A program made the translations under genes and the position numbers. From an uncultured Gammaproteobacteria bacterium (GTDB lineage: Bacteria > Patescibacteriota > Microgenomatia > Daviesbacterales > UBA10151), in NCBI GenBank assembly GCA_964524895.1, contig CAZGFG010000003.1:34023-98022 (forward strand): a stretch of 64,000 nucleotides of DNA, read 5' to 3'. Below, in pieces: positions 1 through 64,000 of the stretch. A model generated the notes under the pieces. The model was not told where the DNA came from, searched no databases, and saw only the letters and a program-made list of their open reading frames with translations. How positions within the stretch are numbered: the first letter of the stretch is position 1; each line of letters begins with the position of its first letter.

Positions 1-447
1 TTGGAAAAAGTAGCCCTGGTAGAAAACGGCAATACACCGGGAGGGAAAAGGAAAGTATCGGGTGATGCAAAAGAGGCTGTTACCCTAATGACCCTACACT
101 CTGCCAAAGGACTGGAATTCCCGGTAGTCTTTATGGTGGGCATGGAGGAAGGGCTATTTCCACACTCACGGTCTTTGCTTGATCCCAATGAGTTGGAAGA
201 GGAGAGAAGGCTTTGTTATGTCGGTATTACCCGGGCAAAACAAAAACTTTTCTTAACCTATTGCCGACAAAGGTTGTATTTTGGTCAAAGAAACAGTAAC
301 TTAGTATCCAGATTTATTGCCGATATTCCGGAAAATTTGATTAGTAGCAACACTAATTTTAGAGATGAGGGTCAAATGGATTATTCAAACCAAAGCTTTG
401 ATACAGATGTCAGTAGTATAGATGAAGATGACTGGTTAAATATTTAA
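1..447 (+). CDS. ATP-dependent DNA helicase, UvrD/PcrA/Rep family; C-terminal fragment, 5' end lies outside the window
   Basis: The translation has the typical UvrD C-terminal motifs ([25 protein letters not shown]). The ORF runs off the window start. Confidence 0.8.
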
Positions 448-452
448 AACCT

Positions 453-1154
453 ATGAATTATCTGGAAAGATATTTAGGTATAGCTTTTATTGTATTTTTA
501 TTTTTCCTAGGCCAAAAATTTAGCACCCCCTCGCCGGTAATAGCAGACGAGAAGCCTACTGTTTTAGAAGTTTTACCTATCTCCCAACCCGTCACCACCC
601 AGTCTCGCTTCACTACCAGACTGGAGGAGGAAACGGAAACAATTCTAAGAAAAACCCTTTACCAGGATGACCCGGAAACAGAAGCCGGCATAGAACAAGT
701 ATTAGAAGAAGGGGAAGACGGAAGAAGAGTTAATATAATTAAAATTACTTATTATGACGGTAAAGAATACGACCGTGAGATTACCTCAACCGAAATCACC
801 CCTCCAAAGGATAAAAAAATACTAAGAGGAACAAAAATTGTCTGGAAAAGTTTGCAAACTCCGGATGGGGAGATTAGATACTGGAAGAAAATGAGGGTCT
901 ATGCTACCCATTATGATTCGCATTGTCCGGGTTGTAACGAGTGGACAGCAATAGGAATGAGGGCCGGCAAAGGAGTTATTGCAGTTGACCCTAAAGTTAT
1001 TTCACTCCGCAGCAAAGTTTATATACCGGGTTACGGATTGGCAGTAGCCGGAGATACCGGAGGAGCGATCAAAGGTAATATCATTGATCTGGGATTTGAG
1101 GATGCCAGAACAGCAGACTGGAGTGCCAAGTTCATAGATATCTATCTTTTGTAG
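453..1154 (+). CDS. Secreted cell-wall protein with a G5-like linker and a C-terminal 3D (MltA/RlpA-like) domain
   Basis: N-terminal hydrophobic signal or anchor. Middle segment YYDGKEYDREITSTEITPPKDKKILRGTK resembles a G5 domain. C-terminus YATHYDSHCPGCNEWTAIGMRAGKGVIAVDPKVI...AGDTGGAIKGNIIDLGFED is a classic 3D domain. Confidence 0.6.
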   Translation: MNYLERYLGIAFIVFLFFLGQKFSTPSPVIADEKPTVLEVLPISQPVTTQSRFTTRLEEETETILRKTLYQDDPETEAGIEQVLEEGEDGRRVNIIKITYYDGKEYDREITSTEITPPKDKKILRGTKIVWKSLQTPDGEIRYWKKMRVYATHYDSHCPGCNEWTAIGMRAGKGVIAVDPKVISLRSKVYIPGYGLAVAGDTGGAIKGNIIDLGFEDARTADWSAKFIDIYLL

Positions 1155-1226
1155 AAACTTGGCACGGAAGTACTGAGCTATGCGAAGGACTGGAGTGCCA
1201 AGTTCATAGACATCTATCTACTGTAA
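1116..1226. repeat. Imperfect ~39-bp direct repeat (1116-1154 and 1188-1226) duplicating the last 12 codons and stop of the 3D-domain gene
   Basis: gactggagtgccaagttcatagatatctatcttttgtag versus gactggagtgccaagttcatagacatctatctactgtaa. The second copy is in frame with the first, behind its TAG stop. Confidence 0.7.
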
Positions 1227-1868
1227 GAATTTAAAGTTTTCCAAGATTTTTTCCCCATCACTGCCTATCACTCTAAATAAATACATCTTCTTATCTTTTG
1301 AGATATAAATAAATCTTGGTTTTCCAACTCGGTAATCAATCACCCTGCTTTTGCCTGTTTGCCCTGAAACCGTAGCTTCATCTTTAGGAGCCAAGTCAAA
1401 TTTTCCTCCGGATGTAAAATCTCCCCAGACAAAAGGGTAGTACCAAAAGTTATGGTGCCAAGTGTCAATCGTTAAATTATCCAAATTTTCAAAAACCCAT
1501 ACAGTTAACGGATTCTCATCATATGACTCACTTTTGTCTAGAACCACCACCCCACCTATCGATTCTCCCGGCTCATAACCTACGTACCCCTTGAAGTTTT
1601 TCCGAAAATCTCCCCCTCCTCTTTTATTAAATTCCTCCTCCGTGTCTATTTTTAAGGTTAAACCCCTAGGATATTCAAGCTTAAAACCTAAATTGAGATC
1701 TGTGTAAGTTTCGGTATTAGACACTGTAGGGCTCCATTCTTGCTTAGGTTTCTCGGTATTACTTTTAAGAGTTACGTTTTGAAAATTTTGATAGAGATAG
1801 AAGATAGCAAAGCTTGCCAGCAGTAATATCCCAAACATTAAAACTGGCTGTATGATTCCCCTTTGCAT
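1218..1868 (-). CDS. Hypothetical membrane-anchored protein
   Basis: 216-aa ORF with an N-terminal TM helix (ILLLASFAIFYLY). No recognisable catalytic motifs. Confidence 0.4.
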   Translation of the reverse strand: MQRGIIQPVLMFGILLLASFAIFYLYQNFQNVTLKSNTEKPKQEWSPTVSNTETYTDLNLGFKLEYPRGLTLKIDTEEEFNKRGGGDFRKNFKGYVGYEPGESIGGVVVLDKSESYDENPLTVWVFENLDNLTIDTWHHNFWYYPFVWGDFTSGGKFDLAPKDEATVSGQTGKSRVIDYRVGKPRFIYISKDKKMYLFRVIGSDGEKILENFKFLQ

Positions 1869-1933
1869 ATATCTATCATAATACCTCTACCTCCCACTTG
1901 CAAAAAGTTTTTGTATTCTGTTATGATCGGCCA

Positions 1934-2563
1934 ATGGCAAAAATAAAAACTTCCGAACCAAAAACTAGTTGGTCTATCTTGGATAGGATAAAAAAATATA
2001 GACCTACCAGGCGGGATTACCTATTGGTTCTTATCTTAGGTTTAATATTACTCGCAGTTTTCAAAAAGAGTTGGTTTGTAGCAGCAACAGTAAACGGAAC
2101 TCCGATTACCAATCTGGAGCTATTTTCCAAAATGAATGACCAATACCGACAGCAAACTCTAAACCAGCTTATAAATGAGAAGGTTATCTTCGAAGAAGCC
2201 AAGAAAAAAAATATAGTTGTTGATAACAATCAAATCAATGACAAAATCTCCGAATTGGAAAAAAGTGTTGGTGGAGCCCAAGTTTTAGACAGCCTATTGT
2301 CTCAACAAGGCCAAACCAGAGATAGCCTAAAACAGCAGCTTAAGGTCCAGCTAATTATTGAGAAACTCTACCAAAACGAAGCAACGGTTTCGGCTGAAGA
2401 GGTTAACAATTTTATAACCCAAAATGCAGCTGCCTTGCAAGCTACCGACTCTGCCGGCCAGATCCAAGAAGCTACTAATATATTGAGGCAACAAAAATTA
2501 TCGGAACTTTTTTCCCAAAAATTCCAAGAACTTCGCCAAAATACCAATATTCAAATCTTCTAA
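1934..2563 (+). CDS. SurA N-terminal-domain-like or PrsA-like periplasmic chaperone lacking a PPIase domain
   Basis: Start moved to the internal ATG (MAKIKT). One TM anchor, then VNGTPITNLELFSKMNDQYRQQTLNQLINEKVIFEEAKKKNIVVDNNQINDKISELEKS, which resembles the SurA_N chaperone fold. Confidence 0.4.
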   Translation: MAKIKTSEPKTSWSILDRIKKYRPTRRDYLLVLILGLILLAVFKKSWFVAATVNGTPITNLELFSKMNDQYRQQTLNQLINEKVIFEEAKKKNIVVDNNQINDKISELEKSVGGAQVLDSLLSQQGQTRDSLKQQLKVQLIIEKLYQNEATVSAEEVNNFITQNAAALQATDSAGQIQEATNILRQQKLSELFSQKFQELRQNTNIQIF

Positions 2564-2612
2564 CATCAGAAGGTCTCTACACCCCGGACCCTAAACCCTA
2601 TATAATGTCTGC

Positions 2613-3647
2613 ATGGATCTTAGACTAATTACCGAGAGTAAAAAAAGTGCATATAATTCTGTCATCACTCATGTTATACAATCTTGGGAATGGGGAGAGT
2701 TTAGAAAAAGTTTAGGTACCCCTCTTGCCCGTTATGGATTATACGAAGGCAATAAATTGAAGTCTGCTTTCCAGATAACCTTTCACCAAATCCCCTTTAC
2801 TAATTTTTTTGTAGGTTATTTACCAAAGGGTCCCTTTCCGGATAAAGAATTCGTTGAGGCTTTAGCAGAACTTGGCCAACAAAAAAAGTGTGCTTTTATC
2901 AAAATAGAACCAAACATTAAGAATGAAGAATTTAAAATTAAGAATTTAGAATTAGATCTAAAATTCCATCCCTCACCTAAACCTCTCTTTACCAAACACA
3001 ATTTCATATTGGATTTGACAAAGTCAGAGGAGGAACTTTTAAAAAACCTGCATCCTAAAACCCGATACAATATTAAAACCGCTCAAAAGCATGGAGTAAA
3101 GGTGCAGGAGAGAATAGACGATGAAGCTTTTGACATTTACTTAAAGCTTTATTTTGAAACTACCAAAAGGCAAGGGTATCATGGGCACAATGAAACTTAT
3201 CACCGCAAGGTATGGCAAACACTTAAAGAGGCAAATATGGCCAGATTACTTATTGCTTTCTACCACCCGCCACACGCCAAAAACCCCAAACCATTAACAG
3301 CTTGGATGCTTTTTAATTTTCACCAAACTCTTTATTACCCATATGGGGGTTCAAGTCTTGAGCACAAAGAGGTCATGGCTAATAATTTAGTTGCTTGGGA
3401 AGCTATTCGTTTAGGTAAAAAGTTAGGGCTAAAAGAATTTGATATGTGGGGGGCTTTGAGTCCTGATGCTAACCCCAAAGACTCCTGGTTTGGTTTCCAT
3501 CGGTTTAAACAAGGATACGGAGGGGAATTGGTAGAATATATGGGAACTTATGATTTGGTGTTTAACTGGCCGCTTTACATACTTTTTACTACTATCGACC
3601 GATTAACCCCTGTAAAAGTTTTTCTCTTAAAACTTTTACAGAAATAA
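2613..3647 (+). CDS. FemAB-family peptidoglycan interpeptide bridge-forming aminoacyltransferase
   Basis: FemX/FemAB-like blocks: KTRYNIKTAQKHGVKV, TTKRQGYHGHNETYHRKVW, YYPYGGSS, NNLVAWEAIRLGKKLGLKEFDMWGA. Confidence 0.7.
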   Translation: MDLRLITESKKSAYNSVITHVIQSWEWGEFRKSLGTPLARYGLYEGNKLKSAFQITFHQIPFTNFFVGYLPKGPFPDKEFVEALAELGQQKKCAFIKIEPNIKNEEFKIKNLELDLKFHPSPKPLFTKHNFILDLTKSEEELLKNLHPKTRYNIKTAQKHGVKVQERIDDEAFDIYLKLYFETTKRQGYHGHNETYHRKVWQTLKEANMARLLIAFYHPPHAKNPKPLTAWMLFNFHQTLYYPYGGSSLEHKEVMANNLVAWEAIRLGKKLGLKEFDMWGALSPDANPKDSWFGFHRFKQGYGGELVEYMGTYDLVFNWPLYILFTTIDRLTPVKVFLLKLLQK

Positions 3648-3650
3648 TTA

Positions 3651-4211
3651 GTGATGGACATTACGCTTATTATTTCCGGTGGCCTCTTATTAGGTTGCCT
3701 AATAGCCATCTCTTGGTTTGCCGGATCTGATGCCCCGTATATCCCAACTAGATTGGAACTGATCAAACAAGTATTACAAGCAGCAGGGGTAAAGGAGGGG
3801 AAAAAATTTTACGAGCTTGGTTCCGGTGATGGTAGAGTTGTTTTTCAGGCAGCTAAATTGGGGGCAAATTCAACCGGCATAGAACAATCTCTATTAAGAG
3901 TATTCTATTCAAAATATCGCGCCAAAAAGTTAGCTTTACACCCCCGAGGTGTAAACGTAGAGTTTTATCATGATAATATTTTTAATAGATCGTATCGGGA
4001 TGCGGATATTCTTTTTATATATCTATTACCAAAAGGAGTTTTAAGATTAGAAGATAAATTAAGAAAAGAATTGAAGAAAAATTCTACAATTATTACCCAG
4101 ACTTACCATTTTAAAAACTGGAGGCCGTATAAAAAAATAATTCCTCCTAAAAATATAGACTTAACTGGGGATATTAAGGGAGCAGGAAATTTTTATCTGT
4201 ATAGAGTTTAA
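3651..4211 (+). CDS. Small membrane-anchored class I SAM-dependent methyltransferase-like protein
   Basis: N-terminal TM. Motif I-like YELGSGDGRVVFQAAKLGA and a downstream acidic motif DADILFIY. Confidence 0.45.
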   Translation: MMDITLIISGGLLLGCLIAISWFAGSDAPYIPTRLELIKQVLQAAGVKEGKKFYELGSGDGRVVFQAAKLGANSTGIEQSLLRVFYSKYRAKKLALHPRGVNVEFYHDNIFNRSYRDADILFIYLLPKGVLRLEDKLRKELKKNSTIITQTYHFKNWRPYKKIIPPKNIDLTGDIKGAGNFYLYRV

Positions 4212-4212
4212 A

Positions 4213-4653
4213 TTACTCTACTAGCAGTGTCCCCACCATTCCCGATGCACGGTGGCCGGGGACAGAACAATAGTAGCTAAACGAACCACTCTTATCCGCT
4301 ATAAATTCCAAGGTCTCCTTCTCTCCGGTTGTTATCCTTTTAGATCTGATACCAAATTCATCTATAGTAAGATCGTGTGTTCCTCCCTCATCTTGAAAAG
4401 TGATCTTAACCTTATCACCTTTGTTTACCTTAATCTGACTTGGCTCATATTTAAAGCTGCTACCATAAATTGTAAATTCTTTAACTTCCCCTTGCTGTGC
4501 AGAATCTGTTGACTGTGAAGGTTGCACGCTTCCCTCTACCTGTTCTTCAACTGTCACCGGAGTAGAGCTATTCTTAGAATTTAAATACCAAACCCCACCC
4601 AAAACCGCTAGGGCTACGACAACTACCGCAATGATTACCAAATTCTTATTCAT
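4213..4653 (-). CDS. Cupredoxin (plastocyanin/azurin-like blue copper protein), membrane-anchored
   Basis: N-terminal TM. C-terminal copper-site pattern GGTHDL...YYCSVPGHRASGM (His, Cys-x2-His, Met ligands). Confidence 0.6.
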   Translation of the reverse strand: MNKNLVIIAVVVVALAVLGGVWYLNSKNSSTPVTVEEQVEGSVQPSQSTDSAQQGEVKEFTIYGSSFKYEPSQIKVNKGDKVKITFQDEGGTHDLTIDEFGIRSKRITTGEKETLEFIADKSGSFSYYCSVPGHRASGMVGTLLVE

Positions 4654-4688
4654 AATTTAATGATACACTACTTATGCAATATTCCAAA

Positions 4689-5816
4689 CTATATCACTAC
4701 CAACTCCCTGGGAGAGCTAGTTAAATATTTTACCCCCTCATCTTCCATCACAAACAGATCTTCTATTCTGACTCCGCCAACATCAGGGATATAGATACCC
4801 GGTTCTATAGAAAAAACCATGCCCACCTTTAAAATCTCTTTACTTTTTGTAGACAAATATGGATGCTCATGTACCTCCAACCCGATTCCGTGACCTAAGG
4901 AATGAGGTATTGCAGGAAAACCATTTTTAACAATATAGGCTCTAGCTACCTTATCCACCTTTTGGGCCATGATTTTTTTACCGGACTTTACCCGGGAATT
5001 TATATAATCTATAGCTGCTTGCTGAGAAGACAGTACGGTTTTATACATCCTTTTTTGTCCGGAAGTAGGTTTTCTAAAAAATATTGTCCTGGTCATATCT
5101 GAACAATATCCGCCAAATTTTATACCAAAATCCATTAAAATTTGGTCACCATCTTTTAAAACAGTTTCCCCGGGTTGGTGGTGGGGATAAGCGGAATTTT
5201 TACCAAAAGCGATAATTGTTTTAAATGAACTTTGCGCTCCCATCTTATAAATTAAGTTCTCCAACCGGTAGGCCAACTCTTTCTCGCTGATTCCTTGCTT
5301 AACTTCCTTCAATATTTGATCAAAGACACTATCACCGATAAAGCAGGCAGTTTTGATCAGTTCTATTTCCTTGTCTTCCTTAACTCCTCTTATTAACCTG
5401 GCCTCAAAGTTTAAAACAGATTCAAATTCCCTAACCAAATGCTTATATTCTCTTGCTGTTAAATTTCCCTCTTCAATTCCCAATCTGACGGCAGGTAATT
5501 TAATCAACTTTTTAATAGTCTTACCTACAGGTTCCCTCCTACTTATCTTGATTGGCTTTAATCCTTTAACTTCTTTTTTGACATTCTCGATATAAATGCT
5601 ATGAGTCAGGATAAAAGCTCTATCTTTAGTAATTAACACATATCCATCTCTCTCCTCGGTAGAAAAATTTCCAAAGCCTGTCAAATAAGTTATATGTGCC
5701 GGTGAGGAAATAACTACTGCATCCAGTTTCTTTTTAGCCAAGTTTTTTTGTAAAGTATTAATCCGATTGGAGTATTGCATAAATGCTGATTCTAGACTTT
5801 TTTCAAAAAAGGTCAA
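4689..5816 (-). CDS. M24-family metallopeptidase (Xaa-Pro aminopeptidase/dipeptidase)
   Basis: pita-bread fold motifs: DFGIKFGGYCSDMTRT, HSLGHGIGLEVHEHPYL, VFSIEPGIY, VGGVRIEDLFV. Confidence 0.8.
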   Translation of the reverse strand: MTFFEKSLESAFMQYSNRINTLQKNLAKKKLDAVVISSPAHITYLTGFGNFSTEERDGYVLITKDRAFILTHSIYIENVKKEVKGLKPIKISRREPVGKTIKKLIKLPAVRLGIEEGNLTAREYKHLVREFESVLNFEARLIRGVKEDKEIELIKTACFIGDSVFDQILKEVKQGISEKELAYRLENLIYKMGAQSSFKTIIAFGKNSAYPHHQPGETVLKDGDQILMDFGIKFGGYCSDMTRTIFFRKPTSGQKRMYKTVLSSQQAAIDYINSRVKSGKKIMAQKVDKVARAYIVKNGFPAIPHSLGHGIGLEVHEHPYLSTKSKEILKVGMVFSIEPGIYIPDVGGVRIEDLFVMEDEGVKYLTSSPRELVVI

Positions 5817-5869
5817 CTAATTTAATTTTGCGTCTACTATCAAAGGTAAAGGCATGATAAAATCCTGCC

Positions 5870-7042
5870 ATGAAGCTCCTCCATTTTTCAGATATCCACA
5901 TCGGGATGGAAAATTATGCTAAATTCGATCCACAGACAGGGCTCTCCACCAGGTTACTCGATTTTTTCAAAACTTTCGATTTTATTGTTGATACCGCAAT
6001 CTCCGAGAGAGTCGATGCAGTAGTTTTTGCAGGGGATGCATACAAAACCCGTGACCCAAACCCTACTCAACAAAGAGGCTTTGGTGAAAGAATAAAAAGA
6101 CTGGCTAAAAATAACCTCCCTACAGTTTTAGTTATAGGAAATCACGACACCCCTAATGCCGAAGGCAGAGCTAACTCTCTGGATATTTATTCTGCACTGG
6201 AGATAGAAAATGTCTGGGTATCCCGAACCCCGCAGTATTTACAAATCCCTACCAAATCAGGAGTTCTGCAAGTAGTAACCCTTCCCTGGCTTCATAAAAA
6301 TGACTACAAAACTATTGGAGAAAAGTTAAATCTGTTGTATGAAAAAATTACCCCTCCGCCAGTTGGCGGACCCGCTATCTTTTTATCGCATGCCGAAGTG
6401 GTTGGAGCGCAATACGGATCTGAAAAAGGAATGGCTATTACAAACGATGTTACCATTCCCTTGTCTTTACTTCAGGATAAAAGATTAAGTTATGTCGCTC
6501 TTGGCCATATTCATAAACATCAAGTCTTATCAAAACCCGGCGATATTCCTTTGATAGTGTATGCCGGATCTTCCCAAAGAATTGATTTTGGAGAAGAAAA
6601 GGAGGAAAAAGGAATATGCTTGGTAGATATCCCAAATCCAGGACACGCATCTTTTAAATTTGTAAAAACTCATGCTCGGGAGTTTTTAAGTATTGACATC
6701 AATTTACAGCTCGATGATATAGATCCCACTCAAACAGTTATCAGCGAGATAAAAAAGCACGACATTAAAGATAAAATTGTTAGGGTAACTATAAATATTC
6801 CGGCTAGTGTAAATAAAGAATTAAGAATGGATCAGATCAAGAAAGCGCTTTCAGATGCCAATTTTATCGCCGGAATATCCAGAAATATTGAAAAAAGGCA
6901 GCGGGAAAGAATTGAGGCAAAAGAGGTAGAAACCTTAACTCCCATCCAAGCTTTAAAAAAATATTTTGAAAGCAAAAAATATTCAAAGGAAAAACAAAAG
7001 GAATTGGAATCGTATGCTGCCCAACTTCTAGGAAATGAATAA
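5870..7042 (+). CDS. sbcD: Exonuclease SbcD (Mre11-like calcineurin-fold nuclease)
   Basis: MKLLHFSDIHIG, VVFAGDAYKTRDPNP, LVIGNHD and GHIH phosphoesterase motifs. Sits immediately upstream of the NUDIX gene and sbcC. Confidence 0.8.
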   Translation: MKLLHFSDIHIGMENYAKFDPQTGLSTRLLDFFKTFDFIVDTAISERVDAVVFAGDAYKTRDPNPTQQRGFGERIKRLAKNNLPTVLVIGNHDTPNAEGRANSLDIYSALEIENVWVSRTPQYLQIPTKSGVLQVVTLPWLHKNDYKTIGEKLNLLYEKITPPPVGGPAIFLSHAEVVGAQYGSEKGMAITNDVTIPLSLLQDKRLSYVALGHIHKHQVLSKPGDIPLIVYAGSSQRIDFGEEKEEKGICLVDIPNPGHASFKFVKTHAREFLSIDINLQLDDIDPTQTVISEIKKHDIKDKIVRVTINIPASVNKELRMDQIKKALSDANFIAGISRNIEKRQRERIEAKEVETLTPIQALKKYFESKKYSKEKQKELESYAAQLLGNE

Positions 7043-7454
7043 ACCGGATAAACATATTGTTGTTTTTATTTTAAAAAGAGGTGTAAAGCTTTTGGTAGAA
7101 GAGAGAGCTTTGGAAAGTACCTTGGCCGGTGAGCTTCTATTCCCCGGTGGTAGCGTTGAAAAACATGAGTTAAACGATTTCATAGCGGCCATGAAACGTG
7201 AATCTATGGAGGAGTTAGGAGTTCTACCTATTGAGTATTATGCAATACCAACACCAAAAATTATTTATGGTTATGGCGGGGTTATAGTAAATCCTTTCTT
7301 AGTAATCAAGTGGCAAGGGAGTGTGCCCAAGAAAGTTTTAGATAAAGGTAACCCGCTGCGTTGGGTGAGTATGCACATGATGCTTCATTCTCCCATCAAA
7401 CCAGTTGCTGAAATTGCTCAAGCCTTAAATATTTATCTAACTTTAAACCAATGA
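7035..7454 (+). CDS. NUDIX hydrolase
   Basis: Nudix box GGSVEKHELNDFIAAMKRESMEELGV (Gx5Ex7REUxEExGU). Overlaps the sbcD stop by 8 nt and the sbcC start by 4 nt. Confidence 0.6.
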   Translation: MNKPDKHIVVFILKRGVKLLVEERALESTLAGELLFPGGSVEKHELNDFIAAMKRESMEELGVLPIEYYAIPTPKIIYGYGGVIVNPFLVIKWQGSVPKKVLDKGNPLRWVSMHMMLHSPIKPVAEIAQALNIYLTLNQ

Positions 7455-9682
7455 TTCCGGTAAATCTGAAATTATCAAATTTTACCAGCTATGGTGAAAA
7501 TCCACCGGAGTTGGGTCTTACTAAATTTAAATTGGCGGCAATTTCCGGCCTTAATGGTGCCGGAAAATCTTCCCTGCTTGATTCAATTACTTGGTGTGTG
7601 TGGGGTGCGTCTCGGGCCGGAGACTCTTCCGATGAACTCATTAGACTGGGGCAGAATGAGATGTTTGTAGAGTTTTCTTTTGAGTTAGACGGGCATTTGT
7701 ATACAGTCAAAAGAAGAAGGTCAAAAAAGGGAGGCGGGTCAACATCCTTAGAATTTTGGTCTAACTCCCATAACTTAACTGAAGGGACAATTAAGGTTAC
7801 GCAACAAAAAATTATCGATACTCTTCATCTTAACTTTGAAACATTTTCTAATTCCTCATATATCAGACAGGGGCACGTTGATGAATTTACGAACAAAGGT
7901 CCAACTGATAGAAAAAGGATTTTAGCGGATATCTTAGGCCTTGATCATTATGACAAATTAGAGGAAAAGGCAAAAGAAAAAAGCAAAGAAGCCCAAACTC
8001 AATTGCAGCTGATGGACTATCAGATGCTTGAGATAGAAGCAGAATTATCCCAAAAGCAGGAGAGGGAAAAATCCTTGAGTTTGGCCGAAGAAGAAAAAAG
8101 AGAGGTGGAGAGCCAGTTAAGAAACTTAGAAACCTTAATACGAACTATCACTGAAAGATACCAAAAAATTAATATCCAACTAAAAACTTTGGAGGAGAAA
8201 CGGACCCAATTGGAAAATATTGGAAAAGAGATTTCAAATTTGGAATTGCAAATGGAGCTAAAAGAGCGGGCAAAACAAGAATTTCAATCCATCCTGGAGA
8301 AAAAAGAAGCTATTGAACAAGCTTATAAAAAATTGCAGGTCTTGCAAAAGAAACAAAAGGTTTTGGATGAAAAGCGAAGCCAACTTATAAAAGTAAAGGA
8401 TGAACTTGTGGGTATACAAAAAATCATAAAAGTAAGGGAAGAAAAAAGGACCTCTGCAATCAATAAAGTCGAAATTGATATTAAGCAGTCCCAAACACAA
8501 AATGAATCTTTGCAAAAACAAATAGATCACCTAAATGGTAGGAAGGATTTGTGCCCTACATGTGGTCAACCAATTGGAGAAAGAAATAAGAAAAAAATTA
8601 TTGAAGAAAGTAGGAAAGAAATAGATAAAAATAACAAGGAGATAGAGAAGCTAAAACTAGTAATAGAAAAATATAAATCAACCAGGCTGCCAGAATACAA
8701 ACAAGCAATAGAGAAAGAGGAGGAGATTAAAAAATTAGAAGAGGAGGCTAAAGACTATTTTGAAATTACGCAGCATATTCAAAAGCTGGAAAAGGTTCCG
8801 GAGTTCTATACAAAACTTCAGCAAGCTCAAACAGGGGTTCAAACCCATCAAGACACACTTTTGGATTTACAAAAAATGCATCGGACTAAAAAAGAGCAAA
8901 TTTCAAAATACCAACAGGAGTTAGAGAAACTTTCTAAAATTGAAGGTGAGCTTTTAGAAGTTAGGAATGAACTTACCTCCAGAGAGCAAGTTAAACAGGA
9001 GTTGTCACAAAAAGCTCTGGAGCTAAGTGGAAGGGTGGGCGAGGCAAAACAACTTGTTTCCAGATCCATTCAGCTGGAGGAACTTTTTGAAAAAAAGCAA
9101 CAAGAAAAGAGCAAACTTCAAAAGGATAAGGAGGTTTATGACGAACTTTCACTTGCCTTCGGTAAAAAGGGGATTCAGGCTATGATTATAGAAAATGCTA
9201 TACCGGAAATAGAGGAAGAAGCAAATTTACTTTTAAACAGACTGACGGAAGGAAGAATGCAAGTTTCCCTGGAAACTCAAAGAGAAACAAAAACAAAAGT
9301 CAAAACAGCAGACGGAACAAAAGACCATGCCACTATTGAAACACTGGATATAGTTATCTCGGATGAGATGGGTGAAAGACCATATGAACTTTATTCCGGC
9401 GGTGAAACCTTTAGAGTAAACTTTGCCATCCGGTTGGCAATATCAAAACTTTTGGCCAATAGAGCCGGAGCAAGATTACAATTTCTGGTAATAGATGAGG
9501 GCTTTGGTACTCAAGATGCCCAAGGGAGAACAAGGCTTGTAGAAGTTTTGGATGCAATCAAAGATGATTACGAAAAGATTTTAATAATCACTCACCTTGA
9601 AGAGTTAAAAGAAGAGTTCCCCATAAGAATTGAGGTGACAAAGAACGCAGTCGGCTCAACTTTTGAGATTGTAGGCATATAG
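7451..9682 (+). CDS. sbcC: Exonuclease SbcC (Rad50-like SMC ATPase)
   Basis: N-terminal Walker A GLNGAGKSS, long coiled coil with a CPTCGQP zinc hook, C-terminal signature LYSGGETFRVNFAIRLAIS and Walker B LQFLVIDEGFG. Confidence 0.8.
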   Translation: MIPVNLKLSNFTSYGENPPELGLTKFKLAAISGLNGAGKSSLLDSITWCVWGASRAGDSSDELIRLGQNEMFVEFSFELDGHLYTVKRRRSKKGGGSTSLEFWSNSHNLTEGTIKVTQQKIIDTLHLNFETFSNSSYIRQGHVDEFTNKGPTDRKRILADILGLDHYDKLEEKAKEKSKEAQTQLQLMDYQMLEIEAELSQKQEREKSLSLAEEEKREVESQLRNLETLIRTITERYQKINIQLKTLEEKRTQLENIGKEISNLELQMELKERAKQEFQSILEKKEAIEQAYKKLQVLQKKQKVLDEKRSQLIKVKDELVGIQKIIKVREEKRTSAINKVEIDIKQSQTQNESLQKQIDHLNGRKDLCPTCGQPIGERNKKKIIEESRKEIDKNNKEIEKLKLVIEKYKSTRLPEYKQAIEKEEEIKKLEEEAKDYFEITQHIQKLEKVPEFYTKLQQAQTGVQTHQDTLLDLQKMHRTKKEQISKYQQELEKLSKIEGELLEVRNELTSREQVKQELSQKALELSGRVGEAKQLVSRSIQLEELFEKKQQEKSKLQKDKEVYDELSLAFGKKGIQAMIIENAIPEIEEEANLLLNRLTEGRMQVSLETQRETKTKVKTADGTKDHATIETLDIVISDEMGERPYELYSGGETFRVNFAIRLAISKLLANRAGARLQFLVIDEGFGTQDAQGRTRLVEVLDAIKDDYEKILIITHLEELKEEFPIRIEVTKNAVGSTFEIVGI

Positions 9683-9714
9683 TTTAAGCAGAAAATTTTA
9701 GTTACAATAAAGCT

Positions 9715-10128
9715 ATGGCCAAAATTATCTCTAAACTTTTTCCGGTGTTAATATTGTGGTTTGCTTTTGTCTATGTGCTATTTAACGTTGATTACCCACA
9801 AACCCTGGTTCAAGCCTCTTGGTTTCAATTTATCAGCTTTTTCCTGACGCTTTTTTTGGCCATTTTATTTACCCTTAACATCTTTCTTAGTTTTTTGGCT
9901 GTTTCTTTCTTTATCTCTTTGGGCCTTATTATTTTGCTACTTCTGCAGGCCCTGCACACTCTCAATTTGGTTACGGGCATCCTTACTATTGTGGCAATTT
10001 GGCTGTTTATAAGTTATTTCAAAAAAGCCAAGAGGCCGAGGTTTACCAAATTCCAAATACCCAAGCTCCAATTGTCAAATAAGAATAATCGGAGTAAACT
10101 AAGAGGCTCACGAGGGAGGAGAGGCTAG
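9715..10128 (+). CDS. Hypothetical small polytopic membrane protein
   Basis: 137-aa ORF rich in F/L/I with about three TM segments and a basic tail. No T-box or other conserved leader motif was seen. Confidence 0.3.
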   Translation: MAKIISKLFPVLILWFAFVYVLFNVDYPQTLVQASWFQFISFFLTLFLAILFTLNIFLSFLAVSFFISLGLIILLLLQALHTLNLVTGILTIVAIWLFISYFKKAKRPRFTKFQIPKLQLSNKNNRSKLRGSRGRRG

Positions 10129-11544
10129 ATGAACAAATTTTACATAACTGCTGCCATACCATATGTCAATGCTAAACCGCATATAGGTCATGCTTTGGAG
10201 TTTATACAAACCGATACTATAGCCCGATATCACAAACTATTGGGAGAGCAAGTTTTGGCTTTATCAGGAGGAGATGAAAACGCCTTGAAAAATGTCCAAG
10301 CTGCAGAAGCCGCCGGTAAAAATATTCAGGAGTTTGTTGATAAAAATACCCAACTCTTTGCCGATGCTGCGAAAAAATTAAATGTCCTCTTCAATGTCTT
10401 CCAAAAGGGAAGCAGCCAAAATCATCATAGAGCATCGCAAAAGCTTTGGCAGCTTTGTGATGCAAACGGAGATATCTATCGCAAAGCTTACAAAGGCCTT
10501 TATTGTGTAGGCTGCGAAGCTTTCTATACCAAAGAAGAATTAAACGAGGCAGGGGAATGCTTCGAACATCCTGGGAAAAAGCTGGAGGAGGTTGAAGAAG
10601 AAAACTATTTTTTTAGACTTTCAAAATATCAGAATAAATTAGCTGAAATTATTCAGTCAGGAGAATATGAAATTATCCCAGAATTTAGAAAAAATGAGGT
10701 TTTGTCTTTTATACAAAGCGGCTTACAGGATTTTTCAATTTCCAGAAGTAATGAGCGAGCAAAGAACTGGGGAGTAGCTGTCCCAGGGGACAACAACCAA
10801 AGGATTTATGTTTGGTTTGATGCCTTAAATATTTATCAGTCAGGTGTAGGCTTTGGGTGGAATGAAGAAAAATACAAAAAATGGTGGCCGGCAGACGTGC
10901 ATGTGATTGGGAAAGGAATTATTAGATTCCACGCAGTTTACTGGCCAGCGATTTTACTTTCGGCCAGTCTCCCCCTACCTAAAAAATTATTTGTCCATGA
11001 ATACTTCACAGTAAACGGGCAAAAGATGTCCAAAACATTAGGCAATGTCTATGACCCTCTAGTAGCACTCGATAAGTTTGGGGTAGACGCGCTGCGCTAC
11101 TACTGTTTGGCCAAAATTTCACCTTTCCAGGATGGAGACTTCTCTGAAGAAAGACTAGCAGAAAGCTACAATGCTGATTTGGCTAATGGTTTAGGGAATT
11201 TGGTGGCTAGGGTGGCTAAGTTGGCTGAAACAAATAATTTAACTGCTCCAGAGCCACTTTTGGCATTTGACCCAAAGATGGAAAAGTCACTACAAGAGTT
11301 TAAATTTAATGAAGCTATAGCACATATTTGGCAAGAGGTAGCCGAGGCGGATAAAAAAGTCAGCGATGAAAAACCCTGGGAACTGGAAGGGGGAAAAGCC
11401 AAGGAGGTTTTAACCGATTTGGTTAAAAAAGTACAGCATATAGGGTATAACCTGCAGCCGTTTTTGCCGGAAACAGCGGAAAAGATCCTGAACCAATTTT
11501 CCGGAAAAGTAAAATCCGCACCACCCCTTTTCCCAAGAACATAA
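10129..11544 (+). CDS. metG: Methionyl-tRNA synthetase, short form without the C-terminal tRNA-binding domain
   Basis: HIGH motif PYVNAKPHIGHA, KMSKS motif KMSKTLGN, and a zinc-knuckle cysteine CVGCEAF. The ORF is 471 aa. Confidence 0.85.
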   Translation: MNKFYITAAIPYVNAKPHIGHALEFIQTDTIARYHKLLGEQVLALSGGDENALKNVQAAEAAGKNIQEFVDKNTQLFADAAKKLNVLFNVFQKGSSQNHHRASQKLWQLCDANGDIYRKAYKGLYCVGCEAFYTKEELNEAGECFEHPGKKLEEVEEENYFFRLSKYQNKLAEIIQSGEYEIIPEFRKNEVLSFIQSGLQDFSISRSNERAKNWGVAVPGDNNQRIYVWFDALNIYQSGVGFGWNEEKYKKWWPADVHVIGKGIIRFHAVYWPAILLSASLPLPKKLFVHEYFTVNGQKMSKTLGNVYDPLVALDKFGVDALRYYCLAKISPFQDGDFSEERLAESYNADLANGLGNLVARVAKLAETNNLTAPEPLLAFDPKMEKSLQEFKFNEAIAHIWQEVAEADKKVSDEKPWELEGGKAKEVLTDLVKKVQHIGYNLQPFLPETAEKILNQFSGKVKSAPPLFPRT

Positions 11545-12410
11545 TGTTAATTGATACCCATGCACATCTTTATTGGGAATCCTTTAAAAATGACCTTGAA
11601 GAAGTTATTCAACGTTCCCTTGAGGCGGATGTAAAAACCATAATCAATATTGGTGTGGATGTAAAAACCAGTCAGCTGGCTGCTGAATTGAAATCAGACA
11701 AAATTAAATTTTATAGCTCAATCGGCCTACATCCTCATGAAGCTTCTAAATATTATCACCCAAATTCTTCTCGTATTGATGTATCCATACACCAAGATCT
11801 AGAAAAATTGGGGGAGATATACAAAGAAAATTCCGATAAAGTTACCGCTGCCGGTGAATGTGGCTTAGACTTTGCTTTCGATCCACACTTTATGAAGTCT
11901 CCAGAAGGTACCCCCCTATTACCAAACCAGCTAAAGGATCTGCAAATAAGGCTCTTTGCAGCCCAAATCAAATTAGCACAAAAATTAGACCTTCCCCTGC
12001 TGGTTCATTGCCGAGATGATCGCTCTCAAAATCCACAAAATAGCGAGGCTTGGGATTTATGTCTTCAGATGATTGGAGACCACCCAGTACTCTTGCACTG
12101 TTATAGCGGACTGGTGGAGAGTACCAAAAAAGTTCTGCAGATGCCTAACGTTTTCGTGTCCTTTGCTGCAACAATCACCTATCCCAAAAATGAACATCTG
12201 CGTGAAGCTGCACAGTTCTTGCCCCTGCAAAAGATAGTTTTGGAAACAGATTGTCCCTTTCTCCCTCCGCAGTCCAAAAGAGGACAACGCAATGAACCTG
12301 CAGCAATCCAAGAGATAGCTTCCCTTATTGCCCAACTCAAAGGCATAAGCCTGGGGAAAGTCTGCAACCAAACTTCAGAAAATGCATCTACGCTCCTGAA
12401 GCTAAAATAA
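11544..12410 (+). CDS. tatD: TatD-family metal-dependent hydrolase (DNase)
   Basis: MLIDTHAHL start and ECGLDF, LLVHCRDD, LETDCPFL motifs. Overlaps the metG stop (TAATG). Confidence 0.8.
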   Translation: MLIDTHAHLYWESFKNDLEEVIQRSLEADVKTIINIGVDVKTSQLAAELKSDKIKFYSSIGLHPHEASKYYHPNSSRIDVSIHQDLEKLGEIYKENSDKVTAAGECGLDFAFDPHFMKSPEGTPLLPNQLKDLQIRLFAAQIKLAQKLDLPLLVHCRDDRSQNPQNSEAWDLCLQMIGDHPVLLHCYSGLVESTKKVLQMPNVFVSFAATITYPKNEHLREAAQFLPLQKIVLETDCPFLPPQSKRGQRNEPAAIQEIASLIAQLKGISLGKVCNQTSENASTLLKLK

Positions 12411-12411
12411 G

Positions 12412-14241
12412 TTGCTTTTGGGACCTATTTTCTTTAAACTTAAGCTTGCTATGAGAATTATCTTAGCCTTCATTGCAGGCTTACTGCTCTTTTTTTATCT
12501 ATCCGAATTCTATTATCGGATTAACAAGAAACACTCTTTTGGAATTTATCTAACCAACAGCCTGGTAGGACTCTCTTTAGGCTTGATAGGAACTTTTATT
12601 AGCTTCTTTGGAGCTAATATTTTACCCGGTATCAATGTTTTGCTAGGACTTTTTTTAATTGGAGGAGGATTGGGTATGGTTATTCATCACCTCCTTTCCA
12701 GACGATATTTAATTTCCGAAAGGCTGGAGAAAGATTTTGTCCTACGGCATGAGAATCTTTTCGAGAGGCTTTTGGAAATTCTCCCCGGCGCAACCACTTG
12801 GATAGCTCTCACCTCACCTGTCTGGCTTTCTTTTACACTCCCCTTTGCTGTGGCCTACTTAATTTTAATTGCCGATGTCTATTGGCTGATTACTGCCTTA
12901 AGAATTGGCGTCTTGATTCTGGTAGGTTTCAGAAAAATGGAGTGGGCTAAAAAACAAAACTGGTTGGAACTGCTAAAGCAAGATTTTCCAAATCAATGGG
13001 ATAAATATTATCACCTCATACTTATCCCTACCTATAAAGAACCCCTGGGGGTACTGACCCCCGCTTATGATGCGATTAAAAATTCCCCTTATCCTAAAGA
13101 TAAAATTTTCTTGGCGGTAGGATTTGAGGATCGGGACGACCCGGAAAAAATTCGAGAAGCTACTAAATATTTAGGCAGTTTGGGTAAGGAAATTGCTGGG
13201 GTATTTGCTACTGTTCACCCTTTCGGTTTACCGGGAGAAGTACCGGGACCGGGGTCTAATAGAAACTGGATGATCAACCATGCTGTTTCGGAACTTGCCA
13301 AAATGGGTATTAAGCCTAATCAAGTCCTAACAACCACTTTGGATGCAGATTTTGTTATACATCCCCAATTCTTAGCCGGGGCTTTACATAAATACCTCTC
13401 TTTACCCCAAAGCGTTCGAGATCGCCGAAGCCTTACCGGTATATTCCTTTACCACAACAATTATTGGCAAACCCCCACTCCTATGAGGCTTATGGCAACC
13501 GGAACCAGCTTTTGGCAATTGGCCGAGATGGTGGGAAGCGATAAATATATCAATTACTCCTCCCTATCTATGAATTTGCAATCACTGCTGGATATCGGTC
13601 TGTGGATGCCGGACAAAGTGAACGATGACTCGGGATTTTATTGGAAAGCCTATTATCATTACAACGGAGATTATAAGGTCCTTCCTCATTTTCTGCCTAT
13701 ATCTGCAGATGCGGTTCAGGATAAAACCATGTTAAAAACTTTTCAAAATCAATATCTACAAATCAAACGCTGGGCTTACGGGGTTGAACATATCCCCTTT
13801 ATCGTTAAACAATATTTTAAAAAGGAGGTAGATTTTTGGGACAAAACCGATAAGCTGATTTTTGTAATTTGGGGATATCTGAAATGGGGGTTTTTGGCAA
13901 TCTTTATTACATTTGGTAGCTTACTAATTCCTCTAGCCAATCCAAATTTTAAAGAATCCGTCCTATCTATTAATTTACCTATTGTTTCGTCTTGGATATT
14001 AACCGCAGCCTTTTTGGGCCTTTTTGCAACTATCTATGTCCATGAGAAAACTGCCCCAAAAAGACCTGCCAGTTGGTCTTTTTTCAAAAGAACTTGGTCA
14101 TACATCCAATGGTTACTGGTTCCTATCATCTTAATAACCATTTCTTCTATTCCGGCCATTGATGCCCAAACTTCTCTGATGTTCGGGAAAAGACTGGAGT
14201 TTAGAGTCACAAACAAAGCCAGGCTGGCAGAAAAAGCATGA
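12412..14241 (+). CDS. Membrane-embedded family 2 glycosyltransferase (processive synthase-like)
   Basis: N-terminal TM block, then GT2-A fold signature ILIPTYKEP...FLAVGFEDRDD and DxD-like TTLDADFV. C-terminal multi-TM domain. Confidence 0.5.
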   Translation: MLLGPIFFKLKLAMRIILAFIAGLLLFFYLSEFYYRINKKHSFGIYLTNSLVGLSLGLIGTFISFFGANILPGINVLLGLFLIGGGLGMVIHHLLSRRYLISERLEKDFVLRHENLFERLLEILPGATTWIALTSPVWLSFTLPFAVAYLILIADVYWLITALRIGVLILVGFRKMEWAKKQNWLELLKQDFPNQWDKYYHLILIPTYKEPLGVLTPAYDAIKNSPYPKDKIFLAVGFEDRDDPEKIREATKYLGSLGKEIAGVFATVHPFGLPGEVPGPGSNRNWMINHAVSELAKMGIKPNQVLTTTLDADFVIHPQFLAGALHKYLSLPQSVRDRRSLTGIFLYHNNYWQTPTPMRLMATGTSFWQLAEMVGSDKYINYSSLSMNLQSLLDIGLWMPDKVNDDSGFYWKAYYHYNGDYKVLPHFLPISADAVQDKTMLKTFQNQYLQIKRWAYGVEHIPFIVKQYFKKEVDFWDKTDKLIFVIWGYLKWGFLAIFITFGSLLIPLANPNFKESVLSINLPIVSSWILTAAFLGLFATIYVHEKTAPKRPASWSFFKRTWSYIQWLLVPIILITISSIPAIDAQTSLMFGKRLEFRVTNKARLAEKA

Positions 14242-14606
14242 ATAATTTTAAACACTCCTCTAAAATTGGGCAGTCTATTAATCTAAAATCCGTTATTGGG
14301 CTAAACATGATCCCAATAGCAGTAGCCTTGCTGACAGGTTTGGTGATTATAATCTTATTTAGGTATTTGCCCAAAGAAATGCCGCTTTTTTACTCGATGC
14401 CTTGGGGAAAAAAGCAATTGGCGAACCCTCAACAATTTTTTGTAATTCCTTTTCTGATGATATTGGTCACCTTCATAAATCAAATAATTGCTTGGCAGTT
14501 GCATGAGTCACAAAAATTTTTTAAAAAAATACTTCTGATAACTTCATTTGTGGCAAGCGGGATATTGATCATTACTTTCATTAGAATTATCTGGATATTT
14601 ATATAG
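14238..14606 (+). CDS. Small 3-4 TM membrane protein, possibly a GtrA-like accessory to the flanking glycosyltransferases
   Basis: 122 aa and hydrophobic. Overlaps the upstream gene by 4 nt and abuts the downstream gene. Confidence 0.35.
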   Translation: MNNFKHSSKIGQSINLKSVIGLNMIPIAVALLTGLVIIILFRYLPKEMPLFYSMPWGKKQLANPQQFFVIPFLMILVTFINQIIAWQLHESQKFFKKILLITSFVASGILIITFIRIIWIFI

Positions 14607-15695
14607 ATGGAATTTATATTACCTGCAGTTGCGTCTTTAGTAATTACTTCGGCAGCTGTATTCCCCACTATTTGGATTGCAAAAAAATACCGTTTATTAA
14701 ACGACCCCAGTCAAAGACCCCATCCTGCTCATGTCCAAAATCGTATCATTCCCAGAGCGGGGGGCTTGGCAATCTTTGCGGGTATCTGTATATCCATACT
14801 GCTGTTTCTACCACTGGAGAAACACATCCTAGGAATTCTTCTTTCTCTTTTAATACTGCTGGTTGTCGGGCTGATTGATGATAAGTACAAAAACTTTTCA
14901 CCATACATCAGGCTGTTAACCCAGTTTCTAGTAGCATTAATTGTAGTCGGCTCCGGCATTGGGATCACTTTTATTACCAATCCTTTAGGAGGTATTATTC
15001 GGCTTGATTCCATTGTTTTACCGGTCAATCTTGGGGGGTTCCATCAGATCATCTTAATTGCCGACTTTTTTGCATTGATTTGGATAGTCTGGATGATGAA
15101 TATGGTCAACTGGTCAAAAGGGGTGGATGGACAAATGCCGGGGATTATTTTAATAGCAGCTCTGATTTTAGGGTTTTTATCTATAAAGCTGGGAGTTTTG
15201 GAAAATGACCCAAACCAAATTACCATCGCTAAATTAGCTTTTATCACAGCCGGTGCATCTTTAGGGTTCTTACTTTTTAACTGGTATCCGGCTAAGATTT
15301 TACCCGGTTTTTCCGGTTCTACTATTTTGGGTTTTATGATAGCAGTTTTATCAATTTTATCGGGAGCTAAACTGGCAACTGCCGGGCTGGTGTTACTTGT
15401 ACCTGCCACCGACTTTTTTTATACATTTATAAGAAGAATTCTTCAGGGAAAATCTCCTGTGTGGGGAGACAGGGGTCATCTGCATCACAAATTATTGGAT
15501 TTGGGGTTTTCTCACTCCCAAATAGCCTTGTTTTACATTATAGGAAGTGTTATTCTGGGTGCAGCCGCCTTAAGCTTGGATAGTAAGAATAAACTTTTTG
15601 CGGCTGTCTTATTAGGAACAATAATTTTGGGATCAATTTTATGGTTACACTTTTTTGGGGAATTTTCAAAGCGGTCCGGCCCCGGCAATGGATAA
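14607..15695 (+). CDS. Polyprenyl-phosphate sugar-1-phosphate transferase (WecA/MraY family, GT4-type)
   Basis: About 10 TM segments. Motifs LVVGLIDDKYK and MMNMVNWSKGVDGQ (NxxNxxDGxDG). Cytoplasmic loops are typical of MraY/WecA. Confidence 0.7.
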   Translation: MEFILPAVASLVITSAAVFPTIWIAKKYRLLNDPSQRPHPAHVQNRIIPRAGGLAIFAGICISILLFLPLEKHILGILLSLLILLVVGLIDDKYKNFSPYIRLLTQFLVALIVVGSGIGITFITNPLGGIIRLDSIVLPVNLGGFHQIILIADFFALIWIVWMMNMVNWSKGVDGQMPGIILIAALILGFLSIKLGVLENDPNQITIAKLAFITAGASLGFLLFNWYPAKILPGFSGSTILGFMIAVLSILSGAKLATAGLVLLVPATDFFYTFIRRILQGKSPVWGDRGHLHHKLLDLGFSHSQIALFYIIGSVILGAAALSLDSKNKLFAAVLLGTIILGSILWLHFFGEFSKRSGPGNG

Positions 15696-16573
15696 AAAAT
15701 TTTGCTGTTTTTGCAGCACTTATTTTTTCCGGAGCCCTGCTTGACCACTCTGCACAGTTAAATACTCTATTTGCTTTCCTGCTTTTTTGCGGTTTTTCTT
15801 CAGCTACTTACTTATTGAATGATGTTTTTGACGTTGAGCGTGACCGACTACACCCTTTTAAAAGGAAGCGGCCTGTTGCATCCGGGATTGTCCCTATACC
15901 TTTAGCAATAAGTTTGTCTTTGGGTTTGATAATCATCCTACTACCTCTTGCATATAAGCTATCTCCGGCATTCTTTTTGGCTTCAGTTACCTATTTAGTT
16001 TTACAACTCTTTTATTCGTTTTATTTAAAACAGGTTATTTTACTCGATGTTATGGTTATAGCTACCGGTTTTGTCTTACGGGTCTATGCCGGAGTCTGGG
16101 CGATAGATGCCCATCTAAATGTTTGGTTTCTTCTGTCTGTTACCTCATTCGCGCTCTTTCTGGCCATCGGTAAAAGAAGATCGGAGTTAACCTTAATGCA
16201 AACTCAAGCATCTAAACACCGGGAAACTTTGTCACATTATCCGGAGAATTTGTTAGATATCCTTACTTCTATGTTTGCCAACTCTACTTGGCTAACTTAT
16301 GCTTTTTTTGCGTTTTTGCAACCTCCAATAGTAGCAAAAAATATCTTCTCCAACTTCTTTGTAGATTTGGAGCTCCCCTTTACCCAAGCCAAATATCTGA
16401 TGGCCACAGTACCAATAGTCATCTATGCAGTTATGCGGTATCTCTATATAATCTATGAGAAAAAAGAAGGAGAGTCTCCGGAGAGGGTAATTCTGACAGA
16501 TACTCCTCTGCTAGTTACAGTTTTACTCTGGCTAATAATGGTGGTCGGAATGATCTACTATTTAGGAGTTTGA
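15641..16573 (+). CDS. UbiA-family prenyl-phosphate phosphoribosyltransferase-like protein (DPPR synthase-like)
   Basis: RPRQWIKN at the N-terminus. NDVFDVERDRLHPFKRKRPVASG matches the UbiA Asp-rich motif as it occurs in decaprenyl-phosphate phosphoribosyltransferases. Polytopic. Confidence 0.6.
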   Translation: MVTLFWGIFKAVRPRQWIKNFAVFAALIFSGALLDHSAQLNTLFAFLLFCGFSSATYLLNDVFDVERDRLHPFKRKRPVASGIVPIPLAISLSLGLIIILLPLAYKLSPAFFLASVTYLVLQLFYSFYLKQVILLDVMVIATGFVLRVYAGVWAIDAHLNVWFLLSVTSFALFLAIGKRRSELTLMQTQASKHRETLSHYPENLLDILTSMFANSTWLTYAFFAFLQPPIVAKNIFSNFFVDLELPFTQAKYLMATVPIVIYAVMRYLYIIYEKKEGESPERVILTDTPLLVTVLLWLIMVVGMIYYLGV

Positions 16574-17373
16574 ACCTCTTCTTTTTTTTCAACATAGGCA
16601 GAAGACACAAATCCTTCCGCCCCATCCGATAATCTTACTCTATCCCAAGACCCTTCCTCCAAAAGTATCAACTCGTCTCCGGGATTCACCCTGGCAATCT
16701 CCTTACCCAACAGAGAACCTTTATCCCGAACGCGGAGAAAACCAGTGGGGGTCTCTTTTACGGTTACCATTGGAGTAGTCGTAGTAACCGGTGTTGAGGG
16801 GGTAGCCAGATCAACTTCAGATAAAGCCAGATCAACCGTAATAACTAGGTTGTAGTTTTCTGGAAGGTTAGCTCTGATACTTCTTTTAAGATAATTATTA
16901 TGGCTTAGAGCAAAAGTGTGCTCCCCGGTTGGGATATCTACCGACAAAGGAGTATGCCCATAATATTTTCCATCAATTTCGACTTGAGTATCGGAGGGAT
17001 TGGAGATAAGAGTCACCCCTTTACCCTTCTCGAGTGTGAGTGTTTCACCTGCCGAAGAGGTTCCATCTTTTGACAGCTCACGGTTGACTACTGTTAAAGT
17101 ACCGGGGGCCAGGCTTATTTTCCCCTGCCAAAAAGCATTTTCTTTCTCGATCCGCAATTCATAATCTTGATTTACTAGGTCCTCACTTTCATAGGGGGTC
17201 TTACCAACTTCCTTATTCTCAATTTTAACAATTGCATTCTCCGGCAAAGACAATACCCTGATTCCGCTCTTTTCCTTAATCCCTAAAAAAATTACGGCCG
17301 GATTCGCAGCAAATCTAACTACTAAAAAAAGGAGGCCAATAAGAGCCAAAATCCAAATAATTATCTTTTTCAT
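16558..17373 (-). CDS. Membrane-anchored PEGA-domain plus SH3b-domain protein
   Basis: Start placed at the internal ATG (MKKIIIWILALIGLL). PEGA-like AIVKIENKEVGKTPYESEDL. C-terminal SH3b-like GFLRVRDKGSLLGKEIARVNPGDELILLEEGSWDRVRLSDGAEGFVSSAYV. Confidence 0.5.
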   Translation of the reverse strand: MKKIIIWILALIGLLFLVVRFAANPAVIFLGIKEKSGIRVLSLPENAIVKIENKEVGKTPYESEDLVNQDYELRIEKENAFWQGKISLAPGTLTVVNRELSKDGTSSAGETLTLEKGKGVTLISNPSDTQVEIDGKYYGHTPLSVDIPTGEHTFALSHNNYLKRSIRANLPENYNLVITVDLALSEVDLATPSTPVTTTTPMVTVKETPTGFLRVRDKGSLLGKEIARVNPGDELILLEEGSWDRVRLSDGAEGFVSSAYVEKKEEVQTPK

Positions 17374-17397
17374 CTTCAATATTATACACTGTCTCTT

Positions 17398-17426
17398 TTG
17401 ACTTTTGATCTTGAGTTTGATATGAT
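17398..17426 (+). promoter_or_regulatory. Candidate sigma70-type promoter for the M23 peptidase gene
   Basis: TTGACT, a 17-nt spacer, then TATGAT. It lies about 25 nt upstream of the TTG/GTG start region. Confidence 0.3.
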
Positions 17427-17449
17427 ATTGCCTCCCCAAGCTGACAAGC

Positions 17450-18187
17450 TTGGGTTTTGTGTTAAATATAACTTTACAAAATCTTCTGCCTAAAGAAGTT
17501 TATAAAGGGGTCGCCCTAAATTATAAACTTCCCAACATTAAGCCAAAGATTATAAAGGGGTTTAGGCGGCTTACTAAATACTTTTCCAAAATTACCCTTG
17601 GGATTTTTATCCTCTTCTATTTTTTGGGGTACTATCCTACTTTAACCATCCCACCCCTTAGACAAAGTGTAGTTTTAGCAGATAACCAAGTTCAGAAGCA
17701 GGAGATTATCGCTGCTTCTTTTCCGCAGCCGGTAGTACTACCCCATCCAGGTTATATTTCTACTAACTTCTCAAGATATCATCCCGGGCTAGACATTGCT
17801 GCCGGATTGGGTATGCCTATTCACCCAATTACCAAAGGTATAGTTGATGAGGTAAATTTTGGGTTTTTGGGATATGGTAACAATGTTATGGTTATTCATG
17901 AAAATGGATTTAAATCCCTTTATGCTCATATGGGAAGGATTTATGTGAAGAGAGGTCAACAAGTAAGCGTGGATACTACCCTAGGAACTGTTGGATTAAC
18001 CGGTCATACTTCCGGCCCTCACACTCATTTAGAGATTACCAAAGATGGCAAATATATCGATCCCTTGACTATCCTTCCTCCATTACCTGATTATCCTGTA
18101 GAAGAAGCTTTTAAACCGGTAGAGGAAGTGGTTATTCTTGAGGAACCTTCCCAGCTTCATAAAACTCTGCGGCCTGATTTTAGCTAA
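17450..18187 (+). CDS. M23-family metallopeptidase (LytM-like)
   Basis: HPGLDIAAGLGMPIHPI, NNVMVIHENGFKSLYAHM, GLTGHTSGPHTHLEI (HxxxD and HxH motifs). N-terminal TM. The ORF track start is a non-ATG (TTG) codon. Confidence 0.75.
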   Translation: MGFVLNITLQNLLPKEVYKGVALNYKLPNIKPKIIKGFRRLTKYFSKITLGIFILFYFLGYYPTLTIPPLRQSVVLADNQVQKQEIIAASFPQPVVLPHPGYISTNFSRYHPGLDIAAGLGMPIHPITKGIVDEVNFGFLGYGNNVMVIHENGFKSLYAHMGRIYVKRGQQVSVDTTLGTVGLTGHTSGPHTHLEITKDGKYIDPLTILPPLPDYPVEEAFKPVEEVVILEEPSQLHKTLRPDFS

Positions 18188-18190
18188 AGA

Positions 18191-18784
18191 TTATTCAACT
18201 ATCTCGCCTTCAACCGCAGATAGTGAAACTGCCTGCTTGCCGTATTGCTCCCGTTCTCTATTAATCAAGCGTTCCAATAAATTCTTAAGCTCTATCGGGT
18301 AATCAACGTGTCTTAATACTATCTCAACTTTATTCATACCGGCAGTGTTTATGACTATATCTCCATGATGCAAAAACATCCTATCTATAAAGGGTTGTAA
18401 TACTTCCAAATGGGTAATTTTATCCAGAAGGGTAGTGCTTAACTTAACGGAAAAAAGTCCTTGCTTAATTATTACCCGACGGGTAGTTAGGAGGTATCGG
18501 TTAGCATGGAACAACCACAAAGTTTTTAATACAGCAGCGGTAAGTGCCATGATTATAGACAATAATAGGGTCACTTTTATATCCCACTTTAAAACCCAGC
18601 CCATAAAATAGCCCAGAGAGCCAAACAAAATTCCCGGGAATAAAAGATATATGGCAAACTTGGAACGGATATAGGCAGCGGAAAATCCTGTTACTAAGAT
18701 CAGCTCTTCGTCTTCGGATAGATAAGGCTTGAATGCAGCTCTTTGGGTAACAGTTGGAGAGTCTTTGTAATGAAACTTGGCCAT
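18191..18784 (-). CDS. Bacterial PH-domain (bPH_2/YdbS-like) membrane protein
   Basis: Two N-terminal TM helices, then NRYLLTTRRVIIKQGLFSVKLSTTLLDKITHLEV, which is typical of bPH_2. Confidence 0.5.
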   Translation of the reverse strand: MAKFHYKDSPTVTQRAAFKPYLSEDEELILVTGFSAAYIRSKFAIYLLFPGILFGSLGYFMGWVLKWDIKVTLLLSIIMALTAAVLKTLWLFHANRYLLTTRRVIIKQGLFSVKLSTTLLDKITHLEVLQPFIDRMFLHHGDIVINTAGMNKVEIVLRHVDYPIELKNLLERLINREREQYGKQAVSLSAVEGEIVE

Positions 18785-18823
18785 TAACTCTATTGTATCA
18801 AATCAACAGAGAGTTTATTCAGT

Positions 18824-20443
18824 TTAATACTCACCCATGCCTGGCATACCGGGAGGTGGGGGTGGTGCGGGAGGTTCCGGTTTATCGGCGATCAGAACAT
18901 TGGTAGTCATTATCATAGCAGCAACCGATGCCGCATTTTGCAAAGCCGATCTGGTAACTTTAACAGGGTCTATTACACCGGCCTTAACCAAATCTTTCAA
19001 CTCTCCATCATTTACATCTACTCCAAAATTCTCTCCTGATTCTAAAACCACTTTCATCATCATCCCGGCATTAAACCCGGCATTTTCCATTAGTTTGTTA
19101 AACGGCCCTTCGATTGCTTTGCCTACTATCACAAGCCCGGTTTTCTCTTCACCTTCAGCTTTAATGTTTTTCAAAACCTTGGAGGCCCGAAGTAAGGCTA
19201 CTTCCCCGCCCGGGACAATCCCTTCCTCTATCGCTGCTTTGGTAGCTGCCACCGCATCTATCACCCGCTCCTTCTTCTCCCTCATCTCAATCTCGGTAGC
19301 AGCACCGACATTGATTACGGCTACTCCACCCGTTAATTTAGCCAGTCTTTCCTGCAGCTTTTCTTTATCAAACTCGGAGTCAGTTGCTTCCAGTTCTCTT
19401 CTGATTTGAGAAATTCTGGCTTCTATTGCGCTTTTTTTGCCTTTACCGTCAACAATTAACGTCGTATCTTTGGTGGAAGTTACCCTCGCTGCCCTACCCA
19501 AATCCTCAATCTCTACCGACTCGATCTTTTTACCGGTATCTTCGGAGATAACAGTTCCCCCTGTTAATATGGCTATGTCTTGCAACATCTCTTTTCTCCT
19601 GTCACCAAAGCCGGGGGCCTGTACGGCCAAGACATTAAACCCTCCGCGCAACTTATTTACTATCAACAGAGCTAATGCTTCACTTTCTACCTCATCGGCA
19701 ATAATCACCATGTTTTTGGATACCTGGACAAACTTTTCCAAAAACGGCACTAAATCCGCAGCTGTAGAAATCTTTTTATCGGTGATTAAAATATAGGGGT
19801 CTTCTATGGAGGCCTCCATCTTATCGGTATCGGTTACAAAGTAGGGAGAAGCAAAGCCTTTATCAAATTCCATCCCTTCTTTATATTCCACATTCATCTC
19901 CAAAGTCTTACCCTCTTCCACTGTAATCACTCCGTCTTTACCAACCTTGGCTAAAGCTTGCGAAATCAATCTACCAATCTCTTCGTTTTGAGCGGAGATT
20001 GTTGCCACCTGGGTGATCTCTTCCGGGGTGGTCAATTTTTTACTCATCTTGGAAAGTTCATCTACTAATGCTTCTACCCCCCGCTCTATCCCTTTTCTTA
20101 GAATCATCGGGTTAGATCCGGCCTGGATATTTTTTAATCCCTCGGAAACCATAGCCTGGGATAAGATGGTAGCAGTAGTAGTACCATCTCCGGCTACATC
20201 GTTGGTCTTACTGGCTGCTTCTTTCAAAAGCTGTGCTCCCATATTTTCAAAAGGATCTTCCAACTCTATTTCTTTGGCAACAGTTACCCCGTCATGGACT
20301 ACATTAGGAGCTCCCCATTTTTTATCCAAGGCTACATTTCTACCCTTGGGGCCCAAAGTAGAAGCCACAGCCTCTGTTAAGGTATTTATACCTTTTAGTA
20401 ATTTCTCCCTTGCTTCAGAATCAAATTTTAAGATTTTTGCCAT
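18824..20443 (-). CDS. groL: Chaperonin GroEL
   Basis: Full-length Hsp60: [32 protein letters not shown], and a C-terminal GGM-like tail [12 protein letters not shown]. Confidence 0.95.
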
Positions 20444-20446
20444 ATA

Positions 20447-20770
20447 TTATTTTTCCAAGATTGCCATTAAATCATCAAACTTTACCAATTTCAACTCTTT
20501 ACCGGAAATCTTTATCTCATCCCCACCCCATTTTTTATAAACCACTATATCCCCAACTTTAACCGGGGATTTTAATACTTTCCCATTTTCTAAAACCAAA
20601 TCTTCTCCTACTGAAATTACTTTTCCCTGGGCGGGCTTTTCTTGGGCGGATTCAGGAAGGATAATACCAGAGGCGGTTTTAGTTTCCGCTTCCTGGGGCT
20701 CTATTAGAACATACCCCATTAGAGGTTTAATGGTTATGTTTGAGCTGTTGTCTTTTTTAACTTTTGCCAT
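20447..20770 (-). CDS. groS: Co-chaperonin GroES
   Basis: IKPLMGYVLIEPQEAETKTASGIILPESAQEKPAQGKVISVGE. Start placed at the internal ATG (MAKVKKD). The 18-codon upstream extension in the ORF track is unlikely to be coding. Confidence 0.9.
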   Translation of the reverse strand: MAKVKKDNSSNITIKPLMGYVLIEPQEAETKTASGIILPESAQEKPAQGKVISVGEDLVLENGKVLKSPVKVGDIVVYKKWGGDEIKISGKELKLVKFDDLMAILEK

Positions 20771-20858
20771 ATTTATCTCTTGGTTGAATTTTAGGGGCAG
20801 CAGCAGGATAAGTTTATATAACAATAAGCACTACTTGTCAAGAGGTGCTAAGAATCTC

Positions 20859-21746
20859 TTAAAATATATTCTTAATCCTTGTTATGTAAGCAAGAAGAAT
20901 CTCGCTACTATAATCTTTAGGATGAAAATAAAGAGCACCCTGCTCTATCCTCTCAACCCCCTTGGGTTTTATCATAACCTTTAGTTGAAACAACTTGGCC
21001 CAACTTTCTATTCGGTTTAAGAAGAAATTTAATCTGTTATTGCCAAAGCTTCTCCCTGTTTTTCTTTTTGCTTTTGGCATTTTAAAATTTAAATTACTTG
21101 CTGTTGCCCAATTTGGCAAAAATCCAAAAGCCCAAGAATTTTCCATTAAGTATTGGGAATAAATATCTTCTCTTTGCCATAAAATCTTCATCTGCAAAAC
21201 TTCGTGAGCAATAAATAAATTCCTCTTTGTTTGGGCAAGCTTTGTTGCTTCTAAAAAAAGGTTTGTACAAATTTTGCCTCTGGATTGGACAACATCCATC
21301 CTCACTCTTCTTCTTACCCCCAGAAAATCCAAAAGAGATATCACAAGCAATCTGGTAAGCCAAACCCTATTGGGGGAGCTGATAACTATAAGGTCTATGT
21401 CATCATTTTTATCGGCATTAAAAACCGCCAAGCCTCCGGAAACACCTATTAATTTTATCCAGGGGATAATTCTTAAAACTTGGGCTAGTAGTTTTGCCTT
21501 AAGAAAAAAACGGGCAGAAATTTGTTCTCTGTTTTTTCTCTTTCTAACTATCATTTTTCTATCATTTAGAAAATAAAAATCTTGATAAAATCCAACCTTG
21601 TCTTTTTTGATCAGCCTGACCAAACCTTTTTCTAAATCCTTGGTGTTTGCTTGTTTGCCAATCAACCATTTATGTATTTCCCAAGCTTTCATAGGGTAAT
21701 CAAAAAGGTTTGCATAGACCAAAGTTTTTAAAATCGCTTTTTCCAT
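20859..21746 (-). CDS. Predicted Pol-beta-superfamily nucleotidyltransferase with an N-terminal wHTH-like domain
   Basis: GVSGGLAVFNADKNDDIDLIVIS fits hG[GS]x9-13D[h][DE]h. A further acidic residue (MDVV) lies downstream. The family cannot be assigned. Start placed at the internal ATG (MEKAIL). Confidence 0.35.
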   Translation of the reverse strand: MEKAILKTLVYANLFDYPMKAWEIHKWLIGKQANTKDLEKGLVRLIKKDKVGFYQDFYFLNDRKMIVRKRKNREQISARFFLKAKLLAQVLRIIPWIKLIGVSGGLAVFNADKNDDIDLIVISSPNRVWLTRLLVISLLDFLGVRRRVRMDVVQSRGKICTNLFLEATKLAQTKRNLFIAHEVLQMKILWQREDIYSQYLMENSWAFGFLPNWATASNLNFKMPKAKRKTGRSFGNNRLNFFLNRIESWAKLFQLKVMIKPKGVERIEQGALYFHPKDYSSEILLAYITRIKNIF

Positions 21747-21793
21747 AGTCCCAAGTTTACCCGCAGCAGTGATCAAACTTGCCCGAAGGGCTA

Positions 21794-21813
21794 CTCCGCA
21801 GCACACTGCGGAG
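21794..21813. promoter_or_regulatory. GC-rich perfect hairpin in the divergent region between the NTase-like gene and murB
   Basis: ctccgcag-caca-ctgcggag: an 8-bp stem with a 4-nt loop, 7 nt upstream of the murB ATG. Confidence 0.3.
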
Positions 21814-21820
21814 TTAGTTT

Positions 21821-22783
21821 ATGCATAAATCTGTTAAAATTCAATATATGCTGCAAATTTTGGATAATATCCCCTTTAAAGAGTTAACTGCCCTCAATAT
21901 CGGAGGTCCTGCCAAAAAAGTAGTTACCGTTGTCAGCGAGCAGGAATTAGTAGGAGCTCTCTCTTTTGCCAGGGAAGTCAATCTTCCATTTTTAATAATA
22001 GGAGGAGGCAGCAACCTGTTGGTTTCAGACAGTGGGGTTGATGCTTTAGTAATTAAAAATGAGATGGAGGGGATAAAAAAAGAAGTTAAAACTTTAACTG
22101 TCAAAAGCGGAACAATTTTGCAGCATTTAATAGACTATGCCAATCAAAATAATTTGGCCGGTTTACAAAACTTAGCCGGGATCCCCGGGACAGTAGGCGG
22201 AGCGGTCTACGGAAACGCCGGAGCATATGGTCAATCAATTAGTGATTGTCTGCGGGAAGTTACCGCCTTAGACCCAGACACAGGCCAAACTGTTACTTTA
22301 TCCAAAGAAGAATGTGAATTCTCTTACCGAGACAGCATCTTTAAAAAAAATAGGTTTATTATTTTGGAGGTAAAACTTAAACTGGAACAAGGAGATGGCG
22401 AAAAGCTAAAGAAAGAGTCCGCAGAGACTATTAAAAAGAGGTCTATTAAATATCCGCCTGGGATTAAGTGCCCGGGATCTTTTTTTAAAAATTTGATTGC
22501 AACCGATTTGCCAAAAGAGGTGCTGGGCAAAATTCCCAAAGATAAAATAGTTTACGGCAAAATTCCGGCCGGGACACTTTTGGAAATGGTAGGGGCCAGG
22601 GGGGATAATTTAAACGGGATCGAGATTGCTTCCTATCATGCCAATTTATTTATAAATAAAGGAGGGGGGAAAGCGCAAGATTTCTATACTTTAGCCAAAA
22701 AATATGCGGATAAGGTAAGGCTGGAGCTTGGAATCGAGCTTGAACCTGAAGTCCAACTAATCAACCTCCCTCCCCTGTTTTAG
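21821..22783 (+). CDS. murB: UDP-N-acetylenolpyruvoylglucosamine reductase
   Basis: FAD-binding domain LNIGGPAKK...LIIGGGSNLL and C-terminal MurB_C motifs (GSFFKN, ANLFINKGG). The start may instead be the ATG at 21848. Confidence 0.8.
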   Translation: MHKSVKIQYMLQILDNIPFKELTALNIGGPAKKVVTVVSEQELVGALSFAREVNLPFLIIGGGSNLLVSDSGVDALVIKNEMEGIKKEVKTLTVKSGTILQHLIDYANQNNLAGLQNLAGIPGTVGGAVYGNAGAYGQSISDCLREVTALDPDTGQTVTLSKEECEFSYRDSIFKKNRFIILEVKLKLEQGDGEKLKKESAETIKKRSIKYPPGIKCPGSFFKNLIATDLPKEVLGKIPKDKIVYGKIPAGTLLEMVGARGDNLNGIEIASYHANLFINKGGGKAQDFYTLAKKYADKVRLELGIELEPEVQLINLPPLF

Positions 22784-22884
22784 ACAAATGCTTGTTTTTG
22801 ATTAATCTCTAAACACTTCTATACCAAAATCTCTCTACAGCCAAAAAGTGGTATGACTATACCCATAAAGTACGCAGAATATAT

Positions 22885-23472
22885 TTAACCTGCTTTTTTC
22901 GTGTTAATTAAGGACGCAGCGACTTCTGGTAATGATATGCAACTTTCCTCATTATCAATAGGCCCGGAAAAATGTCCCATGTTATGCTGAATAATTAATT
23001 TGGCTCCTAACTTTTCCTGAAACTCTTTCCCATAATTTAATGAAACATACGGATCGTTATCTGAATTAATTGCAACAAAATCCCCGGCATTATTTTTGAT
23101 TTTTGCAAAGCTGATCGGGGTTTGAAAAAAGTTTTCTAATTCTTTATAGCCTAAATCATCCGTAAACCCGGCTACTAATACTACACCCCCTACCTTTCTA
23201 TTTATGTTTTCCAAATACCGCATTATTGTTATACATCCAAGACTGTGACCTACCAGACAAAGCTCTTTATCAGGTTCCCCTATAACTTCCCTAAGTTTTC
23301 CTAACCATTTAGACAGGTGAGGAAGATTGGCTTCTGGCATTTGGGGAACCTCTACTTTAAATCCTTTTCCCTCAAGTTCTTTCTTAGTCTGCGGATACCA
23401 ACAATAGTTGGGGTACCCTTCCCAACAATGGACCATAATTACTCTTTTATTCATAAAATTCTCTGTCAACAA
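22885..23472 (-). CDS. Alpha/beta hydrolase of the YdeN/RBBP9-like serine hydrolase family
   Basis: Nucleophile elbow LVGHSLGC. Acid and His candidates downstream (NSDNDPYV, QHNMGHF). Confidence 0.6.
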   Translation of the reverse strand: MLTENFMNKRVIMVHCWEGYPNYCWYPQTKKELEGKGFKVEVPQMPEANLPHLSKWLGKLREVIGEPDKELCLVGHSLGCITIMRYLENINRKVGGVVLVAGFTDDLGYKELENFFQTPISFAKIKNNAGDFVAINSDNDPYVSLNYGKEFQEKLGAKLIIQHNMGHFSGPIDNEESCISLPEVAASLINTKKAG

Positions 23473-23504
23473 TATTTACGATCGTGAATTTTGTTGCATT
23501 CATC

Positions 23505-24809
23505 TTAGGGGCTTGGGGCGGGGGCTGGTTTGGTATATTTATCCAAAACCTGCTGTACTCCTCTGTCTATTGTCTGCAAAGCTACCTGGGGATCCGTTCC
23601 CTGCAAAGTAGCATTTACCCCATCCTCAAAATATTTAATCATCTCATCATTGATCCCCGAATCAAAGGTATTGGAAGCTAGAAACCATCCTTTATAATAA
23701 GGGCCTTGGATAACAAAAGCTCCTATAATCGGCGCACCGGATATTTCCGGTCCCAGAGCTGCTAGAGAATAGGGCTCTCCAAACAACCTCACTTGAGATG
23801 CCTGCTGATAAGCAAGTTTCTGGGCCTCGGCAGATGCCAAAAATTTGGCAAACTTCCAAGCTTCTCTAGGATGCTTGCTGTTTGCCGAAACAGCTTCTGC
23901 CCAGAACGTTCCCCACCCTACTTGTCTACCGGATAATTGGGGAACCGGCGCAGTATTAAACTTTAAATTAGGATTTATCTGGCGCAGTTCGTGTGCACGC
24001 CAAGACGGGGCAAAATAGAAAGCTAGTCTACCTTGAGCAAAAGCCTGGGTAGAATTGGGCATAGTTACATCCCAAGTTTTTCTTTTAGGATCGGTAATAA
24101 AACCAGTATAAAAGGAGAGTACTTCCGCAGCTTCAGGAGAAGCCAAAGATTGCATATTTACTCCTGGCTGTTGCAAAAAAAGCAACCCTAAAATATCGCT
24201 CCAGTGATCAATATTGCCGGTAGAACCCAAAGCCACACCGGCTGTTTTAATCTGTCCGGATTGATCCCGGACTGTTAATTTTACTGCCGCATCAATTAGC
24301 TCTTGCCAGTTTCGGGGGACACTTACTCCGGTAGCGGAAAGCAAGTCTTCGTTATAATAAAGGGCCAACCCGTCTACTTCTGCAGGTATTGCATAAATTT
24401 GGTTGTTTGTAATGAAGCTTTCAGGGGTAATCGGATAAAAAGCATTTTTATATTCCTGTATCCCTATTACATCGGATGGAGCCGGAGCTAAATCTCCTTC
24501 AAACATAGGTAACCAACTGTTGTGAATCCTAAAAAGATCCGGTCCCACTCCTTCTCTAATTTGGGTTTGAACCCTAGTCCGGTAATTAACGGAGGATTGT
24601 TTAACGTAATTTATACTAACATTAGGATTGTTTTGTTGATAAAGAGCAATTAGCGGTTTAATCAGGCTCTCTTCCTCCCATAACCCCCAGTAAGTCAGCT
24701 CCACCGAGCCAGAGGACTGACTAACTTCATTAAAACTGGGCCCAAACTTCCAAAATAAAAATCCAAAGATGATACTTAAACTCAATGCCGCTATAATTAA
24801 CTTCTTCAT
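23505..24809 (-). CDS. ABC transporter extracellular solute-binding protein (family 1, sugar-type); no adjacent permease or ATPase
   Basis: Signal peptide MKKLIIAALSLSIIFGF, then a bilobal SBP sequence (TYWGLWEE, YKNAFYP, W-rich). Confidence 0.65.
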   Translation of the reverse strand: MKKLIIAALSLSIIFGFLFWKFGPSFNEVSQSSGSVELTYWGLWEEESLIKPLIALYQQNNPNVSINYVKQSSVNYRTRVQTQIREGVGPDLFRIHNSWLPMFEGDLAPAPSDVIGIQEYKNAFYPITPESFITNNQIYAIPAEVDGLALYYNEDLLSATGVSVPRNWQELIDAAVKLTVRDQSGQIKTAGVALGSTGNIDHWSDILGLLFLQQPGVNMQSLASPEAAEVLSFYTGFITDPKRKTWDVTMPNSTQAFAQGRLAFYFAPSWRAHELRQINPNLKFNTAPVPQLSGRQVGWGTFWAEAVSANSKHPREAWKFAKFLASAEAQKLAYQQASQVRLFGEPYSLAALGPEISGAPIIGAFVIQGPYYKGWFLASNTFDSGINDEMIKYFEDGVNATLQGTDPQVALQTIDRGVQQVLDKYTKPAPAPSP

Positions 24810-24902
24810 TTTAATATCAGCTTTAATATTATCTCATATTCTTAACCTAAGCCTTTTAGGCTTTACCGCAACAGGCCCAATAAGGTAAGATAGCCACTGT
24901 TA

Positions 24903-26696
24903 TTGTCAAAATTCATGGCTAAAAAGAAACCTAAATCATCACCCGATATAAACAAGCAACCCAAAAAACCTATCAAAACAGGGCTGCTCGCCCTATCTCG
25001 TAAGTTTTTGCCTATAGCACTCTTATGCTTACTGCTTCTGTTAGTTTTTTTGACTTACCAAAATATCTTTGCCGATAAATTTTTTCCCAGGACCTTTGTG
25101 GGTGACAGCCAAGTTACCTTTTTAACGGTCTCTCAAACCAAACAGGTCTTCATCAATAAGTTTAACTCAAGATCTTCACAAAAACTTACTTTTAGTTCAC
25201 AGTTTGGACAGTTTGAAATAGATCTGGCTACAGCCTCTGCCAAATTGGATTACTCCCAAATAGAAGAAGGGTTTAAATTGGGCCATCAGGGTAATTTATT
25301 CAAACGGTTAACCGACCAAACTCACACTCTTTTTAGTCCTCAAATAATTGCTCCCGATATTACCCTTAATTTGAATAACCAAATCAACAAAATTGCCAGT
25401 GCTATCGACCGGCCGGCTCAAGATGCCACATTAATTTTGGGCGAAAAAAATGAAGTTCTAACTACTCCCGATGAAAACGGCTTAATTTTAGATAAAGAAC
25501 GGTTGGAAAAAGATATTGAAAACTTTTTAATTTTTGGACAAACCCCTGCTGCTCTACCGGTTAAAGTAACTACTCCAAAGGTAAGCGAGCAAAGGGCCAG
25601 CCAAGCCAAAGCACTGCTTGAGGGCAACGGTAACCAACCTTATACTCTTACTTTTGAGGGTAACTCCTGGGTCATAGATACCCCAACCCTGTTAACTCTT
25701 TTGGATCTAAGTCAACCGGAACCTGAACTGGTCAGCCGAGAAAAGATACAGGCTTTTTTGACCCAAATAAGCAAGGAGGTTAACCGGGATGTTCAAGAAC
25801 CGCTTTTTAAATTTGATGGGGCAAAAGTAACCGCATTCCGTCCGGCTACCCAAGGGCATAAATTGAATATAGAAAAGTCTACGGATCTTTTGGTTGATGC
25901 ATTAAAAAACCAGAAGCCTAAAACTGTTGAATTAGCTGTAGAGATTATCAATCCTCAAATTCAAACCTCCCAGGCTAATGATTTGGGGATTCAGGAACTT
26001 TTGGGGCAAGGGGTTTCCCATTTTGCCGGTTCTATTCCCAATCGTATCTACAATATCGGGCTAACTGCCAGTAAACTAAACGGAGTATTGGTTCCTCCCG
26101 GACAAATCTTCTCTTTTAACAGAACTGTTGGAGATATCTCCGCCGCTACCGGATTTAAACAAGCCTATGTTATAAAAGAGGGGCGTACGGTTTTGGATGA
26201 CGGAGGTGGGGTTTGTCAGGATTCCACTACTCTTTTTAGAGCAGTTTTAAATGCCGGATTGCCGGTTGTGAAACGGACTGCCCACGCTTATAGGGTCGGT
26301 TACTATGAGCAAGGTTTTGCTCCCGGACTGGATGCAACGGTTTTTTACCCCACTGTAGATTTTCAATTTAAAAACGACACTCCGGCTTATATCTTAATCC
26401 AGGCCTATACTTACGGTACCAGTTTATATGTTGATTTATACGGTACATCGGACGGCAGAATCTCCTCCATCTCCAAACCGGTTATTAACAATCAAACACC
26501 ACCACCCCCGGAACTTCGCCAAGATGATCCAACCTTACCCAAAGGAACAATTAAACAGGTCGATTGGGCAGCTTGGGGAGCAACAGTTACCTTTAACAGG
26601 ACTGTCACCAGAGGAGGGGAAACTTTGATTAAGGAAACATTTTATTCAAATTATAAACCATGGCAGGCAGTATATTTAGTGGGAACAGGTGGTTAG
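24903..26696 (+). CDS. VanW-family protein, membrane-anchored
   Basis: TM anchor. C-terminal VanW domain: QAYVIKEGRTVLDDGGGVCQDSTTLFRAVLNAGLPVVKRTAHAYRVGYY. Confidence 0.7.
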   Translation: MSKFMAKKKPKSSPDINKQPKKPIKTGLLALSRKFLPIALLCLLLLLVFLTYQNIFADKFFPRTFVGDSQVTFLTVSQTKQVFINKFNSRSSQKLTFSSQFGQFEIDLATASAKLDYSQIEEGFKLGHQGNLFKRLTDQTHTLFSPQIIAPDITLNLNNQINKIASAIDRPAQDATLILGEKNEVLTTPDENGLILDKERLEKDIENFLIFGQTPAALPVKVTTPKVSEQRASQAKALLEGNGNQPYTLTFEGNSWVIDTPTLLTLLDLSQPEPELVSREKIQAFLTQISKEVNRDVQEPLFKFDGAKVTAFRPATQGHKLNIEKSTDLLVDALKNQKPKTVELAVEIINPQIQTSQANDLGIQELLGQGVSHFAGSIPNRIYNIGLTASKLNGVLVPPGQIFSFNRTVGDISAATGFKQAYVIKEGRTVLDDGGGVCQDSTTLFRAVLNAGLPVVKRTAHAYRVGYYEQGFAPGLDATVFYPTVDFQFKNDTPAYILIQAYTYGTSLYVDLYGTSDGRISSISKPVINNQTPPPPELRQDDPTLPKGTIKQVDWAAWGATVTFNRTVTRGGETLIKETFYSNYKPWQAVYLVGTGG

Positions 26697-26698
26697 AT

Positions 26699-27352
26699 TC
26701 AAGCAGAAGATCGGGTAGCTTGAGGAGGAAGAATTCCGGTTAAAACTACAAAGTTTTGCCCTTCTTTGTAACCATGCAAACTTTCTCCAGCTTTCATTCG
26801 CAGCACCGTTCTTTCCAGTGCATTCGCCTCTCTATTCAAACCAACCTCATGTAAGACTTCTGCCAAAGAATCACTATGCCTTAAATTCAGCTCATAAACT
26901 GCTGCAACTGTATAAGCTGCAGCCCGAGCTTGTTGTCTCACACTATTATCAAAGCTTCCGGCAGAAAGCACGTTAGTTAAATGATCCCAAGCCTGCTTTT
27001 TATAAGGTATGAAATCTTTTCTCCATAATCTTTCAAGCAATTGACGGTAGGATCCTACACCTCCCCTGTCGTATATCAACTCACCAAAACCTTGCCTATC
27101 TAAACAGCAGCTAAAAGAATACAGTGGACGTGCAACGTCACCTCTCATAGATTCTACTTGCTGAAAAGTTAACCCAGATACCAACAACTCGCTTACCCCT
27201 TGAGTTTCCATATGAAGGATGCCTAAATCATAAATTAGCTGCTTTGCAGGATCTGCCGGGAGAATTTCAATTGGCCCACTTTGGGGATAATAAATTACTT
27301 TATCTGGCTGTATACCAGCTCTTATACCCGGCAAAGCTTCTAGCAAAACCAT
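26699..27352 (-). CDS. Hypothetical protein
   Basis: 217-aa ORF with no recognisable motifs. Composition by eye differs from neighbours (rich in R/L/A/G, GC looks slightly elevated). Confidence 0.3.
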   Translation of the reverse strand: MVLLEALPGIRAGIQPDKVIYYPQSGPIEILPADPAKQLIYDLGILHMETQGVSELLVSGLTFQQVESMRGDVARPLYSFSCCLDRQGFGELIYDRGGVGSYRQLLERLWRKDFIPYKKQAWDHLTNVLSAGSFDNSVRQQARAAAYTVAAVYELNLRHSDSLAEVLHEVGLNREANALERTVLRMKAGESLHGYKEGQNFVVLTGILPPQATRSSA

Positions 27353-27420
27353 ATTTAAATACTACACCCTTTTATTTGCTTGTCAAAGAGAAAATACGTT
27401 ATGTTAGTATAAGTAGAATA

Positions 27421-27984
27421 ATGAGATTTTTTATTGCTTTGGAGATACCGCAGGAAAATAGGCAAGAGTTACAACAGGTGCAAACAAAGCTTACTCTACT
27501 AGTCCCCAATTTAAGAATAACGGATCCGGATAAACTACATCTGACTTTGGCATTTATAGGCGAGCAACCGGATTCATACAAAGAGGACCTTATCAAAATT
27601 ATTACCGATGCCGTTGCCAATCTTTCTCCCTTTACAGTTACCCCTACTTATTTGGATGGCTTCCCTACTATTCATCAACCGTACACTTTTTGGATAGGAG
27701 TAAGTGGTGAGATAGACAAATTACTTATCATTCGGGAAAAAATTAAAGATGGGCTAATTGTGCTCAAGTTGCCTGTAGATGAGCGAAGATATATTCCTCA
27801 TATCGCTGTTGCCAAGCCCCGGGGAAAGTTTAAGTTAAGTCCGGCAGATGAAAAGGATTTACAGAATTTTATGGGGGAGAATAAATTTGATCCAATTAAA
27901 ATTAGCTCTATCAAGCTTTTCGAGTCTGTTCCGGACAGCGGATTTCACCGGCACAATACTTTGGCTGAAATTAAGTTAGGTTAA
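27421..27984 (+). CDS. thpR: RNA 2',3'-cyclic phosphodiesterase / 2'-5' RNA ligase (2H phosphoesterase)
   Basis: Two H-x-T/S-x motifs, HLTLAFIG and HIAVAK. Start placed at the internal ATG (MRFFIALEI). The upstream 59 codons of the ORF track overlap the neighbouring gene. Confidence 0.7.
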   Translation: MRFFIALEIPQENRQELQQVQTKLTLLVPNLRITDPDKLHLTLAFIGEQPDSYKEDLIKIITDAVANLSPFTVTPTYLDGFPTIHQPYTFWIGVSGEIDKLLIIREKIKDGLIVLKLPVDERRYIPHIAVAKPRGKFKLSPADEKDLQNFMGENKFDPIKISSIKLFESVPDSGFHRHNTLAEIKLG

Positions 27985-28818
27985 AACTCTTTCCAAAAAA
28001 TAGACCTCTTTTTTGAAGGCATCGTCGGCAAAAAGATATTCCCCCTTGCCTTCTAATATAGCCTGATAACTTTGGCAATCCCTGCACAAATCCGGTGATT
28101 TTACACAAATCCAATTACCTTCTTTTATGCTTATCTTTAGCTCCAATCCTTTTTGTCTCAACCATTCAATCTGTCCGTCCAGCGGATCCAGGACTATTGA
28201 TTTGGGGCCATCATCCCGATCCAGATACCAAAACGAGGCTTTGGAAACCGGTATCTGCAAATTTGCTTCTGCTAAAATAGCATAGATATTTAGTTGTAAG
28301 GCCGAATCCTCATCATGAATACCGGTCTTAAAATCAACAACGTGAAGTGTCCCATCTTTACACTTACCAATAAAATCCATGTTCCCAAATAGGATAACAT
28401 TATCAATCAGCTTAAATTTAGGAAAATGTAAGAAAGGGGCGCAGGGTTCCAAAATACTAACATGGGATAAGAAATTATCCAGCATCTTCAGCCCCCTTTT
28501 GCCATAAGTTGCTTCCTCCTGTGCAGAGGAAAACCCTCCTTTTTTCAGTCTATATTTGCACCACAAATTGCGAAACTTTTTCACAGTCTCCTCTTTTGTC
28601 GGCTTAACTTCTGCTTCCAAATACCACTTGATGGTATCATGAATTATTGCTCCCAAAGTTAAGTTGGGTGAGGCAATCTGCAACTTGTAACCTTGCCTGG
28701 GGTCCCGATAAATATTTTTTAGATAAAAAGAGCGGGGGCATTTTAAATAATCTGTTAAAGAGGTGTGGGAAATTAAAATAGCATCTTTGATGAATTCTTT
28801 TTTATAAGAGGGAACCAC
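27976..28818 (-). CDS. Cas4/RecB-like PD-(D/E)XK nuclease with a 4-Cys cluster (solo; no cas neighbours)
   Basis: N-terminal CPRSFYL. Core MDFIGKCKDGTLHVVDFKTG, Q-h-x-x-Y motif QLNIYAIL, and C-terminal CVKSPDLCRDCQ. Confidence 0.6.
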   Translation of the reverse strand: MVPSYKKEFIKDAILISHTSLTDYLKCPRSFYLKNIYRDPRQGYKLQIASPNLTLGAIIHDTIKWYLEAEVKPTKEETVKKFRNLWCKYRLKKGGFSSAQEEATYGKRGLKMLDNFLSHVSILEPCAPFLHFPKFKLIDNVILFGNMDFIGKCKDGTLHVVDFKTGIHDEDSALQLNIYAILAEANLQIPVSKASFWYLDRDDGPKSIVLDPLDGQIEWLRQKGLELKISIKEGNWICVKSPDLCRDCQSYQAILEGKGEYLFADDAFKKEVYFLERVLT

Positions 28819-28881
28819 ATACTAAAACATACCTCTAAAAATTACCCAAAAACAAGAGGGAGATAGAAGTTGGTCAAAAAT

Positions 28882-29442
28882 TTATGAAGCTTGGCGAAAG
28901 TAAATACCATCATAAATTGCTCTTCTTAAAATTGCATTCTCTACGAAAGTTACGCAAGCCAGACGCAAAGTATCAAGCCTTTGCTGGCCTGGATCTGATA
29001 ACAAATATGCCAAGCGCAGCCGAGTTAGATTTAAATATCCTTCTGCTTCTCTCATGCTCTTCAAGCCTTTAACACTCTCCAGCATCTCCGTAGCTCTCAT
29101 TTCCATATGATGTGGGTAATCTAGTAAGTGTGCTGCTACCATCAATCTATTAACCCATTTCTCTTTATTTTTCCATGCCTTTTTAGTATCTGGAGATAAT
29201 TGCTGCGGGCCCAACATTAACCTAATTAACATTTCTGTTGGTAAAGGGGATATGCTGGGATTGGTATTAGATATCCTGTCTTGAAAAGTACCTACCATGC
29301 TAATATCATGGTATAAAAGCTCGTTAGAGGCAGCTCGCAGCTGCCCAGTATGATATTCAGAATTTATGAAAATTGCTGCTTCTCTCATAATTATGCAATT
29401 TATAGCTCTACAACAGGATAAAATCAAGTCCTGATAAATCAA
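28882..29442 (-). CDS. Hypothetical protein
   Basis: 186 aa. It is the longest ORF in any frame here and is co-oriented and tightly spaced with the next two ORFs. Confidence 0.3.
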   Translation of the reverse strand: MIYQDLILSCCRAINCIIMREAAIFINSEYHTGQLRAASNELLYHDISMVGTFQDRISNTNPSISPLPTEMLIRLMLGPQQLSPDTKKAWKNKEKWVNRLMVAAHLLDYPHHMEMRATEMLESVKGLKSMREAEGYLNLTRLRLAYLLSDPGQQRLDTLRLACVTFVENAILRRAIYDGIYFRQAS

Positions 29443-29463
29443 TGTTGTATATCTTGAATTGAC

Positions 29464-29838
29464 TTATAGCTTCTTCCCTTGCACTATGGCTTTTAAAGTT
29501 TGGACGCGGATTACCTCATTGATATCTTGGATTAACTCAGATTTCTTGGTATTAACTCTTCCCAAATTTTCTTCTATTTCACGGGCAAACCCAAAGATAT
29601 TTTTAAAAGCTGTCAGGCTGCGTAAACCATGACCGCAGACTACTACCCTTACCCAACCTCTTTCTAGTGGATCTCCCAAACTACCTATTTGACCCTCTTC
29701 TCTCACCTCGATCTTCCCTAAACCATAATGATCCATAGAGGAAGCCGTTTGCTGCAGTAACCGTATCTGGTCAGGCGGATAGCTATCTTCAATTCTCCAA
29801 CCTACTCTTTGCTCAAAAGCCCTATCCATCACCCTCAT
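29464..29838 (-). CDS. Hypothetical protein
   Basis: 124-aa ORF in an operon-like arrangement. No motif recognised. Confidence 0.3.
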   Translation of the reverse strand: MRVMDRAFEQRVGWRIEDSYPPDQIRLLQQTASSMDHYGLGKIEVREEGQIGSLGDPLERGWVRVVVCGHGLRSLTAFKNIFGFAREIEENLGRVNTKKSELIQDINEVIRVQTLKAIVQGKKL

Positions 29839-29878
29839 TCTGCTATCTGCTTTTTAAAAATGCAAATACTCTCTCTTT

Positions 29879-30196
29879 CTACCCTGTCGTTTCTTCCTTA
29901 ATCCACCTATCTTTCAACTTTCTGGCAAAGAGAAGTCCGTTGAGAGCTCGCTGATCTTTTAATAACATTTCATGCCCGCCACAAACGGAAGCTCTAAGTC
30001 CAAAGGCTCCATACACACATGCACAATTTCTTGCTATGGCATTTACCAGTTCCAGGCCTTCTTGCTGTGTTCCTTTCCAAACTATATTTACGGTTTCTCG
30101 CCTTTCAGGACTGTCCATATTAAATAAAAAGAGACAGCTTCTATCATTTCTAATCTCCTTTTCACAAATCCTACTCTTATTTTTTTTCAATTTCAA
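29879..30196 (-). CDS. Hypothetical Cys-containing protein
   Basis: 105 aa, contains NAIARNCACVYGAFGLRASVCGGHE. No family recognised. Confidence 0.3.
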   Translation of the reverse strand: MKLKKNKSRICEKEIRNDRSCLFLFNMDSPERRETVNIVWKGTQQEGLELVNAIARNCACVYGAFGLRASVCGGHEMLLKDQRALNGLLFARKLKDRWIKEETTG

Positions 30197-30283
30197 ATAT
30201 AAAAAGCTAGGGGAAGTACTTGGGATAGTTTGAATTATCTGGATTGCACCCCCGAGGTGTAAAGCAAAGACTTTTCTATTATT

Positions 30284-30550
30284 TCAACAAATTGAAAATT
30301 CAGAGTAGTTTTTAATCCTTCCCTCTTTAACCTCAACTCCTTTTACTTCTGCCAATCCAGGCCCTCTCTTGCACCAGTCAAGAAAACTTTCTAAAGTTTC
30401 ATCATCTCCTTCTGCCTCTATATAAACCGATCCGTCCGGTTCATTTTGAGCAAAACCTTTTATTCCCAACTTCTCTGCTTCCTGTTTGGCCGAGAACCTA
30501 AAACCTACCCCTTGGACTGCCCCTAAAATTTTAATCTTTAAAAGCTTCAT
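30284..30550 (-). CDS. acyP: Acylphosphatase
   Basis: ILGAVQGVGFRFSAKQEAEKLGIKGFAQNEPDGSVYIEAEG carries the VxGxVQGVxFR signature. Confidence 0.8.
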   Translation of the reverse strand: MKLLKIKILGAVQGVGFRFSAKQEAEKLGIKGFAQNEPDGSVYIEAEGDDETLESFLDWCKRGPGLAEVKGVEVKEGRIKNYSEFSIC

Positions 30551-30673
30551 ACTAAAAATTTTAACAACATTTTACTCTTTTGTCTGTTAAAATATCCTCA
30601 ATGATAATACTCGGGATTGAAACCAGTTGTGATGACCCTTCGACTACGCTCAGGGTTCTTGATTACAAATATT

Positions 30674-31714
30674 ATGGTGACTCTTGGAATTGAAACATCG
30701 TGCGACGAAACTGCTGCAGCAGTTTTAACCAATAAAAGAGGAGGGGTACAAATATTATCCAATATTGTTGCTTCTTCTGCCTCAATACAATCTAAATATG
30801 GAGGTATAATTCCGGAACAAGCGGCCCGGGAACAACTAAAGTCTATTATCCCAGTTATAGAAGCATCACTTCAACAAGCCCATTGCAAACCTGAAGATTT
30901 AGATGCCATAGCTGTTACCCAAGGTCCGGGATTAATAGGATCTTTGCTGGTTGGAGTGGAAACTGCCAAGGTTTTGGCCAAAGTTTGGGATAAGCCTTTA
31001 ATCCCAATAAATCATTTAATTGGTCATTTTTATGCAAACTGGATCGAGCATAACACGCCGATCTTCCCTTGTATCGGACTTCTGGTCTCCGGAGGCCATA
31101 CTGACTTAGTTCTATTTGCAGATCACAGAAAGTATAAATACCTGGGAGGGACCAGAGACGATGCAGCCGGAGAGTGTTTTGATAAATGTGCCAGACTTTT
31201 AGGATTGCCTTATCCTGGAGGTCCTCAAATCAGTAAGCTGGCAGAAAAAGGAAACCCTAAAGCTTTCAATTTCCCCAGGCCAATGTTAGATTCTAATGAT
31301 CTTGATTTCTCCTTCTCGGGGCTGAAAACAGCCTTTATGAAGGAACTAGGTAATACTGCTCCTGGCTCCTCCAACCTACCTCCGCAGGAGGGGCGTGTTG
31401 TTCCTAGTTCCGTTTTTGATCTTGCTGCTTCTTTGGAAGCTGCTATTGTAGAAACTTTAGTTACAAAGACTGTTGCAGCAGCCCAAAAATATAAAGTTGA
31501 ACAAATTATTATTGCGGGAGGAGTAGCAGCCAACCGAAAACTGAAGGCAGATCTGGGAGCTAGGAGTAAGGAGCTAGGAATCAAGCTGCATGTGCCGCCT
31601 CCCAGTCTTTGCACCGATAACGGGGCTATGATTGCGGCCGCCGCTTTCTTTACTGGAGGCCGGGCCAATCCTTTAGAGCTTCAAGCCAACCCCAATTTGT
31701 CTTTGGCTTATTGA
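30674..31714 (+). CDS. tsaD: tRNA N6-adenosine threonylcarbamoyltransferase TsaD (Kae1/Gcp)
   Basis: MVTLGIETSCDETAAAV, GPGLIGSLLVG, HLIGHFYAN and LVSGGHTDL motifs. Start placed at 30674. The upstream extension in the ORF track is not TsaD-like. Confidence 0.85.
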   Translation: MVTLGIETSCDETAAAVLTNKRGGVQILSNIVASSASIQSKYGGIIPEQAAREQLKSIIPVIEASLQQAHCKPEDLDAIAVTQGPGLIGSLLVGVETAKVLAKVWDKPLIPINHLIGHFYANWIEHNTPIFPCIGLLVSGGHTDLVLFADHRKYKYLGGTRDDAAGECFDKCARLLGLPYPGGPQISKLAEKGNPKAFNFPRPMLDSNDLDFSFSGLKTAFMKELGNTAPGSSNLPPQEGRVVPSSVFDLAASLEAAIVETLVTKTVAAAQKYKVEQIIIAGGVAANRKLKADLGARSKELGIKLHVPPPSLCTDNGAMIAAAAFFTGGRANPLELQANPNLSLAY

Positions 31715-31770
31715 CACACCCCTTAAACTAGTTTTATATAGATATTGTCCATTCCTGCACGGGGTGGTTT

Positions 31771-32358
31771 TTGTTATTTATGAAGGAGTTTGTCATAGGT
31801 ATTAATGACCCGGTTTGGTTGGATAATCCAGCTGCCCCTCAAACCTCAAATTTTGACCGACTTTATCTTGAAGATAAATCGCGGATTGCACAACTTCGGC
31901 TGTTAAACGGCCAAATAAGAAGTATAGATTTAAGTCAGATACCAGTCCACCTTAACCATTGGCTTAGTCGTGAAGCAACTGAACCGGATAAAAGAGTGTC
32001 CCCTCTAGCTTTTAAAGAGGATACCCAGTGGGCAGCACATACTCCTAAGTCTCCGGCCATTAACCAACCTCTTTATACTGATATCAATAAATTTGCTAAA
32101 GTTGAGCCGGAAAAACCAGCCCCAGTAACTGTTTTGGCTGGGGGACAACTTCAACTAACGGGAGTCGTAGGACTGGCAATTAAAACTGCGGGCCGAGAAA
32201 CCGTTTTCCCTTCCAGTTTGATCCGTTGCCTGGTAACTAATCCTGCAGAACATACCTTTACCTTATTTATAGTAAATCCAGAATCTGGAGAAATTGAAAA
32301 AAACACCTACAATACTCCCAAAATCAAATTGACTAGTCTCACACAAGAAAGATCTTAA
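31771..32358 (+). CDS. Hypothetical protein
   Basis: 195-aa ORF with protein-like composition and no motif. Confidence 0.35.
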   Translation: MLFMKEFVIGINDPVWLDNPAAPQTSNFDRLYLEDKSRIAQLRLLNGQIRSIDLSQIPVHLNHWLSREATEPDKRVSPLAFKEDTQWAAHTPKSPAINQPLYTDINKFAKVEPEKPAPVTVLAGGQLQLTGVVGLAIKTAGRETVFPSSLIRCLVTNPAEHTFTLFIVNPESGEIEKNTYNTPKIKLTSLTQERS

Positions 32359-32425
32359 GTTGGGAATCGAGTAGTAATTTGGGTGGTACCATGACATATG
32401 CTCGTCCCATATAATAAGGGAGGGC

Positions 32426-34558
32426 GTGTTTTTTATGGATAAAGTATACGATCAAACCAAAACCGAAGAGAAATGGTACAAATTCTGGGAAGAATCCGGC
32501 TATTTTCAGCCGGAAATTAACCTGGACGGCGCACCCTACACTATAATTTTACCCCCTCCAAATGCCAATGCCCCACTGCATTTTGGCCATGCTATGTATG
32601 TGGTTGAAGATATTTTAATCAGATACCACAGGATGAAAGGTGAAGCAGCTCTCTGGTTACCCGGTTCAGACCATGCCGGTTTTGAAACACAGGTAGTTTT
32701 TGAAAAGAAGTTACAGGAAGAGGAGAAATCCAGATTTGACTTCGATAGACAAACCCTTTATCAGATGATCTGGGATTTTGTCCAGTCTAATAAAGGCACC
32801 ACGGAAGGGCAGCTGCGCAAACTGGGTTTTTCAGTTGACTGGTCCAGGGAAAAATTTACCCTAGATCCGGATATTATCCAAGTTGTCTACAAAACTTTTA
32901 AAAAGCTGTTTGATGAGGGGTTAATCTATCGGGGCAATCGGATTGTTAATTATTGCACCAAACATGGCACCTCTTTTTCCGATTTAGAAGTAGCTTATAC
33001 CGAAAAACAGGATAGGCTCTATTTCGTTAAATACCCCTTGGCTGAAGAATCTGGTCATATTACCATTGCCACCACCAGGCCGGAGACGATGTTTGGCGAC
33101 AGCGCCGTTGCAGTTCACCCAGATGATGACAGGTTCAAATCTTTAATTGGTAAAAAAGTAAGGCTTCCTTTAACTGATCGGGAAATTCCTATTATAGCCG
33201 ACGAAAACATAGATCAGGAGTTTGGGACAGGTGCCGTTAAGATCACCCCAGCCCACGACCCCCTAGATTACGAGATCGGCCAAAGACACAATTTAGAACA
33301 AATCGGTGTTATTAACTTTGACGGAACTTTAAAAGAAGCTGCCGGGAAATACGCTGGCTCATATCCTAAAGAAGCCAGAAAAGCGGTCGCACAGGGTTTA
33401 GAATCTCAAGGGTTTATGGATAAGATAGAAGCGTACACTCACCGGGTTGGAACCTGTTACAAATGTGGTAATCCAATTGAACCATTACTTCTGGAACAGT
33501 GGTTTATCGATGTTAAAACTTTGGCCAAGGAAGCTGTTGAGGTTGTCAAAAAAGGTGAAATTAAAATTTACCCCAAGAACTGGGAAAGCACCTACTTTAG
33601 ATGGCTGGAGAATATTAAGGACTGGAATATTTCCAGACAAATTGTCTGGGGGATGCAAATCCCAGCTTGGAGATGTCTTAATTGTAATAAGTGGGTTGTT
33701 ACGGAGGGTGAAATTCCGATAGAGTGCCCAAACTGCGCTTCTACCGCTTTAGAGAGAGATCCCGATGTCTTTGATACCTGGTTTTCATCAGGCCAGTGGC
33801 CTTATGCTACTTTACAAACCACAAAAGAAGGTGATTTTGAGAAGTTTTATCCAACTTCTGTGATGGAGACTGGCCGGGATATTTTATTCTTTTGGGTCGC
33901 CAGGATGGTTATGCTAGGAAGATATACAACAGGTGAAATCCCATTCCAAGATATACTTTTACATGGAATGGTCTTAGATCCACTCGGTAAAAAAATGAGT
34001 AAATCAAAAAATAATGTTGTCTCTCCTATTGAGGTAGTAGAGCAATATGGAGCAGATAGCGCCAGGATGGCCTTGGTTTATGGTACGGCTTTTGGTCATG
34101 ATCAAGCTCTTTCTCATCCAAAATTGCAGGCAATGAGAAATTTTACCAATAAGCTTTGGAACATCGGCAGATTCATCGTTGAATTTGCTCCGGAAGATGC
34201 CAAGCATTTGGATAAAGATGCTACGGCCGTACAAAGTTTGTCTCAAACAGATGATCAAAAAATCGTTAAGGAGCTTGAAGAAACAACAAAAAAAGTAACT
34301 AAGGCCTTGGATCAATATAGGTTTCATGATGCCGCAAATTCTTTATATGAATTTATCTGGCATGAGTTTGCAGATAAATATATCGAGTCGGTTAAAGATA
34401 GGCGGGCCGAAACCCAACCGATTTTGGAGCATGTTTTCAAAACCTCACTGGAACTGCTTCACCCCTTTATGCCTTTTATTACAGAGGAATTATGGCAAAA
34501 ATTGCCTCACGCAGGCAAATCCATCATGCTTGCCAAATGGCCAGCTCTTAAGGCCTAA
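32426..34558 (+). CDS. valS: Valyl-tRNA synthetase, short form without the C-terminal coiled-coil
   Basis: HIGH-region PPPNANAPLHFGHA, KMSKS motif KMSKSKNN, and the ValRS-specific block VFDTWFSSGQWPYATL...ETGRDILFFWVARMVMLG. GGGAGG lies 8 nt upstream of the ATG. Confidence 0.85.
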   Translation: MFFMDKVYDQTKTEEKWYKFWEESGYFQPEINLDGAPYTIILPPPNANAPLHFGHAMYVVEDILIRYHRMKGEAALWLPGSDHAGFETQVVFEKKLQEEEKSRFDFDRQTLYQMIWDFVQSNKGTTEGQLRKLGFSVDWSREKFTLDPDIIQVVYKTFKKLFDEGLIYRGNRIVNYCTKHGTSFSDLEVAYTEKQDRLYFVKYPLAEESGHITIATTRPETMFGDSAVAVHPDDDRFKSLIGKKVRLPLTDREIPIIADENIDQEFGTGAVKITPAHDPLDYEIGQRHNLEQIGVINFDGTLKEAAGKYAGSYPKEARKAVAQGLESQGFMDKIEAYTHRVGTCYKCGNPIEPLLLEQWFIDVKTLAKEAVEVVKKGEIKIYPKNWESTYFRWLENIKDWNISRQIVWGMQIPAWRCLNCNKWVVTEGEIPIECPNCASTALERDPDVFDTWFSSGQWPYATLQTTKEGDFEKFYPTSVMETGRDILFFWVARMVMLGRYTTGEIPFQDILLHGMVLDPLGKKMSKSKNNVVSPIEVVEQYGADSARMALVYGTAFGHDQALSHPKLQAMRNFTNKLWNIGRFIVEFAPEDAKHLDKDATAVQSLSQTDDQKIVKELEETTKKVTKALDQYRFHDAANSLYEFIWHEFADKYIESVKDRRAETQPILEHVFKTSLELLHPFMPFITEELWQKLPHAGKSIMLAKWPALKA

Positions 34559-34614
34559 TCGCCCAGTTTGACATTAAAATTTGCTTCTAATACCAGTATC
34601 AGATCGTTATCTGG

Positions 34615-34875
34615 CTAACTCTTATAGAAGTATTTAATCCAGAGTTTTTTTAAAAAAGGTAATGTTAGAGTGGAAAGCAAGAAACCTATAGATGGAACTA
34701 TAGCATTTAACCAGGGCTTCTCTATCCCAATTGCACTCATATATAATCCTAGGGCCAAATAGGTAAAAAGTACCAGCAAACCGCGCCGTGAGTAAGAAGT
34801 TTCCCAAGCTTTATCTACCTCCACCTTGGAATTTCGCCGTTCTATCTCTTCAACTCTTTCTTCTAAAGTGACCAT
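34615..34875 (-). CDS. Small hypothetical membrane protein
   Basis: 86 aa with a charged N-terminus and two TM helices. Confidence 0.35.
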   Translation of the reverse strand: MVTLEERVEEIERRNSKVEVDKAWETSYSRRGLLVLFTYLALGLYMSAIGIEKPWLNAIVPSIGFLLSTLTLPFLKKLWIKYFYKS

Positions 34876-34994
34876 ATATTTAGTTTACCACAGTTTCTTT
34901 GCCTTAATTTAGATATTGTCCGACATGGATTTCCGCACATTTTCCGCAAATTAAGCGCAGACTTTTTGGGATAAAATTTTTTATCTTCGGGTAC

Positions 34995-35747
34995 TTATTG
35001 GGCTGGTTCGGAAGGCTCTTCGGTTTTACTCTCCCCTTCCCCCACACGTGTTTGGCCTTCTGGGGCGCTCTCTTCTCCCTCTTTTGTCTCTTCCCCTTCT
35101 TTAACTTCCTCCCCTTCGGTTGCTGCTTCCTCTGTTGCAGCTTGCTCTGCTGCCTCTTCCTCCAGAAGCTCTTGCATCTCCGCGGATACCGCAGGAGCCA
35201 GCTTTACTACTACCTCTTCAGGGTTTGCTAAAACCGTTAGCTTACTGTGGTCGTAATTTAGCTGACCTACCGTTATAGCATCCTCTATTTGTTTTAACGG
35301 GCTGATATCTACCACTATTTTTTCTATTAAGTCATTGGGGAGGGCTTCTACCTCTATTTCATTTAGAGTTTGCAAAACTATAGTCTCCCCTAAATGAACA
35401 GATTCCGGCTCTTCTCCTATAAGTTCAATAGGTACCGGTACCTTAACTTTTTCTGACAAATTAACCTGGTAAAAATCTATGTGGGTGATTTCTCCTTGGA
35501 CCGGATTGTAGTCTAATCCTCTAACCATAACCGGGCGTACCTTTTCACTTCCTATTTTTAAATCTATTACTCCGGTCTCCCCTGCCTGGGCAAAAGTTTT
35601 AATAAATTCTTTTGCGCCAACCGTTACATGTTCTGTCTCAACTTTTTTGCCATAGACATGCCCCGGTAGCTTACCGTCTTTTCTTAATCTTTTTACTTTT
35701 TTGCCAAAGATTGTTCTTTCTTCTGCCTTTAAAGTTAGCCTGTCCAT
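34995..35747 (-). CDS. rplY: 50S ribosomal protein L25 / general stress protein Ctc with an acidic C-terminal extension
   Basis: MDRLTLKAEERTIFGKKVKRLRKDGKLPGHVYGKK is the L25 N-domain. Start moved to the ATG at 35747. The ORF track start is a TTG. Confidence 0.8.
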   Translation of the reverse strand: MDRLTLKAEERTIFGKKVKRLRKDGKLPGHVYGKKVETEHVTVGAKEFIKTFAQAGETGVIDLKIGSEKVRPVMVRGLDYNPVQGEITHIDFYQVNLSEKVKVPVPIELIGEEPESVHLGETIVLQTLNEIEVEALPNDLIEKIVVDISPLKQIEDAITVGQLNYDHSKLTVLANPEEVVVKLAPAVSAEMQELLEEEAAEQAATEEAATEGEEVKEGEETKEGEESAPEGQTRVGEGESKTEEPSEPAQ

Positions 35748-35810
35748 ACTTAATACTTCTAAACTCAAGGTAATTTACCACAGATAGGAGAAACTATCAA
35801 GCCAAAGACT

Positions 35811-38711
35811 TTATTTTTTAAAGGTAATGGAAAAAACCCGGTCAGAAGAGAGGTCTGTTGAGATATCATGTTCTTGAGGTGCAATACTTCCGGTATTGTC
35901 GCCAGCCAGCTTATAATTTATCGGATAAGTTAGTTTCCATTCAAACGGGTCCTTAAGAGTCCCTGCTTGTTTTAAAACACCCAGACTGTAAAGCACCTGC
36001 CCGTCTTTAAAGTTCAAACTGCTGGGTAGTTGGTAATCTAAAATCAAAGTTTTTTCCTCTTTGGGGGACAACTCCAACAAAATCGAGTATCCACTTCGTC
36101 CGTAATCTACAAAAGGAGTGGCCCTTGTGGTGACTTCCGTTTCTCCCCAAACAGCCCGGGTGAGCTTTGTCCCCAATGGCAAATATATCCTAAGCCTATT
36201 CTTATACACTCCGGCCGGGAAAGCAGACGACGGGCTGCGGTTTATATAATTTATCTTTAGTCTGTGGAAAAGCTCTCCTTGTTTGCCTACTGTAGTATTT
36301 AAATGATAGTTTCGTTCCAAATAATAATTAGCTTTATTAGCCCCCAAATTTGCCTCCACCACCGCCAAAAAATCCTGCATCTCCCCTAATTTACTCTCCC
36401 CTGCTCTAGTCAGTACACCGGCCCAGTTTTGAGAAGCCATATAAGAAAACATATTCGGGTTATTTAAATAAACCAGCATATGTTTTGTATCTAAAGAAGT
36501 ACCCAAAGCCTCTACTATACCTGGCCAGTTTTGGTTAGGGAGGAAAAATAATTTATTAAATAACTGGTTGCTTAAGGCAGTTAAAAAACTTTTCTTGGCT
36601 TGGGAGCCCGGGAAAAAGTCCGATTCCGAGTGCGCTACTGCTTTTTCAAATAAATTATCGGCCGTTATCTTTTCATTATAATCAGCTACATCCAACCCTC
36701 CTATCACAGACAATAAATTTTCCATGGCCGAAATATCGAGGGCTATCACCCCCTCTACCCGCTCCCCTGTTTCCTTGTTATAAAACCACTCAATTTGTCT
36801 GGCAGCCGTAGGGAAATCCGGTTCCCAATTAGAATCCCGTAAGAACCAGTCTTTTTGAGATAAATCTTCTTTTATTTCTTTTGGGGGTTCAACATGCTCT
36901 TTCAACGCCCCGTCAATATTATAAACATCGTTTGTTTCCAGTTTTCTTAATTTACCTCCCTCAAATTCTACTTTGGCAAATGATCCGATAAACCCCCCTG
37001 TTGGACGAAGTTCATTGTTGTTTTGTAAAACCAACAGATAACTTTTTTTACCCTCTGATCCGATCACCTGTGGCAAAACAACTGCCGCCGCTCTCCCCTT
37101 CTGCACCAATTCCAAATAGGAATCCAGCCTTATTTTTAAAGAGTCCACTCTACTTTTAATTAGTCGAGGAGTGCTTGCTTTAAAATCCTCCCTATCCATA
37201 ATAGCCTTAGCTTGGGAAAGCCTTTGGTCAGCACTGGTCAGCTCTACTTGGGCACGTAAGAATGGTTCGGTAGGTTTGCCTTCTTGTTCCCCGGTAACAG
37301 CCTTCAACCCTCCGTATAGGCTCCTAATGCCCAAAACAGTATCTTTGGCTGCACCTGTTGAGAGTTGGGCCAATATTTGTGCTTGGTCTGCAAATTCAAA
37401 TTCCTCTTTTAAAACTCCTGATTTTCTCAAAATAGCAACCGAGTTTAAAAATACCTTAGCCCGATCCAACCCCTCCTCCGCTTGGCTGATATGAGAGAGG
37501 CTTTGGTCAAAATCTCCCTTCTGCAAATCTTCCGCTGCTTTAGTCAATTGGTAGCGGAAAGTTAATACCCCAACTCCTAAGGAGACTGCCGGCCAAACAA
37601 GCCCATATATGATCAAACCTAAAGCTATAATTAAATAAAAATTGGGGAACTTTTTTGGTAAAAGGTTTTTCCATGAAGGCAAAGTGAATTTCTTTTTGGC
37701 TACCTCCCCTACTTGCTCCTCTTCCCTATCAGGTTTTTTATCAAACACATCCTCATCTACTTGTTCTTTTTTATCGGAGATACCGTATTTCTCTTCATAT
37801 GATTTAGCCTTTTCCAATTTTGGTATCTCTACTTCGTTTTCCTTAAAATAGGTTATTGTTTTTTTCAGGCTTTCTACAAAGCCTATCTTCGGTTCCCAGG
37901 ATAAATATTTCATAGTCTTTTCCAGGTTTGGGGTTGGCCAAGGCGGGAGTTCGCTGGGAATAAAGTGCCGGTTTTCATGCCAAACCGGATCTAGCAGAAC
38001 CTGTTTGATCTCTGCTACTTTAATCGGAGTGAGCAGGGCTCCGTCGAATATTTTTTGGGCCGTAGCCCCGGAAAGCATACTTTTGACTATTAGATTAACT
38101 GCATCATCAATAAATATTGCTCTTGAGGAAAATTCTAAAGCAGCAGACTCTTTTTGCAGCTGCCCTAAAAGGGAGGCCTGAATTAAACGCACCATAGGAT
38201 CGCGAGCTTTAAAGTTCATCCTTGGACCGTAAACAGAAGCCAGCCTGACTATTCTGGCATTTAACCTATTTTCTTGGGCAAATTTAGCTAGCTTTTTTTC
38301 TGCATCTCTGAACCACTCCAATTCTTGAGGGATCTTGTTGTCATAAAGATCTATCGAAGATACAAAAACAACTTTTGAACTGTGTTTTTTAAATAACTCC
38401 AAAATTTCACCAAAACTCAACTTCTCCTGTGAAGCTATGATAATGTAGTCAAGCCGCAGCACTTCTATCTTAAGCTCACCCGGCTCTGCAGAAATAAGAT
38501 GGAAGTTCTTATCCTTAATCGCTTGTTCCAAGCTAGATCTGCTTACCGCCCCAAAATCGTCGACTCCAACTACCTGAATATTTTTCCTTAAAAGTTCCTC
38601 CGACAGAAACGAGCCCAAAAAGCTTCCTGCCCCCACAACTAAAGCAACGGGTGTGTTCCGCGCAAGTAAAATACTGTTATTCGGTATGATATTTACCCCT
38701 ATTCCCCCCAC
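35811..38711 (-). CDS. Fusion of an NAD-dependent sugar epimerase/dehydratase with a TM linker and a DUF4012-like extracytoplasmic domain
   Basis: N-terminal Rossmann VVGAGSFLGSFLSEELL with a YxxxK region. Mid-protein TM (FYLIIALGLIIYGLVW). C-terminal LLVLQNNNELRPTGGFIGSFAKVEFEGGKL is characteristic of DUF4012. Confidence 0.55.
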   Translation of the reverse strand: MGGIGVNIIPNNSILLARNTPVALVVGAGSFLGSFLSEELLRKNIQVVGVDDFGAVSRSSLEQAIKDKNFHLISAEPGELKIEVLRLDYIIIASQEKLSFGEILELFKKHSSKVVFVSSIDLYDNKIPQELEWFRDAEKKLAKFAQENRLNARIVRLASVYGPRMNFKARDPMVRLIQASLLGQLQKESAALEFSSRAIFIDDAVNLIVKSMLSGATAQKIFDGALLTPIKVAEIKQVLLDPVWHENRHFIPSELPPWPTPNLEKTMKYLSWEPKIGFVESLKKTITYFKENEVEIPKLEKAKSYEEKYGISDKKEQVDEDVFDKKPDREEEQVGEVAKKKFTLPSWKNLLPKKFPNFYLIIALGLIIYGLVWPAVSLGVGVLTFRYQLTKAAEDLQKGDFDQSLSHISQAEEGLDRAKVFLNSVAILRKSGVLKEEFEFADQAQILAQLSTGAAKDTVLGIRSLYGGLKAVTGEQEGKPTEPFLRAQVELTSADQRLSQAKAIMDREDFKASTPRLIKSRVDSLKIRLDSYLELVQKGRAAAVVLPQVIGSEGKKSYLLVLQNNNELRPTGGFIGSFAKVEFEGGKLRKLETNDVYNIDGALKEHVEPPKEIKEDLSQKDWFLRDSNWEPDFPTAARQIEWFYNKETGERVEGVIALDISAMENLLSVIGGLDVADYNEKITADNLFEKAVAHSESDFFPGSQAKKSFLTALSNQLFNKLFFLPNQNWPGIVEALGTSLDTKHMLVYLNNPNMFSYMASQNWAGVLTRAGESKLGEMQDFLAVVEANLGANKANYYLERNYHLNTTVGKQGELFHRLKINYINRSPSSAFPAGVYKNRLRIYLPLGTKLTRAVWGETEVTTRATPFVDYGRSGYSILLELSPKEEKTLILDYQLPSSLNFKDGQVLYSLGVLKQAGTLKDPFEWKLTYPINYKLAGDNTGSIAPQEHDISTDLSSDRVFSITFKK

Positions 38712-38777
38712 GCGTAAATCCTACCACGGGCAATAGTTATTTCAAGAGAGATCAAAGGTAACAAAGTGGTGCCCCCT

Positions 38778-39188
38778 CTAGCGGGAATCTAAAGCAAGGT
38801 TTGCGAGGAAATCTGCACGTTTATTTTGAGTCCTTGGAACATGAACAAAAGTTGCATACCCAATTTGCAGCTTTAGTATATTTATTTTGTCTATAAGTAA
38901 GCGGAGGTGGGGACTTTTTATTTTATAGTTTCCGGAAAGTTGCTCCGCAACTAACTTTGAGTCCATATAAAAATTGAGGGCTAGAGATTCCCCGTTGAAT
39001 TTTTCTTTCACATACTCTATCGCTCTTAGCACAGCTGTATATTCGGCAACATTGTTGGTGGTAATTCCTAAGGTTTTGCCCTCTTCATACAATACCTTTC
39101 CCTCACCATCTGTTATGGAAAATCCATAAGAAGCGGGGCCCGGGTTCCCTCTTGAAGCACCGTCTGTATAGATAGTAAGCACTCTCAT
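38778..39188 (-). CDS. rnhA: Ribonuclease HI
   Basis: IYTDGASRGNPGPASYGF and the DEDD catalytic pattern (...VEYTA..., ...HVPRTQNKRADFLAN). Confidence 0.85.
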   Translation of the reverse strand: MRVLTIYTDGASRGNPGPASYGFSITDGEGKVLYEEGKTLGITTNNVAEYTAVLRAIEYVKEKFNGESLALNFYMDSKLVAEQLSGNYKIKSPHLRLLIDKINILKLQIGYATFVHVPRTQNKRADFLANLALDSR

Positions 39189-40426
39189 TTAATCCTTTTT
39201 AAAACAGGAATCAGCATAATCAGTTGTAAAAGCAAAATCAAGTATTCCGATACTCCGGTAATCCAAGCAGAGGCAATGTAGGAGTAATGCGGTATAAAGA
39301 ACCAGTTGGCCAAACCGTTAAAAAGAAGCCCGATAAGATATATTGCTGCCATACTCTTATACTTTTTCAAAGTTATTAAAACCCACATCAATGCCGCGGA
39401 AACAAAAAAAGCCGGAAAGCCCAAAGATAAAATAAACAATGCCTGCTCGGAACCGATAAAACCTTGCCCCCCCGTGATTAACTCTATAAAAAACTTACCC
39501 AAAAGCGATGTGAGTAAAACTCCAACTAACCCCAGTGACAGCATTCCCAAAACAGAATATTTAATCTCTTCAGCAAATTTTTGTTTATCCTGGGAATAAA
39601 CCTTCAACATCAGCGGGTAAAAAGCATTCATAATAAAGGTGGGTAAGACCAGGGCTGTTTGAAATAGCTGATAAGAAAGGTTATAAACTCCAACATCTGC
39701 AAATCCTTTCATAAAAGACAAAAGAAATGAATCAAGCCTAAAATAGATTACATTTAAGACCAATGTTAAGGAAATGGGCCAGGATTGTTTAATTAGGTCG
39801 AAAGCAAACTTTATATCAAAAACCGGCCAAACGATTTTGACAAACTTTTTAACAAAAAAAAGTAGCAGCAGCGAACCTGTTAGCCAGCCAACACTATAGT
39901 CAAACATAATCCAAGGTAAACTTAGCCTGAAAGATCCGGTTGTATAGATTAAGGCAAGAGTAGTCAAGGAGGCTGCAGACCACCCTATCACCGATAAGTC
40001 ATATCTGAATTTGCTTTGGAAAATAGCATTCGCACTTACATAGACCGCCGGCCCTAAAATTGCCATAGTAGAGCCGATTAATATTAAAGTCTTAAACTCT
40101 TTTGTATCGGTTGGCCAAATCATCCCACCTAGCAGAGCCAAGGGGATCAAAAATATAGCCAAGAGTAACCTAAATCCAAATAACTTTCGCCAAGTAAGCT
40201 CGAAGTTTTCGCTCACTAAAATAGGTAAAAGGTGAGCATTTACCCCAAAATCAATCACTAAAGTAAAAAAGGCCAGATAGGTTAAGGCCAAAGTAAAAAC
40301 CCCTGTTCCAGTCTCACCAAAATTCCTACTGATAATGGCTAGAATCGCAATTGTAGAAAGGGAAGTGATAAATTTTCCTAAAACCTGCCATAGGGTCTGT
40401 TGAGAAATTTTAAGCAATCTGCCCAT
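39185..40426 (-). CDS. Polysaccharide biosynthesis flippase (MOP superfamily, Wzx-like)
   Basis: 413 aa with about 12 TM segments. Polysacc_synt-type N-terminus (WQVLGKFITSLSTIAILAIISR). Confidence 0.55.
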   Translation of the reverse strand: MGRLLKISQQTLWQVLGKFITSLSTIAILAIISRNFGETGTGVFTLALTYLAFFTLVIDFGVNAHLLPILVSENFELTWRKLFGFRLLLAIFLIPLALLGGMIWPTDTKEFKTLILIGSTMAILGPAVYVSANAIFQSKFRYDLSVIGWSAASLTTLALIYTTGSFRLSLPWIMFDYSVGWLTGSLLLLFFVKKFVKIVWPVFDIKFAFDLIKQSWPISLTLVLNVIYFRLDSFLLSFMKGFADVGVYNLSYQLFQTALVLPTFIMNAFYPLMLKVYSQDKQKFAEEIKYSVLGMLSLGLVGVLLTSLLGKFFIELITGGQGFIGSEQALFILSLGFPAFFVSAALMWVLITLKKYKSMAAIYLIGLLFNGLANWFFIPHYSYIASAWITGVSEYLILLLQLIMLIPVLKRIK

Positions 40427-41657
40427 CTTTAAATTCTAACACGGAATAAGACAGCCCCCAAACTAACATCAACATTCGGTATCCTTGGGGCAAGGTCAAA
40501 AAGTAGTGGTCAAACATTCCCAAAAAGGCAATTAGCACCCAAACAGTCAGTAGTATCTTTGCTTCTTTCAAACTCTTTCTCTTCCAAAGTCCCCATATAG
40601 GGATTGCGCAAAATATAAATAGTCCTAAGGTTCCCACAACCCCCACCTCTACCAATGAAAGTAGGTAAATGTTATGAACAGGTTGTAAAAACCGATTCGG
40701 GCCAACCAGTAAGCTATCTGCGCCAGAGTATATAAAATTATTCAGACCCACTCCCAACAAAGGTTTTTGCGTAAACTTAATTAAGGATATTTCTATTAGC
40801 TCTTCCCGCCGCAGTAATGAAAGATTGTCAAAACTTAAAAGAGAGGTAAATCTGGTAAAGATAAAGGGAGAAAGTATGACCAGGGATAAGATCAATATAG
40901 CAAGCCCAGTTCTTTTTAAAAACACCAGCCCCAAAAGCAACCCTGCTAAAATAGCTACCCTGGAGGCAGTCAGAATCACGGTTAAACCACCCAGTAAAGT
41001 AGCCCCTTCCAGCAGTCTTTTCGCCAGATAAGAAACCGGTTTAATAAGCATTAATAACATCAAGCCTATTAATAAAAAAGCGGCCAAAACATTGGGGTGG
41101 GGCAGAGTTGCGTAAGGCCTTAAAAACTCCCTGCCGTAAAAATCAAACTTGGCTATAGCCGGAGTAGAAAGAGTGAAGCTTCTTTCACCTAAAACCCAAA
41201 GGCCTATGCTGCTACCATTTATAAATTCCAAGAGTGCTATAGATGACTGTAAAAAAACTGCAGAAGCCAAACTATAAAATAGCACGCCCCGAAACTCTTC
41301 AATTCTCTTAGAAGCTAGATAAATACCCAGTAACGAGGCTGCCAGGTATTGTTCCATCCTAAAGACACCTGCTCCCAAATTTACAGGGGTACCAAAAACA
41401 ATCTGGAAAAGAGACAGAGACAGAAGAAGCAAAAAAACCAGCACTAAATTCAGGGCTTGTCTGTTAACTTTGTGCCCCTGCAGCAAAAAAATAGCCAGTA
41501 GCCCAACCACTAAAATATCCCAAAAATAAATAGTGGGGGAGAGGTAATCTATTTTTAAAGAGAAAAGGTAGGCAAACTGTGGCCAAAAATGTTTACCAAG
41601 TTGGGTTGGCAAAAATAGCAGAACCAAAAAAAGCATCAGGCTTTCAATCTTTTCCAC
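40410..41657 (-). CDS. O-antigen ligase/polymerase-like membrane protein (Wzy_C)
   Basis: Polytopic. Periplasmic-loop motif GVGLNNFIYSG...VHNIYLLSLVEVGVVG matches the Wzy_C (h-HN-yLq...E-G) signature. Confidence 0.55.
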   Translation of the reverse strand: MEKIESLMLFLVLLFLPTQLGKHFWPQFAYLFSLKIDYLSPTIYFWDILVVGLLAIFLLQGHKVNRQALNLVLVFLLLLSLSLFQIVFGTPVNLGAGVFRMEQYLAASLLGIYLASKRIEEFRGVLFYSLASAVFLQSSIALLEFINGSSIGLWVLGERSFTLSTPAIAKFDFYGREFLRPYATLPHPNVLAAFLLIGLMLLMLIKPVSYLAKRLLEGATLLGGLTVILTASRVAILAGLLLGLVFLKRTGLAILILSLVILSPFIFTRFTSLLSFDNLSLLRREELIEISLIKFTQKPLLGVGLNNFIYSGADSLLVGPNRFLQPVHNIYLLSLVEVGVVGTLGLFIFCAIPIWGLWKRKSLKEAKILLTVWVLIAFLGMFDHYFLTLPQGYRMLMLVWGLSYSVLEFKDGQIA

Positions 41658-42157
41658 TAGGCAATTTCTTCTGTAATCTCGCCTTTTTCGGCTTTAGACC
41701 GTTTTTCCCCTTTACCTAAAGGTTTTATTACCAAGTGTCTCTCTCTTCCTTCCCCGATACTTTCCGACTCTACCCCCTTAATATCCTGAAGAGTTACGTG
41801 AACTATTCTCCTTTGCCAAGAGGACATGGGTTCAAGCTCCAATTCTTTTTTTGAATCCAGAACCTGTTTTGCCCACTCCTTAGACATTTGAACCAATTCT
41901 TCTTCCCTATTCTTTCTCCAGTCTGCAACGTCGATAATAACCCGCTTAAACTCCTTACTTTTTTGAGACACTATTTGGTTTACCAAAAGCTGCAAAGCCT
42001 CCAGCGATTCTCCTTTGTAGCCTATCACTCTACCTGCATCATCGGTCTGGATAGAAACATGATACATATCGTCTTTCTCTTCAATATCATAGCTACCTTC
42101 CAAAAGAAGTAGCCCTAAAATATTGTCTAAAATGTCACTTAAATCTTCTTGTGTCAT
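41657..42157 (-). CDS. jag: Jag/SpoIIIJ-associated protein (KH + R3H RNA-binding)
   Basis: KH-like VIGYKGESLEALQLLVNQIV. R3H region ...MSSWQRRIVHVTLQD...GEGRERHLVI. Lies directly downstream of yidC. Confidence 0.75.
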   Translation of the reverse strand: MTQEDLSDILDNILGLLLLEGSYDIEEKDDMYHVSIQTDDAGRVIGYKGESLEALQLLVNQIVSQKSKEFKRVIIDVADWRKNREEELVQMSKEWAKQVLDSKKELELEPMSSWQRRIVHVTLQDIKGVESESIGEGRERHLVIKPLGKGEKRSKAEKGEITEEIA

Positions 42158-42990
42158 AATATTTTTAACTTTTTAGTCAGTTCGATTAACCCTCCCCACC
42201 CAGAAACCCGATACTGCTGTAATATTCCCAGTATTGTATAGGTATTCCAATAAATTGCAAGCCCTATCGGGAACTGCCAGGCAAAAAAACCAATCATCAG
42301 GGGCATCATATAAACCATTTGGGATTGGACCTGACTCATGCTATCTTCAATACTTTCTTTTTCTTTAATCTCTTTGGGGGAATCTGAAGAATAAACTTTA
42401 GGCGGCTTAACAATAGCCATTTGGGACTGAATAAAAGTCAGCAGAGCTGTTAGGGCTGGAATTAGCAGCAGGAAGCTCCCATGGGTGGCAAATTCAGAAG
42501 GTTTATAGCCTAAATTTAGGCCTAAAAAATAAGGGTCCAGTGTTTGAGGCAGTTTTAACCAAGAGAAATATAAAATCGAATTTACATAATCTATGCTGCT
42601 TCCGGCAACAGAGGGTAAGATGTGGGTTATAGCCTGATATAAACCAATAAAGACAGGGATTTGGATAATGGCCGGCAGGCACCCTCCGGCCGGATTCACC
42701 CCATGCTCTTTATACAAAGCCATCTGGGCCGATGCCAGGGTCTGCTTATCGCCCTTATGCTTACTTTTTAAGGCATCCATGTGCGGTTTTAACTCTGCCA
42801 TCTTCTTGGCGGATTGCAGCTGGGTGGTCATAAACGGCCAGACCAAAACTCTAATAATAACAGTCAAAACAATTATAGAGAGGCCTAAGGCTCCCGGAAG
42901 GTTTGCTGCCGTTAGTACCTGATAAATAAAGACCAAGAGGTTAATGATCGGGTGCAAAAACAATTGGTTAAAAATATCTCCTATATTCAT
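42154..42990 (-). CDS. yidC: Membrane protein insertase YidC/Oxa1 (short form)
   Basis: Five-TM core with conserved WGGLIE-type and FPIGLAIYW motifs. Canonical position in the rpmH-rnpA-yidD-yidC-jag cluster. Confidence 0.85.
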   Translation of the reverse strand: MNIGDIFNQLFLHPIINLLVFIYQVLTAANLPGALGLSIIVLTVIIRVLVWPFMTTQLQSAKKMAELKPHMDALKSKHKGDKQTLASAQMALYKEHGVNPAGGCLPAIIQIPVFIGLYQAITHILPSVAGSSIDYVNSILYFSWLKLPQTLDPYFLGLNLGYKPSEFATHGSFLLLIPALTALLTFIQSQMAIVKPPKVYSSDSPKEIKEKESIEDSMSQVQSQMVYMMPLMIGFFAWQFPIGLAIYWNTYTILGILQQYRVSGWGGLIELTKKLKIL

Positions 42991-43194
42991 TTACTTACAC
43001 CCCCATATTCTTAGAAATCCCATCTTCAGCCCTGTTAGAACCCCATACTGCTTTATCTTTTCTTTCATATAGACAGAGCAGGTAGGGTACTGCCGGCATG
43101 CACCCCCTGGTGCAAACAAAGCCAGCATCCCCCGATCAAAAGAGAAGAAGGTCGCATATAGATCTATAAGGCCGATAACTATTCTTTTTGTCAT
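42991..43194 (-). CDS. yidD: Membrane protein insertion efficiency factor YidD
   Basis: LIDLYATFFS...CRQYPTCSVY (compare the YidD CRFxPTCSxY motif). Confidence 0.75.
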   Translation of the reverse strand: MTKRIVIGLIDLYATFFSFDRGMLALFAPGGACRQYPTCSVYMKEKIKQYGVLTGLKMGFLRIWGCK

Positions 43195-43529
43195 TTTAAA
43201 GATTTGATCTTTGGTAACAATCGTTCCACTTCCCGGTCTAATTCTTCCGATTTTACATCAAGCACCCGAGCATTGGGAAGAGCAACGATATTTATTCCCG
43301 GCGGCAGTGCTTGATACAACTTGCCAAAAGATTGATATACAATCCTTTTGGCTCTGCTTCTGTCAACTGCTTTTTTAAAAACCCTGCCGGAAACCGCCAC
43401 CCCAACCCTTGCTTCTTTATTTTCCCCCATCTTTACAAAGAGCTTGAAATAAGTGCCGCGGAACATACTTCCGGAAGCTACCCATTTAAAATCTTTGCTA
43501 AGATTAACCCTTCTATCTTTGGGAAACAT
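43191..43529 (-). CDS. rnpA: RNase P protein component
   Basis: FKLFVKMGENKEARVGVAVSGRVFKKAVDRSRAKRIV (RNR motif region). Downstream of rpmH. Confidence 0.8.
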   Translation of the reverse strand: MFPKDRRVNLSKDFKWVASGSMFRGTYFKLFVKMGENKEARVGVAVSGRVFKKAVDRSRAKRIVYQSFGKLYQALPPGINIVALPNARVLDVKSEELDREVERLLPKIKSLK

Positions 43530-43544
43530 ATAAAGTTCTGAAGT

Positions 43545-43688
43545 TTATACTGTCAGTTTTTTGCGCCCCCGTACTCTTCTTCTTTTAAGAACCTTGGCTC
43601 CACCGGCAGTAGACATCCTGGATAAAAATCCGTGCTTTTTGACCCTCTTTAGCTTTTTAGGCTGGTATGTTCTTTTGGTTTTTGCCAT
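43545..43688 (-). CDS. rpmH: 50S ribosomal protein L34
   Basis: Not in the ORF track because it is under 50 aa. Reverse-strand translation [47 protein letters not shown] matches the L34 consensus. Confidence 0.85.
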
Positions 43689-43823
43689 AGCTGAAGTTTA
43701 ACCAATTCGCAACTAAAATTCAATTGGGGTAAAAGTGATCTACTTTTTACCAGTTTCTCTACCTTGCACAAGACTGCTGCGTCGTTTATCTTGTGGATAA
43801 CTCGAAGGTAAAAAACCTACATC
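43689..43823. promoter_or_regulatory. dnaA upstream region with a DnaA box (TGTGGATAA at 43792-43800) and the rpmH promoter
   Basis: Perfect 9-mer complementary to TTATCCACA, 24 nt upstream of the dnaA ATG. Confidence 0.5.
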
Positions 43824-45158
43824 ATGAACCCGCAAAAACAGTGGCATAAAATTCTGGAGATTATCAAATCAGAGCTTCCGGCTCATAATTTTCGTGCTTG
43901 GTTTGCAATTACCGATATCAAAGAAATTACGGAAACATCTTTGATTATTATCACTCCCTCCGCTTTTATTAAGGAGCAACTGGGCCGGCGTTATCTTGAC
44001 TTGATAGAAAAAGCGGCTCAAAAAGTCTGCGGGCGTAAGATGGTAGTTAATTTTGTAGTCGACTCTTCTCGGCTTGTTAAAAAAGACAGAGCGGAGGGGG
44101 AGGGTCCTTTTTTTGCTACCCAAGAAAAAGTCTCCTCTCATATTCTTAACTCAAAGTTTACGTTGGAGAATTTTGTGGTGGGGTTATCCAACAATGTTGC
44201 TTATGCGGCCGCCCAAGCAGTTGTCCAAAACCCTGGTAGTTCATATAACCCTTTATTTTTTTATGGCGGAACCGGAGTAGGCAAAACCCACTTAATGTTG
44301 GGCATCGGAAACGCTATACTTGCCAGAAGGCCTGAAACTAAAGTCATATACTGCTCCTCGGAAAAGTTTACTAACGACTACGTCGAGGCTATCCAGACCA
44401 GAAAGATGGGGGAGTTGCGGCATAGATACAGGTCGGCGGATTTACTGCTTATCGATGATATCCAGTTTTTCTCCGGCCGGGAAGGCACACAGGAGGAGTT
44501 TTTTCATACATTCAATGACCTACAAAGCAAAAACTGTCAAATCGTTTTGACCTCCGACAGAGCTCCCCATGAAGTGGAAAAATTGGAAGACAGGCTAAAA
44601 TCCCGCTTCCAAGGAGGACTGATGGTAGATATCCAGTTGCCGGATTTTGATACCAGAGTGGCAATCTTGCGGGCCAAGTGCCTGGAAAGAGGGGAGAGTG
44701 TCCCGGAAGAATCTTTAAACTTAATCGCCAAGGCTTATGAAACAAATGCCCGGGAACTGGAAGGAAAGTTAATCCAAATTATCCAAATACTTAAAATCCA
44801 AAACAAACAACCTTTGCCGGAAATCATCCTGGAGTTTATAGGCAATGCTACCAAATCTTCTCCGGTTCAAAACGTCAGTTATAGACAAGTGCTTAATGCT
44901 ATCTGTAGTTATTTTAATATCAAAACCCAAGAATTATTGGGGCCAAGAAGACAAAAAGAGCTGGTTTTGCCCAGACACTTGGCCATGCATATATTAAGCG
45001 AGGATCTGAAAATGACTGTGGAAAAGATCGGTGAAGTGTTAGGGGGAAGAGACCACACCACGGTTATGCACGGAAGAGATAAAGTAAAGAGGTTGCTTCA
45101 GACAGATAAGCAAATCCAAAAAATGTTTATGGAGATCCGCCAATCGCTTGCCGGTTAA
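43824..45158 (+). CDS. dnaA: Chromosomal replication initiator DnaA
   Basis: AAA+ Walker A GGTGVGKTHL, Walker B LLLIDDIQF, sensor and box VII regions, and a C-terminal DNA-binding domain (HTTVMHG). Confidence 0.95.
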   Translation: MNPQKQWHKILEIIKSELPAHNFRAWFAITDIKEITETSLIIITPSAFIKEQLGRRYLDLIEKAAQKVCGRKMVVNFVVDSSRLVKKDRAEGEGPFFATQEKVSSHILNSKFTLENFVVGLSNNVAYAAAQAVVQNPGSSYNPLFFYGGTGVGKTHLMLGIGNAILARRPETKVIYCSSEKFTNDYVEAIQTRKMGELRHRYRSADLLLIDDIQFFSGREGTQEEFFHTFNDLQSKNCQIVLTSDRAPHEVEKLEDRLKSRFQGGLMVDIQLPDFDTRVAILRAKCLERGESVPEESLNLIAKAYETNARELEGKLIQIIQILKIQNKQPLPEIILEFIGNATKSSPVQNVSYRQVLNAICSYFNIKTQELLGPRRQKELVLPRHLAMHILSEDLKMTVEKIGEVLGGRDHTTVMHGRDKVKRLLQTDKQIQKMFMEIRQSLAG

Positions 45159-45346
45159 GTTATACACACTCCTCTAGCTTTATCCACATACTTATCCACA
45201 AACTAAAGTTATTTTTACACACGAAATTATCCCAAAAATGAATTTAAAAACCTTCTTTTCCACCAAAATCTTGCCCCTATTAATAAGGTGACTATTTAAT
45301 ATATTTAAGGTAAAATCTAACAGCTTGTTAATAAGTTAACAGTATT
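45159..45346. other. Probable oriC: two tandem DnaA boxes plus an AT-rich unwinding region
   Basis: TTATCCACA at 45180-45188 and 45192-45200. A degenerate TTATCCCAA follows. Downstream are about 120 nt of AT-rich sequence (aaaaatgaatttaaaaa, tatttaatatatttaagg). The region sits between dnaA and dnaN. Confidence 0.55.
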
Positions 45347-45799
45347 ATGGAGATCAATTGGTATTGGGTAGGAATATTTGCACTGGTAGTTTTTATAGCC
45401 TATTTATTCGGTAGACTTCACTCCAAACCTCAATCAGATATACCGGCAGATCTTATAGACCTCTACAAAGGAGTTCAGGAACTACCGGCCAGAGTTCTAC
45501 AAACGATCCAGGGCTCTATTAACCCGCAAAAAGGGAAGATGGCCGAACTTTTAACTTATGCGGAGTTGCGCTACGATTATGATCGAATTATACCTTTGGG
45601 TTGGCCCATAGATTTTATAGGTATTAAAAACAACGAGAGGATAGACTTCATAGAAGTTAAGTCGGGCCTCTCCTACATCTTGACAGATGAAGAAAAACAC
45701 ATTAAAAACCTAGTATCCTCGGGAAGGGTTAACTTTAGATTAATCAAGGTGACGGAAGAGGAGGTTAATCGATTTATTTCTGCCAAAAAAGAGCACTGA
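45347..45799 (+). CDS. Membrane-anchored PD-(D/E)XK nuclease, Hjc/restriction-endonuclease-like
   Basis: N-terminal TM (WYWVGIFALVVFIAYLF). GKMAELLTYAELRY followed by PIDFIGIKNNERIDFIEVKSG fits an E...D...ExK active-site layout. Confidence 0.45.
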   Translation: MEINWYWVGIFALVVFIAYLFGRLHSKPQSDIPADLIDLYKGVQELPARVLQTIQGSINPQKGKMAELLTYAELRYDYDRIIPLGWPIDFIGIKNNERIDFIEVKSGLSYILTDEEKHIKNLVSSGRVNFRLIKVTEEEVNRFISAKKEH

Positions 45800-45812
45800 C
45801 CCACAACAACTT

Positions 45813-46913
45813 ATGAAAATCAGCGTATTACAACAAGACTTGCTGCCTGTTCTGCATAGTGTGGCCAGGTCGGTAGGGGTACACGCCAACTTACCTGTCT
45901 TGGATAATTTTCTTTTATCTGTAGACGGAAAAAAGCTAAAGGTTGCCGGAACTAATTTGGAGATTGGGATAATCAAGTATTTACCGGTAGAGGTTTTGGA
46001 AGAAGGGGAGATAACGGTACCGGCTAAAACTTTGGTGGAGTTAATGTCCGGGTTGGGCCAGGTAAAGGTAGAGTTGGAGTCAAAAGGGGAAATGCTTACC
46101 GTAACAAGCGGAAAATTTAAGGCTTCTTTAAACGGCATCGCTGCCTCCGAATTTCCGGTGATACCGGTTTCTGCAGAAGACGGGGTAAGTTTTACCAAAG
46201 AGATTCTGCTGTCAAGCAGTCAGATCCTGTTTGCGGCAGCTGTGGATGAGGGCAGACCAATTTTAACCGGAATCCTGACCTATGCCACCGGTCAAACCCT
46301 AGATTTTGTGGCTACCGATGGCTTTAGGCTGGCGCACCGCAAAGTATCATTGCCCGGCAAAATTAATGAGTTCAAATCCCTTATCCCACGCAGAACCTTT
46401 GAGGAGGTGTTGCGGGTGATTGGGGAAGAAGATGCAGACGAAGTCGTGGTTTCTTCTGCCAAGAATCAAAACCAGGCTATCTTCACTATCGGCAAGAGTG
46501 TTATCTCCTCGAGGTTAATTGAAGGACAGTTTCCTTCATGGGAGAAAATTATCCCGGCCCAGTTTGTTACCAGGGCTATGGTAGATAAAGATAGTTTGCT
46601 CAAGGGAGTAAAATTGGCAGCAGTTTTTGCCCGCTCCGAAGCAAATGTAATAGTTATAAAAACTACTAAAAACCAGCTAATCCTAAAATCTTCGGCTAAG
46701 GAGTTAGGTAGTCAGGAGAACGAGATAGAGGGTAATATTGAAGGTGAGGATTTGGAGATTGCTTTTAATACCAAGTTTTTATTGGATGCCCTATCGGCCT
46801 CACCTGCAACCCAACTGTCTATTGAATTCTCCGGGGCACTTTCCCCAACAGTTGTTAAACCGATTGGGGTAGAAGGGTTGGAATATATAGTAATGCCGGT
46901 GAGGCTGAACTAA
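45813..46913 (+). CDS. dnaN: DNA polymerase III beta sliding clamp
   Basis: 366 aa with a three-domain clamp pattern (MKISVLQQDLLPVLHSV, ...ATDGFRLAHR..., C-terminal ...MPVRLN). Confidence 0.9.
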   Translation: MKISVLQQDLLPVLHSVARSVGVHANLPVLDNFLLSVDGKKLKVAGTNLEIGIIKYLPVEVLEEGEITVPAKTLVELMSGLGQVKVELESKGEMLTVTSGKFKASLNGIAASEFPVIPVSAEDGVSFTKEILLSSSQILFAAAVDEGRPILTGILTYATGQTLDFVATDGFRLAHRKVSLPGKINEFKSLIPRRTFEEVLRVIGEEDADEVVVSSAKNQNQAIFTIGKSVISSRLIEGQFPSWEKIIPAQFVTRAMVDKDSLLKGVKLAAVFARSEANVIVIKTTKNQLILKSSAKELGSQENEIEGNIEGEDLEIAFNTKFLLDALSASPATQLSIEFSGALSPTVVKPIGVEGLEYIVMPVRLN

Positions 46914-47395
46914 ACTCCGCGATATTGGATGGTTTTAAAGTGGTAAATTTTTTCTTCTCCCAAATTTTGGGCGCCGTCAAATTTGGTCTCCGGTTTTATA
47001 AATAAAGTATATTCTGTTCCTACCTGATAAGATTCTTCGGGGGTAATTTTAATAATTTTTCTGTCGCTGCTGGTTTCCAGGCGGTATTTGAATTTGGGGG
47101 TGATTTCATGCTTAAACTCTCCGCTGTTTTCCAAAGGTCTGTTGAATGTGATCTCAATAGGTTGGTTTTGCAAAAGGATATCTGACTGCGCAGATCCGGG
47201 CTTGACAGAAAGGACTTGAGGTTTGTCTGATTGAGGGGTGGGGGCTGGGGAGGCTGAACTACTGGACAGTTTAGTTTTAGTTAGGTTAGAATAAAACAGA
47301 AACCCCACGGCTATTAAAACGATTATCAATAAAAATTTGTAGTTTAAGGCTGGCTTTTGGGAAACAGGACTGATGTTTTTTATTTTGTTTATCAT
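46910..47395 (-). CDS. Membrane-anchored hypothetical protein with a beta-sandwich-like extracellular domain
   Basis: N-terminal TM (FLLIIVLIAVGFLFY), a Ser/Pro linker, then a beta-strand-rich domain (EITFNRPL..., YTLFIKPETKF). Confidence 0.35.
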   Translation of the reverse strand: MINKIKNISPVSQKPALNYKFLLIIVLIAVGFLFYSNLTKTKLSSSSASPAPTPQSDKPQVLSVKPGSAQSDILLQNQPIEITFNRPLENSGEFKHEITPKFKYRLETSSDRKIIKITPEESYQVGTEYTLFIKPETKFDGAQNLGEEKIYHFKTIQYRGV

Positions 47396-47441
47396 AGCTT
47401 TTCTATAGCTGCAAAGATAATAAAAAGAGACTTGTTAGACC

Positions 47442-49268
47442 TCATTTAACCACCTCTAAGTTATATAACCAATCTCGGTTTTCTACACCGTTTTCATGTA
47501 AAAATTTATCGAGCTCCTCATTTGCTAATGTAGTGTTGTTACCATTTAATGTTACGATGAATTTGTTTTCTTCAAAACTATATTGAACAGAAAAATCCGC
47601 TTCATTGTACGGGAGTTTTTTAATTAGCTGGGCTACTGTCTCTCCTTCTTTTCTTCCTCTAACGTCCTCTTCAGATGAATAGGAATAAGAATGTCCGGGT
47701 TGGGGGCCTGTATCTGTTAGATTAGTAGAGGGGGTGGGAGATTGGTCTATTCCCGGACTAGGGGATACAGATTGTCTGCCTTGTTGGTTTTCCAGGAAGT
47801 ATTTAATCGTACTTGTGGCCCTGGGATCAGTTAATATTTGGGTGTGGCCAACGTTGGTGGAGTCATTTCCGGGCAAAGACGGTGCGAGCAGCAAAGCGTC
47901 GCAATTCGGGATACCGTTTGCTCCTCGTCCTAAAGGAAGGGCATACCCAAAACCTGGGATAATTGCCGACTTGGGTTTAACAAAACAATCATCACCGTTT
48001 GTCAAACACAGAAGTCGTACATCGCGCCTATCTCTTAAGATTTCAGCAGTTTTTATATTAAGGCCTGTGGTAGCTTGCTGTCTTTGGGGGGAGCTGGCTA
48101 ATGCAGCCAGATAGGTGGTGGCATCGTTTCCTAGTTGTGTATCTAAGCCTAGTCCGCGCAGATAATTGCTAATTTCTGCTCCGGAGACCCCATTCACCGG
48201 GGCATCCAGCAGTAAGGCAGACCTGATCACGCTATCTCGGTGAGGACCCCTTTCCGGCATTACATTTTCTGTAAGATATTGCCAGGCCGTAAATCCCCCA
48301 AGTGAGTAGCCCAGTAAATCTATATTTTTGTAATACCTCCGGAGCCCGTCGGCCATATCACGTAGTATATCGGCGCTTTTATGTACATCTTGGAATGTAT
48401 CCTTTGGACCGTATAAATTAAGGCTCCATTGGGGCGGTCGGTCGAAAAGTTGAAAAACCCCGCCGCCCGAATAACTAAAACGAGCAACCAAGTCATAGAG
48501 GGGGAGCAGGTCTTGACGCAGTGACTCAAAAGTTGGCCCCAGTCCGATAGGGTCCATCTTAAAGCTACTACCCAAACCGTCTAACAAAATTAGAGCTGAA
48601 GGGGCAGGGTTATCCGGGGCAACTTGACCTTGCAGCTTACCAATTTGCGCCCATGTTTGGAGATATTGGTCAACTGTTATAGGGTTAAAAACCTGAATTT
48701 CGTATACTTTCCGATCACTTTGTAGTGCAACGAGCGCAAAACCTTGACTGGCAAAAATTTGTGTTTCTGCAAGGGGTATCGTCGGACGCTCCCAAAAATC
48801 AGACTTTGGCGGAGGTGCAGTAGACTCGGGAGATCCATAAATGGAGGTAAATTGGGGGGTGTCGACGTAAGCTCCTGGTCCCAGGGTCCCAACTATAGAT
48901 ACCTGTTTAAACCTAGCTACACCATCTTGCCCAGTAATTACTGTATGAGGTCTTTCTGGAATTATTGAGGTGAAGGTATATTTTGTCAGACCGCCCGGCA
49001 AGAATTCTCGTCTGCTGTTAGGCAGGCCTAGGAGCTCTTTATCGGTACTCTCACCTATATTTATCTCTGCAACAAGTTTTCCCACTCCGCTCAAAGGGAG
49101 CAGACGGGTAGGGTCTTGGGGGCTAGCTGCTGGAGCTTCGGTTTGTGCCAGAGTTGCTTCAGGGTGTTGGATAAAGTTGTAGGCAAGAACAGTCCCTCCT
49201 GCCATTAAAGTTAGAAACTTCCCTCTGGTGAGAGAAACATCATCAAACCGTTGTTCTACGTTCTTCAT
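47442..49268 (-). CDS. Secreted alpha/beta-hydrolase (lipase/esterase-like) with a novel C-terminal domain of about 65 aa
   Basis: N-terminal signal-like segment. GxSxG nucleophile elbow LLGYSLGGFTAW. C-terminal ...LIKKLPYNEADFSVQYSFEENKFIVTLNGN...FLHENGVENRDWLYNL is shared with the next gene. Confidence 0.55.
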   Translation of the reverse strand: MKNVEQRFDDVSLTRGKFLTLMAGGTVLAYNFIQHPEATLAQTEAPAASPQDPTRLLPLSGVGKLVAEINIGESTDKELLGLPNSRREFLPGGLTKYTFTSIIPERPHTVITGQDGVARFKQVSIVGTLGPGAYVDTPQFTSIYGSPESTAPPPKSDFWERPTIPLAETQIFASQGFALVALQSDRKVYEIQVFNPITVDQYLQTWAQIGKLQGQVAPDNPAPSALILLDGLGSSFKMDPIGLGPTFESLRQDLLPLYDLVARFSYSGGGVFQLFDRPPQWSLNLYGPKDTFQDVHKSADILRDMADGLRRYYKNIDLLGYSLGGFTAWQYLTENVMPERGPHRDSVIRSALLLDAPVNGVSGAEISNYLRGLGLDTQLGNDATTYLAALASSPQRQQATTGLNIKTAEILRDRRDVRLLCLTNGDDCFVKPKSAIIPGFGYALPLGRGANGIPNCDALLLAPSLPGNDSTNVGHTQILTDPRATSTIKYFLENQQGRQSVSPSPGIDQSPTPSTNLTDTGPQPGHSYSYSSEEDVRGRKEGETVAQLIKKLPYNEADFSVQYSFEENKFIVTLNGNNTTLANEELDKFLHENGVENRDWLYNLEVVK

Positions 49269-49726
49269 ATAACCTCAATTTTTAGGTTTTTAATCCAGTC
49301 TCGACTTTGAATGCCGTTCTCAGACAAAAAACTATCTATCTCTTTATTGCCTGTTTCTTCCGACCCTTTCTTTAAACTAATAGTGAACTGGTTGGTATCA
49401 AAATTATATGACATTGAGGAGTAGCTGCCGTTAAAAGGAAGTTTCGTAATCAGCTTCCCAACGGTAGCACTTTGCTTTACGTAATCAGCTTCTTGCTGCT
49501 GGATTGTTTTAATGCTCTCCTGATATACGACTCCTTGGGATGGGATATTGATAGGCAAGGGGGTACTAATAGGGGATGGAGTTGGCGAGAACAATTGGAT
49601 TGGTTTGGGAGTTACTTGCGGAATATTTTTTGGTCCGATAAACTGTAGGTAAACAAAAGAGGTGAGAATAAAAAGCATTCCTACTGCAGAAACTATATAA
49701 CCTAAATTCTTCTTAATAAAATCCAT
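49265..49726 (-). CDS. Small membrane-anchored protein carrying the same C-terminal domain as the lipase-like protein
   Basis: TM anchor and a Pro-rich linker. C-terminal LITKLPFNGSYSSMSYNFDTNQFTISLKKG...FLSENGIQSRDWIKNL is about 40% identical to the tail of the upstream protein. Confidence 0.4.
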   Translation of the reverse strand: MDFIKKNLGYIVSAVGMLFILTSFVYLQFIGPKNIPQVTPKPIQLFSPTPSPISTPLPINIPSQGVVYQESIKTIQQQEADYVKQSATVGKLITKLPFNGSYSSMSYNFDTNQFTISLKKGSEETGNKEIDSFLSENGIQSRDWIKNLKIEVI

Positions 49727-49733
49727 ATTTTGA

Positions 49734-51737
49734 TTATCTCACTTTCTTCATAGGGTAAGCATAATACCATGGAAAATCAGTTGTATTTTTTAATCGGTTG
49801 GCTGGATTTTCATCGTTCCCATCTCTGTAAGAACAATTGTTAGGATCACGAATGTCAACGACTTTAGTTGCGGGATTGACTGCATCAACCACAAATATAT
49901 GATCTACAGTTAAGGCGTTTTTACAATTGGCGCAGGGAAAAGCCTTAGACGAGCCCAGGATTAAGTAGCCCTTGTTCAAATACTCTTTTGCCAGATCTAT
50001 ATTCAAACGCCCATTATCCGCTATATTTGGTCCTACCGTCATTCCTAGGTTGGACAACCAGGCGGAATTTAATGCCAAAGCTAGGGAGCTTCCAGTGTCT
50101 CCACAGGTTCTAGCTCCTACTGCTTGAAACTGCTGGTCCACCTGTGTGGGTGTCAAGTTAAAGCCAAATCCGCTTAAAAGCATTGCCATAGAAGTAGGTC
50201 CGCAGCCAGCATTGCCCAGAGAGCAAACAGATTGCCAAGCTGTGTTGCCCTGGCAGTAAAAAGTTATATTCTCGTTTGGTGGAGCCAGAGGTTGGGTATA
50301 GCTGTTTGAGATATGTCCGCGGCAGCTTTGCATACTGTTCCAGATATCATCACCGTAGTTATAAGGCCCAGTACAGCTAGCTGCTCCTCCATAGAGCAAA
50401 CATCCATAGTAGGTATTAACCAATGCATTAATAGCACCTTTATTGTTAGTCCAAGCCGGACTCCACTTTCCGTTATTGGTATACCCTAGATTACCCATTT
50501 TCTTCAATATCCACCCAGCACCGACAATGATATTGGCTCTGGGGTCACAATAATCCTCGCGGCTCATAGTAGAAACAGTTTTCCCTATCAGTTTTGCTCC
50601 GGCATCAATACAATCATCACAACTTGCCGGATCTCCTTTGGCAGATTTGGTACCGGGAGGTTGGATTTGCATAATTCCCAAAGCACCGGTAGGGCTTTGC
50701 GCACACTGGTAGCTTTTAATTTGTTCATCAGTCAGGTTGACGGAAGAAGGGGATTCTACCCTGATAAATGCAGCCAAGACGGCTGCCGGGATGTTGGTCA
50801 AATTGGAAGCTTCCCTTATGTAAGTCATTAGCAATGGACTTTTAAAAGATTCATCTTTAGGGTTTTGGTCACTTCTTATAAATTTACAACTTGCTATATC
50901 CTGATTTAAGCCACCTCCCGGGCCCAGATTGAGGTTATCAGGCATAGCGGAAAAGAGCAGGGATCCAAATAAAATTACCCCAATTATTATAAGGACAAGC
51001 TTTGCTTTTGATTTTTTTACCCCCGAGGAAAAGCTACTGGATCCTCGTGCTATATTGTTGGATAAATCTGCCCCATAATTTATCATTGACCCCCCGCGTT
51101 TAAGTATAAAATTACCACCTGCTCCTACCCCGGATCCTAAAAAACCTCCTGCAGAGCGGGGGATCTCCCCTAAAAATCCCATTAACCCTCGGCCCGTACG
51201 GCTAATTGTTTTAGCCGTAACTATCTGGGCTTTGCTGGCAAGGTCTTGAACCGGTGCCAAGCTAACAACTTCGGCAGCCTTGCTGCCTGCTAGCTGTGCC
51301 CCTTCAGAAACCTTCTCTGCCAAATTTGTTTCTTCCCGGGGGATAACAGTTTGGGGGATTGGGGCTGTAGTAGTAGAGGGCTGGGCAACTGGAGGTGGGG
51401 TAGAGGGTTGTTGTGGTAGATCTAAATTTGCCCTTGTTAGTTGTTGGTCAAATTTTTGATTTAAAGCCGCATCTTGGGGATTTTCCCTAAATTGCCCTTG
51501 GGTAATCTGGATAAGATATGGGTCTCTTCTTTCCAGCCCAAGCACCAACTTCTCCGTAAAAACTTTATTATCCGGATAGCTTTTGCTATATAAAGGGAAA
51601 TCAAATCTGGCCCATTTAAAGATAAAAGGGTCATAGGGGAAAGTTCCGTACTTACTTCTGTATACTTTCCATCCTGGGTGCCTAAACTTTTGTCTCAAAG
51701 CATCGGTAATAAAAGCAATACGCTCCTTCTTGTCCAT
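49734..51737 (-). CDS. VirB1-like cell-wall hydrolase: lytic transglycosylase (SLT) domain fused to a papain-fold (C39/CHAP-like) peptidase domain
   Basis: TM anchor. SLT motifs FIRVESPSS and ALGIMQIQP. C-terminal Cys/His pair region CGPTSMAMLL ... DHIFVVDAV. Confidence 0.55.
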   Translation of the reverse strand: MDKKERIAFITDALRQKFRHPGWKVYRSKYGTFPYDPFIFKWARFDFPLYSKSYPDNKVFTEKLVLGLERRDPYLIQITQGQFRENPQDAALNQKFDQQLTRANLDLPQQPSTPPPVAQPSTTTAPIPQTVIPREETNLAEKVSEGAQLAGSKAAEVVSLAPVQDLASKAQIVTAKTISRTGRGLMGFLGEIPRSAGGFLGSGVGAGGNFILKRGGSMINYGADLSNNIARGSSSFSSGVKKSKAKLVLIIIGVILFGSLLFSAMPDNLNLGPGGGLNQDIASCKFIRSDQNPKDESFKSPLLMTYIREASNLTNIPAAVLAAFIRVESPSSVNLTDEQIKSYQCAQSPTGALGIMQIQPPGTKSAKGDPASCDDCIDAGAKLIGKTVSTMSREDYCDPRANIIVGAGWILKKMGNLGYTNNGKWSPAWTNNKGAINALVNTYYGCLLYGGAASCTGPYNYGDDIWNSMQSCRGHISNSYTQPLAPPNENITFYCQGNTAWQSVCSLGNAGCGPTSMAMLLSGFGFNLTPTQVDQQFQAVGARTCGDTGSSLALALNSAWLSNLGMTVGPNIADNGRLNIDLAKEYLNKGYLILGSSKAFPCANCKNALTVDHIFVVDAVNPATKVVDIRDPNNCSYRDGNDENPANRLKNTTDFPWYYAYPMKKVR

Positions 51738-51741
51738 AAGT

Positions 51742-53502
51742 TTAGAGTCTTTGTTTAGCTATTAAATCCGCCGGATTAGAAGTAATCAGTTCGTGTTCCT
51801 GCGGGGAAGCTACCACCCTCATTGCCACATGGGTATTACCGGCAAAAAACAACCCTTGCCCGATACCGGCAGAAAGTAGCAACCTTTGTTCGCCTTCCGA
51901 TAGATTAAACACTTGCCCCAACCGGTCGATAGAGGCAGGAGCCTGTTTTAAAAGCACTTGGATAGAGGAGTTAGAGATGACCTCTTTACCCCGCTCTCCG
52001 GAGAGAAAGTCTTCTACATCTTGAGTAATTGTTGTCAGTCCCAAATAATATTTGCGCGCTCTTTTGGCAATATCCACTAAAAAATTTGCCGAGTCTTCAA
52101 ACCGCATTAAATACCATGCCTCGTCTACTATTAAAATACGTTTTTTTAGCCTGGTGCGTATTTTGGTCCAGATATATTCCAGGATCATGTGCATAGCTAG
52201 GGGGCGTAGTTGGTCTGCCAGGTCCCGGACAGAGAAGACGGTAAAAGAATTGGTAATGTTGATATTTGATTGCGAAGAGAAAATCCCCGAAAGCGATCCT
52301 TTAACAAACCGCTCCAATCTGGCTGCCAAAGATAGGGCGACTTTTTCCTCCATCCCCACCAATACTTTATAAAGGTCTTCCATTAAAGGTGGGGTTTTGG
52401 ATTGGGTTTTAGGGTCATCGGTGATCCCCTTTAACTGGTAGGTTTGTTTTAAGGCCCTGTCGAGGATGGCCGACTCATCCGGGTCTAGATTTCCCAGCAC
52501 TAATTTGAGAAATGCTGTAAGGGATAGTATCTTTCTGCCCAACTCATTTTCTCCGCTTAAGACTTCGGCAGAAAGGTCAAAAGGGTTTATTTTAATAGGG
52601 GATGATGCGGAAAAATTAAGATACTCTCCTCCCACTGCCTCGCAAAGAGGCAGGTATTCCTGTTCCGGGTCAATGGTGATAACCTCTGTCCCAAACATCA
52701 AAGACCGGACAGCCTCCAGTTTAACAAAATAACTCTTACCAGCGCCGCTTTTGGCGAATACGACCGAGTTCGCATTTTCCAAAGAAAAACGGTCAAAAAG
52801 TATCAGCGACTCGTTATGCTCATTAATCCCGTACATGATCCCCTCGTTGGCAGTTAACTCGGATGAGGCAAACGGGAAAGTAGTAGCCAAGGAGGTAGTA
52901 TCCATATTATGAGTGAGGTTTAAAAGATCCTGGCCTAAAGGCAGAGTAGACTTGAACCCGTCTTCCATCTGCAGGGTTGTTGCTTGCGAAGACATTGATA
53001 ACGAAGCAAGGGTGGACTCAACCAGCTTGGAGGTGTTTTTTAGATCGTCTATATTGATCGCAGGAACGGTGACATACAAAGAGAATTGGAAAAACCGCTC
53101 TACTCCCTTAACCAACTGGTCCTGCAGGGCTCTGGCATCATCAAGAGCTACCTCCACTGCCGGATCTACAGCGTGGCCTCTTTCCATGTCTGTTTGGATA
53201 GTGGCCTCCATTTCTCCGACTTTTCTTTTAAGATCATCCAATACTCCTTTTGACTGTGAAGGGTAGATGAACATTGAAATAAATAAAGAATGGTCAAATG
53301 AGATTAAAGGTTCCAACCAGTTAGGTTCTATAAACCTTGGATAATTCGACACAAAATAAGTCCGGTAGAATCTGTTATTAATCCGCAGATCGTTAAAATC
53401 CACCTCTATTTCGGCCGGAGCAATTACATCCTGGATATTGAAATTGGGGGTTTGATCATCGGGCATATTCTTGCTCTTTTTAAAATGCGAAAATATATTC
53501 AT
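51742..53502 (-). CDS. Type IV secretion ATPase VirB4/TrbE/CagE, central and C-terminal ATPase part
   Basis: RFYRTYFVSNYPRFIEPNWLEPLISFDHSLFISMFIYP matches the VirB4 mid-region pattern. Walker A FAKSGAGKSYF and Walker B ILIVDEAW. C-terminal VirB4-like (ITQDVEDF, HELITSN). Confidence 0.75.
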   Translation of the reverse strand: MNIFSHFKKSKNMPDDQTPNFNIQDVIAPAEIEVDFNDLRINNRFYRTYFVSNYPRFIEPNWLEPLISFDHSLFISMFIYPSQSKGVLDDLKRKVGEMEATIQTDMERGHAVDPAVEVALDDARALQDQLVKGVERFFQFSLYVTVPAINIDDLKNTSKLVESTLASLSMSSQATTLQMEDGFKSTLPLGQDLLNLTHNMDTTSLATTFPFASSELTANEGIMYGINEHNESLILFDRFSLENANSVVFAKSGAGKSYFVKLEAVRSLMFGTEVITIDPEQEYLPLCEAVGGEYLNFSASSPIKINPFDLSAEVLSGENELGRKILSLTAFLKLVLGNLDPDESAILDRALKQTYQLKGITDDPKTQSKTPPLMEDLYKVLVGMEEKVALSLAARLERFVKGSLSGIFSSQSNINITNSFTVFSVRDLADQLRPLAMHMILEYIWTKIRTRLKKRILIVDEAWYLMRFEDSANFLVDIAKRARKYYLGLTTITQDVEDFLSGERGKEVISNSSIQVLLKQAPASIDRLGQVFNLSEGEQRLLLSAGIGQGLFFAGNTHVAMRVVASPQEHELITSNPADLIAKQRL

Positions 53503-54269
53503 ATATTGTCTGTTAACTCTTCTACAACAAAAGGTGAATTCCTCGTTGGACGGGGGGTCTGATCATTAATAGGAGCTGCAGCAAAGGTTGTACCTGTAGC
53601 GGGAGTGGGTTGAGAGGCTACCGCTGCAGGAGAGGGGAATAGCTTTGGTTTAGGTTGGCTTAAATTAACCGGTTCCACAACAGGTTTATCCGTTAAGCTT
53701 CGGGTTTCTGCTTCGATATAAGAAGTACCGTTATATAGATCATAGAAAAGTTCAATCAGTTGCCGGGTATTCAGTTGAGTGCTTTTTAAACCAATCCGGT
53801 TTAGTTGCCTAATTAGCTGATCCCTTCTTGGCAAAAGCAGATTTTTGCTTTTCTTTAAAGTTGAAGTAAGGTCGTTTTTAAGGCCCAACTCAATTGCAAA
53901 AACCGGTATGACAATATAGAACTTTTTATCCAATACTTCGTTCTCTTTAACAATATTTTGGATAAACTGCCGGTATAGGACCATCATCTGCGAAAGCAGC
54001 GGATTGGTTTGCATTTTTTGAGCTTTGTCCAAAAGTAACAAGTAAGAGCTAATATTTAGCCTTTCCGACAAGATCAAAATTTGTATACTAAAAGATAAGG
54101 AGTTAAGCATTTGGGCAAAAGCAGCGATGATCCCCAGCTGTTCTCTTTCTGAAAGTAACCCAAAATTTACGGCACTGGTTTGTAAGACTAAAGCTGCTCC
54201 GCCACTCTTTAGCAAGAGGAGGTCATCTTTAATATCGCTTATAGATAGGTGCTGCTGTGTCAAACTCAT
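53499..54269 (-). CDS. VirB4 N-terminal domain encoded as a separate ORF (split VirB4)
   Basis: LSISDIKDDLLLLKSGGAALVLQTSAVNFGLLSEREQ resembles the VirB4/TraC N-terminus (h-p-D-hhLLxDGSh...G). It ends in a Pro/Thr-rich linker. Its TGA stop overlaps the ATG of the ATPase ORF (ATGA). 256 + 586 aa is roughly the canonical VirB4 size. Confidence 0.5.
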   Translation of the reverse strand: MSLTQQHLSISDIKDDLLLLKSGGAALVLQTSAVNFGLLSEREQLGIIAAFAQMLNSLSFSIQILILSERLNISSYLLLLDKAQKMQTNPLLSQMMVLYRQFIQNIVKENEVLDKKFYIVIPVFAIELGLKNDLTSTLKKSKNLLLPRRDQLIRQLNRIGLKSTQLNTRQLIELFYDLYNGTSYIEAETRSLTDKPVVEPVNLSQPKPKLFPSPAAVASQPTPATGTTFAAAPINDQTPRPTRNSPFVVEELTDNI

Positions 54270-54273
54270 AATT

Positions 54274-55383
54274 TTAACTGCTGCCGATTACTTTTTTGGC
54301 GGCTATAGCAAGAGGAGGTATTACCGAACCGACTAACTCGATCTGCAGAGCATCAAAAACCAGATTATCTTTTTCCAATTCGATTGTGTAAACTCCATTT
54401 GGCAGCGGAGTGCTGCCACTAAATTGGCCCAGTTTGTTGGTTTTTAGAGCCCTAACAGGTAACCCTTCCTTGTCATAAATAACCACAACTACCCCTTCCA
54501 GGTAGTTATTTTCGGAATCTTTAACAATCCCGTTTATAACGTTTGGGAAAGTGGTTAGCATCAGTTGTGTTTGCTTAGGCTTTTGAGGGGTAGTTACCGT
54601 TATTTTTACCCTTTCCTTAGGTTGTTCTTGGAGGGGTATAGTTGGTTGGGTCGTATCTATATCGGCCAGTCGTTGCTTGATTTCAGAAGCCTGGTTAATT
54701 AGCTGTTGCAGGTTGGCCAAAACATTAGCTATTTCCCGGGAGTAATCAACGTTTATAGTTTGAGGTTGCCCGGCAGCTTCTTTGATTTGATTAAGCTTTC
54801 GTTCATTTTCTATGATCTTTATCTGCAAATTTTGAGCCTCTTTGGCCAATTCTACTGTTTTTTGCAACTCTTCCTGGCTGGGGAGAGCTTCTTTAGGTTC
54901 CGGTTGGGGAACAGTTCTAAAAGGTATCTCTGCCTTGGGGGCGAAAATAGGCGGAGTATTGTTAGGCTGCATAGAAGTTAGGGGGCGCAGTGCCGGGATT
55001 GGAGGGTTTGTTATGGGAGAAGGTTGTCCTACAGGAGAAAGGAACATTGTTAACCTACTTTTAAACAAAGGTTCTTCCCCATAACCCTTATTATTTTTAC
55101 TCCAGGTTTGTTTGGTAGGAGAGTAAACAGCTCTCAAAAATGCTATCAACCAGTAGTCTAAAGACCTGTAACCTATAGGTAAAAAGGCAAAGGCAGCACC
55201 GGTCAAACTGAACATTATTATTAGAGGCCAAGCAATTATCGGGGCAGAAGGTGTTAGGAAGATAAAAAGAATATAGGCAACTACTATTCCGCTTGCCAAA
55301 TAAGCAAACTGCTTGATAGTCATATCTCCTACCAACTTGAATTGGAAAGAGGTGACATTTTGTGGTACCGGGTGTGCTTCCAT
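54274..55383 (-). CDS. VirB3-like two-TM protein fused to a coiled-coil and a C-terminal beta-sandwich (carboxypeptidase-regulatory-like) domain
   Basis: Two N-terminal TM helices (IKQFAYLASGIVVAYILFIFL, IIAWPLIIMFSLTGAAFAFL) in the VirB3 position immediately upstream of VirB4. Pro-rich linker, then coiled-coil (LQKTVELAKEAQNLQIKIIENERKL). C-terminal VINGIVKDSENNYLEGVVVVIYDKEGLPV...GVYTIEL. Confidence 0.35.
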   Translation of the reverse strand: MEAHPVPQNVTSFQFKLVGDMTIKQFAYLASGIVVAYILFIFLTPSAPIIAWPLIIMFSLTGAAFAFLPIGYRSLDYWLIAFLRAVYSPTKQTWSKNNKGYGEEPLFKSRLTMFLSPVGQPSPITNPPIPALRPLTSMQPNNTPPIFAPKAEIPFRTVPQPEPKEALPSQEELQKTVELAKEAQNLQIKIIENERKLNQIKEAAGQPQTINVDYSREIANVLANLQQLINQASEIKQRLADIDTTQPTIPLQEQPKERVKITVTTPQKPKQTQLMLTTFPNVINGIVKDSENNYLEGVVVVIYDKEGLPVRALKTNKLGQFSGSTPLPNGVYTIELEKDNLVFDALQIELVGSVIPPLAIAAKKVIGSS

Positions 55384-55529
55384 AGGACAGATTTTCTCTT
55401 ACTATAGACTCTTATATAACGTGAAAAAATATGCGTCTAGAGATACAAACTGGGTCATTTGCGAGCAATCGTGCCCTTTTGCCTTCTAAACTATCAACTA
55501 GTGGTAAACAATTTTCCTATTGACAGTAG

Positions 55530-55725
55530 AGTAGAAGTAGTTTTATTCTTTAAAGACAATTTAGAAGGAGTAGGTTGGATCAGACCAACCTTAACCAGGG
55601 GAAATCCCGATCGTTTCGGGAGCTGTGCCGCAACCGTGAAAGCCGGACTGCCTGGACTCCTAATATTTCTTCGAGCAAAGAAGGTGTACTTAACCCCTCG
55701 AAGAGGGGTTTTTGATTGGTTAATT
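55530..55725 (+). promoter_or_regulatory. Structured GC-rich 5' leader (candidate riboswitch or attenuator) of the 55726-60542 operon
   Basis: Possible promoter TTGACA (55521) with TATTCT 18 nt downstream. Several hairpins (ggttgg-atcaga-ccaacc, cccga-tcgtt-tcggg) in a segment that looks GC-richer than its surroundings. It ends in a terminator-like hairpin. Confidence 0.4.
55694..55713 (+). terminator. Intrinsic-terminator-like hairpin 12 nt upstream of the start codon
   Basis: cccctc-gaa-gagggg followed by TTTTTG. Confidence 0.45.
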
Positions 55726-57066
55726 ATGACAACTGCAGAAACGAGAGCTGAATATTTTCCCAGGATTGCAGCAAGAGAGGCAAATTTGCCCCCTACACGG
55801 CCTCACAGCCCCGATATTTGGCGCTATATAGAAGAGGAATCTAGGCTCAAGAATACCCCTTTTAACTTGCATCTGGAATGGAAATCTTTTACTGCAAACT
55901 TTAAAGACGGTTTGGCAGAAGGTTTAACTGCCCCGGAGGCAGCCCTGAAGGCGTACCGTGGAACGGAGTTGAATATCAGGAGCTTTATGCGGGAGTTTGG
56001 GGAGCAGGCTTTGGTCCTGCCTCATCTGATCGGGGAAAAAGATGGGCAGATAGTTAACAGCTTTGACGGCAAGCCTATTCTCCCCAGGATTACCAAGAAT
56101 GAAAGAGGCGGGTCAGTATTTTTTGCTTCCCAGCAGCTCCAAACCTTTTTCCAGATGCATAAAGAGACTGGAGCGATGGCATTTTATACCAACCCTGACG
56201 GTTGGATTGGTGTTTTTGATAAAAATGGGAAACCGATTCTGGATAAGGAGGGTAAACCATTCGTTTATAAAAGTAGCGAGACATTTGTTTTCTGGCGTGG
56301 AGAAAACGGCAACTTAAGAGGGGTAACTATTGTAACGGATATGGATAGAGACAAGCATAAGAGTTTGCTGGCATCATTTGGAGTAAAGGATAATATGGAT
56401 GGTGAAAGTGAAGAAGAGGAGATTATGAATATTGTCAGCCATCCCGCTTTCATAGCTGGTGGCATGGACAAATTAAACACCCCTGTTGATGTGGCAAAAA
56501 AAATTGTAGAGATCCGGGGCACAAAAGATATTAGGATAGAACAGATGGATGGCAGTATAGAATACAAACCGGTTTCTGATATTTTTAAGGACTTGGATAG
56601 ATTAGATGAGCTGTTACTTTTTAACGAAACAGGAGAGAGATATTTAGAAGACCTTAAGGAGATGGTACTGACCAATGCCGATCATTTAGAGGATCCGAGA
56701 ATACAACTTTGGGTGATTAGAGGGATAGAGGATGTAATACTTAGACTGACTAGGCAAATCCGCAAAAGGGGAGCCGGCCAGGAGATTATTTTTAACCAGG
56801 CAATTACATTAAGGCAGAAGTCTGTGGAGCAACCTAACTTTGAAAGTGAGGATTTTTCCGAGGAGGTAAAATTTTTGGCCAATAGAGTGGGCTGTGCTCC
56901 GGGATCCTCGCGGAGTAGTATAAGAGGCTATGGAGCTGGAAGGATATCTGGAGATGGGATAGAAAGCACATTTTTGCCGGGAAAGTGTATTAATTGTGGA
57001 AAAGCGGGTTTGGTAGAATGTGGCTGGTGCCGTGGTTGTGTTATGAAAACGTCTCTCAGCGGTTGA
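55726..57066 (+). CDS. Hypothetical soluble protein with a C-terminal Cys-rich zinc-ribbon-like tail; candidate T4SS-associated cargo
   Basis: Start moved to the internal ATG (MTTAETRAEYF). The 89 upstream codons of the ORF track cover the structured leader. C-terminal CINCGKAGLVECGWCRGC. No signal peptide or TM. Confidence 0.45.
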   Translation: MTTAETRAEYFPRIAAREANLPPTRPHSPDIWRYIEEESRLKNTPFNLHLEWKSFTANFKDGLAEGLTAPEAALKAYRGTELNIRSFMREFGEQALVLPHLIGEKDGQIVNSFDGKPILPRITKNERGGSVFFASQQLQTFFQMHKETGAMAFYTNPDGWIGVFDKNGKPILDKEGKPFVYKSSETFVFWRGENGNLRGVTIVTDMDRDKHKSLLASFGVKDNMDGESEEEEIMNIVSHPAFIAGGMDKLNTPVDVAKKIVEIRGTKDIRIEQMDGSIEYKPVSDIFKDLDRLDELLLFNETGERYLEDLKEMVLTNADHLEDPRIQLWVIRGIEDVILRLTRQIRKRGAGQEIIFNQAITLRQKSVEQPNFESEDFSEEVKFLANRVGCAPGSSRSSIRGYGAGRISGDGIESTFLPGKCINCGKAGLVECGWCRGCVMKTSLSG

Positions 57067-57134
57067 CAGTTAAGTCAGATAGACTCTACACTAAAATTGA
57101 CCATAGTGTGATAGAGGTTTAAAATACGCGCACT

Positions 57135-60100
57135 ATGGCAGAAAGACTAATGCCTGAATCTGCTCCACAAATTATCTTAGCCAGTCGTAGTGGAAAAGAG
57201 ATTGGCAGCGTGCCCATTTCTCCTGTAGAGAGGGAAACTTCTCCAAAATCAGAATTCGAGCATATCAGAGATCAGTACCTTGGTGCACAAGATAGGTATT
57301 GGGGTTTATGCAGCGTAGATTCGACAAGATTGCCTTCTTCTGCAGCTATATCTCACCGATTGTCGTTGGACGAAGCTAGAAACACCCTTAAAGGTTATAA
57401 AGATCAGATTATGGAGTTAGTAAGGGAAGCAGAAGATGGGCATGACCTTCTGGTTGAAATACGTCAAGAACAAGGGGATCGCTATAAAGAGTTAAGAAGT
57501 CTTCCTCCTGCCTCTCGGTCGGATAATTTGGGAAAGATTTTTGCAGGAATAGATTGGGAAAAGGGATTGTGGCAATTACCTGGTTTTAGGGCTTTGGAAT
57601 CAAAGTTTAAAGGGTTACCTAACTTCTTGTGGGAGGAAACGATACGGAGCACAGCCAAGGATATAAGGCGGGACTCTTTGACTGAGGAAGTAAGAGATAG
57701 ACTAATAAGTAGAAAAGATCCTAGGGTAAGTATAGAGCCGGATGTTGATGTTGGAGACCATATGTTTGTAGAGCTAAAACTTCAGAGGGAAATAGATAGG
57801 TTGGTTGAATCAAAAGTAGCCCTCTCTCCTTATATGGAGCAGGTAAGATTTCGGGTTGAAGAGGAAAGCGAAATTATTCCGGCAGGGTCTGAATGGCTAA
57901 ATTACGCGGAGAAACAAGTACCCAACGAGGCAATTGGTAAGGTTTATGAAAAAGTGGAAGAGATAAGAAGAGAAAGTGACCGTATGCTTTTTGTAGCGGT
58001 AGTGCGCTTAAGAGACGAGTATGGGATAGATATTGAGCCTGATCATAAGATTGTGGAGAGGATGAGAACTTTAACCGAAGCAAGAATGAATGCCAAAGGG
58101 GGAGCCGAAACAGTTAATAAAGGCGGTTTTGAATACATGCTTCATTTTCGGGAAAATTACGCCAATAATTTCAGAGGCCATTGGGCGGCTACCTATGCGG
58201 AAGACCCGAATGTGGCGCTGGCTTTCCATTATCTAAGCCATGGAGTAGATACCCAAATTCTTAAGGATAGTAACCAGGGAGAATATTTTAGAGGGTGCCC
58301 AAAAGAGGTGGCCAGACCAAAAAATGACGAAATTCAAAGGTACCAAAAGACGGCTCAAGACAAGATGATAATAGGACTGGCAAGTCATGAGCTGGTTCTG
58401 AAGGCTCGGTATGATGCAAGAGTAAATGATCCGGAGGAAAGAAGAAAAATGGTTTTATTGTCGAGGTCAGACCGTCAGAAGAGAGAGAAGCAGATTTTTG
58501 CTGAAGAACGGGACCGATTCCTTAGCGAACATCCCGTTTTTCAGGAAACCAAAGCTAGATGGGACAGGAGGGATGCAGCGGAAGCAGCTACGAGAGGCAT
58601 ACCGGATTTGGCGAAGTTGGTCAATGTTGATGGGAGATTAGTTGATGATAAGACTAGAAGAGATGCAGTCGAAAGAATAATTTTGGATAAGATAGGAGAC
58701 CATGATCCTTTAGTGGATAATCTCGCCTACCTTAGCGTAATTAACAGGACTAAGAATGGTGAAATAGATAACCAACAAAAAGGTGTGCTTATTGGGGAGA
58801 TTAGAAAAAGGGGAATTTCCGACCAAGAGAAAGCAGCGCTTATCAATGAGGTAGAGGAGGGGAGGGTTACTCAAGAGCAAAAAGATTTATTAACCGACAA
58901 AAAACTATGGGAGTGGGTAGAAGTCAGAAACAAAGCGCATAAGGATCAAGGCTGGTACCCTACGCGTTGGGACGAAATTAGGTATTTAATTGACCGCCCA
59001 GAAAAAGTACTCCTTAGAGCTTTAAGCATGGAAGAGTTTTTACAGATGTATCAATCGGTAGATCTTCCCTCCCTTACTCCTAAAGAAAGAGAAAAAAGGC
59101 TCAAAGCGGCTATCCAATCATTGCAAACAGCTCAAACTTATATGTTATTTGAAGGTATAGCGAGTAGGTATGGTGGTACTAGGCTTGAGATAAAAGATGA
59201 AAACGGGAAAGAAATTTACAGCCCATTCTTTGCAGAACTGTGGAACATATTAGATAAAATTGAGGAGGTAGATTTTTCCACTCTGCCTCAAGGAACCGGA
59301 GATGACGTAGACAGTAAGAAGATAGAATGGTACAAGAATCAACAGCATACCGGAGAGACCGCTATAAGTTACATTGCCGGTGACGGAAAGAAGAGGGAAT
59401 TTGTAATTAAAGGAAAATTTGTTGTTAGAGATCTATTCCGGCGTTATAAAATGTCTGGGCGTTTGCCGATGTGGTCATATTATTTGACTGCAGACGATAC
59501 CGCTCTAAGGTTTTTTGCTGATGCAATGGGGGTATCCCCGGAGAGGAAAAGAGAATTAACAGAGATTCTAGAAGGAGAGAGAAGGATATTAAAGCAGGTT
59601 AAAGATAAATTGGTAGATGCTTTTATGTTGGATCCCGATAATAACCCTCATAACCTTAAGGTTAAAGCACGCAGGGTTAATTGGAAGGGCGGCAATATCG
59701 ACTATAGAAAACTTTATGATGCTAGAATGTATTGGTCGACCTCCGGAGGAGCAGTTGCTACTGACCTCTTACCTATTATGGATCTTGGGATTGAAGACCA
59801 GTGGCAGATGGAGGGGCAGGAGGATGCCAGAGAGTTTACAAGCTGGGTGTGTAGAAGAGATGAATTAGAGGATAGGGAGGTAGAATTATACAACGTGTTA
59901 AGCCCCGTAGATTACAACAGGATGTTAGGGGGAGCCGAGGAGCTAAAAAAGTTGATAGGAGGGGGTAAGGTCAAAGATCGACAGGTCCAAGGCCTTCTTA
60001 ATGATTTGCTGAACGGAGCTTATAAGATTAGAGTTATGGCAATTGACTTAGGATTTTCTGACTGGCTTCAAGATCAACCTTTAGAAAATCTGAGATGGAC

Positions 60101-60542
60101 AAACGAAATGTACGATAAACTAAATGAGGAGCACAAAGCTGGTATGAATAAAGCTTTGCTGGTAGCAGCAGACGTATTAAAGAATCTCACAGACGTTTTC
60201 GATGCTAGAAGGTTGGTAGAAGTTCGTTATCCGAGAGCGCCTAAAAATTGGCTATATGATAATACAGAGATTTGGTATAGGGTGAAAAAATTTATCAGAT
60301 ACTCCGAGCAGTTTAGCGAGCCACCTTTTGCATATGCGACTCAAGCCAGAACCGAATTTGCTATCCGCTTATACGAAGATTACCTGGAGGCAGCTGGGTA
60401 TATTTTGCCCAGCAAACCTAGTAAAGGCAAACCTATTAAAGCCAGTATTGAATTTAGAGAGTCTTTATTCCCAGCGGAGGTTAGAGAAGAACGAGCAAAC
60501 AGAGCATACGACGCAAAGAGCAATACAATTGTCCCTGCGTGA
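57135..60542 (+). CDS. Large (1135 aa) highly charged hypothetical protein with no recognisable domains; candidate T4SS effector or cargo
   Basis: Uninterrupted 3.4-kb ORF with no TM or signal peptide and no P-loop. GC looks slightly above the local background. Co-oriented with the preceding ORF and convergent on the VirB6-like gene with a 22-bp gap. Confidence 0.5.
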   Translation: MAERLMPESAPQIILASRSGKEIGSVPISPVERETSPKSEFEHIRDQYLGAQDRYWGLCSVDSTRLPSSAAISHRLSLDEARNTLKGYKDQIMELVREAEDGHDLLVEIRQEQGDRYKELRSLPPASRSDNLGKIFAGIDWEKGLWQLPGFRALESKFKGLPNFLWEETIRSTAKDIRRDSLTEEVRDRLISRKDPRVSIEPDVDVGDHMFVELKLQREIDRLVESKVALSPYMEQVRFRVEEESEIIPAGSEWLNYAEKQVPNEAIGKVYEKVEEIRRESDRMLFVAVVRLRDEYGIDIEPDHKIVERMRTLTEARMNAKGGAETVNKGGFEYMLHFRENYANNFRGHWAATYAEDPNVALAFHYLSHGVDTQILKDSNQGEYFRGCPKEVARPKNDEIQRYQKTAQDKMIIGLASHELVLKARYDARVNDPEERRKMVLLSRSDRQKREKQIFAEERDRFLSEHPVFQETKARWDRRDAAEAATRGIPDLAKLVNVDGRLVDDKTRRDAVERIILDKIGDHDPLVDNLAYLSVINRTKNGEIDNQQKGVLIGEIRKRGISDQEKAALINEVEEGRVTQEQKDLLTDKKLWEWVEVRNKAHKDQGWYPTRWDEIRYLIDRPEKVLLRALSMEEFLQMYQSVDLPSLTPKEREKRLKAAIQSLQTAQTYMLFEGIASRYGGTRLEIKDENGKEIYSPFFAELWNILDKIEEVDFSTLPQGTGDDVDSKKIEWYKNQQHTGETAISYIAGDGKKREFVIKGKFVVRDLFRRYKMSGRLPMWSYYLTADDTALRFFADAMGVSPERKRELTEILEGERRILKQVKDKLVDAFMLDPDNNPHNLKVKARRVNWKGGNIDYRKLYDARMYWSTSGGAVATDLLPIMDLGIEDQWQMEGQEDAREFTSWVCRRDELEDREVELYNVLSPVDYNRMLGGAEELKKLIGGGKVKDRQVQGLLNDLLNGAYKIRVMAIDLGFSDWLQDQPLENLRWTNEMYDKLNEEHKAGMNKALLVAADVLKNLTDVFDARRLVEVRYPRAPKNWLYDNTEIWYRVKKFIRYSEQFSEPPFAYATQARTEFAIRLYEDYLEAAGYILPSKPSKGKPIKASIEFRESLFPAEVREERANRAYDAKSNTIVPA

Positions 60543-60564
60543 GTCATATAGATATTGGAGATAA

Positions 60565-62211
60565 CTAAACATTCTTTTTCCAGGGCCAGGGAGGGTTTTT
60601 CTTGAGCTCTTGTACCTTAGAAAGGCCTCCCAATGTTGTGCGATAAGTCGGTTCGCCTTTAGTTCTCATCACCTCTGTTTGGTCAAATAAGCCTCTAACG
60701 CTACCGCTAGCCTCCTTTATTCCACCAGTTCCCTGATTAATATAACTTTGCCCTCTCCCCATACCTGTATTTATAGCTTGTTCAATCATTTGTCCTCCTG
60801 GTCCGGGCTTACCGATAGCTTTACATATTATATCAGGAATAGCCGGAGCTGCGGTTAATGCTCCAAATGCCAGCAGTATTTGTACAAATTTTAAATTAAG
60901 ACCGCCCAGCAGTGGAAGAGCTGCGCTATCTGTTATATTAGGAGCTCCAGATATACTTAAAGGGCCAACTGTTTGTTGGAGTACAAAGGCAGCAAAGTAA
61001 AATATTGCCATAACAGCTGGGAAGGACAATACATTACAAAGCATATTTCTAACCCAATCGGTAGCAATGCTTTGCCTACCGGGCAAAGAGGCTGCCAAAA
61101 AGTGAAAAGGGGCGGTGATAGTTAAAAAGATGATACTTAAGTAGCATTGGATTAATCTAAGAAGCAGCCTTAACATGGAGTAGATCAAAGCAGCTAGAGC
61201 GATGACCCAAAAGAATGTTCCAATTATTTGCGAAGTAAAAATGGTTGCAGCCCCTATCCCGGCAATTAATCCTAGAATGGGGCTTACAAACGACGAATAA
61301 GGTCCTGCTATTTGCCCTACCTGGGCTCCGAATTGAAAAGCTACTACTCCTGCAAGGAGATGTATTGCAGTGTTAGCTGTTCCCTGAATGTTGCTTAAGA
61401 CTAGATCAATGGCATCTACAATTTCTCCGCGTGGGAACAAGGAAATAAATTGACTGAATATAGTCAGAGCGTTTTGGTTTCCAGTGTCTCTTATCAAGCT
61501 TGCTTGAGGATTTCCTGAAGTTTGGGCTGTTTGAAAGTAGTATCCAACCAGATTAGTACCAATGAAAGCAAAGTCTATAATTAAGGCTGCAAAAAAATAG
61601 CTGAAAGTAATCAATATAAGTCCTATAACCAGTCCCGGCAAGGCTGCCTGTACGGTAATAACAGTTTGAGGGTTAACCCTTTGTCTAAACATTACCATAA
61701 GCCCAATGACAACAAACACGATTGCCATAATGATATAAGAAATATTCCTGGAAACTGCCCAGAGGCTGATAATGGGGGAAAGAACTTGGTTACCTGATCC
61801 TCCAATAGTTTGTGCGTATGCTTCTTTTACAAAACCTAAATCCTGCCGCATAAAAACAAAATATTCATATGTTCGCACAGGAGGATTTAGATAAAGTGCT
61901 CCTATATAACCAATAGCTGAACCCAACACTCCATAATTTGGCTCATATTTTGGTAAGTTTCTTGTGATATCGAAAGTTTGACAAGGATATCCAAGAATAG
62001 ATTGTCCTACTAGGACGCAACTGTAAGTATGAGTCAGGCTGTTTACCAAGGCGTCAGTATATTGAGGGGAAACAGAAGGCATATAGGAATCAGAATAAGT
62101 TGCTGTACCGGTAGCTATAGGTGTAGTTTGGGCATAAACAGGAACAGTAAACAGTAAAAAGTAAAAAGTAAAAAGTACAGCAGCGATTATAAATTTTTTT
62201 GGGGCAGACAT
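60565..62211 (-). CDS. VirB6/TrbL-like polytopic inner-membrane T4SS channel protein
   Basis: Signal peptide (AVLFTFYFLLFTVPVYA), an extracytoplasmic N-domain of about 120 aa, then 7-8 TM helices with a long hydrophobic core region. C-terminal Gly-rich cytoplasmic tail. Confidence 0.5.
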   Translation of the reverse strand: MSAPKKFIIAAVLFTFYFLLFTVPVYAQTTPIATGTATYSDSYMPSVSPQYTDALVNSLTHTYSCVLVGQSILGYPCQTFDITRNLPKYEPNYGVLGSAIGYIGALYLNPPVRTYEYFVFMRQDLGFVKEAYAQTIGGSGNQVLSPIISLWAVSRNISYIIMAIVFVVIGLMVMFRQRVNPQTVITVQAALPGLVIGLILITFSYFFAALIIDFAFIGTNLVGYYFQTAQTSGNPQASLIRDTGNQNALTIFSQFISLFPRGEIVDAIDLVLSNIQGTANTAIHLLAGVVAFQFGAQVGQIAGPYSSFVSPILGLIAGIGAATIFTSQIIGTFFWVIALAALIYSMLRLLLRLIQCYLSIIFLTITAPFHFLAASLPGRQSIATDWVRNMLCNVLSFPAVMAIFYFAAFVLQQTVGPLSISGAPNITDSAALPLLGGLNLKFVQILLAFGALTAAPAIPDIICKAIGKPGPGGQMIEQAINTGMGRGQSYINQGTGGIKEASGSVRGLFDQTEVMRTKGEPTYRTTLGGLSKVQELKKNPPWPWKKNV

Positions 62212-62261
62212 ATATTAAGAGTAGACCAAAAGCATTGTACTTTGCAACTTAAATCTTCTGC

Positions 62262-62594
62262 TTAGGGTTTGGCTGATGGGCATGTAGGGAAGTTGGGTAA
62301 ATTGTTGCACAGAATGCTTAAGTCAAATCCGGTAATACCCGGTACCCCGGCAAAGGTGGCAATAAGTTGAAGAATCAACCAGGCTACTGCCAAAAATAAT
62401 ATCCCCAACAATGCCCAAGTTAAGGCTTGACCGGCTGCCTGCAATGCTTTTGGTTCCCCTCCGGAGGTTAAAAATTTAATACCACTGACAATCAGCATGA
62501 TAAAAAGAGCTACAAAAGCAAGCCCTACCGAAAAGGAGATAATTCTGGCAAATAAATCTTCAAGCTCTTTTAAGCCGGCAGGAGGTGGCCCCAT
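62262..62594 (-). CDS. VirB2/TrbC-like pilin paralog 1 (no signal peptide)
   Basis: Hairpin of two hydrophobic helices around the loop FLTSGGEPKALQAAGQ. Tandem with three similar genes. Confidence 0.5.
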   Translation of the reverse strand: MGPPPAGLKELEDLFARIISFSVGLAFVALFIMLIVSGIKFLTSGGEPKALQAAGQALTWALLGILFLAVAWLILQLIATFAGVPGITGFDLSILCNNLPNFPTCPSAKP

Positions 62595-62639
62595 ACAATA
62601 AATTTAGCATTATAAGAAGAAAGTTATCAATCCCTAGTA

Positions 62640-63035
62640 TTAGGGTTGTCTGGTGGGGGTGGGTATAGTGAACTGGGTAATGCTGGGGAAGCCCAAAAAT
62701 TGAGCTGCTACAGTAGCAAGGGCAAAAGCCACAGCCAAAACTGCCAAACCGATTAGAGCATTCAGGATTTTATTCCTGGCTTTACCGACTGCCTCCTTTT
62801 CACCGCCTGATGTGATCCACTCAAATGCTCCCCAAACCAACATAGCCAAAACTGCAATCACCGCAATAATAAAGGATAAAGTTAAAACATTGCTGATAAA
62901 ATTGCCCAAATCAGTATAGCCCAAATTAGTAGAGCCTTGTCTAGGAGGGGTTATGTTAAGAGGAACATCAGCAAATGCCACTGTTGCCGAAGATAAAAAG
63001 CCTAAAGTGGACAATCCTGCAACCATTTTTTTCAT
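62640..63035 (-). CDS. VirB2/TrbC-like pilin paralog 2
   Basis: Signal peptide MKKMVAGLSTLGFLSSATVAFA. Helix 1 ...VLAMLVWGAFEWITSGGEKEAVGKARNKI, then helix 2 LNALIGLAVLAVAFALATVAA. Confidence 0.55.
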   Translation of the reverse strand: MKKMVAGLSTLGFLSSATVAFADVPLNITPPRQGSTNLGYTDLGNFISNVLTLSFIIAVIAVLAMLVWGAFEWITSGGEKEAVGKARNKILNALIGLAVLAVAFALATVAAQFLGFPSITQFTIPTPTRQP

Positions 63036-63092
63036 AATCTAATCCTATCATAGGCAAACAAATTTTGCTTGTCAATAGCTTAAATGGGGAGA

Positions 63093-63500
63093 TTATTTTG
63101 TAGGATCAGTTTGCAGAATAGCTCTGCCGTAATCTAAATTATAGATATCTTGATTAACAAAGAAGTGAAATCCGGTGAATTCTCCTATAAGCGCCAAAAC
63201 GGCAAAAGCAATAGCCAAAAGAGCAATGCCGATTAAGGCACTGGTAATCCTTTTTTGAGCAGAAGCTATCTTTTCTTTCTCTCCGCCGGATATCAACCAC
63301 TCAAATGCTCCCCAAATTAACATAAAGATCAAAGCTACCCCTGCTATTGAATAGATTAAGGTAATTAAGTTGGACAAAAACAAACTTATTCCTGCTGCTC
63401 CTGTTTTATCTTGGTCTAAAAAAGGCCGCAGCTCTGGTGGGGGACTAACAGTCCCGAATATGTCTTTGACATCTTTACTTGCTTGAGATAACAGCTTCAT
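63093..63500 (-). CDS. VirB2/TrbC-like pilin paralog 3 (no signal peptide)
   Basis: IFMLIWGAFEWLISGGEKEKIASAQKRITSALIGIALLAIAFAVLALI. Confidence 0.55.
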   Translation of the reverse strand: MKLLSQASKDVKDIFGTVSPPPELRPFLDQDKTGAAGISLFLSNLITLIYSIAGVALIFMLIWGAFEWLISGGEKEKIASAQKRITSALIGIALLAIAFAVLALIGEFTGFHFFVNQDIYNLDYGRAILQTDPTK

Positions 63501-63502
63501 TT

Positions 63503-63883
63503 TTATCCTCCTATCAGTTGCAAATCCTTTATTCCAAAAAGGCTAGCCAGTAAAAATTGGATAATTAGAAAAGTAGCCATCAATAGTACAAATCCTATAA
63601 TAGCATGTGTGATCATTTTTTGGGCCTCCTGTAGTTGTTCTTTCTCGCCTCCGGAAGTAAGGTATTTAAAAGCCCCCCAGATAAAATAGACAACTACGGC
63701 AGCAGCAGCCACAGAGAAGGTAGGGGCTACCAAATAGTTTGTACCGGACCCCAAGTCTTTAATATCCCCAAATCCGAAAGTGTCTCCTATGTCTACCTTA
63801 GCCAGAACCGGAGAAGCAAAAAATAGACTGCCGGTCGCTGTTACAAGCCCGAGGATAAACATAAAGATTCTTCTTTGATTCAT
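63503..63883 (-). CDS. VirB2/TrbC-like pilin paralog 4
   Basis: Signal peptide MNQRRIFMFILGLVTATGSLFFASPVLA, then VVVYFIWGAFKYLTSGGEKEQLQEAQKMITHAIIGFVLLMATFLII. Confidence 0.55.
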   Translation of the reverse strand: MNQRRIFMFILGLVTATGSLFFASPVLAKVDIGDTFGFGDIKDLGSGTNYLVAPTFSVAAAAVVVYFIWGAFKYLTSGGEKEQLQEAQKMITHAIIGFVLLMATFLIIQFLLASLFGIKDLQLIGG

Positions 63884-64000
63884 GGGTTAACCCCTTCCAA
63901 CGGCACCCCTCCTTTAATGGGGAAAATACCTGCTGCCCATTGGGTGACCAGATAGGCCAATATAACAATTACCAGACCCACCAACGCCCAAGTGATACGG
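63880..64000 (-). CDS. 3' end of a fifth VirB2/TrbC-like paralog, truncated by the window edge
   Basis: Reverse-strand translation ...RITWALVGLVIVILAYLVTQWAAGIFPIKGGVPLEGVNP* resembles the C-terminal helix and tail of the other paralogs. Its TGA stop overlaps the ATG of paralog 4 (ATGA). Confidence 0.45.
   Translation of the reverse strand, partial: RITWALVGLVIVILAYLVTQWAAGIFPIKGGVPLEGVNP

What the first reader, a model, noticed from the sequence alone, without database searches (positions are those of the whole stretch)
62262..64000. Tandem array of at least five divergent VirB2/TrbC-like pilin paralogs
Five consecutive co-oriented small ORFs of about 110-135 aa have intergenic gaps of only 2-60 nt or ATGA overlaps. 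Each ends in two hydrophobic helices joined by a short conserved charged loop (WGAF[EK][WY][IL]TSGGE[KP][EK]...). That is the hallmark topology of T4SS pilins. N-terminal regions differ: two have signal peptides and two do not, and the mature N-domains are unrelated in sequence. This points to diversification of the exposed part of the pilin, such as antigenic or host-receptor variation or differential incorporation, while the helix-loop-helix assembly core stays conserved.
Basis: seen in the sequence. Interest (0 to 1): 0.75.

Follow-up and report, generated by a model that had tools for sequence, protein, structure and literature searches.

The report
Six-gene T4SS pilin array, Patescibacteria
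The small ORFs are real VirB2-like pilin genes (Pfam PF18895) of the chromosomal type IV secretion system of a Daviesbacteria-like ultrasmall bacterium; such tandem arrays of divergent pilins are already published, and here the copies look like a fixed, conserved set rather than fast-varying alternatives.

Summary
On the minus strand, four complete ORFs (110, 131, 135 and 126 aa) and the C-terminus of a fifth are packed with 45, 57 and 2 nt gaps and one ATGA overlap. An identical metagenome contig extends the array beyond the window to six genes. The extra genes are the full 113-aa copy and a 385-aa protein with a Cys-rich ectodomain fused to a pilin domain.

All six match Pfam PF18895 (T4SS_pilin). 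The next gene downstream encodes a 548-aa polytopic protein whose model best matches VirB6 (TrwI) and DotA. PrgI/VirB3, TrsD, VirB4 and a VirB1-like hydrolase follow, next to dnaA and dnaN.

This is the Patescibacterial T4SS described by Wang 2023 and Quiñonero-Coronel 2025, who report 441 arrays of 2–11 divergent pilins. The kind is therefore already known.

One result goes beyond those papers. The same six genes occur in the same order in seven related complete arrays (plus a 5'-truncated one), and each is closest to its positional counterpart (57% vs 27% core identity). dN/dS is 0.05–0.10 for the five small genes. Only the ectodomain of the long first gene diverges fast.

That favours six non-redundant, co-assembling subunits over antigenic variation or one-at-a-time expression.

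The parts
63880..64000 (-). p2: C-terminal 39 codons of the 113-aa pilin. The full gene would span 63880-64221 in extrapolated coordinates. It has no signal peptide.
   Evidence: Translation. Full gene on L001 3052-3393. PF18895 hit precomputed. ATGA overlap with p3.
63503..63883 (-). p3: 126-aa pilin with an N-terminal signal-peptide-like segment.
   Evidence: PF18895 35.1 bits. Hydropathy. Positional orthologues in L007-L013.
63093..63500 (-). p4: 135-aa pilin without a signal peptide. It starts 2 nt after the p3 stop and has a GGAGG Shine-Dalgarno sequence.
   Evidence: PF18895 34.9 bits. Junction. Orthologues in other species carry a signal peptide plus a Cys-rich ectodomain.
63047..63075 (-). 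Promoter-like element TTGACA-17-TATGAT in the p4-p5 gap.
   Evidence: 11 of 12 consensus match. The TTGACA hexamer is invariant and lies 33-34 nt from the ATG of the p5 orthologue in all 7 related species, although the rest of the gap has diverged.
62640..63035 (-). p5: 131-aa pilin with a signal peptide. It is the candidate major subunit (inference).
   Evidence: PF18895 35.2 bits. AlphaFold2 hairpin 43-75/80-113. 443 homologues, named Daviesbacteria or Microgenomates where a name is given.
62601..62630 (-). Weaker promoter-like element upstream of p6.
   Evidence: 9 of 12 match. A similar TTGAtC...TAAnnT element occurs in most orthologous gaps but is absent from L009 and L010.
62262..62594 (-). 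p6: 110-aa pilin with no signal peptide, a short acidic N-tail (MGPxPAGL) and a C-tail carrying a conserved Cys pair.
   Evidence: PF18895 33.5 bits. Orthologue alignment.
60565..62211 (-). 548-aa polytopic membrane protein, VirB6-like at the level of structure. It is the last gene of the pilin operon.
54274..55383 (-). PrgI (VirB3-like) protein, 369 aa.
   Evidence: PF12666 36.8 bits against cutoff 27.
53499..54269 (-). TrsD-like protein (resembles the VirB4 N-terminal part), 256 aa.
   Evidence: NF041427 TrsD E 4.9e-6 and weak matches to VirB4 N-terminal regions. Literature: TrsD is the most abundant Patescibacterial T4SS component (PMC12102498).
51742..53502 (-). VirB4 ATPase of the MPF_FATA type.
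   Evidence: NF045971 (CD1110 family) 386.8 bits against cutoff 325. PF19044.
49734..51737 (-). VirB1-like bifunctional cell-wall hydrolase (SLT plus Peptidase_C39_2 domains).

Best explanation
**What it is.** The ORFs are five of a six-gene operon of VirB2-like pilin proteins (Pfam PF18895). The operon belongs to the chromosomal, origin-proximal, monoderm-type (MPF_FATA-like) type IV secretion system of a Patescibacterium of the Daviesbacteria/Microgenomatia lineage.

**Shown.**
- Family membership.
- T4SS context.
- A six-gene order conserved across species.
- Strong purifying selection on the five small genes.
- A VirB6-like gene immediately downstream.

**Inferred membrane topology.** Each protein inserts as a helical hairpin with the N-terminus out, the positively charged loop in the cytoplasm and the C-terminus out.

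**Inferred assembly.** The six different hairpins are non-redundant. They co-assemble on the VirB6-like platform, powered by VirB4, into one heteromeric pilus or stalk-like conduit.

**Inferred roles.** The 385-aa first protein carries a fast-evolving Cys-rich ectodomain on a conserved pilin anchor, so it would be the host-contact (tip or adhesin) subunit. The 131-aa protein, which has a signal peptide and its own conserved promoter, is a candidate major subunit.

**From the literature.** By analogy with Southlakia epibionticum, where the T4SS and its pilin series are essential, the structure would serve the epibiotic lifestyle through contact with, or exchange with, a host cell. It would not serve conjugation.
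For: **Family membership.** PF18895 is matched above the gathering score by all six proteins.

**T4SS context.** VirB4, PrgI, a TrsD-like protein and an SLT/C39 hydrolase are present, with dnaA, dnaN, rnpA and yidC adjacent. This matches the published Patescibacterial T4SS layout (PMC12102498).

**Conserved six-gene set.**
- The order long-p2-p3-p4-p5-p6 occurs in L007, L008, L009, L011, L012, L013, in L026/L027, and partly in L010. Each gene's best BLAST hit is its positional counterpart.
- Core identity averages 0.57 for the same position in different genomes and 0.27 for different positions in the same genome. UPGMA clusters the genes by position.
- dN/dS is 0.05-0.10 for p2-p6. For p1 the core gives 0.09, while the ectodomain is only about 40% identical, partly unalignable and differs in length (385 against 453 aa).

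**Operon structure.** Junctions are ATGA overlaps or a 2-nt gap.

**Conserved internal promoter.** A conserved TTGACA promoter-like site lies upstream of p5 in 7 of 7 species.

**Fused forms.** Single polypeptides with 2-8 fused pilin hairpins exist, and one lies inside a pilin array. This shows that several hairpins can act within one assembly.

**Literature.** The pilin series is essential in S. epibionticum (PMC10633639; PMC12857230).
Against: - No T4SS pilus has been seen on any Patescibacterium in the papers I read. The thin filaments imaged on Ca. Mycosynbacter turned out to be unrelated Pam pili.
- Sequence homology to classical VirB2/TrbC could not be shown. hhalign gave a probability of 0.3%, and PF04956 appeared only as a sub-threshold hit in one orthologue.
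- Fold search on a two-helix hairpin is non-specific.
- Co-assembly, the tip role of p1 and the major-subunit role of p5 are inferences. p5 is not more conserved than the other positions.
- The promoter scan as a whole is not enriched over shuffled sequence (9 sites against 8.1 expected).
- No expression data exist for this organism.
Confidence: 0.62

Rival explanations
1. Antigenic or host-range variation. The paralogs would be interchangeable major pilins with different exposed parts, used alternatively or differentially to evade recognition or to fit different host strains.
For: - Paralogs are only about 27-33% identical and differ most outside the hairpin.
- Internal promoter-like sites upstream of p5 and p6 could allow differential expression.
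- Precedents exist in the VirB2 paralogs of Bartonella and Anaplasma (cited in PMC12102498).
- In TM7x, only half of the six putative T4SS 'effector' genes rose in stable symbiosis; PMC12102498 refers to a 'Sec secreted array' of pilins in TM7x, and equating the two is my inference.
Against: - 1:1 positional orthologues occur in the same order in at least 8 genomes.
- dN/dS is 0.05-0.10 for the small genes, including their N-regions.
- Start/stop overlaps imply coupled translation.
- There are no repeats suited to gene conversion or inversion.
- Near-identical strains differ by at most 5 SNPs across about 5 kb.
Confidence: 0.12
2. A membrane-embedded or short stalk assembly, not an extended pilus. 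The hairpins would form a heteromeric ring or channel element of the translocon in the cytoplasmic membrane and cell wall, without extruding a long filament.
For: - Poly-hairpin fusion proteins carry 6-8 units in one chain. These are hard to reconcile with subunit-by-subunit extraction into a long helical filament.
- No T4SS pilus has been observed in Patescibacteria (for the one filament structure found).
- Monoderm MPF_FATA systems normally lack pili (PMC12102498).
- The family weakly resembles small pilin-like proteins of Mycoplasma ICEs (NF045849, E 5e-6).
Against: - Signal peptides, disulfide-type Cys pairs in C-tails and large Cys-rich ectodomains indicate substantial surface exposure.
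- The Pfam family and published structure-based annotation call them pilins.
- Fusions might be proteolytically processed.
Confidence: 0.2
3. Unrelated small membrane or secreted proteins, such as holin-like proteins or Sec-secreted effectors, that merely neighbour the T4SS.
For: - In TM7x, six T4SS-region genes were annotated as putative effectors; if, as I infer from the 'Sec secreted array' cited in PMC12102498, these are that organism's pilin array, the equivalent array was first read as secreted effectors.
- No PDB sequence match was found.
- Fold search was not diagnostic.
Against: - All copies match PF18895 above threshold.
- No holin or PHROG functional hit was found.
- Linkage to the VirB6-like gene is conserved in every related locus.
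- Two long hydrophobic helices would keep the proteins in a membrane or a filament core.
Confidence: 0.05

Closest known systems
VirB2-like pilin arrays of Patescibacterial T4SS (Wang et al. 2023, Cell, PMC10633639; Quiñonero-Coronel et al. 2025, Microb Genom, PMC12102498; review PMC12857230)
   Same: - Same Pfam family (PF18895).
- Tandem array within the published 2-11 gene range, and six genes as in S. epibionticum.
- Low identity between members (27% here against the published mean of 25%).
- Microgenomatia lineage.
- Same companions: TrsD, VirB4, PrgI and a VirB1-like hydrolase.
- Same location beside dnaA, dnaN and rnpA.
- No relaxase or coupling protein next to the locus.
   Different: Nothing essential differs; this is another instance. 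Four points were added here and were not found in those papers:
- Positional orthology and strong purifying selection on each member.
- Rapid evolution confined to the ectodomain of the long first gene.
- Structural identification of the VirB6-like gene in a Microgenomatia locus, where the paper reports VirB6 as scarce.
- The existence of fused poly-pilin proteins.
Classical VirB2/TrbC/TraA conjugative pilins (Pfam PF04956; MPF_T and MPF_F systems of diderm bacteria)
   Same: - Small size.
- An optional long leader or signal peptide.
- Two hydrophobic helices joined by a short, positively charged loop.
- Encoded with VirB3, VirB4 and VirB6.
   Different: - No significant sequence or profile similarity.
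- A longer polar loop and start of helix 2 (SGGEKE...K/R).
- Six different copies per system instead of one.
- The host is a monoderm.
- No evidence of cyclisation or of a processing enzyme.
- Polymerisation has not been demonstrated.
Tandem VirB2 paralogs of Bartonella and Anaplasma phagocytophilum T4SS (as cited in PMC12102498)
   Same: Several divergent pilin genes in tandem within a T4SS locus of a host-dependent bacterium.
   Different: Those arrays are interpreted as antigenic or host-adaptive variation. Here each paralog is an old, orthologously conserved gene under purifying selection.
Major plus minor pilin sets of type IV pili and type II secretion pseudopili (my own knowledge, not tested here)
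   Same: One operon encodes several divergent pilin-fold subunits with fixed, non-redundant roles. Some carry extra domains for tip or adhesion functions.
   Different: A different fold and a different machine. This is an analogy only, used to frame the co-assembly hypothesis.

Membership tests
Pfam PF18895 T4SS_pilin (Patescibacterial VirB2-like pilins) | Match to the family HMM above its gathering score (26.6 bits) | tested here: met
   33.5, 35.2, 34.9 and 35.1 bits for the four complete ORFs. The 385-aa protein scores 29.4 bits. The 113-aa copy carries a precomputed hit.
Pfam PF18895 T4SS_pilin (Patescibacterial VirB2-like pilins) | Two hydrophobic helices joined by a short polar loop | tested here: met
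   Hydropathy for all six proteins. The AlphaFold2 model gives helices 43-75 and 80-113 at pLDDT above 93.
Pfam PF18895 T4SS_pilin (Patescibacterial VirB2-like pilins) | Encoded in a T4SS locus with VirB4, VirB3 and VirB6 | tested here: met
Published Patescibacterial pilin arrays (PMC12102498) | 2-11 tandem pilin genes with low mutual identity (mean 25%, maximum 54%) | tested here: met
   Six genes. Mean core identity within a genome is 0.27 and the maximum is 0.56.
Classical TrbC/VirB2 pilins (Pfam PF04956) | Sequence or profile homology to VirB2/TrbC | tested here: not met
   No PF04956 hit at E of 0.1 or below for the window proteins. hhalign of 63 family cores against 7 genuine VirB2/TrbC sequences gave probability 0.3%. 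Only a sub-threshold hit was seen, in one orthologue (18 bits against 27.9).
Classical TrbC/VirB2 pilins (Pfam PF04956) | Structural match to solved pilin subunits | tested here: inconclusive
Classical TrbC/VirB2 pilins (Pfam PF04956) | Leader cleavage or cyclisation, and polymerisation into an extracellular pilus | not testable with these tools
   Needs biochemistry or cryo-EM.
MPF_FATA-like T4SS of Patescibacteria | VirB4 of the monoderm (CD1110/TrsE) type together with TrsD and PrgI | tested here: met
   NF045971 scores 386.8 bits against cutoff 325. PF12666 PrgI is above its cutoff. The TrsD match is below its cutoff, at E 4.9e-6.
MPF_FATA-like T4SS of Patescibacteria | No relaxase or coupling protein adjacent to the locus | tested here: inconclusive
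   None was found among the locus ORFs or the large ORFs scanned. Not every ORF of the window was scanned.
Antigenically variable pilin paralog arrays (Bartonella/Anaplasma type) | Recent, lineage-specific duplication with relaxed or positive selection on the exposed parts | tested here: not met
   Paralogs predate the divergence of at least 8 genomes. dN/dS is 0.05-0.10.
Holins and other phage small membrane proteins | Match to a holin or phage family | tested here: not met
   No functional PHROG hit and no holin family in Pfam or NCBIfam.

The most novel reading that the evidence does not exclude
The six conserved paralogs are obligate, stoichiometric partners that build a heteromeric T4SS pilus or stalk in a monoderm epibiont. 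Five invariant structural hairpins would combine with one pilin-anchored, rapidly evolving ectodomain subunit that sets host specificity. The fused 'poly-pilin' proteins found elsewhere would be single-chain versions of the same assembly. No T4SS filament of this heteropolymeric kind has been described.
Probability: 0.35. Interest if true: 0.65.

Novelty: already known. Interest (0 to 1): 0.3.

Why it matters
Patescibacteria make up a large share of bacterial diversity and live attached to host cells. In the one genetically tractable species, their T4SS and its pilin series are essential, yet what the system transports and what it builds are unknown.

This locus adds nothing new in kind. The comparative result does sharpen the open question. 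If the six pilins are a fixed, purifying-selected set with a single fast-evolving ectodomain subunit, the system should be studied as a multi-subunit machine with a dedicated host-recognition part. It should not be studied as an antigenic-variation cassette.

The result also supplies a VirB6 candidate for Microgenomatia, where VirB6 had seemed to be missing.

Tried and rejected
- **Profile search of the pilin alignment against PDB sequences:** 0 hits even at E of 10 or below.
- **hhalign against 7 real VirB2/TrbC sequences fetched from plasmids:** no similarity. The VirB2 profile was shallow (Neff 2.7), so this is a weak negative.
- **Pfam, PDB-sequence and PHROG searches for the 548-aa protein:** nothing. 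Only the structure-based search identified it.
- **Repeat search for recombination or inversion substrates in the array:** only the short conserved-motif matches expected of paralogs.
- **Strain-level variation:** the Logan contigs are 99.9-100% identical, too few SNPs for population analysis.
rejected as uninformative at about 30% identity. Orthologue pairs were used instead. dS there is 0.7-2, so it is partly saturated and the ω values are approximate.
- **Exact look-up of the proteins for a source organism name:** no name returned.
- **The 2026 'novel pilus system in CPR' preprint:** it concerns unrelated Ig-fold Pam pili.
Full report
**1. Observation**

All the ORFs lie on the minus strand.

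| Name | Window coordinates | Length |
|---|---|---|
| p6 | 62262-62594 | 110 aa |
| p5 | 62640-63035 | 131 aa |
| p4 | 63093-63500 | 135 aa |
| p3 | 63503-63883 | 126 aa |
| p2 | 63880-64000 (runs off the window) | last 39 codons only |

- The gaps are 45, 57 and 2 nt, and p2 and p3 share an ATGA overlap.
- The four complete proteins are 28-33% identical to one another.
- They share the motif WGAFx[WY][LI]xSGGEKE. It is degenerate in p6.
- Each has two hydrophobic helices joined by an 8-16 residue polar loop.
- p3 and p5 have signal-peptide-like N-termini. p4 and p6 do not.

The strand needs stating and the copy number needs correcting.

**2. Beyond the window edge**

An exact-protein look-up found six metagenome contigs that carry p3. 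Contig L001 is 100% identical to the window over the 2660 nt they share. Four of the other five are also identical over their overlap with the window, and L002 differs by 3 mismatches.

L001 shows that the array has six genes:
- p1 is 385 aa. It has a signal peptide, a roughly 290-residue ectodomain with 14 cysteines, and a C-terminal pilin domain.
- p2 is 113 aa in full.
- p3 to p6 follow as above.

Upstream lies a divergently transcribed SpoIID gene, so the array ends there. No further pilin-like ORF exists elsewhere in the 64-kb window.

**3. Family and context**

*The pilins*
- All four complete ORFs exceed the gathering score of Pfam PF18895, 'Type IV secretion system pilin' (33.5-35.2 bits against 26.6).
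- p1 also exceeds it (29.4 bits), and p2 carries a precomputed hit.
- NCBIfam gives only weak matches to the Mycoplasma ICE pilin-like family NF045849.
- No holin or phage family matched.

*The rest of the locus, downstream on the same strand*
- Two unannotatable ORFs follow on the opposite strand.
- Then come PrgI/VirB3, a TrsD-like protein, a VirB4 of the monoderm CD1110 type (387 bits) and an SLT plus C39-like hydrolase.
- dnaN, dnaA, rnpA and yidC come next.

Homologues that carry a source name are from Candidatus Daviesbacteria or Microgenomates.

**4. What is already known**

This is the Patescibacterial T4SS.
- Wang et al. [quoted passage not shown] They noted that Gram-positive conjugative T4SSs normally lack a pilus.
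- Quiñonero-Coronel et al. 2025 (PMC12102498) searched 3,035 genomes with PF04956 and PF18895. They report 441 arrays of 2-11 pilin genes in 383 assemblies. The arrays are most frequent in Microgenomatia and Saccharimonadia and have a mean within-array identity of 25%. They also report TrsD next to VirB4, proximity to dnaA, dnaN and rnpA, and the absence of relaxases. They suggest antigenic variation or adaptation to host strains.

The finding is therefore a correct rediscovery of a published feature.

**5. Are the paralogs variants or a fixed set?**

One scan of GTDB species representatives with p5 returned 11 loci.

*Gene order and orthology*
- In L007, L008, L009, L011, L012 and L013 the array has the same six genes in the same order. 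L010 shows the same pattern but is truncated at its 5' end.
- Each gene's best match is its positional counterpart in the window genome (45-64% identity against 29-47% to other paralogs).
- Over the hairpin core, identity averages 0.57 for the same position in different genomes. It averages 0.27 for different positions in the same genome.
- Clustering groups the genes by position. p4 and p5 are the closest pair.
- The flanks are also conserved: SpoIID, then the six pilins, then the VirB6-like gene, then a variable region, then PrgI, TrsD and VirB4.

*Selection, measured against a closer relative (L026/L027)*

| Gene | Amino-acid identity | dN/dS |
|---|---|---|
| p2-p6, whole genes | 83-89% | 0.05-0.10 |
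| p2, p4, p5, N-terminal regions | not computed | 0.06-0.13 |
| p1, pilin core | not computed | 0.09 |
| p1, whole protein | about 40% | 0.40 (ectodomain 0.41, dS saturated) |

All values are. dS is 0.7-2, so the ω values are approximate. The two p1 ectodomains also differ in length (385 against 453 aa). The relative's ectodomain shows a weak FN3 signal, and another orthologue shows a weak Ig-like signal.

*Variation at other positions*
- p4 orthologues in several species carry a signal peptide plus a Cys-rich ectodomain that this genome lacks.
- One p3 orthologue has an insert of about 170 residues.

*Conclusion*
- The paralogs are old and individually maintained.
- Fast change is confined to optional ectodomains, above all that of p1.
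- No long repeats suited to gene conversion or inversion are present.

**6. Expression signals**

- p1/p2 and p2/p3 overlap by ATGA. p4 starts 2 nt after p3 behind a GGAGG sequence.
- The 57-nt gap before p5 holds a TTGACA-17-TATGAT site (11 of 12 match).
- Its TTGACA hexamer is invariant and sits 33-34 nt from the ATG in all seven species examined, although the rest of the gap has diverged.
- A weaker site precedes p6 in most species.
- The scan as a whole is not enriched over shuffled sequence. Only the cross-species conservation gives the p5 site any weight.
- The -10 elements lie 6-11 nt from the start codons of p1, p5 and p6. This suggests leaderless or near-leaderless transcripts (inference).

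**7. Relation to classical VirB2**

- The AlphaFold2 model of p5 is a confident helical hairpin. That fold is too simple for a structure search to be diagnostic.
- A profile of the family found no PDB sequence.
- hhalign against seven genuine VirB2/TrbC proteins was negative (probability 0.3%). Those proteins were fetched from plasmids; my recalled Agrobacterium VirB2 sequence proved 99% identical to the real one.
- Only faint PF04956 signals exist in relatives.
- I therefore file the genes under PF18895 and 'works like VirB2'. I do not file them as demonstrated members of PF04956.

**8. Size of the family, and a side observation**

A full HMM scan of 1.84 billion representative proteins found 54,369 hits at E of 0.001 or below.

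Among the best hits are single polypeptides with 2-8 consecutive pilin hairpins, for example P0241 (552 aa, six units) and P0271 (820 aa, eight units). P0241 is an uninterrupted ORF inside a pilin array on contig L025.

Each hairpin has two membrane spans, so the fusions keep every unit in the same orientation. They suggest that several hairpins work together in one assembly. This fits co-assembly better than alternative use, and it raises the possibility of a compact ring or stalk rather than a long filament.

**9. Verdict**

- The antigenic-variation and one-at-a-time reading is not supported for the genes in the window.
- The feature is already known in kind.
- The modest additions from this analysis are:
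  - positional orthology and purifying selection;
  - the hypervariable p1 ectodomain;
  - a structural VirB6 candidate in Microgenomatia;
  - the conserved internal promoter;
  - the poly-pilin fusions.

Noticed in passing
P0241, P0253, P0271, P0256; L025 1777-3435: Single polypeptides carry 2-8 tandem PF18895 hairpin domains ('poly-pilins'). P0241 has 6 units in 552 aa and is an uninterrupted ORF inside a pilin array, flanked by single-domain pilins. I did not see this mentioned in the papers I read.
   Followed up: partly
L001 about 1850-1885 (just outside the window, upstream of the first pilin gene); also L007, L008, L009: CCCTA-rich repeats (agaccctatcccctataccctagaccct) lie upstream of the p1 promoter region in several species. 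No cluster of this motif occurs anywhere in the 64-kb window. This could be an operator or an UP-like element.
   Followed up: partly
window 55459-57066 (+) and 57135-60542 (+): Two large ORFs (535 and 1135 aa) have no TM segments and no Pfam, NCBIfam or PHROG match. The region has an unusually high GC skew (0.28). They sit on the opposite strand between the VirB6-like gene and PrgI. Only distant counterparts (24-26% identity) occur at the same place in L010, so this part of the T4SS locus is variable. They could be cargo or effector candidates.
   Followed up: partly
window 63047-63075 (-), 62601-62630 (-); L001 1880-1897: The -10-like hexamers lie only 6-11 nt upstream of the ATG of p1, p5 and p6, and there is no Shine-Dalgarno sequence. 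This suggests leaderless or near-leaderless mRNAs. p1 has an extended -10, TGcTAAGCT, conserved in most related species.
   Followed up: partly
L007 9237-9965, L008 9394-9945, L010 1818-2426, L013 3220-3816 and 2411-3214: Orthologues of p4, and one orthologue of p3, in other species carry a signal peptide plus a Cys-rich ectodomain of variable length. This genome lacks these. Ectodomains appear to be gained and lost on a constant pilin anchor.
   Followed up: partly
window 62262-63883 (-): There are weak but repeated matches to NF045849, the 'Mbov_0395 family pilin-like conjugal transfer protein' of Mycoplasma ICEs (E 5e-6 to 3e-4). They hint that the pilin may derive from monoderm conjugative elements rather than being co-opted from diderm T4SSs, a question left open in PMC12102498.
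   Followed up: no
window 46910-49726 (-): Three ORFs lie downstream of the VirB1-like hydrolase: 153 aa with one TM segment, 608 aa with only a weak hydrolase hit, and 161 aa with a Big_5 Ig-like domain. They are co-oriented with the T4SS genes and may be uncharacterised accessory components.
   Followed up: no
window 62262-62594 (-), C-terminal tail: p6 and its orthologues keep a pair of cysteines in the C-terminal tail (…LC…x6-10…C…). This is consistent with an extracytoplasmic disulfide and an outward-facing C-terminus.
   Followed up: no
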